From an uncultured Muribaculaceae bacterium (lineage in GTDB: Bacteria; Bacillota_I; Bacilli_A; RF39; UBA660): a stretch of 32,000 nt of DNA. The translations under genes were made by a program, and so were the position numbers. Within the stretch, counting starts at the first letter, position 1. Every line of letters starts with the position of its first letter. The DNA lies in assembly GCA_964384115.1 (NCBI GenBank), contig CAYLJU010000004.1, positions 14,160-46,159 on the forward strand. Reading direction: 5' to 3'. Below are positions 1 through 32,000 of the stretch, piece by piece. Under the pieces are notes generated by a model. The model saw only the letters and a list, made by a program, of their open reading frames with translations, did not search any database and had not been told where the DNA came from.

Positions 1-228
1 CTTGTTAAAAAAGAAAAAAGATTATCTGTAAATAATGAGGAGTTTTTCTTTAAATTGGTTAGAGATAGTTTTAAATTTAAGAGAAAAACTTTAAAAAATA
101 ATTTGATTGGTTATGATTTAGATAGAATAGAAAAAATTTTAAAGGAAAATGGTTATGATTTATCAGTTAGGGCTGAAGCTTTAAGCTTAGATATGTTTGT
201 AAAGATTGCTAATGGGATGGATATATGA
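1..228 (+). CDS. rsmA: 16S rRNA dimethyladenosine transferase RsmA/KsgA, C-terminal fragment (5' end outside window)
   Basis: Frame 1 is open from base 1 to TGA 226-228. The translation ...EEFFFKLVRDSFKFKRKTLKNNL...SVRAEALSLDMFVKIANG fits the conserved KsgA C-terminal pattern (F..RRKTL.N.L ... RAE.LS...F). The stop overlaps the next ATG (ATATGA). Confidence 0.6.
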   Translation, partial: LVKKEKRLSVNNEEFFFKLVRDSFKFKRKTLKNNLIGYDLDRIEKILKENGYDLSVRAEALSLDMFVKIANGMDI

Positions 229-1523
229 TTGATATTATTAATAATTATTTGTGGTCTATAGTTGTTGTTTTGATGATTATTGCTTCTATTTATTTTTCTT
301 TTAAATTAAAAGGTGCTCAATTTAATTTTAAAGAAATGTTTAAAAATGTTATTAAAAATGATTCAAATTCAAAGGTTTCACCTTTTAGTTCACTTATGCT
401 TTCACTTGCTGGAAGGATTGGTGTTGGAAGTATCAGTGGTGTTGCTTTAGCAATTTATGTTGGTGGAAGTGGGGCGATATTTTGGCTTTGGATTATGGCT
501 TTTATTGGCTCTATTTTAACTTTTTGTGAAACTGTTTTAGCATCAAAATACCATGTTAAAGATTCAAGTGTTTTTGTTGGTGGTCCTTCATATTATATAG
601 AAAAAGGTCTAAAAAAAAGATGGCTTGGTATTTTATATTCAATTTTAATAATTGTTGCTTATGTTTGTCTTTTTATTGCTATTCAGTCTAATACAATTAC
701 AAAGTCTCTTATAAGTTTTGAGACTTTGTCTAAAATTGATTATTTACCATATATATCTGGTTTAATTCTTGCTATTATGATTTTTTTAGTTATATTTGGT
801 GGTATTGAAAGAATAACTAATATTACTAATAAACTTGTACCGGTTATGGGAATATTTTATTTATTTTTAGCTTTTTTTGTAATTTTTTCAAATATTAGTG
901 ATGTTCCAAATATTTTTATTAATATTTTTAAGAATGCTTTTTCATTGAAAGCTGGTATTGGTGGTTTGATTGGAAATGTTATTTTAGTAGGTGTTAAAAG
1001 GAGTATTTTCTCTAGTGAAGCTGGTATAGGTACTGGTTCTATTGCTTCAAGTGTTAGTAATACTAAATATTCTGCTTCGCTTGGATATGTGCAGATGCTT
1101 GGTATTTATATAACTAGTTTAGTAATATGTACGGCAACTGCTATGATTGTTTTACTTGGTCCTAGTTTAATTCCTATGGCTGATGCTAATGGTATTGAAT
1201 TTGCTCAAAATGCTTTTGAATTTCATTTTGGTTCTTTTGGTTCTATATCTTTATTTGCATGTGTTTTTATGTTTAGTTTTTCAACTATTTTAACTGGTTA
1301 TTATTATGGTGAAACTTGTTTTAAGCATATATTTAAAAGAAGTAGTATTATGATTAAAATTGTTACAATTATTGTTGTATTTTTAGGTTCTATTGTTTCA
1401 AGTAATATTTTATGGGGTCTTGTTGATATGTTTATTGCTTTTTTAGCGCTTATAAATATTTACTCGATGATAGCTTTACGGAAAGATGTTTATTTGGAAT
1501 ATGAGAAGTATGGTGATAGATAA
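225..1523 (+). CDS. agcS: alanine/glycine:cation symporter (AGCS family)
   Basis: 432 aa polytopic membrane protein. Carries AGCS-like motifs: SPFSSLMLSLAGRIGVGSISGVA, GGPSYYIEKGL, FSSEAGIGTGSIASS. Confidence 0.75.
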   Translation: MIDIINNYLWSIVVVLMIIASIYFSFKLKGAQFNFKEMFKNVIKNDSNSKVSPFSSLMLSLAGRIGVGSISGVALAIYVGGSGAIFWLWIMAFIGSILTFCETVLASKYHVKDSSVFVGGPSYYIEKGLKKRWLGILYSILIIVAYVCLFIAIQSNTITKSLISFETLSKIDYLPYISGLILAIMIFLVIFGGIERITNITNKLVPVMGIFYLFLAFFVIFSNISDVPNIFINIFKNAFSLKAGIGGLIGNVILVGVKRSIFSSEAGIGTGSIASSVSNTKYSASLGYVQMLGIYITSLVICTATAMIVLLGPSLIPMADANGIEFAQNAFEFHFGSFGSISLFACVFMFSFSTILTGYYYGETCFKHIFKRSSIMIKIVTIIVVFLGSIVSSNILWGLVDMFIAFLALINIYSMIALRKDVYLEYEKYGDR

Positions 1524-2170
1524 TGTTTGGTAATGATTGGGATAATGTTCTTGGTGATGTTTTAAATGAAAAATGGTTTTGTGATTTGATTGAATCTGTA
1601 AGATGTGAATATTCTAAAAAAACTATTTTTCCTTTAGAGCAAAATATATTTAATGCTTTTATATATACTCCATTTAAAGAAGTTAAAGTTGTTATATTGG
1701 GTCAAGATCCATATCATGGTGTTGGTGAAGCCCATGGCCTTTCTTTTTCTGTTAGAGAAGGTGTTAAGACACCTCCTTCTTTATCTAATATTTTTAAAGA
1801 ATTAGAAGATGATTTAGGCGTTAAGAGAACAAAAACTGATTTATCTGATTGGGCTTATCAGGGGGTATTACTTTTAAATTCTATTTTAACTGTTGAAAAG
1901 GACAAACCTTTATCTCATTCTTTTTTAAATTGGGAGAAGTTTACTGATGTTGTTATTAAAAAATTATCTGATAGAGGAAATGTTATTTTTGTTCTATGGG
2001 GAAGTTTTGCAAGAAATAAAAAAAACTTGATTAACTTAAATAAAAATTATATAATAGAAAGCGTACATCCATCACCTTTGTCTTGTTATAGAGGTTTTTT
2101 TGGAAGTAAACCATTTTCTAAAATTAATAATATTTTGAAGAAAAATGGTTTTGAAGAAATAAAGTGGTGA
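1523..2170 (+). CDS. ung: uracil-DNA glycosylase
   Basis: Family-1 UDG motifs: VVILGQDPYHG, GLSFSV, LLLNSILTV, HPSPLS. TAATG overlap with agcS. Ends at TGA. Confidence 0.92.
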   Translation: MFGNDWDNVLGDVLNEKWFCDLIESVRCEYSKKTIFPLEQNIFNAFIYTPFKEVKVVILGQDPYHGVGEAHGLSFSVREGVKTPPSLSNIFKELEDDLGVKRTKTDLSDWAYQGVLLLNSILTVEKDKPLSHSFLNWEKFTDVVIKKLSDRGNVIFVLWGSFARNKKNLINLNKNYIIESVHPSPLSCYRGFFGSKPFSKINNILKKNGFEEIKW

Positions 2171-2173
2171 CAT

Positions 2174-3463
2174 ATGAAGAAAGCTTTTGATTTTTTATTG
2201 AATACTTTAGATGGCAATGTTGTTATTGCTTGTTCTGGTGGGCCAGATTCGATGGCTCTTTTTGATATTTTATTAAAAGTAAGGAATATAAAAAAAATTA
2301 ATGTTGTTTGTGCTCATGTGAATCATAAAGTGAGAAAAGAAAGTGATTTTGAGGAACAAATGGTTCATAATTTTTGTTTAAAAAATAATGTTCCTTTTGA
2401 ATTACTTACTATTGATAAATATGATGGTTATAATTTTGAGGCTGAAGCAAGGGATAAAAGATATAGTTTTTTTGAGGATGTTCTTCATAAATATAATTAT
2501 AAATATTTATTAACTGCACATCATGGTGATGATTTAATGGAAACTGTTTTATATAGAATTGTTAGGGGTTCTAGTTTAGATGGATATGCAGGATTCAAGT
2601 ATATTTCAAAGAGAAGTGATTATACTATTTTAAGACCTCTTATTTGGTATACTAAAGAAGATATTAATTCATATGTTAAAAAAAATAACATCCCTTATGC
2701 TATTGATTGTACTAATAATGATACTAAGTATTTGCGCAATAAATTTAGACATTTTGTTATTCCAATATATAAAGAAGTAAATAAGAATGCACATTTAAAA
2801 TTTTTACAGTTTTCTTCTCTTTTAAATAAGTATGATAGTTTTGTTAACAAATATGTTGATAATATATATCATAGTATTGTATCTGATTATGTTGATATTT
2901 CTTTACTTCTTAAGGAAGATGATTTGATTATTGATAATATTATTTATAGATATTTATGTAGTGTTTCTACTGATATCAATAATCGCCATATTGATTTAGT
3001 TAAAAAATTTATTCTTTCTGATAAAAAAAATGGTTTTATTAATTTACCTGGTATTACTTTAGAAAGAAAATATGACAAACTTATGGTATTTAATGATAAT
3101 TCTTTTAGTTATTTATTTGAAATAAAAGATAATATCAAATTACCTAATAATATGGTTCTAAAAAAAATTGGTGATACCACAGATAATTCAAATTATGTCT
3201 GTAAGTTAGATTTTGATGAAATAAAGTTACCTTTATATGTTAGAAATTATAAAAAAGGTGATAAAATGGATGTAAAAAATGGTTATAATAAGAAAATAAG
3301 TGATATTTTTATTGATAGTAAAATAAGTGATAGGGATATGTTTCCTGTTGTTGTTGATAGTCTTGGTAACGTTTTGTGGTTACCTGGATTAAAAAAATCA
3401 AAGTTTTGTAAAACAAATGGTGAAAAGTATGATATAATACTTTTATATTGTGTGGAGGAATAA
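2174..3463 (+). CDS. tilS: tRNA(Ile)-lysidine synthase
   Basis: N-terminal PP-loop SGGPDSMAL, then HHGDDLMETVLYRIVRGS. The C-terminal domain has PLYVRNYKKGDKM. Sits immediately upstream of ftsH, as is usual in Bacillota. Confidence 0.85.
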   Translation: MKKAFDFLLNTLDGNVVIACSGGPDSMALFDILLKVRNIKKINVVCAHVNHKVRKESDFEEQMVHNFCLKNNVPFELLTIDKYDGYNFEAEARDKRYSFFEDVLHKYNYKYLLTAHHGDDLMETVLYRIVRGSSLDGYAGFKYISKRSDYTILRPLIWYTKEDINSYVKKNNIPYAIDCTNNDTKYLRNKFRHFVIPIYKEVNKNAHLKFLQFSSLLNKYDSFVNKYVDNIYHSIVSDYVDISLLLKEDDLIIDNIIYRYLCSVSTDINNRHIDLVKKFILSDKKNGFINLPGITLERKYDKLMVFNDNSFSYLFEIKDNIKLPNNMVLKKIGDTTDNSNYVCKLDFDEIKLPLYVRNYKKGDKMDVKNGYNKKISDIFIDSKISDRDMFPVVVDSLGNVLWLPGLKKSKFCKTNGEKYDIILLYCVEE

Positions 3464-3464
3464 T

Positions 3465-5444
3465 ATGAAAAACAGTGTAAAAAAAGGTTTAATACCTTAT
3501 ATGGCTTTCTTTTTGATTGTTATGGTTATACTTGCTTTACTTCCGGGTGTTGGCTATAAAAACCATGATATTACTTATGAGCAATTTCTAAGTTATGCTC
3601 AAAGTGAAAAAGAAACTGAAAAAATTGAATATATTGATATAACTTCTAATAGTTCAGCAGGAATTTATACAGTTAGTGGTAAGCTTAATGGATATGATGA
3701 AAAAGAAACTTTTTCATTTACTATTGCTTATTCTGATGCTGTAGTTGCGAAACTTTATGAACTTGCAGATCAGTATGATTTTTCGATAAAAGCTTCAAGA
3801 GATCCTGGTTCTAGTACTATTTTATATTTTGTTGTAAACATTTTACCATTTTTGATTTTTGGAATTATTATTTTTGTTTTTTTAACTAAACAAATGGGTA
3901 GTGCGAATAAATCAATGGATTTCGGTCGTAGTAGAGCTCGTTTAAATGATGGAAAAAATACTGTTACTTTTAAAGATGTAGCTGGTTTAGATGAAGAAAA
4001 AGAAGAAGTTCAAGAATTAATTGACTTTTTGAAAGATCCTAAAAAATTCCAGAAAATGGGTGCCAGAATACCAAAAGGTGTTTTATTAGTTGGTCCTCCT
4101 GGTACTGGTAAGACTTTACTTGCACGTGCTGTTGCTGGAGAAGCTAATGTTCCATTTTACTTTATAAGTGGTTCTGATTTTGTTGAACTTTTTGTTGGTA
4201 TTGGTGCTTCACGTGTTCGTGATATGTTTAGAGAGGCTAAACATAATGCTCCTTGTTTGATTTTTATTGATGAAATAGATGCTGTTGGTCGTCAAAGAGG
4301 CGCTGGTCTTGGTGGAGGCCATGATGAAAGAGAACAAACTTTAAATCAGTTATTAACTGAGATGGATGGTTTTGGAGCGAATGAGGGAATTATTATTTTG
4401 GCTGCTACTAACAGACCTGATGTTCTTGATCCAGCTCTTTTAAGACCTGGTAGATTTGATAGGCAGATTACTGTTAATTTACCTGATGTAAAAGGAAGAG
4501 AGGAAATTCTTGCTGTTCATGCTAAAGGTAAGTTCTTTAATAAAGGTGTTAATTTAAGTAATCTTGCTAAGAGAACGGCTGGTTTCAGTGGTGCTGATTT
4601 GGAAAATTTACTTAATGAAGCTGCTTTACTTGCTGTTAGACGTAATAAAGATAAAATTTCTATGGCTGAAATTGATGAGGCACAGGATAGAGTTTTAATG
4701 GGACCTGCTAAAGTCACTCATAAGTATACTGAACGTGAGAAAGAAATTGTTGCTTATCATGAAGCTGGTCATGCTGTTGTTGGTATAAAATTAGACGGTG
4801 CACATGATGTTCAAAAGATAACTATCATTCCACGTGGTCAAGCTGGTGGTTATAATTTAATGCTTCCAAAGGAAGAAACTTATCTTTCTACTAAAAAGGA
4901 ATTACTAGAAACTATTAGTGGTTTACTTGGTGGTCGTGTTGCTGAAGTTACTAAGTTTGGTGAGATGACTACTGGTGCTCATAATGATTTTGAGAAAGCT
5001 ACTAAAATTGCTCGTGCTATGGTTACTGAATATGGTATGAGTAATCTTGGTCCTGTTCAATTTGAACAACAAAGTGAAGGTAGTGTTTTCTTAGGTAGAG
5101 ATTATAATAAGAGTCGTAATTTTAGTGGTCAAATTGCTTTTCAGATTGATGAAGAAGTTAGAAGTATTATAAATGAACAATATAAAGTTACTGAAAAGAT
5201 AATTAAAGAAAATATGGATTTACTTGATTTAATTGCTAAAACTTTAATTGAAAAAGAAACTTTAACTAAAGAAGAAATTGATAGTTTAGTTGAGAATGGT
5301 TCTTTACCTAATGATGATTCTGAAATTTCTTTTGAAGATATGACTATTGCTGAATTAAAGAAATATGCAGATGATCATGATATAAAAATTAGTGCGACTA
5401 AAAAAGATGAAATAATTAAAGAAATAGAAAGTTCTAATAAATAG
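3465..5444 (+). CDS. ftsH: ATP-dependent zinc metalloprotease FtsH
   Basis: Two N-terminal TM segments. Walker [12 protein letters not shown], Walker [13 protein letters not shown] region [20 protein letters not shown], zinc motif HEAGHAV. I start at ATG 3465, 5-10 nt after GGAGG; the GTG at 3450 in the ORF track lies inside the tilS 3' end. Confidence 0.97.
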
Positions 5445-5496
5445 GACTTTTTTTGGTAGACTTATTTTATTTATTTTGATACAATAATTAAAAGGA

Positions 5497-6162
5497 ATGG
5501 ATGATATGATTAAATTAAAAAAAAGAGGTCTTTTGATTGTTGTTTCTGGTCCTTCTGGAGCTGGAAAAGATACAGTATGTAATGCTGTTGCTTTAAATAA
5601 TCCTAATGTTTGGATTTCAATTTCTTGTACTTCTAGAAGTATTAGAAATGGAGAAAAAGAAGGAGTTAATTATTTTTATTTAACTAGAGATGAATTTGTT
5701 AAAAAAATTGAAAATAATGAATTTTTAGAATATGCTATTTATAATGATAATTATTATGGTACACCCTTATATAAGATAGAGGAAAAATTAAATCAAGGAA
5801 TTGATACTATTTTAGTTATTGAAGTTCAAGGTGCTTTGAAGGTAAAAAAATTATATCCTGATGCTGTTTTTATTTTTATTTTACCACCTAGTATGGAAGA
5901 ATTAAGAAATAGACTTGTTAATAGAGGTACAGAAAGTAAAGAAAAAATATTTGATCGTTTTAAAACAGCTTATAGAGAAATTAACGAGATTTCTAAATAT
6001 AACTATGTAATTGTAAATGATAAATTAGAAGATGCTGTTAATAAGATGGAGTCAATTATTGTTTCTGAAAGATGTAGAGTTGATAGAATTGAAGAAACCA
6101 ATGTTAGTAATATTGAAGAAGTTTTACATGAGGGAGTAATTAATTTTAATGAAGATTTATAG
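5497..6162 (+). CDS. gmk: guanylate kinase
   Basis: P-loop GPSGAGKDT, YFYLTRDEF, EYAIYNDNYYGTP, RLVNRGTES. ATG 5506 is an alternative start. Confidence 0.92.
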   Translation: MDDMIKLKKRGLLIVVSGPSGAGKDTVCNAVALNNPNVWISISCTSRSIRNGEKEGVNYFYLTRDEFVKKIENNEFLEYAIYNDNYYGTPLYKIEEKLNQGIDTILVIEVQGALKVKKLYPDAVFIFILPPSMEELRNRLVNRGTESKEKIFDRFKTAYREINEISKYNYVIVNDKLEDAVNKMESIIVSERCRVDRIEETNVSNIEEVLHEGVINFNEDL

Positions 6163-7273
6163 TTATTTAGAACTTTTAAAAAAATTATCTGAAATTACAG
6201 AAATACCTGGTTATGTTAAAGGTATTTCTTCTTTAGTTGAATCTGGTATAGAAATTCCTTATTATATATATGGTAATGGTAATAATCATATTATTGTTGT
6301 TGGTGGTATTCATGGTAATGAAATAATAACTGTTAATGTTATTCTTAATATTATGGAAAAAGCTTATTTAATTGATAGGAATAAATATACTATTCATTTT
6401 ATTCCTGTTCTTAATCCTGAAGGTTATATTATTGCAACTTCTTGTATTTCTAAAAAGATAAATTTAGATGATGAAAATGAACTTAAAAAAATTTCTTATG
6501 ATTATTATTTAAATTATAAACATGATTGTATTTATGATGGCAAGATTAAATTGCATCAGGAAATGTTTTGTGATGTTGATTATAAATGTATAGAAAATAA
6601 AAATTTACAAAAAATGGTCGAATCAATTTATAAAAACAATATTTTTCCTAATGGAAGTCTTATTGATTGGCGCAGTAATGGATATGGTTTAGATCTTAAT
6701 CGTGAAAATGAATTTATTGATTTAACTTGCAATAATATTACTTTTAGTAGCGATAATTTAAGATGTAATAACATTTTGACTAATACTGCTGGTCCACTAG
6801 GATTTTATAGAAATGAGGTTAAATCATCAGAAAATACATTTTTATTTAATCTGGTTTGTAAACTTTACAATGAGAAAAAGTATGCTGGTTTACTTTTGTA
6901 TCATAGTACTGGTGGTTGCATATATTATGAACCTGATAAAAGGTGCAAATATTATAATCAGTATTTATCTTTCAATAAAAAATTAGCGAATTCTTATCGT
7001 TTAAAAACTAAATATATAAGTCCAAATGGACTTATAAAAAATGGTTATAAACTTGTTTTAAATAATGGCTTTTTTAGTACAGATGAATATTTGAGAATTA
7101 AATTTCCTGGAGTTATATTGGTAGAATTATCTTATATGGGAGGAAATCCTTTAGGACCTTTTGGGGATAAAGAAAATAATTATATTCCTACGATTGAAAA
7201 TAATTTTGTTGCTTTTATGAATTTTATTAATGAATGTAAAAAAAATAAAGAATATATGTATAAATTGTCGTAA
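6149..7273 (+). CDS. M14-family zinc carboxypeptidase-like protein
   Basis: HxxE zinc motif in VVGGIHGNEIIT followed by PVLNPEGY. A later His sits in LLLYHSTGG, as expected for the third ligand. No signal peptide is evident. Overlaps gmk by 14 nt. Confidence 0.55.
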   Translation: MKIYSYLELLKKLSEITEIPGYVKGISSLVESGIEIPYYIYGNGNNHIIVVGGIHGNEIITVNVILNIMEKAYLIDRNKYTIHFIPVLNPEGYIIATSCISKKINLDDENELKKISYDYYLNYKHDCIYDGKIKLHQEMFCDVDYKCIENKNLQKMVESIYKNNIFPNGSLIDWRSNGYGLDLNRENEFIDLTCNNITFSSDNLRCNNILTNTAGPLGFYRNEVKSSENTFLFNLVCKLYNEKKYAGLLLYHSTGGCIYYEPDKRCKYYNQYLSFNKKLANSYRLKTKYISPNGLIKNGYKLVLNNGFFSTDEYLRIKFPGVILVELSYMGGNPLGPFGDKENNYIPTIENNFVAFMNFINECKKNKEYMYKLS

Positions 7274-7327
7274 ATTTTAAAAAAATATGATATTATATAT
7301 ATAGTATGAATAGAAATGGTGATGTAC

Positions 7328-8131
7328 ATGGGAAAAATTATAGCTTTGGTAAATCAAAAAGGTGGAGTTGGAAAGACAACGACAAGTATAAATTTAGCAG
7401 CTTCACTAGGTTATTTAAAAAAGAAAGTTTTACTTGTTGATCTAGATCCACAAGGTAATTCTTCTACTGGTTTAGGTATACACAAATCAAATTTTGAAAA
7501 TAGTATTTATGAACTCATGACTGATAAATGTGAACTTAAAGATGTTATTATTAAAACTAAGTTTCATAATCTTTATATAATACCTTCATATATAAATTTA
7601 GCAGGTATTAATTTCGAGTTAATGGAAAGAAGTAGAATGGATCCTACATTTGTAAAAAATGCTCAATTAAAGAAGTATTTGGATCAAGCTAAGGAAATGT
7701 TTGATTATATAATAATTGATTGTCCGCCTTCACTTGAATTACTTACTTTAAATGCTTTAATGGCATCTGATTCTGTTATAATACCAGTTCAATGTGAATT
7801 TTTTGCACTTGAAGGTATAATGCAACTTTTAAATACTATTGTTTTAGCGCAGAGGGATATAAATCCAAAACTAGAAATAGAAGGTGTTTTACTTACTATG
7901 CTTGATAGTAGAACAAATTTAGGTTTAGAAGTAGTTGAAGAAGTAAAAAGCTATTTTAAAGAAAAAGTTTATGAAACTATTATTCCAAGACTTGTAAGAT
8001 TGTCTGAGGCTCCTAGCCATGGAAAACCTATAATTGCTTATGATTTTCAAAGTCGTGGTACTGAAGCTTATATAAATTTAGCTAAGGAAGTTATTAGTAA
8101 AAATGAGGGAAGTGACAAAAATGGAAAATAA
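7328..8131 (+). CDS. soj: chromosome partitioning ATPase ParA/Soj
   Basis: [19 protein letters not shown] deviant Walker [27 protein letters not shown]. Start moved to ATG 7328, which gives the canonical N-terminus. Confidence 0.93.
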
Positions 8132-8999
8132 GAAAAAAGCTCTAGGAATGGGTTTAGAACAGTTATTTAATGGTGATAATATTGATATTGCTTCTTTTGA
8201 AAAGAAAATATATGAAAATAGTTCTAGTGAAGAAGTAGTTGAAGTTAATCTTGATGAACTTAGACCTAATCCTTATCAACCTCGTATTAATTTTAATGAA
8301 GATGCATTAAAAGATTTAGCTGATTCAATAAAAGAAAACGGAGTTTTTCAACCTATAATTGTTAAAAAAAGTATTAAAGGTTATGAAATTGTTGCTGGTG
8401 AGAGAAGAGTTAGGGCTAGTAAAATGGCTGGACTTAAAACTATTCCTGCAATTATTAGAAATTTTTCTGATGATCAAATGATGAGTATTGCTTTACTTGA
8501 AAATTTACAGAGAGAAAATCTAAATATTGTAGAAGAAGCTAAGGCTTATAAATTGATGCTTGAAAGACTTTCATTGACACAAGAAGAATTAGCTGTTAAA
8601 GTTGGAAAAAGTCGTAGTCATATTACTAATATTTTAGGTATTTTGAGATTACCAGATGATGTTCAATCATTACTTAAATTTGGAAAATTATCTATGGGAC
8701 ATGCTAGAGTTTTAAGTAAACTTGAAGATAATAAAAAAATAATTGAACTTGCAAATAAAGTTGTTGATGATGATCTTAGTGTTCGTGATTTGGAAAGAAT
8801 GATTGATAATTCTTTTGAGAGAAAAGTTAAAATAGAGAGACATGTTAAAAGTGTTGATCCTAATTTACGTGATATTGAAAATAATTTGGCTGAAAGATTT
8901 GATACTAAAGTTAAGATTCGTGATAATAAGATTGAAATTAAATTTAGTAATATAGCCGATTTAAATCGAATATTAGAAATTATTAAATATAATGAGTGA
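8121..8999 (+). CDS. spo0J: chromosome partitioning protein ParB/Spo0J
   Basis: [36 protein letters not shown] and an HTH around [20 protein letters not shown] 8121 follows GAGGGA by about 10 nt. Confidence 0.9.
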
Positions 9000-9004
9000 T
9001 ATAT

Positions 9005-9187
9005 ATGAAAGAGTATAAATTAGGTAGTATTGTTATAATGAAAAAAAATCATCCTTGTGGATCTAATAAATTTGAAGTTGTTAGAATGGGTGCTGACATT
9101 AAAATTAAATGTTTGGAATGTGGACATGTTGTTATGCTTCCAAGGATCGATTTTAATAAAAGAATAAAAAAAATAGAGTCTTATTAG
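9005..9187 (+). CDS. DUF951-family small protein
   Basis: 60 aa with HPCGSNKFEVVRMGADIKIKCLECGH (CxxC-type zinc-ribbon look). Occupies the usual position just downstream of parB in Bacillota. Confidence 0.6.
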   Translation: MKEYKLGSIVIMKKNHPCGSNKFEVVRMGADIKIKCLECGHVVMLPRIDFNKRIKKIESY

Positions 9188-9196
9188 GAGGCAGAT

Positions 9197-10699
9197 ATGT
9201 TTAAGAAAAATGCAAAAGGAATTGGTCCGGTTGTTGTTATTTTGATTTTAACAATGATTGTTATAGTTCTTAGTTCCGTTTGTTCTATTTTAGAATTTCA
9301 GGGAGAAAAAACAGAAATTATAAATGGTACTCTTACTACTTCTTTAGTTTCTGTTCAAAATATATTTACACCAGCTGGTTTTAGATATATTTTAACTAGT
9401 GTTGTTACTAATTTTAAGCTTTTTGAGCCTTTATTTTTACTTATTATTTCTTTGATTGGTATTGGTATAGGTGAAAGATCAGGATTATTTAAAGCTTTAT
9501 TTACGCCATTAAAAAAATTAAAATCGTCTGTTTTGACTTTTATTGTTTTCTTTTTGGGTGTTATTTTTTCTATAGTTGGAGAATATAGTTTTGTTATTTT
9601 AATTCCTATTGCTGGTATTATGTATAAATATACAAATAAGAATTCAATGGTTGGTGTTATTACTGCTTTTTTGGGAATTTGTTTAGGTTATGGTACAGGA
9701 TTAGTTGCTAATTGTTATGATTATGATTTAAGTGTTTTAACTTTGGATGCTGTTAATGCTTCATTTCAGATAGAAAATACTTATAATATGTGGTCAAATT
9801 TTTATATTATGATTATTAGTTCTATTATTATTAGTTTTGTTGGTACTATTATAATCGAAAAATATGTAGTTGTTAATTTTAAAAAGAGTACTTATGAAGA
9901 TGATGAACTTATTGTTGATAGACGCGCGAATATTGTGACTTTAATAACTTTTTTGGCTTTATTTTTGGTTGTTATTTTGGGTATTATTCCTGTTAAACCA
10001 CTTGGATTTTTACTTGATAATAGTGGCGTTAATTATATTAGCAAATTATTTAGTTCTTCATCACCATTTTATGCTGGATTTTTATACATTTTTATATTAA
10101 TTATGTTGATATGTGGTTATGTATATGGAGATGTTTCTAAAAATGTTAAAAATACTACCGAGTATAGTGTTGGTATTTCTTCTTCATTTGAAAAACTTGG
10201 ATATGTTTTTATTCTTATGTTTTTTACATCTCAATTAATTGGAATTTTAGAATGGACTAATTTAGATGTCGTTATAGCTACTAATTTAGTTAATTTCCTT
10301 GGATTAGTTGAATTTTCTGGTGTTCCTTTAATTGTTACTTTCTTTTTGATTGTAATTATTATGACAATTTTTATGCCAAGTTTGATTAGTAAATGGTCTC
10401 TTTGTGCTCCTACTATTGTTCCTCTTTTTATGAGGAGTAATATTGTTCCGTCATTTACGCAATTTATTTTTACTGTAGCTGATGGTATTGGTAAGGCTAT
10501 AACTCCAATATTTGGTTATTTTATTGTTTTTCTTGGTTATTTAGAAAAATATAATGAAAATAAAAAAATTACTATTTTTGGCACGATTAGAAGTATAATT
10601 ATACCTGTTATATTAATAGTGGTTACTTGGATTTTAATATTAGTTGGCTGGTATGTTATTGGTTTACCACTTGGTATTGGTACAAATATAACTATGTAA
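9197..10699 (+). CDS. AbgT-family (p-aminobenzoyl-glutamate / antimetabolite) transporter-like membrane protein
   Basis: 500 aa polytopic protein. Length, N-terminal topology and the IGIGIGERSGLFKAL segment resemble the AbgT/MtrF/YdaH family. Assigned by pattern only. RBS AGGAGG lies upstream. Confidence 0.5.
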   Translation: MFKKNAKGIGPVVVILILTMIVIVLSSVCSILEFQGEKTEIINGTLTTSLVSVQNIFTPAGFRYILTSVVTNFKLFEPLFLLIISLIGIGIGERSGLFKALFTPLKKLKSSVLTFIVFFLGVIFSIVGEYSFVILIPIAGIMYKYTNKNSMVGVITAFLGICLGYGTGLVANCYDYDLSVLTLDAVNASFQIENTYNMWSNFYIMIISSIIISFVGTIIIEKYVVVNFKKSTYEDDELIVDRRANIVTLITFLALFLVVILGIIPVKPLGFLLDNSGVNYISKLFSSSSPFYAGFLYIFILIMLICGYVYGDVSKNVKNTTEYSVGISSSFEKLGYVFILMFFTSQLIGILEWTNLDVVIATNLVNFLGLVEFSGVPLIVTFFLIVIIMTIFMPSLISKWSLCAPTIVPLFMRSNIVPSFTQFIFTVADGIGKAITPIFGYFIVFLGYLEKYNENKKITIFGTIRSIIIPVILIVVTWILILVGWYVIGLPLGIGTNITM

Positions 10700-10708
10700 A
10701 ATTTTGAT

Positions 10709-10740
10709 AAACTGGCTTTTTGCCAGTTTATAATTATTTT
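10709..10740 (+). terminator. putative intrinsic terminator after the AbgT-like gene
   Basis: Perfect 8-bp stem AAACTGGC (10709-10716) / GCCAGTTT (10722-10729) with loop TTTTT. The following tract is T-rich but interrupted. Confidence 0.5.
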
Positions 10741-10803
10741 TGTATACGTTTTTATAAATTAAGTGTATAATATTTATTTGATTTATGGAAGGAATGTGAT
10801 TTT

Positions 10804-11901
10804 ATGGGTTTAACTGTTGGTATTGTTGGATTACCAAATGTTGGTAAATCAACATTATTTAATGCTTTAACAAACAATAATATACTTGCTGCAAATTATC
10901 CATTTGCTACTATTGAGCCTAATGTTGGTATGGTTGCTGTGCCTGATAGAAGATTAGATTTTTTGAATGATATGTATCATCCAGCTTCGCTTGTACCTAC
11001 GTCTTTAGAGTTTACAGATATTGCAGGACTTGTTAAAGGTGCTTCTACTGGTGAGGGACTTGGTAATAAATTTTTATCATATATTAGAGAAGTTGATGCT
11101 ATTTGCGAGGTTGTTAGATGTTTTGATGATGGTAATATTATTCATGTTAATGGTGATATTGATCCTATTCGTGATATTGAAACTATTAGTATTGAGCTTA
11201 TGCTTTCTGATTTAGAAATTGTTACTTCAAGACTTGGTAGGATTGAAAAAAAAGCTGTTATGTCACGTGATAAAGAAGCTTTAAAAGAAGTTGAATTATT
11301 AAAAAAAATTCGTAATGGCTTAGAAGAAAATATTCCTGTTAGACATATGGAATTAAGTGAAGAAGAATTATTAACGATTAAGTCATTTGCTTTGCTTTCA
11401 TCTAAACCTATTATATATATGGCTAATATCGAAGAAAAAGATATATTAAATAGTAATAAATATGTTGATATGGTAAAAGAATATGCATTAAAAGATCAAG
11501 CAGATGTAATTGTCGTATGTGCTAAGGTGGAAGAAGAATTATCTAGTTTATCACTTGCTGATCGGGAAATGTTTTTAGAGGATTTAGGTATTAGTGAAAG
11601 TGGACTTGATAAATTAATTAAGGCATTATATGGATTACTTGGATTAAAAACGTTTTTCACTGCTGGTACTGATGAAGTAAGGGCCTGGACTTTTAAAAAT
11701 GGAATGAAAGCACCTTCGTGCGCTGGTATTATTCATTCTGATTTTGAAAGAGGTTTTATCAAGGCAGAAGTAATGAGTTTTGGTGATTTGAAAGAACTTG
11801 GTAGTGAAAAGGCTGTTAAGGAAGCAGGAAAACTTCGTCTTGAGGGAAAAGAATATCAAATGCAAGATGGAGATATTTGTTATTTCAGATTTAATGTTTA
11901 G
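10804..11901 (+). CDS. ychF: redox-regulated ribosome-binding ATPase YchF
   Basis: GIVGLPNVGKSTLFNALT, NYPFATIEPNVG, FTDIAGLVKGAS, C-terminal TGS-like WTFKNGMKAPSCAGIIHSDFERGFI. Confidence 0.95.
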   Translation: MGLTVGIVGLPNVGKSTLFNALTNNNILAANYPFATIEPNVGMVAVPDRRLDFLNDMYHPASLVPTSLEFTDIAGLVKGASTGEGLGNKFLSYIREVDAICEVVRCFDDGNIIHVNGDIDPIRDIETISIELMLSDLEIVTSRLGRIEKKAVMSRDKEALKEVELLKKIRNGLEENIPVRHMELSEEELLTIKSFALLSSKPIIYMANIEEKDILNSNKYVDMVKEYALKDQADVIVVCAKVEEELSSLSLADREMFLEDLGISESGLDKLIKALYGLLGLKTFFTAGTDEVRAWTFKNGMKAPSCAGIIHSDFERGFIKAEVMSFGDLKELGSEKAVKEAGKLRLEGKEYQMQDGDICYFRFNV

Positions 11902-11905
11902 ACAT

Positions 11906-11962
11906 AAAGACTTGGAAGTTTAAAAAACTTTTGTTTTCTAGTTTACAAGTCTTTTTTTTTTT
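11906..11962 (+). terminator. putative terminator after ychF (long-loop hairpin plus T-run)
   Basis: 9-bp stem AAAGACTTG (11906-11914) / CAAGTCTTT (11946-11954), followed by a run of about 10 T. The 31-nt loop is unusually long, and the 3' arm overlaps the -35 of the rpsF promoter. Confidence 0.4.
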
Positions 11963-11970
11963 GCTATAAT
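11942..11970 (+). promoter_or_regulatory. sigma-A type promoter of the rpsF-ssb-rpsR operon
   Basis: TTTACA (11942-11947), 17-nt spacer, TATAAT (11965-11970), with extended -10 TG at 11962-11963. Confidence 0.55.
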
Positions 11971-12040
11971 CTATGTCGAGTATTTGATTACTCCTTGCTT
12001 TACTTTGTGTAAAGCCTATGACCATGAGGAGGTGAAAAAG
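11971..12040 (+). ncRNA. rpsF 5' leader with hairpin and anti-SD pairing (candidate S6:S18 autoregulatory leader)
   Basis: 7-bp hairpin GCTTTAC (11997-12003) / GTAAAGC (12009-12015). It is flanked by CTCCTT (11991-11996), which can pair with the SD GAGGAG (12026-12031). Confidence 0.35.
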
Positions 12041-12331
12041 ATGAAAAAATATGAAGTTATGTTTATAGTTAAACCAACTTTATCAGGAGAAGAAGTTAAT
12101 GCTGTAGTTAATAAATATAAGAAAGTATTAACTGATAATAATGCATCTGTAACAGGTGAAACTGATATGGGTCAAAGAGAACTTGCTTATGAAATTAAGA
12201 AATTTAAATCAGGTCATTATTTTGTTTTTAATTTTGATACTGAAAATGAAAATGCTGTAAGTGAATTTAATAGACTTGCAACTATTGATTCTGATATTGT
12301 TCGTCATTTAATTACAAAAGTAGGAGAATAA
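12041..12331 (+). CDS. rpsF: 30S ribosomal protein S6
   Basis: MKKYEVMFIVKP...GQRELAYEIKKFKSGHY. ATG 12041 follows GAGGAGG. The longer ORF from 11984 runs through the leader and promoter-proximal region. Confidence 0.93.
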   Translation: MKKYEVMFIVKPTLSGEEVNAVVNKYKKVLTDNNASVTGETDMGQRELAYEIKKFKSGHYFVFNFDTENENAVSEFNRLATIDSDIVRHLITKVGE

Positions 12332-12333
12332 TT

Positions 12334-12759
12334 ATGAATAAAGCATTATTAGTTGGTCGTATTACGACTAAACCAGAACTTAGAACAACTAATTCTGGAA
12401 TACCTTATACACGTTTTAGTGTAGCAATCAATCGCCCTTTTAGTAATAATGGAGAGAGAAGCGCTGACTTTATTAATATTTTAGTTTGGCGAAAACAAGC
12501 TGAAAATGTATGTAATTTCTTAGACAAAGGTAGTCAAGTTGCTATTGAGGGTAGAATACAAACCGGAAATTATACTGATAAAGATGGAAATAATCGTAAT
12601 TCATTTGAAGTTGTTGCAGATAATGTACAATTCCTTGATTCAAAATCTCAAAGAAATAGTGATGTTAGTATGCCTTCAAATGATGGAATTGATATAAGTA
12701 ATGATACTTATAGTGAATTTGGTGAAAGTGTTTCTATAGATGATAATTTCCTAGAATAG
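12334..12759 (+). CDS. ssb: single-stranded DNA-binding protein
   Basis: [19 protein letters not shown]-fold start and acidic C-terminal tip DDNFLE. Sits between rpsF and rpsR. Confidence 0.93.
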
Positions 12760-12767
12760 GAGAATAT

Positions 12768-12986
12768 ATGGCTGAATTTTATAGAAAAAAGAAAAAAGTA
12801 TGTCAAATGTGTGCTGGAAAAACAGTTGATTATAAAGATGTTGATATTATTAAAAAATATGTAAGCGCTGATAAAGGTAAAATTTTACCTCGTCGTATTA
12901 CTGGTGCTTGCGCTAAACATCAAAGATTTATAGCTGGTGAAGTAAAGAAAGCACGTTTTATGGCTTTAATACCATTTGTTAAATAA
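12768..12986 (+). CDS. rpsR: 30S ribosomal protein S18
   Basis: [44 protein letters not shown]. Confidence 0.93.
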
Positions 12987-13009
12987 GAACTTCGGTTCTT
13001 TTTTATTTT
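12985..13009 (+). terminator. intrinsic terminator of the rpsF operon
   Basis: AAGAAC / TTCG tetraloop / GTTCTT, followed by TTTTATTTT. Confidence 0.7.
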
Positions 13010-13059
13010 ATATAGTATTTTTTATTGATTTTTGTTATAATTAATGTGTGATATGTAAT

Positions 13060-13758
13060 ATGAAATATATAGAAGTTCGTAATTTAAAATATAAAAATAT
13101 TTTTAAAGGTGTTTCTTTTTGTTTAACTGAAAAATGGAATTCTTTTTATGGAAATGAAAAAAGGGATGAACTTATATCTATTTTGCTTGGAAATTGTGAT
13201 TATGAAGGATATATTAATATAGATGGCAATTTTTTAAATAAAAATACTATTTATAATTTAAAAAATAAACTTTATTTAGTAGATAGAAAAAGTGTTTCTT
13301 ATTTTGTTGGTAATAATTTATATGATGAATTATTAATGACTGGTAATAATAAAGAATTAATTGATGATTATATTATAAATTTTCGATTAAGTAATTACAA
13401 ATTTTCTAAAATTGATACTATTCCTTTTGATAAAAAAATTATTGTTTCTATTTTATATGGTATTTTAAAAAAGTACAAATTTATTTATTTAAATAATGTT
13501 TTATGTTTTTTAGAAAAAGAAGATATTATTGCTATATATAATTCATTTATAAAAAATAATATTATAGTATTAAATTTTACGACTAATCCAGATGAATTAA
13601 TTTTTTCTTCTAAAGTTATTATGTTAAAAGATTTTGATGAGTTAGATGTTAAATCTATCAATGATATTAAAATAATTGATTTATGTGATAGGCTTATTAA
13701 TTATGGCGTACTTGATCAAAAATATACTAGTATAGAAGGTGTTGTATCTAATTTATGA
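13060..13758 (+). CDS. degenerate ECF-transporter ATPase-like protein (EcfA1 position; ABC motifs lost)
   Basis: IEVRNLKY..IFKGVSFCL aligns with the ABC N-terminus. The Walker A position reads FYGNEKRDELISILLGN. The signature / Walker B region reads IPFDKKIIVSILYGILKKYKFIYLNNVLCFLEKED. First of three genes immediately upstream of truA. An extended -10 TGtTATAAT lies at 13033-13041. Confidence 0.55.
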   Translation: MKYIEVRNLKYKNIFKGVSFCLTEKWNSFYGNEKRDELISILLGNCDYEGYINIDGNFLNKNTIYNLKNKLYLVDRKSVSYFVGNNLYDELLMTGNNKELIDDYIINFRLSNYKFSKIDTIPFDKKIIVSILYGILKKYKFIYLNNVLCFLEKEDIIAIYNSFIKNNIIVLNFTTNPDELIFSSKVIMLKDFDELDVKSINDIKIIDLCDRLINYGVLDQKYTSIEGVVSNL

Positions 13759-14324
13759 TAATAGATGGTTATGAATTTAAGGGTATAATAAATGGATTTA
13801 CTTTAGATGAAACATTAATTAATTTTAAAAATGAAATAATTGATATAGATAAACAAATACTATGTGTTTCTAAAAAAAAATTAAAGGGTAATGCTAGTAA
13901 ATATATTGATATAGATAGTTTACTATTAAAAAAAAATTTAAGTCATTATGAAAAATTCCTTGTTTTATTGGAAAGTTATTTACTTAATAATCCTGATTGT
14001 ATTGTTTTTAAAAATCTTTTTTGTGATTTTTCAAATGATGAATTAAAAGATTTAGTTTTATTATTTAGAGATTTAAAAAAGAAAAAAGTATGCAAATTTA
14101 TAATTTGTTCTAAAAATGCAGAAATTATTTTAAGTTTATGTGATTATGTTATTGATGAAAGTGGTAGTGGTAAAACTATTGCTGTTTATAAAAATAAAAA
14201 AAATAATTTGCCATTTTGTATTAAGTTTGCAAAAGAACTTGAAGAATGTAAGGGTAAGAAAATAGGAATTTATCGTAATAATATACCTGATTTAGCAAAG
14301 GATGTGTATAGGTATGTGGAATAA
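13755..14324 (+). CDS. truncated, degenerate ECF-transporter ATPase-like protein (EcfA2 position)
   Basis: LSHYEKFLVLLESYLLNNPDCIVFKNLFCDFSNDE aligns with LSGGQ...ILDEPT..LD but with the catalytic residues replaced. The whole P-loop half is missing (189 aa). The C-terminal LPFCIKFAKELEECKGKKIG resembles the EcfA C-terminal helices. ATGA overlap with the upstream gene. Confidence 0.5.
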   Translation: MIIDGYEFKGIINGFTLDETLINFKNEIIDIDKQILCVSKKKLKGNASKYIDIDSLLLKKNLSHYEKFLVLLESYLLNNPDCIVFKNLFCDFSNDELKDLVLLFRDLKKKKVCKFIICSKNAEIILSLCDYVIDESGSGKTIAVYKNKKNNLPFCIKFAKELEECKGKKIGIYRNNIPDLAKDVYRYVE

Positions 14325-14916
14325 TATTGTTAGGTCTGTACCATCTTATTTTAAAATAATATCTATGTTATTATTTTGTTTGTCAACTGTCATTTGTTTT
14401 GATTATTTAGGAATAATATTACTTTTTTGTATTCTTTTATTTGTAACTATAAGAAGTGATATTAATGTTTCTGTATATATATTACCGATATATGAAGTTT
14501 TAATTCTTGTATTTTTGTGTTTTATTTGTCATTTACATTTTATTTATATTTTTAAAATTATATTAATTTTGTGTTATATAAAATATTTATTAGCTGTTAA
14601 TAACTATTTAACATTAGATAATTCTTTAACAAAAATATTTAGATATGGTTTTTTTAAAATAATAAAAAAATATGATATTTTAAGGTCTTATTATAAATTA
14701 AATGTAAAAACAAATTATTCTTTATATAGTAAAAAAAATAGATTTAAATCTTTATATTTAGCATATATAGAAGTTAAAAATGATAATATGCAAAAAATAG
14801 TAAACTCTAGAAATTATTTAATTGTTGAGTCTAAAAAAAATGTATACGATTATTTATTTGTTATAATGCATGCATTATGTTTGATTTTTTGCTTATTTTT
14901 GGAGGTATATAGATGA
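14302..14916 (+). CDS. small polytopic membrane protein at the EcfT position (EcfT-like, highly diverged)
   Basis: 204 aa with several hydrophobic helices. Overlaps the previous gene and overlaps truA by ATGA. The call is positional only; I could not see the EcfT Ala-Arg-Gly motifs. ATG 14314 is an alternative start. Confidence 0.4.
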   Translation: MCIGMWNNIVRSVPSYFKIISMLLFCLSTVICFDYLGIILLFCILLFVTIRSDINVSVYILPIYEVLILVFLCFICHLHFIYIFKIILILCYIKYLLAVNNYLTLDNSLTKIFRYGFFKIIKKYDILRSYYKLNVKTNYSLYSKKNRFKSLYLAYIEVKNDNMQKIVNSRNYLIVESKKNVYDYLFVIMHALCLIFCLFLEVYR

Positions 14917-15638
14917 GATATTTTATGAAATTTAGTTATAATGGTTCTAAATTTAATGGTTATCAGAAACAAGTTGATAAGCGTACTGTTCAGGGAGATT
15001 TAGAAACTACTTTAAGCAAAATTTTTAATTCCAATATAAGAGTTGTTGCTTCTGGTAGAACAGATGCTGGTGTTCATGCATATAACCAATGTTTACATTT
15101 CGATTCTTCTAAAGTTTTTGATTTTGAAAAATTGAGATATTCTTTGAATAGTTTACTTAATAATATTTATATAAAAGAAATATATAGTGTTTCTTCAAGT
15201 TTTCATGCAAGATATGATGTTATAAGTAAAGAATATGTTTATAAAATTAACATTGGTGAATTTGATCCTATAATGGAGGAATATGTTTATCAGTATAATA
15301 AAAATTTGGATATAGAAAAAATGAAGGAAGCAATTAAATTTTTTGTTGGTGAACATGATTTTAGATCATTTACTTCTTTGGATTATGAAAAAAACTGTAA
15401 TCGTATCATTTATAGCGCGAATATAAGTTTAAAAGATAATATTATTAGTATTGATTTTGTTGGTAATGGTTTTTTAAAATATATGGTTAGAAATATGGTT
15501 GGTTTATTAATAGAAATAGGAGCTTCAAAACGTGATACTGAATCTGTTAAAAAGATACTTGATCTAAAAGATAGAAAAGAAGCTGGTATATGTGCTTCTG
15601 CTTGTGGATTATACTTAGTTAACGTTAATTATAGTTGA
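14913..15638 (+). CDS. truA: tRNA pseudouridine(38-40) synthase TruA
   Basis: YNGSKFNGYQKQ, ASGRTDAGVHA, HDFRSF, FLKYMVRNMVG. GGAGG RBS. Confidence 0.93.
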   Translation: MRYFMKFSYNGSKFNGYQKQVDKRTVQGDLETTLSKIFNSNIRVVASGRTDAGVHAYNQCLHFDSSKVFDFEKLRYSLNSLLNNIYIKEIYSVSSSFHARYDVISKEYVYKINIGEFDPIMEEYVYQYNKNLDIEKMKEAIKFFVGEHDFRSFTSLDYEKNCNRIIYSANISLKDNIISIDFVGNGFLKYMVRNMVGLLIEIGASKRDTESVKKILDLKDRKEAGICASACGLYLVNVNYS

Positions 15639-15664
15639 AAATTTAAGAAATTTGTTTTTTTAGG

Positions 15665-15693
15665 TTGACAAAGGTATTCTATTTTAATATAAT
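15665..15693 (+). promoter_or_regulatory. consensus sigma-A promoter of rplM-rpsI
   Basis: TTGACA (15665-15670), 17-nt spacer, TATAAT (15688-15693). Confidence 0.65.
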
Positions 15694-15699
15694 CTATAC

Positions 15700-15770
15700 T
15701 GGTACATTTTATTAAGCCCATTAGATCGAATCTTGGGACAATTCGATCAAAATTAAGAAAGGGAAAGAAT
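15700..15770 (+). ncRNA. rplM 5' leader hairpin (candidate L13-type ribosomal-protein leader)
   Basis: Perfect 8-bp stem GATCGAAT (15724-15731) / ATTCGATC (15741-15748) with loop CTTGGGACA, about 20 nt before the RBS. Confidence 0.35.
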
Positions 15771-16205
15771 ATGAAAAATAGTTATATGCAAAGAGCAGAA
15801 GACGTAAAACGTGATTGGTATGTAATTGATGCTACTGATGTTAATTTAGGTAGATTAGCTACAAAAGTTGCGCATGTTTTACGCGGAAAGCATAAACCAA
15901 CTTTTACACCTCATGTTGATTGTGGAGATTGTGTAATTGTTATAAATGCTTCAAAAGTTAATTTAACTGGTGATAAGTTAGATAACAAAATTTATTATAA
16001 CCATAGTGGTTATACTGGTGGTCTTCGTGAAAGAACTGCTAGAGTAATGAAAGAAAAATATCCAGTAGAAATGGTTGAAAGAGCTGTTAAAGGAATGCTT
16101 CCTAAAGGACGTTTAGGTCGTCAAATGTATACTAAATTATTTGTATATGAAGGAGAAAATCATCCACATGCTGCTCAAAAACCAGTGAAAATGGAAGTTA
16201 AGTAG
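15771..16205 (+). CDS. rplM: 50S ribosomal protein L13
   Basis: KRDWYVIDA...[30 protein letters not shown]. Confidence 0.95.
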
Positions 16206-16213
16206 GAGGAAAT

Positions 16214-16627
16214 ATGGCAGAAAGATTATTTATTGGAACTGGTCGCAGAAAATCTTCTGTAGCCCAAGTTAGAATGGTACCTGGAACAGGTAAAATTACT
16301 GTTAATGGTCGTGACGTTCATGATTTCTTTCCATATGAAACTAACGTTATGGATTTAAAACAACCACTTGTTGCAACTAACAATGAAAATACTTTTGATA
16401 TTGATGTAGTTGTTAAGGGTGGAGGTTTTACTGGCCAAACTGGTGCGATTCGTTTAGGTATTACTCGTGCATTATTAGAGTATGATAAAGCAAACGAAGG
16501 CAATGAAAATAGTTATCGTAAATTATTAAAAGTTGCTGGTTTTGTTACTCGTGATTCTCGTAAGAAAGAACGTAAAAAACCAGGTCTTAAAGCTGCTCGT
16601 CGTGCACCACAATTCAGTAAGAGATAA
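16214..16627 (+). CDS. rpsI: 30S ribosomal protein S9
   Basis: [11 protein letters not shown]...[26 protein letters not shown]-terminal [18 protein letters not shown]. Confidence 0.95.
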
Positions 16628-16644
16628 TATTATTGTTTTGTTAA

Positions 16645-16673
16645 ACTCAATAGGTTCTATCTATTGGGTTTTT
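16645..16673 (+). terminator. intrinsic terminator after rpsI
   Basis: About 10-bp stem ACTCAATAGG / CTATTGGGT (with G-U pairs), loop near 16556-16558 offset by 100, i.e. 16656-16658, followed by TTTTT. Confidence 0.65.
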
Positions 16674-16744
16674 ATATTGTTTAAATTTATATAATGGACA
16701 ATATTAAATTATTTTGATAAAATTATGTTGTGAGATGATTAATT

Positions 16745-16954
16745 ATGATTTTAGAAGGAAAAATTATTGATATTAATGAATGTTTTGGTACTGTTGAAAT
16801 TGGTGATATTAAATATAAATTTTCTTTGAATCTTGTTTATGGGGATAAAATTGAAATTGGTAATTTAGTAAAGGTTAGATTAGAAAATGGTATCGTTAAA
16901 ATAGTTAATAAATATGAAATTGTTGAATTGGAGGAATTTTTAGATGTTGATTAA
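16745..16954 (+). CDS. small hypothetical protein (69 aa, beta-rich look)
   Basis: Intact ORF overlapping the downstream methyltransferase gene by 11 nt. No motif recognised. Confidence 0.4.
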   Translation: MILEGKIIDINECFGTVEIGDIKYKFSLNLVYGDKIEIGNLVKVRLENGIVKIVNKYEIVELEEFLDVD

Positions 16955-17801
16955 TTATGATTTTAAAGATTATGAATGCATAGATGCAGGTAATGGTGAA
17001 AAAATAGAGAGATTTGGTAAAATTATACTTAGAAGACCTGATCCACAAGCAATGTGGAATTCTAATTTAGATGAATATAAAAATTTAGATGGCTTTTATC
17101 ATAGAAGTGATAAAGGTGGAGGTTATTGGGAATATTTTACAAAGTTTCCACCTTATTTTTCTATTAATTATAAAGATTTAACATTTAAAGTTGGTCCTAC
17201 TAATTTTAAACATATGGGTATTTTTCCAGAACAGTCTGTTAACTGGGATTATATGATGGATAAAATAAAAAAAAGTGGAAGAAAAATTAAAGTTTTAAAT
17301 TTATTTGCATATACTGGTTGCGCGACTATGGCTTGTAGTAAAGCTGGAGCTGATGTTGTACATGTTGATGCTTCTAAGGGAATGATAGAGTGGGCGAAGG
17401 AAAATATGAGACTTTCTCATTTGGAAAATAATAGTATTCGTTTTATATGTGATGATTGTTTAAAATTTGTTCAAAGAGAAGCAAGGAGAGGAAATAAATA
17501 TGATGCAATTATAATGGATCCACCTAGTTATGGAAGGGGACCTAATGGAGAAGTTTGGAAATTTGAAGATTCATTGTATGTTTTGATTGATGCATGTAAT
17601 AAAATACTAAGTGATAAACCATTATTTTTCTTAATTAATTCTTATACTACTGGTGTATCTAGTACCGTTCTTGCTAATATTTTAAAAACAACGATTAATT
17701 TAGAAGGAAATATTTCTTGCGGTGAGATAGGTCTTCCTATTACTAAAAGAAATTTAGTTTTACCTTGTGGTATATATGGAAGATGGGAATCAAATGATTA
17801 A
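16944..17801 (+). CDS. class I SAM-dependent (rRNA-type, RlmI/COG1092-like) methyltransferase
   Basis: SAM motif I VLNLFAYTGCATMACSKAGA, VHVDASK, catalytic-type IIMDPPSYGRG. GGAGGA RBS 8 nt upstream. Confidence 0.75.
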   Translation: MLINYDFKDYECIDAGNGEKIERFGKIILRRPDPQAMWNSNLDEYKNLDGFYHRSDKGGGYWEYFTKFPPYFSINYKDLTFKVGPTNFKHMGIFPEQSVNWDYMMDKIKKSGRKIKVLNLFAYTGCATMACSKAGADVVHVDASKGMIEWAKENMRLSHLENNSIRFICDDCLKFVQREARRGNKYDAIIMDPPSYGRGPNGEVWKFEDSLYVLIDACNKILSDKPLFFLINSYTTGVSSTVLANILKTTINLEGNISCGEIGLPITKRNLVLPCGIYGRWESND

Positions 17802-18438
17802 TATTTTATATGAAGATAATCATTTATTAGTTGCTTTAAAGCCTGTAAATATTCCAGTTTGTGAAGATAGTTCTTCTGACGATGATTTTTTAAATATGCT
17901 AAAGCGTTATTTGGAAGAAAAGTATAATAAAAAAAATGCTTTTTTAGGTCTTGTCCATAGATTAGATAGACCTGTTGGAGGGGTTATGGTTTTTGCAAAA
18001 ACTTCTAAAGCTGCTAGTAGATTAAGTGAACAAATTAGAAAGAAAGAATTTGAAAAAAAATATTATGCTGTTGTTTGTGGGAAAATTCCTGAAAAAGGAA
18101 GGTTTGTTGATAAGTTAGAAAAGGATAGTAAGAGAAATTTTTCTTTTGTTTCGGAAAAAGGTAAAGAAAGTTCTTTAACTTTTGAACGAATTAAAACTAA
18201 TGGTAAATATTCTCTTGTTTCTGTTTCTTTAGAAACTGGTAGAAGCCATCAAATAAGAGTTCAATTTTCAAGTCATGGTTTTCCTTTATATGGGGATCAA
18301 AAATATAATAAAAAAGCTAATTTGCATGAGCAGATAGCTTTGTTTGCTTACTTTTTATCATTTATTCATCCTGTTAAAAAAGAAAGAGTAACATTTGAAG
18401 TTGATATTCCTGATATTTATCCTTTTAATTTTAGCTAA
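17794..18438 (+). CDS. RluA-family pseudouridine synthase
   Basis: LVHRLDRPVGGVMVFAKT (catalytic Asp motif), TGRSHQIRVQ, HPV. ATG 17794 overlaps the stop of the methyltransferase gene. Confidence 0.85.
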   Translation: MINILYEDNHLLVALKPVNIPVCEDSSSDDDFLNMLKRYLEEKYNKKNAFLGLVHRLDRPVGGVMVFAKTSKAASRLSEQIRKKEFEKKYYAVVCGKIPEKGRFVDKLEKDSKRNFSFVSEKGKESSLTFERIKTNGKYSLVSVSLETGRSHQIRVQFSSHGFPLYGDQKYNKKANLHEQIALFAYFLSFIHPVKKERVTFEVDIPDIYPFNFS

Positions 18439-19180
18439 ATGCTAAATCTAATATTGTCATTATTAAGAAACCTATCATAAAGACAATTGACATAATGTCT
18501 TTTTTTTGACTTTTTTGACTTTCTGGTATTAATTCAGCAATACTTACAAATATCATTGCACTTGCTGCAAACATTAACATATATGGTAAAATAGTTGTAA
18601 CTTTTATAACTAGATATGCTCCAATGCATGCAAATATTGGTTCTACTATTGCACTTAAACTTCCATATATAAAGGCTTTTTTTCTTGAGTATCCTTCTTT
18701 TAATAGTGGTAATGAAATGGCAGAGCCTTCAGGAAAATTTTGAATTCCTATTCCAATTGCAACTGCTATGGCAGCTCCAATATTGGTTTTGGCTAGTGAG
18801 CCAAAAGCAACTCCTATTGCTAAACCTTCTGGTATATTGTGTAATGTTATTGAAAATAAAAGGAGCAGTGATTTTTTACTTTCAAATTTTGAACATGCTT
18901 TTTCTAATATATATAATAAAACTGTTCCTAAAAAGAATCCTATTATTGTTGGATAGAGTATGTTTATATTTTCATATTCGATTGCTGGTAATATTAATGA
19001 AAAAAATGATGCTGCTATCATTATACCTGCTGAAAAACCAAGCATTGCTTCATTAATTGTTTTATTAGTTTTTTTGAAAAAAAACACTATACTAGATCCT
19101 AATGAAGTAATAATAAATGTTGCTGTTCCAGCAATGAAGGCAAGTAAAACAGGATTTAAATCTTTTAAACTATTAAACAT
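18431..19180 (-). CDS. zupT: ZIP-family zinc/divalent metal transporter ZupT-like
   Basis: 249 aa polytopic protein with HNIPEGLAIGVAFG and QNFPEGSAISLPL motifs. AGGAGG RBS (complement of 19185-19190). The only minus-strand gene in the window. Confidence 0.85.
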   Translation of the reverse strand: MFNSLKDLNPVLLAFIAGTATFIITSLGSSIVFFFKKTNKTINEAMLGFSAGIMIAASFFSLILPAIEYENINILYPTIIGFFLGTVLLYILEKACSKFESKKSLLLLFSITLHNIPEGLAIGVAFGSLAKTNIGAAIAVAIGIGIQNFPEGSAISLPLLKEGYSRKKAFIYGSLSAIVEPIFACIGAYLVIKVTTILPYMLMFAASAMIFVSIAELIPESQKSQKKDIMSIVFMIGFLIMTILDLAFS

Positions 19181-19194
19181 TTTTCCTCCTATAA

Positions 19195-19206
19195 TAGAAT
19201 ATTCTA
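19195..19206. promoter_or_regulatory. perfect 12-bp palindrome TAGAATATTCTA in the zupT upstream region (candidate operator overlapping a -10)
   Basis: The sequence is self-complementary. On the minus strand its first half reads TAGAAT, 17 nt downstream of TTATCT, which is a plausible -10 about 20 nt before the zupT RBS. Confidence 0.3.
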
Positions 19207-19279
19207 CTTATTAATAATGGTGAAGATAACTTGTATTTAAATAAAAAAAATGATATATTATTATAGGAGTATGATTGTT

Positions 19280-22105
19280 ATGGTAGAAGAAATTAAGAGA
19301 GCTATTGATAATAATGATATTGGCAAGCTTTATGCTTGTGGATTTTTTATGGATTCTTCCATTAAAGATTATATTTTAAAAAATAAGAGAAGAATTATAA
19401 GTGATATCCTTAATTTAAAACTTTGGTTAGATGATGAACTTGTACTTTCTTTTTATTCCGATAATGATTTTATAAAGGCTTCAATTATGGTTTCTAATAT
19501 AGATGTAGCGAGATTTTTTAATAATGAAGAAATTAATAATTTTTTGCTTAATAATATGAATCATATAGTTAGATTTATGAATGAAAAAACTTATGTTCTT
19601 TCTAATAAGACACCTAAAGTGTTATTAAATAATGAAAATTTTATTAAATTATGTTTAGATAATGGTTTTATTAATATACTTGATTATACAGATTGTGATG
19701 ATTATTATTTAGAAAATAAAGAAAAAATCGATATAGAATGTTCAAATAAGATTGCTAAGGGGATAATTAGAGTAGATGAGTTTTCTTCTAAAAAAATTCT
19801 TTCAAATTCTAAGTTTTTAATTAGTTCTATAATTGGTAATCATTATGATATTTTACTTTTTAGTTCTAATTCTGAACTTGATAGATATATTGAAGATAAT
19901 TATAAAAAAATATCGAAAAAATTAGATGGTTTTATTAGAAATAATAATTATTTTATTAACAAAAATGTTGATATAAAATTACCTTTCTTTTTAGGTGTTT
20001 ATAAAAATTTGTTAAATAGAGATTTTATGAATAGAGTTATTGATAATGATTTTCTTAAAATAATTGAAAACAGCGATTTTTGTTATTTGGTTTCTTTTTT
20101 AACAGATGATGTTATATTAGATGTTTTTGGTAAAAAAATATTTCAATTGTATTTATTTTTTGGTATAGAATTTTTTAATATTGGTTATGATAAAATTTGT
20201 TTAATAAATTCATTTTCAATAATTGAGTATGAAAGATTTATTAAAATATTTTGTTTTGATGGTTTTATTAAGATGGAAAATGTTCGTAATATGTATTTTT
20301 CTATTATTAAAGGCGAGTTTGAAAAAAAATCTTTATTTAATAAAGATTCTGTTTTAATGATTGAAAATATCATTAAATCTCAAGGATTAATTGATGATTC
20401 TATTAAAATAAAAATTGAGCATTTAAAAGAAATTTTAGGTTCTTCATATCGTGATTTTTTAATTGATTTAATAAAAGATAATTTTCGTTTTGATCTTAAA
20501 AAGTCTTTTAATGAGTTGATAGATGATGTCTTTGATGCCTATAGACGTTCTATTATTTCTTTAGATATGGATAAACAAAACAAACTTGAAAATGTTATTG
20601 AAAGTTTGTTTGTGTGTGCATATGATAGAGAATTTGATTTATTTGCCGCTAGTAAAATGGATTTTAGTGATGGTTATCCTTTTCTTGTTGAACCTAGCGA
20701 TATTTATATTAAAAGGGTTTATAAGGAGAAAAAACTTCAAAAACTTAAAAATAAATTATTAGAAAATAACAAATTATTTAATGAATTATGTCAAAATGTT
20801 TATTCAGATTATACTAATGTTTCTTTTGATTTTTATGTTAAAGATGTAAGAAAGTATTTGGAAAAAAATGAATTTACTTTGCAAGATTTGAACAAAAATG
20901 TTGATAATTATCTTAGTAGATATGTTAATTTAGAAGATATAGATTCATTTTATATTGAATATTTTAATCTTCCTTTAACTGATGAATATTTGAAAACTTA
21001 TTGTAATATAAAGACTGTTTTAAGTATTTTAAATGATGTTGATATTTGTAAAATTCGTTTTATGTTACAAGATGAAAATTATGGTAAATTTAAAGAGTTT
21101 TTATTTGATAAACAATTATTATATATGCTTGATAGTTTTAGTTTATTACCATCATTTTATAACAAAAAAAATTTGGAAAATTTGATTAATAATTTATATA
21201 TATTAAAAGAGGAAAATTTATATGATATTTTTAAAGAAGCAATTAGATATAGCGAAATTTCTTCCTTATTTAATCCAATATTTAGTGAATTTTCTAGTTA
21301 TTTAATTAATGATTCAAAATATTTGAGTGAAGTATTAAGTAGATCTTATAAAACTCTTTCTAAAAGAAGTTTACCTATTCCTGATATTTCAAAAAAATAT
21401 TTAGTGAATAATCACGAAATTACGGTTTCGGTTGGTGGATATGATTATAATGATGTTTTTCTTCCGTTACTTGTTAATTCTGATGTAATGGTTTATTCAA
21501 AATATGATGATCTTCATAAATATATTTTTAGTAATGATAATGGTTTTATTTTAAAATTTTATGATAATAAATTAATAGGTCTTATTTTTGGTATTAGATA
21601 TGGTAATAGTATATTTTTGTCTAATGTGTCTTCTATTGTTCATTCTAGTTATATTGATTTGCCATTAAAAAAGTTTATTGAATATATTGTTGATTATTGT
21701 AATCAAAATGGCGATAATTTGAGACATATATATTTATCTGTTAATGGTGATGTTAATAAATTATTTAGTTTAGTTAATAGTCTTGTTTCTGTTTCTACTG
21801 ATTATGATAAAAAAGGTTTTGTTTTATATGATGATGGAACAAAAGTTAGTGGATATATAAAAAAACGTTATCCTATTAATCCTATTATTTATACAAATGA
21901 GGAAGCTGTTAGACGGGCAAATGCAATAAAAATAATTGATTTATTTGGGCATCATGAAGAAAATTTAATTAATAGTATTAATTATATTGATGCTAGTTTG
22001 GCAGGTAGGTCTTGGTATAAGGATGAAGATATTTTTGTTATAGGATCTATTTCTGATGATATAATCAAAGAAGTTAATATAGGCAAAGAAAGGATTAGGA
22101 AATAA
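19280..22105 (+). CDS. giant uncharacterised protein, paralog A (about 941 aa; up to 951 aa if ATG 19250 is used)
   Basis: A 2.8-kb uninterrupted ORF in DNA where stop codons are very frequent. AGGAG at 19265-19269 favours ATG 19280; 19271 and 19250 are also in frame. Colinear similarity to the next ORF. No TM segment, signal peptide or known catalytic motif seen. Confidence 0.7.
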   Translation: MVEEIKRAIDNNDIGKLYACGFFMDSSIKDYILKNKRRIISDILNLKLWLDDELVLSFYSDNDFIKASIMVSNIDVARFFNNEEINNFLLNNMNHIVRFMNEKTYVLSNKTPKVLLNNENFIKLCLDNGFINILDYTDCDDYYLENKEKIDIECSNKIAKGIIRVDEFSSKKILSNSKFLISSIIGNHYDILLFSSNSELDRYIEDNYKKISKKLDGFIRNNNYFINKNVDIKLPFFLGVYKNLLNRDFMNRVIDNDFLKIIENSDFCYLVSFLTDDVILDVFGKKIFQLYLFFGIEFFNIGYDKICLINSFSIIEYERFIKIFCFDGFIKMENVRNMYFSIIKGEFEKKSLFNKDSVLMIENIIKSQGLIDDSIKIKIEHLKEILGSSYRDFLIDLIKDNFRFDLKKSFNELIDDVFDAYRRSIISLDMDKQNKLENVIESLFVCAYDREFDLFAASKMDFSDGYPFLVEPSDIYIKRVYKEKKLQKLKNKLLENNKLFNELCQNVYSDYTNVSFDFYVKDVRKYLEKNEFTLQDLNKNVDNYLSRYVNLEDIDSFYIEYFNLPLTDEYLKTYCNIKTVLSILNDVDICKIRFMLQDENYGKFKEFLFDKQLLYMLDSFSLLPSFYNKKNLENLINNLYILKEENLYDIFKEAIRYSEISSLFNPIFSEFSSYLINDSKYLSEVLSRSYKTLSKRSLPIPDISKKYLVNNHEITVSVGGYDYNDVFLPLLVNSDVMVYSKYDDLHKYIFSNDNGFILKFYDNKLIGLIFGIRYGNSIFLSNVSSIVHSSYIDLPLKKFIEYIVDYCNQNGDNLRHIYLSVNGDVNKLFSLVNSLVSVSTDYDKKGFVLYDDGTKVSGYIKKRYPINPIIYTNEEAVRRANAIKIIDLFGHHEENLINSINYIDASLAGRSWYKDEDIFVIGSISDDIIKEVNIGKERIRK

Positions 22106-24753
22106 TGGAATTCGTAAGAGAGAGATTACCACACTATAATGATGAAAATGTTTTTAATGATTTTATAAATAATGGTTATTATGAAATTATTAATTATTCT
22201 GAATTAGGTAATAAATTTGTTTTAAATAATTACTATTTAATTATTGATTTGATTAAGAAAAACGAATATTTTATTTGTTCTGTTAGCCCTAGTAATATAA
22301 AAAATGATTATCGATTTTATTTAGCTTCTTTTGAAAGTGGTAATGTTGATTCAATATTCTTTTATAAAGGAGATATTCATATATTTGATGAATTTTTTAG
22401 AGAAAAAAGAAATTTGATAAATTCATTTGATTGGTTAAATGTTAAAATTAAATTAAAGAAAATTTTAGATTTTAATTCTGTTATTACTGATATTTATTTT
22501 GAGGATCTTAATAGAAAAATACTTGATGGTTCTATTGGTTTAGATGATTTAATTAAAAATCCATTTTATAATAAAATTGTTGATTTTTTATCGTTAGATT
22601 CTATAAAAAAATTATATGGAGTTAATAGCCTTGAATTTGTTAGTAGATATGGTCGTAAGATTCTTTTAAATGAAGATTATGAATATATTGAAAACTTAGA
22701 AATTAATGATTTGAATAAATTTTTTGAAATTTTTAAATTTAAAAATGGTTCTATTATTAATTTATATAATTTATATAGTTCACTTGTTGATTATAATTTT
22801 TTATATAAATGTAGTGGTGATGTTTTAAATAATCAAACTTATAATCATTTATGTATTAATTTATTTAGTGGTAAAAATATAGATTATATATTCTTATTGT
22901 TTGAGGAAATTAATAAATATTTAAATGATTTTGAAAAGAATAAAATATGTTCTAAGTATAATGTTGATTTTCAAAGTTTACCTTTGTTGTTTGATAAATT
23001 TATTAATTTGTATAAATCTGAAAATTATAATGATTTTAATATCTATAGTTCAATAATTAAAGATTTATGTTTAATGTCTTATAATAAAAAAAGAGATTCT
23101 TTTATTAAAGAAAAACATGATTTTAGTAATGGTTTTCCTTTTGATATACAGTTAACTTTGAAGATGAAAAGACTTATTAATAAACGAAAATTAATGAAAG
23201 ATATGGCTATTTCAATAGCATATGATAAAGAAAAATTAGATTCTTTAAAGGAATATTTGGTTAATAAAAAAATTATTGATAAAGATTTTGATTCCAATAT
23301 TTTGTTTGCTTTGTTAACTGATGGTGTTAAAGGAGTTAAATTGATTGAAATTGAGAATGTTAATTATTTAATGGGAAAAATACTTGGTTTTGTTAGTTCT
23401 TATATTGATGATGATTGTTTGAATTCTGATATAAAATTTGATGAATATAAGAATTTACCTTTAAATGATGATTGTTTTTATGTACCATTTGATAAAAATG
23501 ATTTAATTGATATTGTTAATTCTATTGATTTAAAATTTTTCTTTGAAACTGTTATTAAAAATAAAAATGTTTTTGAATTGTTTAATAATTATATTGTTAA
23601 ACATGATTTAATTTATTTTGTTTCATCATTAAAATTATGTGATGTTTGTTATTGTGGTGATGTTTGTTATAGTATAGTTGGTATGAAAGAATTAATTAAT
23701 AATTTTGCTAAAGTTATTAACATAAATGTTGATAAAAAATTATATATATCAATATTTGAGATGTTAAAGAAAGCTCATTTTGTTAATAATCCACTTAATA
23801 TTTATGAAAATGTTTTTGGAGATTCTAATAAGTGGATTATAAGTGATCCTTTACCACATAAAAGTTCATTAGAACCATCAAAAAAAATAAAAAGATGTAT
23901 GGATGTTTACAAAAAAATGCTTGTACGAGATTATATAGGTGTTCCTGTTTTTACTATGAATTATGGTGATTTAATAGTGACAAATGATAATTTTTATGAT
24001 GATGGAATGCTTGTTACTGGAGAAAAACTTGGGTCTTGTATGCGAGCAGGTGGAACTTTTGATAATTTGTTTGAATATACTCTTACATCTCCTAACGGAT
24101 TTAATATAATTTTTAAAAAAGATGGTGAATTAATTTCGAGAGTAGCTGGCGTTATTATTAAAAATTCTATTTTTTTGAATGAATTAAGAGAACCTTTATG
24201 TAATGATTATTCTAATGATTATTTATTTAATGCTTTAAAAAAATATATTTTAAATTTAGTTAAAAAAGCTAATTTAAATGGTCAAATTATTGATCAAGTA
24301 TTTGTTGTTAATGGTGTTCAAGGAACGAGAAATATAAATTCCAATATTGTTAGAGATGATTTGTTTTTAAAATTAAAAAATGGCTATTACGGCTTTAATA
24401 TGAATTATGAAAAAACAGGATTGTGTTTATATATAAATGAAAATAAAGCTTTAAAAAATAATTATAATTGTTCTTTTTGCTCTATAAATGGCAACACTAA
24501 ATACTATAAAATATCTAAATTTAAAACTTTAAGAGGTTCTGATGCTGTTAAAAGAATAAATATGTTGCGTTTTTTAAAAGGTAGTTTAGATTATATTGAT
24601 AGTTTTGATGATGCTATTTGTTCTAGTTGTTTTTATGTTTATAAAAAAGATGGTATAATTTACTCTGATATTTTGGATGGAGCTATATCTGATGAAATAA
24701 AATGTGAATATGAAAATGCCATAAATTCTTTAAATTTCAGAAAAAATATTTGA
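22105..24753 (+). CDS. giant uncharacterised protein, paralog B (882 aa; Cys-containing C-terminal module)
   Basis: Its start overlaps the stop of paralog A (TAATG at 22103-22107). Shared blocks include DFSNGFPF / DFSDGYPF, NLPLNDD / NLPLTDE, NGFNIIFKKDGELISRVAGVIIKNSIFLNEL / NGFILKFYDNKLIGLIFGIRYGNSIFLSNV and VFVVNG / IYLSVNG. Confidence 0.7.
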   Translation: MEFVRERLPHYNDENVFNDFINNGYYEIINYSELGNKFVLNNYYLIIDLIKKNEYFICSVSPSNIKNDYRFYLASFESGNVDSIFFYKGDIHIFDEFFREKRNLINSFDWLNVKIKLKKILDFNSVITDIYFEDLNRKILDGSIGLDDLIKNPFYNKIVDFLSLDSIKKLYGVNSLEFVSRYGRKILLNEDYEYIENLEINDLNKFFEIFKFKNGSIINLYNLYSSLVDYNFLYKCSGDVLNNQTYNHLCINLFSGKNIDYIFLLFEEINKYLNDFEKNKICSKYNVDFQSLPLLFDKFINLYKSENYNDFNIYSSIIKDLCLMSYNKKRDSFIKEKHDFSNGFPFDIQLTLKMKRLINKRKLMKDMAISIAYDKEKLDSLKEYLVNKKIIDKDFDSNILFALLTDGVKGVKLIEIENVNYLMGKILGFVSSYIDDDCLNSDIKFDEYKNLPLNDDCFYVPFDKNDLIDIVNSIDLKFFFETVIKNKNVFELFNNYIVKHDLIYFVSSLKLCDVCYCGDVCYSIVGMKELINNFAKVININVDKKLYISIFEMLKKAHFVNNPLNIYENVFGDSNKWIISDPLPHKSSLEPSKKIKRCMDVYKKMLVRDYIGVPVFTMNYGDLIVTNDNFYDDGMLVTGEKLGSCMRAGGTFDNLFEYTLTSPNGFNIIFKKDGELISRVAGVIIKNSIFLNELREPLCNDYSNDYLFNALKKYILNLVKKANLNGQIIDQVFVVNGVQGTRNINSNIVRDDLFLKLKNGYYGFNMNYEKTGLCLYINENKALKNNYNCSFCSINGNTKYYKISKFKTLRGSDAVKRINMLRFLKGSLDYIDSFDDAICSSCFYVYKKDGIIYSDILDGAISDEIKCEYENAINSLNFRKNI
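23639..23670 (+). repeat. 14-nt direct repeat at 18-nt period inside paralog B (encodes CDVCYC-GDVCYS)
   Basis: GTGATGTTTGTTAT occurs at 23639-23652 and again at 23657-23670. Confidence 0.8.
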
Positions 24754-24777
24754 TTATTAAAAAAAATGTTGTATAAT
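24750..24777 (+). promoter_or_regulatory. putative promoter of the alaS T-box leader
   Basis: TTGATT (24750-24755, overlapping the stop codon of paralog B), 16-nt spacer, TATAAT (24772-24777). Confidence 0.5.
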
Positions 24778-24784
24778 ATATTCA

Positions 24785-24976
24785 AAGCGAAGAACAAGAA
24801 TTTTTAAAGATAAGTTTATAGAGAGTTTACTAATGGTGGAAGGTAAATAATAAGTTTTTAAAATGTGCTACTTGGGAGTTGAGTAATAAAATTACTTCGG
24901 TTTAGGCCGTTATAAAATTAAGTTAAATAAAGGATGGTACCGTCTATTATAGACTCCTTGTACTATTCTTTTTTTT
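24785..24976 (+). ncRNA. T-box leader (tRNA-Ala, GCU specifier) with terminator/antiterminator
   Basis: AGAGAG box at 24820-24825. GCT followed by A at 24867-24870, in the context ...AAAATGTGCTACTTGGGAG. T-box sequence AAAGGATGGTACCGTC at 24929-24944, whose UGGU can pair with the ACCA end of a tRNA with discriminator A73. Terminator helix GGATGGTAC (24932-24940) / GTACTATTC (24960-24968), followed by T8. Possible stem I base AAAGCGAAG / CTTCGGTTT. Confidence 0.8.
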
Positions 24977-24986
24977 GGAGGTATTT

Positions 24987-26732
24987 ATGAATTTAAAAGA
25001 TATGTATATTAATTTTTTTGTAAGTAAGGGTCATACATGGATTCCTAGCAGTCCTGTTGTTCCTGAAAATGATCCATCTGTTTTATTTAATACTGCTGGT
25101 ATGCAACCACTTATACCATATTTAATGGGGGAACCTCATCCTTGTGGAACTAGGCTTTGCGATTATCAGAAATGTATTAGAACAAATGATTTAGACAATA
25201 TTGGAGATACTTATCATCATACTTTTTTTGAGATGTTAGGTAATTGGAGTTTAGGAGATTATTTTAAGAAAGAGGCTATTAGTTGGAGTTTTGAATTTTT
25301 GACAGATGTTTTAAAAATTCCTGTTCAAAAATTAGCTGTTACTGTATTTGCTGGAGATGAATTTGTTCCTTTTGATGAAGAATCTTATAATTTGTGGAGA
25401 AGTTTAGGTATCCCTGATGATAGAATCGCGCGAACTAGTTCAGATAATTTTTGGATTGCTGGGGATACTGGTCCATGTGGTCCGGATACGGAAATGTTTT
25501 ATTTTAGATCTTCTGATCCTGTTCCTGATAAGTTTGATCCAGAAGATGATAGATGGGTTGAAATATGGAATGATGTCTTTATGCAATATTATAAAGATTC
25601 TAATGGTAATATAAGTGAATTACCTAAAAAGAATGTTGATACTGGTATGGGTCTTGAGAGAGTTGTTACAGTATTAGAAAATTTAACAGATAATTATAAA
25701 TCTAGTGTTTGGAAAGATATCATTAAAGTCATAGAAGAAATTTCTGGTAAAAGTTATGAAGGAAATGAGAAGTCTATGAGAATTATTGCTGATCATATTA
25801 GAACATCTACCTTTATTGCTGCTGATAAATCAGGAATAAAGCCTAGTAATACTGATCAAGGTTATATTTTAAGAAGATTGATAAGAAGGGCAATTAGACA
25901 TGCTAAAAAATTAGAAATTGATATTAACAGTAATTTTGAAGAAAAAATTGCTTCTAAGATAATTGAACAATATGGAAAATATTATAGCGAATTGATTGAT
26001 AATAAAAATGTTGTTTTTGATGTTTTAAAAAATGAAAAAATTAAATTTTGTAGAACACTTGAAAAAGGATTAAGAGAATTTGAAAAAGTTGCTAGTAATG
26101 GAAATAATATTGATGGCATAACTGCTTTTCATTTGTTTGATACTTATGGTTTTCCTCTTGAATTAACTGTTGAGCTTGCTAGTGAGAAGAATTTAACTGT
26201 TGATGAAGAAGGTTTTATGGATAAATTTAGAGAGCACCAAGAGTTATCTAGAACTGCTAGTTCTGGTAAATTTAAAGGTGGACTTGCTAGTAGTGGAGAG
26301 ATGGAAACTAAATATCATACGGCAACACATTTACTTAATGCTGCTTTGAAGGTTGTAGTAAGTAAAGATTGTCACCAAAAAGGTTCAAATATTACTAGTG
26401 AAAGAATGCGCTTTGATTTTAGTTGTGATCATAAATTATCTGATGATGAAAAAATTAAAGTTGAGGAATTAGTTAATAAATGGATAAGTGATTCTATTGA
26501 TGTCAATGTAACAGAAATGAGTAAACAAGATGCTATTGATAGTGGTGCAGAATGTATGTTTATTGAAAAATATCCTGATATTGTTACAGTCTATAGTATT
26601 GGAAATGTTTCAAAAGAAGTTTGTGGTGGTCCACATGTAAAGAATACTTCTGAACTTGGCCATTTTAAAATTTTAAAAGAAGAGGCTAGTAGTGCTGGTG
26701 TGAGAAGAATAAAAGCTATTTTAGAAAAATAA
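24987..26732 (+). CDS. alaS: alanine--tRNA ligase, compact form (581 aa)
   Basis: N-terminal FFVSKGHTWIPSSPVVPENDPSVLFNTAGMQP, GPCGPDTEMFY, WNDVFMQY, DTGMGLERV. Editing-core motifs HTATH and CGGPHV. Ends ...SSAGVRRIKAILEK. ATG 24987 follows GGAGG. Confidence 0.92.
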   Translation: MNLKDMYINFFVSKGHTWIPSSPVVPENDPSVLFNTAGMQPLIPYLMGEPHPCGTRLCDYQKCIRTNDLDNIGDTYHHTFFEMLGNWSLGDYFKKEAISWSFEFLTDVLKIPVQKLAVTVFAGDEFVPFDEESYNLWRSLGIPDDRIARTSSDNFWIAGDTGPCGPDTEMFYFRSSDPVPDKFDPEDDRWVEIWNDVFMQYYKDSNGNISELPKKNVDTGMGLERVVTVLENLTDNYKSSVWKDIIKVIEEISGKSYEGNEKSMRIIADHIRTSTFIAADKSGIKPSNTDQGYILRRLIRRAIRHAKKLEIDINSNFEEKIASKIIEQYGKYYSELIDNKNVVFDVLKNEKIKFCRTLEKGLREFEKVASNGNNIDGITAFHLFDTYGFPLELTVELASEKNLTVDEEGFMDKFREHQELSRTASSGKFKGGLASSGEMETKYHTATHLLNAALKVVVSKDCHQKGSNITSERMRFDFSCDHKLSDDEKIKVEELVNKWISDSIDVNVTEMSKQDAIDSGAECMFIEKYPDIVTVYSIGNVSKEVCGGPHVKNTSELGHFKILKEEASSAGVRRIKAILEK

Positions 26733-26766
26733 ATTTATAGAAAACATATATTTTATTGAGGTGTTT

Positions 26767-27402
26767 ATGAAAAAAATATATGTTTTTTTAATTGTTTTTT
26801 TTATTTTTTTTGTTTCTGTTGTTAAATCAAAAAATAATGTATTATCAGGTAAAATAATTTATTTGGATGCTGGTCATGGTGGAGTTGATGGTGGCGCTAA
26901 GTATAAAGATATTAATGAAGAAGATATTAATTTATCTATTGTTATGACTTTGAAGGAAGAATTGGAAAAAGAAGGGGCAAAGGTATATTTAACTAGATAT
27001 GGTGATTATGATTTAGCTAGTACAACGTATTATCGAAAAAGAAGTGATTTAGGTAATAGAGCTCTCGTGATAAACAATTCTGATTGTGATTTATATTTAT
27101 CAATTCATTTAAATTCATCTTTGAATACAAGTTGGAATGGAGCTCAAGTTTTTTATGATGATATTAATCCTAAAAATGCCATTTTAGCTAACATTTTACA
27201 AAAAGAATTAAGTAATAAAAAGGCTGTTTTGGCCAATAATTATTATATGTATAGTAGAATTAAAAAAACTGGTGTTTTATTGGAAGTTGGATTTATAAGT
27301 AATTATAATGATAGAATTAACTTGCAAAATAAAGTGTATCAAATAAAAATTTCTGCAAATATTATAAAAGGAATTGTAAAATTTTTTACAAACAATTATT
27401 AA
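26767..27402 (+). CDS. N-acetylmuramoyl-L-alanine amidase (Amidase_3, CwlD-like size)
   Basis: N-terminal signal/anchor, then IIYLDAGHGGVDGGA, EEDINLSI, SIHLNS, LLEVGFISN. Confidence 0.8.
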   Translation: MKKIYVFLIVFFIFFVSVVKSKNNVLSGKIIYLDAGHGGVDGGAKYKDINEEDINLSIVMTLKEELEKEGAKVYLTRYGDYDLASTTYYRKRSDLGNRALVINNSDCDLYLSIHLNSSLNTSWNGAQVFYDDINPKNAILANILQKELSNKKAVLANNYYMYSRIKKTGVLLEVGFISNYNDRINLQNKVYQIKISANIIKGIVKFFTNNY

Positions 27403-27406
27403 CTCA

Positions 27407-27435
27407 TTGACTTTTGTTTTTGTTTGGGGTAGAAT
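27407..27435 (+). promoter_or_regulatory. sigma-A type promoter of the TasA-like gene pair
   Basis: TTGACT (27407-27412), 17-nt spacer, TAGAAT (27430-27435). GAGGAGG follows at about 27470, then ATG 27485. Confidence 0.55.
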
Positions 27436-27484
27436 TATATTGTATGATAGATATGGTTATGATAACAATGAGGAGGGTTTTGCT

Positions 27485-28003
27485 ATGAAGAATAGAAATA
27501 AAGTTATAATTTTTTTAGTGATTGCTCTATTAATGATAGGTGGCGTTACTTATGCTTTGTATATTCAATCTTCTGTAGCAAAAGGAACTTCTATAGTTGC
27601 TAGGTGGCGCTTTAAGGCAAACAATAGCAAGGAATCTTTTACCATAGATTTAACAAAAAATGCCTCTAATTTATTAAATGGTAAAATTGGTCCTGGTTCT
27701 TATGGATCATTTGATATCATTTTGGATGGAACTGGCAGTCAAGTTGATATTGATTATGTTGTTTCATTTGATAAATTAGAAAATATTCCAATGAATATGA
27801 AATTTTATGCTGATGCTGGAAAAAGTAAAACTGTTAGTTTATCTTCATATGAGATTAATGGTGTTATTTCTTATGGTGGCAGTATGCAAAAAAAATATAC
27901 TATTTATTGGGAATGGCCAATTGATGGTAATGGCGATACAAGTTATGCTGGAAAAACTTTGAGTTTTGATGTTCTTGTTGATGCTGTTCAAAAAACTAAT
28001 TAA
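27485..28003 (+). CDS. TasA/camelysin-family (peptidase M73-like) secreted protein with SipW-type signal peptide, copy 1
   Basis: MKNRNKVIIFLVIALLMIGGVTYALY signal. KIGPGSYGSFDIILDGTGS resembles the TasA NLKPGDK..F.F.N.GS strand. C-terminal YAGKTLSFDVLVDAVQ resembles TasA YQGNSIKLQFSFEATQ. The TTG at 27407 in the ORF track is the -35 box. Confidence 0.55.
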   Translation: MKNRNKVIIFLVIALLMIGGVTYALYIQSSVAKGTSIVARWRFKANNSKESFTIDLTKNASNLLNGKIGPGSYGSFDIILDGTGSQVDIDYVVSFDKLENIPMNMKFYADAGKSKTVSLSSYEINGVISYGGSMQKKYTIYWEWPIDGNGDTSYAGKTLSFDVLVDAVQKTN

Positions 28004-28061
28004 GGTGAAAAATTGATTTATTCAATTTTCATATAAAAAGAATTATAGGAAGGAAGAAAAA

Positions 28062-28682
28062 ATGAAAAAAGATCAATTAAAAATATTAATAGTTGCGTGT
28101 TTAATAGTTGCAGTTTGCGGATTTGCATATGCTACTTATGCATTCTTTCAAACAACATTTACAGGAACTGCAACAGCTACTTTAGCTGCTGAGTGGTCAT
28201 TTGATTTCTTAGGAAAAGATTCTGGTGCATATCAATCTTTAAAAGGAGCAACTTATACAATTGATTTAGCTAAGTCTTGTACTAATTGCGCAGATGTTAC
28301 TGTTGAAGGTAATACTACTAAAAAACTTCAACCAGGTTCTCAAGGTAGTTTCATGGTAAAAGTTGATGCATCATCAAGTACTGTTAAAACAAATGCTAAT
28401 GTTGTTATGTATAATTTAACTGTTGGTGGTAATACTACAATACCTGCTGGTTTGAGATTCTATGTTTTAGATGGTTCAAGTGAAAGAACCTTAACAACTG
28501 ATAGTTTAACAGGTTCTGGTGCAGCTATTTATTCTAATACTTGGGAAGCTGATGCAGCAGATAAAACAGGAGAACAAACAGTTTATTGGGCTTGGGATTA
28601 TGCAGCTGCTAATGATAATGCATTCCAAGGAAAAACTATAAATTTTGCATTAAAAGCTGAAGCTGAACAAGCTACTGAATAA
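28062..28682 (+). CDS. TasA/camelysin-family secreted protein with SipW-type signal peptide, copy 2 (expression-biased codons)
   Basis: Signal MKKDQLKILIVACLIVAVCGFAYATYAFF, then LQPGSQGSFMVKVDASSS, TVYWAWD, FQGKTINFALKAEAEQ. Colinear with copy 1. Visibly richer in G+C and uses TTC for Phe, as the ribosomal protein genes here do. Confidence 0.55.
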   Translation: MKKDQLKILIVACLIVAVCGFAYATYAFFQTTFTGTATATLAAEWSFDFLGKDSGAYQSLKGATYTIDLAKSCTNCADVTVEGNTTKKLQPGSQGSFMVKVDASSSTVKTNANVVMYNLTVGGNTTIPAGLRFYVLDGSSERTLTTDSLTGSGAAIYSNTWEADAADKTGEQTVYWAWDYAAANDNAFQGKTINFALKAEAEQATE

Positions 28683-28715
28683 GCTATGCATAGTTTATTG
28701 ATTAATCATATTATT

Positions 28716-28741
28716 AAGTTTCACTTTTGTGAAACTTTTTA
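28716..28741 (+). terminator. intrinsic terminator after the TasA-like pair
   Basis: AAGTTTCAC / TTTT / GTGAAACTT, followed by TTTT. Confidence 0.7.
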
Positions 28742-28851
28742 TGTATTTTATTAAAAATTATTATTTTTTTTATTTTTGATTGACTAATTTTTTTATAAGT
28801 GTAAAATTATAAATGTAATTAATTAATGCTATTCTTTTTGCTTTTATTTTG

Positions 28852-28860
28852 TGATATAAT
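28852..28860 (+). promoter_or_regulatory. extended -10 promoter element upstream of the abi gene
   Basis: TGaTATAAT lies 21 nt before ATG 28882, with AGGAGG between them. A second candidate is TTGACT (28780-28785), 16-nt spacer, TAAAAT (28802-28807). Confidence 0.35.
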
Positions 28861-28881
28861 TGATAATAGGAGGATATCTAT

Positions 28882-29808
28882 ATGCGAAATAAGACATTTA
28901 AAACTCTCGATGAGCAGATAGAAATAATGAAATCAAAAGGTTTAGTTATTTCGGATGTTGATAAAGCAAAAGGTATATTATTTAGGGAAAATTATTTCTT
29001 TTTAAACGGTTATAGACAACTTCTTATGTATCCTGGTGAGAAAAAATTCATTAAAGGTTCTACTTTTGATGAATTATATGGTATCTTTATTTTTGATAGA
29101 AGAATTCGTAATATATTTTTTAAATATATTTTGATTATAGAAAATAACATTAAATCAGTAATTAGTTATTGTTTATCAAAAAAATATGGATATAGAGAAA
29201 AGGATTATTTGCGCGATGATAATTTCGTTGATGATCCTAATAGAAACAAACAGGTTCATGATGTTATAAGTAAAATGAAAAGACAGATTAGGATTAATGG
29301 GGCTCAGCATAAAGCTACTGCTCATTATGTTTCTAATTATGGATATATTCCTTTGTGGGTTCTTGTCAAGGTTTTGTCTTTTGGAATTGTTGCTGAATTG
29401 TATGGCATACTAAAAGATGAAGATAAAGAAACAATTTCTAACATTTATAATATCGATAGTAATACTTTACTTATATATCTTTCTTTGCTTGCTAATTTTA
29501 GAAATATATGTGCACATGAGGACATATTTTATGAGCATCGAACTGGTAGAAAGATTCCTGATAATAAATATCATAAATTGCTTGATATAGAAATGAATGA
29601 AGATGGGTATATTTTTGGAAAAAATGACTTATATGCATTAGTTTTAATTATGAAAGTTATGCTTAGTGATGGAGAATTTAGAGATTTAATTCACGAAATT
29701 AGTTACGAACTTGATATTTTGAATGGAAAAGTAAATAGTGTGTCAATCGTAGAAATATTAAAAAAGATAGGTTTTCCAATTAATTGGACAGATATTTTAG
29801 ATTTATAG
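28882..29808 (+). CDS. Abi_2-family (AbiD/AbiF-like) abortive-infection protein
   Basis: N-terminal TLDEQIEIMKSKGLVISD...A...L...NYF.L.GY, central YIPLWVLVKVLSFG, and LANFRNICAHEDIFY (R-N-x-x-A-H motif). Length 308 aa. Confidence 0.75.
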   Translation: MRNKTFKTLDEQIEIMKSKGLVISDVDKAKGILFRENYFFLNGYRQLLMYPGEKKFIKGSTFDELYGIFIFDRRIRNIFFKYILIIENNIKSVISYCLSKKYGYREKDYLRDDNFVDDPNRNKQVHDVISKMKRQIRINGAQHKATAHYVSNYGYIPLWVLVKVLSFGIVAELYGILKDEDKETISNIYNIDSNTLLIYLSLLANFRNICAHEDIFYEHRTGRKIPDNKYHKLLDIEMNEDGYIFGKNDLYALVLIMKVMLSDGEFRDLIHEISYELDILNGKVNSVSIVEILKKIGFPINWTDILDL

Positions 29809-29816
29809 GAGGAATT

Positions 29817-30917
29817 ATGAAAAATAAACATTTATATTTGATTGGTTTCTTTATTGCTTTCTTTTTGGGAGTAGGAGGAACTATATTACTTTTGGATAAT
29901 ACTACTATTGGAAAGGAAAAAATAATTGAGCAGACTCTTAAAACAGTTAGTGTTACAGAAGCGGATAGTTTAAAATCAGCTATTGAATTGGTTGACGATG
30001 CTGTTGTGTATATTGAAACTACTGTCAAGTCTGGAAATGGCAGTGGATCAGGTTTTGTTTATAAAACTGATGATAAATATGGATACATTTTAACTAATTT
30101 TCATGTAATTGATAATTACAAAACTGTTAAGGTAACAAATAATAAAATGCTTACTTATGATGCTACAGTTTTAGGCTTTGATGAAACTACTGATTTAGCT
30201 GTTTTGAGAATTGCAAAAGAAGGTGTTTTGTTAGTTGCTCAACTTGGTGAGAGCAGTACTATTTCTAAAGGTGATACTGTGTTTGCAGTAGGTTCACCAC
30301 AAGGTTTAACTTATATGAATAGTGTTACTAGAGGAATCATTTCTGGTTCTAATAGGTCTGTTTCTGCTACAATTAACAATAAAGAATACTTAATGGATGT
30401 TATTCAAACCGATACAGCTATTAATCCTGGTAATAGTGGTGGTCCTTTATGTTCTTCTGATGGTAAAGTTATTGGAATTAATTCTATGAAATTAGTAGAA
30501 AGTAAGATTGAAGGTATGGGATTTGCTATTCCTATTGAAATTGCTTTATCTTATGTTGATAGATTAGAAAAAGGTGAATTTATTTCTAGACCTTATTTGG
30601 GTATTGAAACACTTGATTTGAGTACATATGTAAATAATAAATTTTATTTTCAAAGAGATTATAATTTTATTTTAGATAGTTCTCTTGAAGAAGGAGTTAT
30701 TGTTGCTAGTGTTGAAGATGGTTCAGTTGCTTCTAAGGCGGGCCTTAAAGCTGGTGATGTTATTGTTCAAATTGATGAAACAAAGACTGAAGATTCTACA
30801 CATTTCAGATATTTATTATATAAATATGAAGTTGGAGATACAATAACAGTTAAGATTTATCGTGGATCAGAACAAAAACAAATTAAAATTACATTAAGTG
30901 ATACTAGGAAGGATTGA
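29817..30917 (+). CDS. htrA: HtrA/DegP-family serine protease with C-terminal PDZ domain
   Basis: N-terminal TM anchor. Catalytic triad contexts TNFHVI, TDLAVLRI, GNSGGPL. PDZ segment GVIVASVEDGSVASKAGLKAGDVIVQID. ATG 29817 follows TAGGAGG. Confidence 0.9.
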   Translation: MKNKHLYLIGFFIAFFLGVGGTILLLDNTTIGKEKIIEQTLKTVSVTEADSLKSAIELVDDAVVYIETTVKSGNGSGSGFVYKTDDKYGYILTNFHVIDNYKTVKVTNNKMLTYDATVLGFDETTDLAVLRIAKEGVLLVAQLGESSTISKGDTVFAVGSPQGLTYMNSVTRGIISGSNRSVSATINNKEYLMDVIQTDTAINPGNSGGPLCSSDGKVIGINSMKLVESKIEGMGFAIPIEIALSYVDRLEKGEFISRPYLGIETLDLSTYVNNKFYFQRDYNFILDSSLEEGVIVASVEDGSVASKAGLKAGDVIVQIDETKTEDSTHFRYLLYKYEVGDTITVKIYRGSEQKQIKITLSDTRKD

Positions 30918-30934
30918 ATTTTCTTCCTTTTTTT
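30906..30934 (+). terminator. putative terminator overlapping the htrA stop
   Basis: AGGAAG (30906-30911) / CTTCCT (30923-30928) with an 11-nt loop containing the TGA stop, then T6. Confidence 0.5.
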
Positions 30935-30957
30935 GTTATTATATTGTTGGTGATGAT

Positions 30958-32000
30958 ATGAAAGATATTTTTAGGGCTTTAATTTGTACTTTTTTAATTG
31001 GTTTAATTGCATTTTATGTTTTTTTGCCTCCTATTAATTTTACATGTATGGAATTTTATAGTTTTTTAACATTTTTAGTTATTATTTATTTTGTTTTTAA
31101 AGTTATTGTATTTGGAAAAATAAATCTTAGAAATATTAAATATAATAGTTTTAATATAATTAAACTGGCTGTTTTAGTATTTGTTTTAGCTTTTTTACCT
31201 ATTTTAATTAATATAGTTTTTTCTCCTTTATTTAACGCTAAAGGTTATAGTTCGCGTATTGATATAAAGATGGATGGTAATTTTGCTTCTGATGTTGAAG
31301 AAGTTGATTTTAATCATATTCCTCTTTTAGACAAAGATTCTTCCCAAAAATTAGGTGATAGAGTTATGGGACAATTGCCGGAATTGGTTTCACAATTTTA
31401 TGTTTCTGATTTGTATACACAAATCAATTATGATAATCGAATTGTTAGAGTTACGCCACTTGAATATAATGGATTTATTAAATATTTGAGTAATTTTAAA
31501 GATGGTATTAAAGGATATATCGTTGTTGATTCAGGTAATGGTGAAGCAAATTTAGTTAAGTTAGAAAAAGGTATGAAATATGTTCCTTCGGGATATTTCT
31601 TTAATAACTTATATAGAAAACTTCGTTTTAGTTATCCAACATTTGTTTTTGATAATGTTAATTTTGAAATTGATAATAATGGTCATCCTTATTGGATTGT
31701 ACCAGTTATTAAGTATACTGGTATAGGTTTATTAAAAGATATTAAAGGTATTGTTATAATGGATGCAGTTAGTGGTGATAGTAATTATTATAAAGTTGGG
31801 GATGTTCCTAGTTGGGTTGATCATGTTTATTCAGCTGATTTGATTCTTGAACAAGTGGATGATTGGGGTATTTATAAAAATGGTTTTTGGAATAGTATTT
31901 TAGGTCAAAAAGGTGTTGTAAATACTACTGATGGATACAATTATCTAACTATTTTAGATGATGTTTACTTATATACTGGAATTACTTCTGTTTCTAATGA
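30958..32000 (+). CDS. membrane-anchored protein of unknown function, N-terminal 347 codons (3' end outside window)
   Basis: I translated it by hand from ATG 30958 and found no stop to the window end. Three or four N-terminal hydrophobic helices are followed by a large soluble domain (...GHPYWIVPVIKYTG...WVDHVYSADL...). Absent from the ORF track because it runs off the edge. Confidence 0.5.
   Translation, partial: MKDIFRALICTFLIGLIAFYVFLPPINFTCMEFYSFLTFLVIIYFVFKVIVFGKINLRNIKYNSFNIIKLAVLVFVLAFLPILINIVFSPLFNAKGYSSRIDIKMDGNFASDVEEVDFNHIPLLDKDSSQKLGDRVMGQLPELVSQFYVSDLYTQINYDNRIVRVTPLEYNGFIKYLSNFKDGIKGYIVVDSGNGEANLVKLEKGMKYVPSGYFFNNLYRKLRFSYPTFVFDNVNFEIDNNGHPYWIVPVIKYTGIGLLKDIKGIVIMDAVSGDSNYYKVGDVPSWVDHVYSADLILEQVDDWGIYKNGFWNSILGQKGVVNTTDGYNYLTILDDVYLYTGITSVSN

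Follow-up and report, generated by a model that had tools for sequence, protein, structure and literature searches.

The 32,000-nucleotide stretch of DNA analysed here (the window) contains three overlapping genes, ORF1, ORF2 and ORF3, which are orthologous descendants of the group II ecfA1-ecfA2-ecfT energising module. Judging from alignments with intact relatives, both composite ATP sites of this module have been destroyed. Nevertheless, purifying selection maintains all three genes in at least six species, which together form a monophyletic group. We lean towards the reading that the products of this trio still form an A1-A2-T complex that works without ATP, most likely as a passive platform for S-components. 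The host, a gut bacterium of the Bacilli with very AT-rich DNA, is uncultured; 'Firmicutes bacterium CAG:884' is the closest relative that has a name. In the literature on ECF transporters, degenerate EcfA, RF39 and CAG-884 we found no description of ATPase-dead ECF modules.

Many Bacillota take up vitamins chiefly through ECF transporters, which are also being studied as drug targets. The mechanism of these transporters is regarded as strictly dependent on ATP-driven closure of the EcfA-EcfA' dimer. In Bacillota the genes of the energising module, in the order ecfA1-ecfA2-ecfT, usually lie immediately 5' of truA-rplM-rpsI. Canonical EcfT has two coupling helices, each with a terminal Ala-Arg-Gly (X-R-X) motif. 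On the ATPase side, contact is made by a Q-helix of the pattern X-P-D/E-X-Q-hydrophobic and by an acidic groove residue, the latter binding an arginine of EcfT, and dimerisation involves C-terminal helices that are characteristic of group II ECF ATPases (PMC6828968).

Results

Gene layout

The gene order in the window is ORF1-ORF2-ORF3-truA-rplM-rpsI, with the following features around the trio:

13060-13758, + strand: ORF1; alternative GTG start at 13048 (236 aa from the GTG, 232 aa from the ATG)
13755-14324, + strand: ORF2 (189 aa)
14314-14916, + strand: ORF3; alternative start at 14302 (204 aa), 200 aa from the conserved ATG
14913-15638, + strand: truA (TIGR00071, E 4e-60), with an ATGA overlap with the ORF3 stop and a GGAGG site
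13033-13041, + strand: possible extended -10 promoter (TGtTATAAT), about 19 nt 5' of the ORF1 ATG; weak evidence, read from the sequence

A first-pass annotation of this DNA had placed three overlapping ORFs, with ATGA junctions at 13755 and 14913, in the slot upstream of truA-rplM-rpsI, and this description is accurate: the ATGA overlaps span 13755-13758 (ORF1/ORF2) and 14913-14916 (ORF3/truA), and relatives hold canonical ecfA1, ecfA2 and ecfT in the same slot. ORF2 and ORF3 overlap by 11 nt, and the start/stop codon overlap is retained at all three junctions. The ATG start of ORF1 (232 aa) is the start used in all homologues. The strong GGAGG ribosome-binding site of truA lies inside ORF3, and truA and the trio are probably co-transcribed. 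The putative -10 element is preceded by a weak hairpin with a T-run (about 12988-13010), downstream of rpsR; a consensus promoter scan did not return the element because it has no -35 hexamer. An Rfam scan of the whole window gave no match, the L13 leader included.

The G+C content of the trio (17-20%) is the lowest in the neighbourhood, compared with 25-36% in neighbouring genes, which points to weaker constraint on the trio than on its neighbours. In DNA of the regional composition (39% A, 43% T), a random codon is a stop in 11% of cases, and the chance of open frames of 232, 189 and 200 codons is 3e-12, 4e-10 and 1e-10, respectively. ORF1, ORF2 and ORF3 are real genes, not chance open frames. 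Genetic code 4, which reads TGA as Trp and would change the ATGA junctions, was considered and rejected: Trp is encoded by TGG, and TGA is a true stop because truA, udg, parB and htrA all end at TGA with normal lengths.

Descent from ecfA1, ecfA2 and ecfT

None of the three proteins is recognised by the curated models TIGR04520, TIGR04521, PF00005 or PF02361/TIGR02454. A Pfam scan of the trio gave no match, even at E 10, and in NCBIfam only ORF1 was matched, weakly, by PRK13635 (EcfA; E 5e-4, 19 bits, cut-off 392). As none of them reaches a curated Pfam or NCBIfam threshold, the proteins are likely to be left unnamed, and one source name does read 'unknown'. A HMMER profile of the ORF1 family, run against all PDB sequences, retrieved no ABC protein, only noise (Hfq and PdaA; E >0.1).

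The ancestry of the trio is evident from the canonical modules that occupy the same slot in related genomes (L007, L012, L020, L030, L059 and others). The products of the L007 module match TIGR04520 (E 1e-82), TIGR04521 (E 4e-91) and TIGR02454 (E 9e-16). When compared with the intact syntenic proteins using hhalign, ORF1 matched EcfA1 over its full length (98.4%, E 8e-15), ORF2 matched EcfA2 (98.2%, E 5e-14; residues 51-182 against 142-283) and ORF3 matched EcfT over its full length (94.1%, E 1.3e-7). All cross-pairs among the trio, EcfA1, EcfA2 and EcfT were insignificant. An hmmsearch of the ORF2 family against intact proteins gave E values down to 1e-13. A profile of the ORF3 family, searched against 1.84 billion representatives, found four clusters, all from the same small family, and did not reach canonical EcfT; the homology of ORF3 to EcfT therefore rests on the syntenic intermediates. 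The ABC/ECF relationship proposed in the first-pass annotation is thus borne out by profile comparison, and structure prediction agrees with it.

The AlphaFold2 model of ORF1 (pLDDT 86.9) has as its top Foldseek matches the EcfA chains 6zg3_F and 8bmp_A (E 2e-12, TM 0.76-0.78). It predicts a complete ABC nucleotide-binding fold with the C-terminal helices of ECF ATPases. The model of ORF3 is less confident (pLDDT 65.8, and 43-56 in the coupling region). It places four membrane helices at the N-terminus and one at the C-terminus, with a shortened cytoplasmic coupling region in between, a predicted layout that is the same as that of EcfT. Nine of its 12 Foldseek matches, including the top eight, are EcfT chains; the matches are weak (E 0.1, TM 0.42-0.47), and those to EcfT are the only meaningful ones.

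Loss of the ATPase motifs

We extracted the ATPase motifs of both subunits column by column against canonical references. The alignments place the motif remnants and other elements of the three proteins as follows:

13150-13173, + strand: ORF1 Walker A remnant, GNEKRDEL for GxxGxGK[ST], aligned as GNE--KRDE; no Lys-Ser/Thr
13279-13335, + strand: ORF1 Q-loop/Q-helix region, VDRKSVSYF for VFxNPDNQF; Q-helix lost
13420-13440, + strand: ORF1 signature remnant, IPFDKKI for LSGGQKQ
13480-13503, + strand: ORF1 Walker B remnant, FIYLNNVL for hhhhDEAx
13570-13587, + strand: ORF1 H-loop remnant, LNFTTN for INITH[DN]; histidine lost
13672-13755, + strand: ORF1 C-terminal helices, with IIDLCDRLINYGVLD at 13672-13716 (BLOSUM 34 over 20 residues against the intact consensus)
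13803-13850, + strand: ORF2 Q-helix remnant, LDETL for PE[EY]Q[LF], followed by the helix NEIIDID (hmmalign and alignments)
13938-13952, + strand: ORF2 signature remnant, LSHYE (in LSHYEKF) for LSxGE/Q
14001-14018, + strand: ORF2 Walker B remnant, IVFKNL for hhhhDEP
14100-14117, + strand: ORF2 H-loop remnant, IICSKN for IIxSHD
14208-14321, + strand: ORF2 C-terminal domain, with LPFCIKFAKELEECKGKKIG at 14208-14267 and the tail GIYRNNIPDLAKDVYRYVE
14707-14715, + strand: ORF3 position of the first Ala-Arg-Gly motif, an invariant K-T-N
14803-14817, + strand: ORF3 position of the second Ala-Arg-Gly motif, a variable R/K/N (NSRNY in the window)

On this evidence, ORF1 and ORF2 both lack Walker A, the signature, the Asp-Glu pair of Walker B and the H-loop histidine. 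As Walker A is absent from both subunits, no consensus ATP site is possible in the trio, and neither binding nor hydrolysis of ATP is predicted to occur. Many of these losses had been read from the DNA in the first-pass annotation: GNEKRDEL in place of Walker A and IPFDKK...FIYLNNVL in the signature and Walker B region of the first protein; LSHYE for LSGGQ, VFKNL for Walker B and a missing P-loop half in the second; and a short (204 aa) polytopic third protein without obvious Ala-Arg-Gly motifs. Alignment to the intact syntenic EcfA1 and EcfA2 puts each ATPase motif in the same register, and the C-terminal helices IIDLCDRLINYGVLD and LPFCIKFAKELEECKGKKIG are EcfA-like, as had been suggested. 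A P-loop hidden by mis-registration was also considered and rejected, as hmmalign to canonical references leaves a gap or non-matching residues at this position in every member.

ORF1 has 18 full-length homologues (59-97% identity). In its model the Walker A position is a four-residue loop between a strand (residues 26-30) and a helix (residues 35-43), and related species have a loop that is shorter by another two residues. In the helix NLYDELL, which follows the Q-helix region, the acidic residue E90 is invariant, and it probably corresponds to the Asp in the groove of canonical modules, to which the arginine of EcfT binds. About 15 residues have been deleted just before the C-terminal helices, which are themselves retained and are invariant within the family.

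ORF2 (13 full-length homologues, 57-96% identity) lacks roughly the first 85 residues of EcfA2, and with them strands 1-3 and the P-loop; it begins immediately ahead of the Q-helix. It is an EcfA2 derivative without the N-terminal third of the RecA-like core. We rejected an internal deletion: hmmalign and manual comparison put residues 1-21 on the strand and Q-helix after the deleted region, so that ORF2 is best described as a 5' truncation. MAFFT scattered the N-terminus of ORF2. The protein also lacks part of the domain's central sheet. Its Q-helix remnant has kept the acidic residue and lost the Pro and Gln. D30, invariant in the family, appears to align with the groove Asp of canonical EcfA2. 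The C-terminal domain aligns well with intact EcfA2, and of all segments its tail GIYRNNIPDLAKDVYRYVE differs least between dead and intact modules (identity at 12 of 20 residues, BLOSUM 65).

ORF3 has 17 homologues (45-98% identity). Its coupling region, modelled with low confidence, is about 50 residues shorter than that of EcfT. Since neither the Q-helix of ORF1 nor the two X-R-X motifs of ORF3 are conserved, the canonical A-T interface must be at least remodelled.

Selection on the trio

In 14 related loci every trio ORF covered by the contig is intact and of unchanged length, none is broken, and 11 of the 14 loci hold all three. dN/dS is 0.42 for ORF1, 0.18 for ORF2 and 0.19 for ORF3, compared with 0.11 for truA; the value for ORF1 is fairly high. 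Between species with a TruA identity of 0.73-0.78, the identity of the dead trio is 0.62-0.81, 0.58-0.79 and 0.49-0.73 (ORF1, ORF2 and ORF3, respectively). The canonical modules of sister lineages, at a TruA identity of 0.72-0.75, give 0.45-0.57, 0.48-0.59 and 0.33-0.58. At equal TruA divergence, the dead trio is therefore conserved at least as well as canonical modules. The first-pass annotation had argued from the open frames for selection rather than decay, and the dN/dS values, the comparison with canonical modules and the lack of disrupted relatives all bear it out.

Five proteins that might have been taken as evidence of pseudogenes (P0005, P0020, P0021, P0035 and P0036) were rejected, each being found on a single contig. 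P0005 agrees with the protein from the window as far as residue 161, where it stops, probably because the contig ends. In the other four, unrelated sequence is fused on, and they are probably misassemblies.

Erosion in related lineages

Partly eroded ECF modules, which share their ancestry with the trio, are found at the same locus in L006, L008, L029/36/37/38, L031/40/46/49/53, L022/25/26, L044-48 and L057. Among these sister modules, losses affect the catalytic Glu, the signature, the H-loop His or one Walker A, and EcfA2 is truncated in several. Most of them keep at least one Walker A, often with one Asp-Glu pair of Walker B, and may for that reason retain one weak site. The window's group differs from them in having lost all motifs in both subunits while keeping the three genes. 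Lineages with truncated EcfA2 are scattered in a rough TruA+RplM+RpsI tree, which suggests independent truncations. Motif erosion is widespread in the radiation and appears to have several origins. The trio is the extreme end of this clade-wide erosion and no one-off.

Search for S-components

No S-component gene was found in the window among ORFs of at least 100 aa, using Pfam and a membrane-protein scan, in keeping with what the first-pass annotation had noted. The Pfam check of the window used the recorded matches for the corresponding genes of the near-identical locus L075, plus a scan of the other ORFs. Nor were S-components found within ±10 kb of the trio in seven related loci. In the size range of 130-330 aa, the only membrane proteins encoded by the window and these seven loci are ORF3, a ZIP transporter and two unrelated ORFs.

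Discussion

The canonical group II EcfA1-EcfA2-EcfT module is represented by ECF-FolT/PanT of Lactobacillus delbrueckii (5D3M, 6ZG3, 8BMP) and by the L. brevis structures (4HUQ, 4HZU). The trio resembles it in order and position (ecfA1-ecfA2-ecfT-truA-rplM-rpsI), in the ECF-type fold and EcfT-like layout predicted for ORF1 and ORF3, and probably in its acidic groove residues, which are invariant in both families (E90 of ORF1 and D30 of ORF2). It differs in the absence of ATPase motifs from both subunits, the loss of about 85 N-terminal residues from EcfA2 and of the Q-helix from ORF1, and an EcfT that is about 50 residues shorter and lacks Ala-Arg-Gly.

Degenerate sites are familiar from another ABC family, in which a single site is degenerate and binds ATP through an intact Walker A while the other site hydrolyses. 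TM287/288, TAP1/2 and CFTR, heterodimeric type I/IV exporters with one degenerate site (review PMC7756269), resemble the trio in that catalytic residues have been replaced under continued selection, and they remain functional. The trio goes further: both sites are gone, and there is no Walker A in either subunit. Another precedent is provided by solitary S-components such as BioY, which transport without an ECF module and show that vitamin uptake can occur without ATP hydrolysis, as a dead module would require. There the module is wholly absent; in the window a module-like set is kept and conserved.

With both sites gone, both P-loops included, an ATP-dependent step of the usual type is not possible in the trio, and since the genes are under selection the complex must either work without ATP or do something else. 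We think that the three proteins most likely still come together in the membrane as an A1-A2-T complex, one that can no longer bind or hydrolyse ATP as ABC proteins normally do. The C-terminal helices, retained in both dead ATPase domains, would keep these two domains together, and the domains would dock on the shortened EcfT through E90 of ORF1 and D30 of ORF2. Such a complex would most likely serve as a passive, permanently open membrane docking platform for S-components, and vitamins would be taken up down their gradient, driven by metabolic trapping instead of ATP. This overall reading, from descent to platform, we consider slightly more probable than not. A bolder version, in which a nucleotide-free platform is still essential, lets S-components topple and release vitamins, and has evolved repeatedly in the radiation, we regard as rather unlikely.

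The main alternative, which we think unlikely on balance, is that the dead complex or its parts have been repurposed for a structural, chaperone or regulatory role at the membrane, with new motifs replacing the old. Within each family, new invariant motifs do stand exactly at the lost canonical sites (EKWNSFY and IPFDKK in ORF1, FKN-x-FCDF and CDYV in ORF2, and K-T-N-x-S-x-Y in ORF3). The Q-helix of ORF1 and the X-R-X motifs of ORF3, which correspond to the A-T contacts of canonical modules, have been lost, no S-component is encoded nearby, and conservation equal to that of working modules is more than a passive platform would seem to need. However, no feature indicates a specific new function, as there is no new domain and the neighbourhood is unchanged, and conservation between dead and intact modules is strongest in the old elements, those of dimerisation and of the groove.

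The trio could also be a slowly decaying relic, its frames kept open by residual constraint such as coupling of truA translation to ORF3. This would fit its low G+C, a dN/dS above that of the flanking genes, especially for ORF1, and the shrinkage of all three genes (1.87 kb, against about 2.4 kb for intact modules), and related lineages cover all stages of erosion, among them a locus without ecfT and an EcfA1 remnant of 149 aa. Translational coupling puts no constraint on amino-acid sequence, however, yet dN/dS is well below 1; proteins that are 49-81% identical between species with a TruA identity of 73-78% are no less conserved than canonical modules; no disrupted trio ORF occurs in 14 related loci; and chance upkeep of the frames has a probability of about 1e-10 per gene. 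We therefore judge decay to be improbable. We consider it just as improbable that the trio is a specialised accessory copy. In that case a canonical ecfAAT module elsewhere in the genome would do the ATP-driven work, and the trio would modulate it, for instance through mixed complexes or competition for S-components. Mixed or regulatory pseudo-subunits are known from other protein families, and the sequence covered is only 32 kb of the genome and ±10 kb in relatives. Against this, the canonical module of relatives sits at this very position, so the dead trio is its positional orthologue and no extra copy, and duplicated modules are probably unusual in small, reduced genomes such as these.

A module without ATP sites that is conserved as well as working ones amounts to a natural experiment on the scaffold minus its motor. 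Metabolic reconstructions may take eroded modules, where these are still recognised, for working transporters. The gradient from canonical to dead modules within the clade offers a ready series for telling residues needed for assembly from those needed for catalysis. If the bolder reading is right, a gut bacterium that depends on vitamins and has a reduced genome would here possess a naturally ATP-independent ECF transporter, which would mean that the motor of an ABC importer can go while its scaffold still works.

Locus structure

The trio comprises three overlapping ORFs on the forward strand, flanked by rpsF-ssb-rpsR (11984-12986) and truA-rplM-rpsI (14913-16627):

13060-13758, +, ORF1, 232 aa, counted from the ATG common to all homologues
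13755-14324, +, ORF2, 189 aa
14314-14916, +, ORF3, 200 aa, counted from a conserved ATG

ATGA overlaps join ORF1 to ORF2 (13755) and ORF3 to truA (14913), and ORF2 and ORF3 share 11 nt. The window has a G+C content of ~25% and uses the standard bacterial code, with truA, udg, parB and htrA all terminating with TGA at normal lengths. The G+C content of the trio is 17-20%, compared with 25-36% in neighbouring genes. Because ~11% of random codons are stops at this composition, the composition-based probability of open frames this long is only 3e-12 to 4e-10. On re-reading the sequence, every peptide quoted in the first-pass annotation was found in its place.

A perfect TTGACA-17-TATAAT promoter (15665-15693) lies directly upstream of rplM, and a terminator with a 13-bp stem (16643-16671) follows rpsI; rplM-rpsI could therefore be transcribed without the trio and truA. 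Rfam detected no L13 leader in the window.

Among the other genes, that for the SAM methyltransferase is overlapped at its start by a conserved ORF of 69 aa with no Pfam match (16745-16954; also in the related loci L074 and L075, dN/dS 0.13). Two adjacent giant ORFs (19250-22105 and 22105-24753; 951 and 882 aa; G+C 20-21%), also without Pfam matches, may encode surface proteins; the 97%-identical locus L075 has the same pair (941 and 883 aa). The alanyl-tRNA synthetase ORF (24975-26732; tRNA-synt_2c and tRNA_SAD) is short (585 aa), and the C-terminal domain usual in this enzyme is apparently missing. At 26761-27402 lies a gene for an Amidase_3 (N-acetylmuramoyl-L-alanine amidase), which suggests that the organism has a peptidoglycan wall, despite its Mollicutes-like base composition. 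An Abi_2 (abortive-infection-like) protein (28882-29808; E 1e-39) adjoins an HtrA-type protease (29784-30917).

Relationship to ECF modules

Curated libraries hardly detect the trio. Pfam gave no match for ORF1, ORF2 or ORF3, and NCBIfam a single weak one, of ORF1 to an EcfA model (E 5e-4; 19 bits, cut-off 392). When the ORF1 family was compared as a profile with the PDB sequences, no ABC protein was matched. The link is made by intact syntenic intermediates. We collected 73 genome loci using TruA as anchor; many of these have three ORFs, of ~268, 283 and 252 aa, in the position before truA. In L007, a canonical intact module, these are identified as follows:

First ORF: TIGR04520, ECF ATPase 1, E 1e-82
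Second ORF: TIGR04521, ECF ATPase 2, E 4e-91
Third ORF: TIGR02454, ECF T component, E 9e-16

All three window-family profiles match precisely these syntenic proteins, with E values as low as 1e-13. In profile-profile comparison, the ORF1 family matches intact EcfA1 (98.4%, E 8e-15, full length), the ORF2 family EcfA2 (98.2%, E 5e-14) and the ORF3 family EcfT (94.1%, E 1.3e-7, full length), while every cross-pair is insignificant. The best structural matches of the ORF1 AlphaFold2 model (pLDDT 86.9) are the EcfA chains 6zg3_F and 8bmp_A (E 2e-12, TM 0.76-0.78). Confidence is lower for the ORF3 model (pLDDT 65.8). Of its 12 Foldseek matches, nine are EcfT chains, among them the eight best (7nnu_D, 6zg3_D, 4huq_T and others), at E values of about 0.1 and TM 0.42-0.47. 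Like EcfT, the ORF3 model has four membrane helices at the N-terminus, then a helical cytoplasmic region, and a single membrane helix at the C-terminus. We conclude that the three genes descend from ecfA1-ecfA2-ecfT and are their positional orthologues, in line with the first-pass annotation, which had noted both the conserved slot and a residual alignment with EcfA.

Loss of the ATP sites

The same annotation had described the ATPases as catalytically gutted, and alignment to canonical references by hmmalign bears this out.

Motif registers in canonical and window proteins
Walker A: EcfA1 GHNGSGKST, ORF1 GNE--KRDE; EcfA2 GHTGSGKST, region absent from ORF2
Signature: EcfA1 LSGGQKQ, ORF1 IPFDKKI; EcfA2 LSGGQKR, ORF2 LSHYEKF
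Walker B: EcfA1 ILDEA, ORF1 YLNNV; EcfA2 ILDEP, ORF2 VFKNL
H-loop: EcfA1 ITHN, ORF1 FTTN; EcfA2 ITHD, ORF2 CSKN

ORF2 is a 5' truncation that removes the first strands and the P-loop; it starts ~10 residues ahead of the Q-helix (LDETL aligned to PEYQL). The Walker A loop of ORF1 is two residues shorter still in related species. With the motifs absent from both subunits, both composite ATP sites are destroyed. ABC proteins with one degenerate site, in contrast, retain Walker A, and one of their sites still works. Canonical contact elements have disappeared as well: ORF1 has no Q-helix and ORF3 no arginine motifs. Compared with EcfT, ORF3 has lost ~50 residues, most of them from the coupling region; its first Ala-Arg-Gly site is an invariant K-T-N, the second a variable R/K/N.

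The segment most alike between dead proteins (those from modules whose ATPase subunits both lack catalytic motifs) and intact ones is the EcfA2 C-terminal tail (KNKKIGYRNNIADLAKDVYR vs KGIKMGYRDDINDLIKDIYR; 12/20 identical), followed by the ORF1 C-terminal helices. In group II modules, A and A' dimerise via their C-terminal helices (PMC6828968). Invariant acidic residues, E90 in ORF1 and D30 in ORF2, align with the groove position that binds the EcfT arginine in canonical EcfA. The trio also retains overlapping start and stop codons, which are typical for subunits produced in fixed proportion. New family-invariant motifs are EKWNSFY, IPFDKK, FKN-x-FCDF and K-T-N-x-S-x-Y.

Selection on the trio

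Four lines of evidence point to selection, the reading favoured in the first-pass annotation over decay. Each protein has 13-18 full-length homologues of unchanged length, with identities of 45-98%. No disrupted copy was found in the DNA of 14 related loci (L001-L005, which are five species representatives, L074-L076 and L077-L082); all three ORFs have unchanged lengths in 11, and in the other three the contig terminates within the trio, the ORFs reached all being intact. dN/dS (Nei-Gojobori, window vs L074, a strain 80-87% identical in protein) is 0.42, 0.18 and 0.19 for ORF1-3, compared with 0.11 (truA), 0.04 (methyltransferase) and 0.06 (rplM); since third-position G+C is merely 7-10%, dS is probably underestimated and the true ratios are likely lower. 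Finally, ORF1-3 are 62-81%, 58-79% and 49-73% identical between species at a TruA identity of 0.73-0.78, whereas canonical modules of sister lineages are 45-57%, 48-59% and 33-58% identical at 0.72-0.75. Thus, all three genes are under purifying selection, and constraint on the dead module is no weaker than on working modules. The protein database also contains a few fragment ORFs; these are probably a contig-end truncation and chimeric singletons rather than a sign of pseudogenes.

Erosion in related lineages

Erosion of the ATPase motifs extends beyond the window's group.

Motif states in related loci
Canonical: L050, L056, L058 (Izemoplasma-like); L059 (Erysipelotrichaceae); L007, L012, L020, L023, L030, L039 (several 'Bacilli' MAGs)
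EcfA1 Walker A lost: L031, L040, L046, L049, L053
EcfA2 Walker A lost: L008, L029, L036-38
EcfA2 N-terminus lost: L022/25/26, L044-48, L057 (some without ecfT at the locus)

The catalytic Glu or H-loop His is lost in many lineages. In a rough neighbour-joining tree of TruA, RplM and RpsI (521 columns, no bootstrap), the window and L001-L005 form a single clade, surrounded by lineages whose modules are canonical, and other lineages with truncated EcfA2 are placed elsewhere, which suggests that the truncation arose in repeated events. Of the states in which all three genes survive, that of the window's group is the most eroded. Among named genomes, 'Firmicutes bacterium CAG:884' is closest to this group (TruA 78% identical), and all related contigs with a stated source are from the gut (human gut metagenomes; human, ruminant, rabbit and chicken gut MAGs).

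In the rabbit-gut MAGs L044, L045, L047 and L048 (about 9016-10004), which belong to a different clade, the relic is even smaller: truA is preceded only by an EcfA1 remnant of 149 aa and a truncated EcfA2 of 181 aa, and the locus lacks ecfT. In L042 (7607-8417) ecfA1 is in two ORFs of 111 and 162 aa, by frameshift or assembly error, and in L071 (6693-9253) ecfA1 and ecfA2 are separated by an ORF of 288 aa. In L051, L052, L055, L067 and L070 (Mycoplasma sp. CAG:472-like) ECF genes are absent from the slot before truA, which is occupied by unrelated ORFs 300-430 aa long.

Possible function

The retained dimerisation helices and groove residues suggest that the three proteins still assemble as a membrane complex, which would be unable to bind or hydrolyse ATP. 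We prefer the reading that this complex would provide S-components with a nucleotide-free docking platform, uptake then proceeding down the gradient, because the elements for assembly are retained and there is a precedent in S-components that transport without an ECF module. S-component genes were found neither in the window, as the first-pass annotation had noted, nor within ±10 kb of seven related loci. Two neighbouring ORFs of ~200 aa (27407-28003 and 28062-28682; no Pfam match) have a hydrophobic stretch near each N-terminus and are probably exported; we rejected them as S-components because each has only one hydrophobic segment.

A new role outside transport would be in keeping with the disappearance of the canonical A-T contact motifs and with the new motifs that are invariant; we regard it as possible, if rather unlikely. 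Slow decay is much harder to reconcile with dN/dS values of 0.18-0.42 against L074, with identities that at matched TruA divergence equal or exceed those of canonical modules, and with the undisrupted ORFs of the 14 related loci; we consider it improbable. We likewise give little credence to the trio being an accessory copy, with an intact module elsewhere in the genome.

We found no account in the literature of an ECF module in which both ATP sites are missing. So far the trio, a variant of the well-known ECF system, has been seen by computation only, in metagenome-derived sequences.

What the first reader, a model, noticed from the sequence alone, without database searches (positions are those of the whole stretch)
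19250..24753. Two translationally coupled, mutually paralogous giant ORFs of unassignable family between zupT and the alaS T-box
Seen in the sequence: uninterrupted ORFs of 2.8 kb and 2.65 kb sit in DNA so AT-rich that random frames rarely stay open beyond about 60 codons. The stop of the first overlaps the start of the second (TAATG, 22103-22107), so they are almost certainly co-translated. The two products are colinear paralogs. Shared blocks are LFVCAYDREFDLFAASKMDFSDGYPF vs LCLMSYNKKRDSFIKEKHDFSNGFPF, YFNLPLTDEY vs YKNLPLNDDC, NGFILKFYDNKLIGLIFGIRYGNSIFLSNV vs NGFNIIFKKDGELISRVAGVIIKNSIFLNEL, NQNGDNLRHIYLSVNG vs NLNGQIIDQVFVVNG, and DYDKKGFVLYDDG vs NYEKTGLCLYINE. For the first block, nt 20660-20683 and 23119-23142 are 22/24 identical. 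Neither protein has a signal peptide, TM helix, P-loop or any catalytic signature I can name. The N-terminal halves look like degenerate helical repeats of about 35-40 aa (LLNNENFIKLCLDNGFINILDY, ILSNSKFLISSIIGNHYDILLF). The best-conserved part is a C-terminal module of about 250 aa. The pair looks even more AT-rich than its housekeeping neighbours. Inference: this is a dedicated two-protein cytoplasmic system of unknown role. Possible roles are defence, toxin/immunity, or an enzyme paired with a regulatory pseudo-enzyme. It is my best candidate for something undescribed in this window.
Basis: partly seen in the sequence, partly recalled or inferred. Interest (0 to 1): 0.75.

Follow-up and report, generated by a model that had tools for sequence, protein, structure and literature searches.

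The report
Paired giant proteins, one degenerate copy
Two overlapping genes in an uncultured gut bacterium are a duplicated pair from a large, unnamed family of about 1,100-residue proteins with an acetyltransferase-like end domain; the downstream copy keeps the family's conserved residues, the upstream copy has lost them all, and the function is unknown.

Summary
Gene A (true start 19280, 941 aa) and gene B (22105-24753, 882 aa) overlap in TAATG. They are colinear paralogs (BLASTP E 2e-14; profile-profile E 1.4e-39).

No Pfam, NCBIfam, PADLOC, PHROGs or PDB sequence match exists. They are not orphans, though. An exhaustive profile search found 378 clusters of relatives, median about 1,100 aa, all from metagenomes (gut and rumen where the contig is named).

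The family's conserved part is a C-terminal domain with invariant residues (GERTGACMR…ISRV…FLNELR). AlphaFold models of A and of B each match only GNAT acyltransferase folds, weakly (E 0.02-0.2).

- B keeps the family-wide invariant residues.
- A has replaced all seven polar invariants, yet is under purifying selection (dN/dS 0.22).

In 58 of 84 relatives a small beta-barrel ORF follows the big gene directly. This pair lacks it; a similar 69-aa ORF lies 2.3 kb upstream.

The pair sits at the same locus in every relative recovered, has normal GC3, and is absent from phage and plasmid collections. It is therefore not a defence island.

Best reading: an enzyme plus pseudoenzyme pair of a new GNAT-like transferase family. 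The substrate is unknown.

The parts
19280..22105 (+). Gene A, 941 aa. It is the degenerate paralog: an all-helical region of about 700 residues followed by a GNAT-like alpha/beta domain. The ORF opens at 19250, but translation most likely starts at 19280.
   Evidence: start and length; AF2 model, pLDDT 87.6; Foldseek hits are nearly all GNAT; dN/dS 0.22
19265..19269 (+). AGGAG ribosome-binding site, 10 nt upstream of the ATG at 19280.
   Evidence: read directly from the sequence
19236..19264 (+). Weak sigma-70-like promoter match (TTTAAA-17-TATTAT, 9/12) in the 99-nt gap after the divergent Zip gene.
   Evidence: this is a consensus match only, and such matches are no more frequent here than in shuffled sequence
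21380..21634 (+). Segment of A (residues ~701-785) that aligns with the family signature. Every polar invariant is replaced: E->L, C->D, R->M, SR->GL, NxLR->SxVS. GIRYGN is retained.
   Evidence: alignments; the replacements are conserved in all 17 A orthologs
22103..22107 (+). TAATG: the stop of A overlaps the start of B by one base, with an AGGAA just upstream. This arrangement suggests translational coupling.
   Evidence: the junction is a 1- or 4-nt overlap in L001, L004, L005 and L006
22105..24753 (+). Gene B, 882 aa. It is the signature-bearing paralog: helical residues 1-~600, then a GNAT-like alpha/beta domain (~610-780), then a small beta/alpha tail.
   Evidence: AF2 model, pLDDT 86.7, pTM 0.65; top 50 PDB matches are all GNAT; dN/dS 0.21
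23944..24189 (+). Family signature in B (residues 614-695): P614, G639, E640, C645, R647, G650, L655, F666, S678, R679, N692, L694, R695 (…LVTGEKLGSCMRAGG…NGFNIIF…ISRVAGV…SIFLNELR).
   Evidence: These positions are invariant in alignments of 36-40 divergent family members and invariant or nearly so among 16 C-terminal domains. The near-invariant His667 of the family is Asn in the B clade.
16745..16954 (+). 69-aa ORF similar to the small partner 'Y' of the wider family. It overlaps the start of the downstream SAM methyltransferase gene (16944) by 11 nt. Its link to A/B is uncertain.
   Evidence: hhalign against the Y profile gives probability 94%, E 1.2e-7
24750..24961 (+). Context only. A promoter-like site (TTGATT-16-TATAAT, 24750-24777) overlaps B's stop codon. 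It is followed by the alaS T-box leader (24781-24961). No terminator-like site was found after B.

Best explanation
**Shown.** A and B are a lineage-specific tandem duplication of one member of a large, unnamed protein family found only in metagenome sequences (gut and rumen where the contig is named; the three named genome records are uncultured Firmicutes/Bacilli).
- A typical member is a single cytoplasmic protein of about 1,100 aa. It has a long helical N-terminal part and a conserved C-terminal domain.
- The C-terminal domain carries an invariant Glu, Cys, three Arg, a Ser and an Asn (consensus GERTGACMRIGG … ISRVSGFRNGN … FLNELR).
- B keeps all of these residues. A has replaced all of the polar ones.
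- Both genes are under purifying selection, and the overlapping junction is kept in every relative recovered.

**Inferred.**
- The C-terminal domain has a GNAT-like (acyl-CoA N-acyltransferase-type) fold.
- By position in the predicted secondary structure, the invariant residues lie in the alpha1-alpha2 region, on beta3, and straight after beta4. In GNAT enzymes these elements line the substrate and cofactor cleft.
- B is therefore most likely a group-transfer enzyme (acyl or aminoacyl transfer), possibly working through the invariant cysteine, on a large substrate held by the helical arm.
- A is a catalytically dead paralog that probably works with B as a non-catalytic subunit. This idea rests only on the conserved gene overlap and on A's conservation.

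The substrate and the chemistry are unknown.
For: **Paralogy.** BLASTP E 2e-14; hhalign probability 100%, E 1.4e-39 over 722 columns.

**Family.**
- The B-clade profile finds 378 clusters at E<1e-3 and 240 at E<1e-30 in 1.84 billion representatives. Median length of the top 150 is 1,123 aa.
- Invariant columns were defined on 36-40 divergent members.
- A strict signature regex matches 129 of the top 150.

**A is degenerate.** Alignments. The replacements are fixed in all 17 A orthologs.

**Both genes are functional.** dN/dS is 0.22 for A and 0.21 for B against the 83-84% identical ortholog.

**Coupling and synteny.** The overlap and the locus are conserved in L001, L002, L004, L005 and L006.

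**Fold.** Two separately predicted AF2 models (pLDDT 86.7 and 87.6) each return almost only GNAT enzymes from the PDB. These include GCN5, PCAF, NatD, Naa60, SpeG, RimI, PseH and L/F-transferase, at Foldseek probability 0.9-1.0. BFVD also returns GNAT and N-acyltransferases.

**Contrast with other tandem pairs.** Tandem pairs elsewhere (L033, L058, L079) keep GERTxxCMR in both copies. P0041 fuses two copies, each with its own signature. The degeneration of A is therefore specific to this clade.
Against: - The fold matches are weak: E 0.02-0.2, TM-score 0.38-0.52 on the target, about 130-160 columns.
- The models come from shallow alignments (25 and 29 sequences), with pTM 0.56-0.65.
- No sequence profile links the domain to any Acetyltransf Pfam family.
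- The GNAT motif A (Q/R-x-x-G-x-G/A) is absent after beta4.
- The placing of invariant residues in the cleft was read from secondary-structure order, not measured on coordinates.
- The B clade has lost the family's near-invariant His667, so B itself may differ in activity from canonical members.
- Nothing here tests an A-B interaction.
- The usual small partner ORF is missing downstream of B.
Confidence: 0.45

Rival explanations
1. The proteins are non-catalytic scaffolds. The family would be a structural or adaptor solenoid, and the conserved C-terminal motif would be a ligand-, metal- or partner-binding site rather than an active site. A and B would be two subunits of one architectural complex.
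For: - About 600-700 of the 880-940 residues are helical.
- A is strongly conserved without the motif. Its own best-conserved part is the N-terminal 100 aa.
- There is no cofactor-binding motif A.
- The B clade tolerates loss of His667.
Against: An invariant Glu/Cys/Arg/Ser-Arg/Asn-x-Leu-Arg set, held across 36-40 members that are about 20% identical to B, is more typical of catalysis than of binding. The fold matches are enzymes.
Confidence: 0.2
2. The two genes are subfunctionalised paralogs that act independently. After duplication A acquired a different role that does not need the old site, and the gene overlap only reflects operon compaction in a small AT-rich genome.
For: - Many neighbouring genes in the window also overlap by a few bases.
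- A carries a unique, highly conserved ~115-aa N-terminal extension and its own invariant motifs.
Against: - The order A then B and the 1- or 4-nt junction are kept at about 50% protein identity.
- The two genes evolve at the same rate (dN/dS 0.22 and 0.21; dS 0.43 and 0.40).
- Motifs shared by A and B, such as DFSxG(Y/F)PF and NLPL(T/N)D, do not appear in the wider family's consensus.
Confidence: 0.15
3. The pair is a conflict system: anti-phage defence, or a toxin with its immunity protein. B would be a GNAT-type toxin or effector, and A its inactive-paralog regulator or decoy.
For: - A and B evolve faster than their neighbours: 83-84% versus 97-99% identity, and dN/dS 0.21-0.22 versus 0.03-0.15.
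- An Abi_2 gene lies 4 kb downstream.
- GNAT toxins exist (general knowledge).
Against: - No PADLOC hit for A, B or seven canonical members.
- No PHROGs, phage, plasmid or IMG/VR relatives.
- The pair occupies a fixed housekeeping locus in all relatives.
- GC3 is native.
- Neighbours of canonical members are EF-P, PNP, MurF, Ddl and FtsEX.
- The Abi_2 gene is itself syntenic in relatives and separated from the pair by four genes, starting with alaS.
Confidence: 0.1
4. The family is a remote branch of the PcfJ-like proteins of Firmicute conjugative plasmids and Herelleviridae phages. Those proteins have a long N-terminal region and a C-terminal domain with a conserved E…HC motif.
For: - Two 'PcfJ-like' phage proteins appear among the BFVD matches of the B model (ranks 13 and 31, probability 0.35 and 0.69).
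- Both families pair a long N-terminal part with a C-terminal domain carrying Glu and Cys close together.
Against: - PF14284 is never hit, even at E<=10 for the 16 C-terminal domains.
- hhalign of a 9-sequence PcfJ-domain profile against the family domain profile gives probability 0.05%.
- The Glu-Cys spacing differs, and the His preceding the Cys is absent.
- tblastn with a canonical member finds nothing in phages or plasmids.
Confidence: 0.05

Closest known systems
GNAT (GCN5-related N-acetyltransferase) fold superfamily, e.g. GCN5/PCAF, NatD/Naa60, SpeG, RimI, and the GNAT-fold L/F-tRNA-protein transferase
   Same: The C-terminal alpha/beta domains of both A and B are the only parts of the models that match solved structures. 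Nearly all top matches are GNAT-fold enzymes. The strand and helix order (beta-beta, two helices, three long antiparallel strands, long helix, strand) fits the GNAT core.
   Different: - No sequence-level match to any Acetyltransf family.
- No Q/R-x-x-G-x-G/A pyrophosphate loop.
- A distinct invariant set (E, C, R … S-R … N-x-L-R) that includes a cysteine.
- The domain is embedded at the end of a 600-1,000-residue helical protein and followed by an extra ~100-residue beta/alpha tail.
Enzyme-pseudoenzyme paralog pairs in general (general knowledge)
   Same: Adjacent paralogs in which one copy keeps the conserved residues and the other has lost them all, yet remains under selection and co-encoded.
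   Different: No interaction or activity has been shown here. The parent family normally works as a single copy with a small beta-barrel partner rather than as a paralog pair.
PcfJ-like proteins (Pfam PF14284) of pCF10 and Herelleviridae phages
   Same: They occur in Firmicutes. They have a long N-terminal region plus a C-terminal domain of unknown function with conserved Glu and Cys. There are weak Foldseek hits.
   Different: No profile similarity. The motif differs (EGxxLxHCV versus GERTGACMR). PcfJ proteins are encoded on mobile elements, whereas this family is chromosomal and absent from phage and plasmid sets.
Cold-shock-domain / RsgI N-domain type small beta-barrels (for the partner ORF 'Y')
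   Same: The Y profile's best PDB sequence matches are the RsgI1 N-domain and four cold-shock proteins, sharing the pattern GK(I/V)xx(Y/F)…G.I…(Y)xF…GDxVxF.
   Different: The E-values are only 0.017-0.56. There is no Pfam CSD hit. The aromatic RNP1/RNP2 motifs of cold-shock proteins are not evident (read from the alignment).

Membership tests
Unnamed giant-protein family of uncultured Bacilli (defined here; no Pfam or NCBIfam model) | C-terminal signature P…GE(R/K)xxxC(M/L)RxxG…L…F…SR…N(E/Q)LR | tested here: met
   B has every invariant residue. A has none of the polar ones. B is therefore a full member and A a degenerate member.
Unnamed giant-protein family of uncultured Bacilli (defined here; no Pfam or NCBIfam model) | Near full-length colinear similarity, not only the end domain | tested here: met
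   The B-clade profile aligns over positions ~10-860 of 862 with many 1,000-1,400-aa proteins at E 1e-40 to 1e-95. A aligns with B over 722 columns.
Unnamed giant-protein family of uncultured Bacilli (defined here; no Pfam or NCBIfam model) | Small (~70-99 aa) beta-barrel ORF directly downstream, often overlapping the stop | tested here: not met
   It is present in 58 of 84 family genes. It is absent after B in the window and in L001-L006 and L022-L026. A Y-like 69-aa ORF lies 2.3 kb upstream at 16745-16951.
GNAT acyltransferase superfamily | GNAT core fold | tested here: inconclusive
   Foldseek top hits for both models are almost exclusively GNAT, with probability 0.9-1.0. However, E is 0.02-0.2 and TM 0.38-0.52.
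GNAT acyltransferase superfamily | Motif A, Q/R-x-x-G-x-G/A, at the beta4-alpha3 junction (acyl-CoA pyrophosphate binding) | tested here: not met
   After beta4 the family has FLNELRxSxxxxY and no Gly-rich loop.
GNAT acyltransferase superfamily | Sequence-profile match to an Acetyltransf/GNAT Pfam family | tested here: not met
   No hit for A or B (E<=1), for 36 full-length members (E<=0.01), or for 16 C-domains (E<=10).
GNAT acyltransferase superfamily | Binding and use of an acyl-CoA or aminoacyl-tRNA donor | not testable with these tools
   This needs biochemistry.
PcfJ-like (PF14284) | Match to the PcfJ domain profile, motif EGxxLxHCVxxY…I.F.R…T.E | tested here: not met
   No Pfam hit. hhalign of the PcfJ profile A8 against the family profile A5 gives probability 0.05%.
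Known anti-phage defence systems (PADLOC-DB 2.0) | HMM match to a defence protein, and location in a variable island | tested here: not met
   No hits. The locus is fixed and syntenic among housekeeping genes. GC3 is native.
GNAT-type toxin-antitoxin modules (TacT/AtaT-like; defining features from general knowledge) | Small (~160-200 aa) GNAT toxin with an upstream small DNA-binding antitoxin | tested here: not met
   The proteins are 880-940 aa. The upstream gene is a full-length paralog, not a small antitoxin.

The most novel reading that the evidence does not exclude
The family is a previously unrecognised class of cysteine-dependent, GNAT-fold macromolecule-modifying enzymes of uncultured Bacilli. 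A helical arm holds a large substrate (a protein, or an RNA delivered by the small cold-shock-like partner). In this clade the system has been rebuilt as an obligate enzyme-pseudoenzyme heterodimer that no longer needs the adjacent small partner.
Probability: 0.2. Interest if true: 0.75.

Novelty: new variant of a known kind. Interest (0 to 1): 0.55.

Why it matters
- A protein family with hundreds of sequence clusters, each member costing 3-5 kb of coding DNA (the window itself is dominated by overlapping housekeeping genes), has no Pfam, NCBIfam or PDB counterpart and no name.
- Its invariant Glu/Cys/Arg signature on a GNAT-like scaffold suggests chemistry not covered by known acetyltransferase families.
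- The A/B pair is a natural experiment. One copy keeps the site and the other has lost it completely, yet is just as constrained. That gives a direct handle for testing what the site does and whether the dead copy acts as a regulatory subunit.
- The small conserved partner ORF adds a second testable component.
- If the function were found, it would annotate a conserved large gene in uncultured gut and rumen bacteria.

Tried and rejected
**Curated libraries.**
- Pfam, NCBIfam, PADLOC and PHROGs on A, B and P0013 gave nothing above noise.
- Pfam on 36 full-length members and on 16 C-terminal domains gave nothing consistent.
- NCBIfam and PADLOC on 7 canonical members gave nothing.

**PDB sequence searches.** Single proteins and the domain profile gave nothing.

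**PcfJ idea.** It came from motif resemblance and two weak BFVD hits. I built a PcfJ domain profile from pCF10 and eight phages. hhalign probability was 0.05%, so I rejected it.

**Mobile-element origin.** tblastn of a canonical member against phages and plasmids, and an IMG/VR scan, found no relatives.

**Apparent split genes.** In L009 and L011 the big gene appears as two adjacent ORFs on low-coverage contigs. In L011 a shifted reading frame stays open across the junction, so I read this as a frameshift of one gene rather than a real two-gene architecture.

**Conserved operon partners other than Y.** Recurrent neighbours are only housekeeping genes (EF-P, PNP, MurF, Ddl, ABC transporters). 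These probably reflect local synteny.

**Sporulation link.** Three distant loci suggested one (spoIIGA-sigE-X in L003; X-dacB-spmAB in L010 and L011/L012). The 80-locus survey did not bear it out.

**Names and literature.** Cluster look-ups gave no names or accessions. Literature searches on RFN20/CAG-884 and on PcfJ gave nothing relevant.

**RNA genes.** Rfam at gathering threshold and the tRNA scan found nothing in the window.
Full report
**1. The observation**

The window carries two long + strand ORFs, 19250-22105 and 22105-24753. By base composition a stop is expected about every 10 codons. The chance that 941 codons stay open is about 7e-42.

The closest orthologs of the first gene are 941 aa, as listed. 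An AGGAG lies at 19265-19269, 10 nt before the ATG at 19280. The real start of gene A is therefore 19280.

The stop of A and the start of B share one base (TAATG, 22103-22107).

- 20660-20683 and 23119-23142 are 22/24 identical.
- There is no Walker A motif.
- No 19-residue stretch exceeds a mean hydropathy of 1.45.

**2. Paralogy**

BLASTP gives one colinear alignment of 913 columns, 23% identity, E 2e-14, with composition-based statistics. A profile of 17 A orthologs against a profile of 11 B orthologs plus one distant relative gives hhalign probability 100%, E 1.4e-39, over 722 aligned columns.

The similarity is spread evenly, 15-22% identity in every ~100-residue bin. Internal repeats in the helical part have only weak statistical support: z = 5.0 for the first 300 aa of A, and 2.7-3.4 for B.

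**3. Origin and conservation of the pair**

*Setting.* The window is a housekeeping stretch of a very AT-rich Firmicute. It carries tilS, ftsH, gmk, parA, parB, ychF, rpsF-ssb-rpsR, truA-rplM-rpsI, a SAM methyltransferase, an RluA-type pseudouridine synthase, a Zip transporter on the opposite strand, then A, B, a T-box and a short alaS.

*Synteny.* The same order, with A and B overlapping by 1 or 4 nt, is found in metagenome contigs and MAGs whose proteins are only 50-59% identical to the window's. These include Firmicutes bacterium CAG:884 and an uncultured Bacilli MAG from Hadza gut samples.

*Selection.* Against the 83-84% identical ortholog, dN/dS is 0.22 for A and 0.21 for B. Both genes are therefore maintained, but they evolve faster than their neighbours (0.03-0.15).

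*Base composition.* The low GC of the pair (0.20-0.21) lies in codon positions 1 and 2, with 45-46% F/Y/N/I/K residues. GC3 is 0.10, as in neighbouring genes. This is what AT pressure does to weakly constrained residues, not a sign of foreign DNA.

**4. The wider family**

No curated library names A or B. The word-indexed search found only 13 and 17 close relatives.

An exhaustive HMM search with the B-clade profile found 378 clusters (50% identity representatives) at E<1e-3 and 240 at E<1e-30. Most of the 150 best representatives listed are 1,000-1,400 aa, with median 1,123. Many alignments span nearly the whole profile.

None of 36 sampled members has a Pfam domain. Seven have no NCBIfam or PADLOC match. 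Source names are 'hypothetical protein' or absent. All sequences come from metagenomes; those with informative contig names are gut or rumen.

Alignments of 36-40 divergent members show an invariant set, in B numbering: P614, G639, E640, C645, R647, G650, L655, F666, S678, R679, N692, L694, R695. The consensus is NLTxGERTGACMRIGGxGxxLFxFCLxNxNGFHIRFxDPxTGExISRVSGFRNGNTVFLNELRxS.

- B has all of these residues. Its clade has Asn instead of the near-invariant His667.
- In A the aligned segment reads …VFLPLLVNSDVMVYSKYDDLHKY…NGFILKFYDNKLIGLIFGIRYGNSIFLSNVSS. So E->L, C->D, R->M, SR->GL and NELR->SNVS. These replacements are fixed in all 17 A orthologs.

Other tandem pairs of the family (L033, L058, L079) keep GERTxxCMR in both copies. 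A 2,526-aa fused double (P0041) has two C-terminal domains, each with its own signature. The decay of A is therefore particular to this clade.

**5. Fold**

AlphaFold2 models were made separately for B (pLDDT 86.7, pTM 0.65) and A (pLDDT 87.6, pTM 0.56), from alignments of 25 and 29 sequences. Both are helical for the first ~600-700 residues. An alpha/beta domain follows, then a small beta/alpha tail.

Foldseek against the PDB returns nothing at E<0.001:
- For B, all 50 best matches are GNAT acyltransferases.
- For A, 49 of the 50 best are GNAT-fold enzymes.
- The matches include GCN5/PCAF, NatD, Naa60, SpeG, RimI, PseH, PA3270 and L/F-tRNA-protein transferase.
- E is 0.02-0.2, probability 0.9-1.0, and TM-score on the target 0.38-0.52 over 130-160 columns.

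BFVD gives GNAT and N-acyltransferases too. It also gives one uncharacterised phage protein at E 3e-4 and two weak 'PcfJ-like' hits.

I read this as a GNAT-like fold held with moderate confidence. By order of secondary-structure elements:
- E640/C645/R647 fall in the alpha1-alpha2 region.
- S678/R679 fall on the second long strand.
- N692/R695 come straight after the third long strand, where GNAT enzymes carry their CoA-binding motif A.

That motif (Q/R-x-x-G-x-G/A) is absent here.

**6. A partner I did not expect**

I clustered the ORFs around 84 family genes in 80 metagenome loci plus four earlier loci. One recurrent neighbour stood out: a 70-99-aa ORF directly downstream, usually overlapping the big gene's stop by 4-30 nt or starting about 10 nt after it. 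It is present in 58 of the 84 cases with enough downstream sequence.

Its profile has no Pfam match. Its best PDB sequence matches are the RsgI1 N-domain and four cold-shock proteins, at E 0.017-0.56. It is probably a small beta-barrel.

The other recurrent neighbours are housekeeping genes: EF-P, PNP, MurF, Ddl and ABC transporters.

The window's clade has no such ORF after B. A conserved 69-aa ORF at 16745-16951 does match the partner profile (hhalign probability 94%, E 1.2e-7). It overlaps the start of the methyltransferase gene by 11 nt. It may therefore belong to that gene rather than to A/B.

**7. What I think it is**

*Shown:*
- A clade-specific tandem duplicate of a widespread, unnamed giant-protein family.
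- The signature is kept in B and lost in A.
- Both genes are under selection.
- The overlapping junction is conserved in all relatives.
- The pair is chromosomal and vertically inherited.

*Inferred:* B is a GNAT-like group-transfer enzyme that may use its invariant cysteine, with the helical arm holding a large substrate. A is a non-catalytic paralog that works with B. I put this at 0.45 overall.

*Rivals:*
- A non-catalytic scaffold (0.2).
- Independent subfunctionalised paralogs (0.15).
- A conflict system (0.1). It is disfavoured by the absence of PADLOC, phage, plasmid or IMG/VR relatives, and by fixed synteny.
- A remote PcfJ relative (0.05). A direct profile-profile test rejected it.

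**8. Novelty and score**

The family is undescribed in every library available here. At fold level it is a strongly divergent GNAT-like domain in a new architecture, so I call it a new variant of a known kind.

The pair is not a unique system but one duplicated member of a family, and its function remains unknown. Still, an unnamed family of this size with a clear signature, a conserved partner and a natural active/dead pair is worth follow-up. I score it 0.55.

Noticed in passing
window 13048-14916 (+): Three very low-GC ORFs (236, 189 and 204 aa; GC 0.17-0.20) sit just upstream of truA-rplM-rpsI. From general knowledge, Bacillus has ecfA1-ecfA2-ecfT at that position. None hits ABC_tran or any Pfam family at E<=0.1. 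The first two read like ABC ATPases without a Walker A motif, and the third has about five TM-like segments. They may be degenerate ECF-transporter components, and they are conserved in relatives (L001, L004).
   Followed up: partly
window 16745-16954 (+): A conserved 69-aa ORF overlaps the start of the PF10672 SAM methyltransferase gene by 11 nt. It matches the profile of the small partner ORF of the giant-protein family (hhalign probability 94%). It could instead be a detached RNA-binding beta-barrel domain of the methyltransferase.
   Followed up: partly
window 24781-24961 (+): The T-box leader upstream of alaS matches the full Rfam model, but at 62.6 bits, below the gathering score of 93 (E 1.7e-13). 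A gathering-threshold scan therefore misses it. A promoter-like TTGATT-16-TATAAT overlaps B's stop codon, and no terminator follows B.
   Followed up: yes
window 24975-26732 (+): The alanyl-tRNA synthetase is only 585 aa (579-596 aa in relatives) and has just the tRNA-synt_2c and tRNA_SAD domains. From general knowledge it appears to lack the C-terminal part of typical ~870-aa bacterial AlaRS.
   Followed up: no
window 19280-24753 versus L004: Synonymous divergence of A and B (dS 0.40-0.43) is two to four times that of the flanking genes (0.10-0.19) in the same pair of genomes. This is unexplained. Possible causes are weaker codon constraint, local recombination, or a different history.
   Followed up: no
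window 27407-28682 (+): Two adjacent ORFs of about 200 aa each have an N-terminal hydrophobic segment and similar C-terminal ends (…YTIYWEWP… / …TVYWAWDY…), with no Pfam match. They look like paralogous secreted proteins. In L001 a weak Peptidase_S24 (signal-peptidase-like) gene lies a few genes further downstream.
   Followed up: no
window 28882-29808 (+): An Abi_2 (Abi-like) gene lies 4 kb downstream of B. It is at the same place in L001 and L004, so it appears fixed in this lineage rather than part of a variable island.
   Followed up: partly
P0041 (2,526 aa); L033 300-8564; L058 173-8966; L079 1887-8954: Elsewhere the family has duplicated repeatedly. There is one fused double protein, and there are three tandem gene pairs. 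In all of them both copies keep the GERTxxCMR signature. In L058 each copy has its own small downstream ORF.
   Followed up: partly
L009 7506-11156; L011 7083-11771: In low-coverage contigs (4-5x) the giant gene appears as two adjacent ORFs. In L011 a shifted reading frame stays open across the junction, which points to an assembly frameshift. Gene callers and clustered protein sets therefore hold many fragments of this family.
   Followed up: partly
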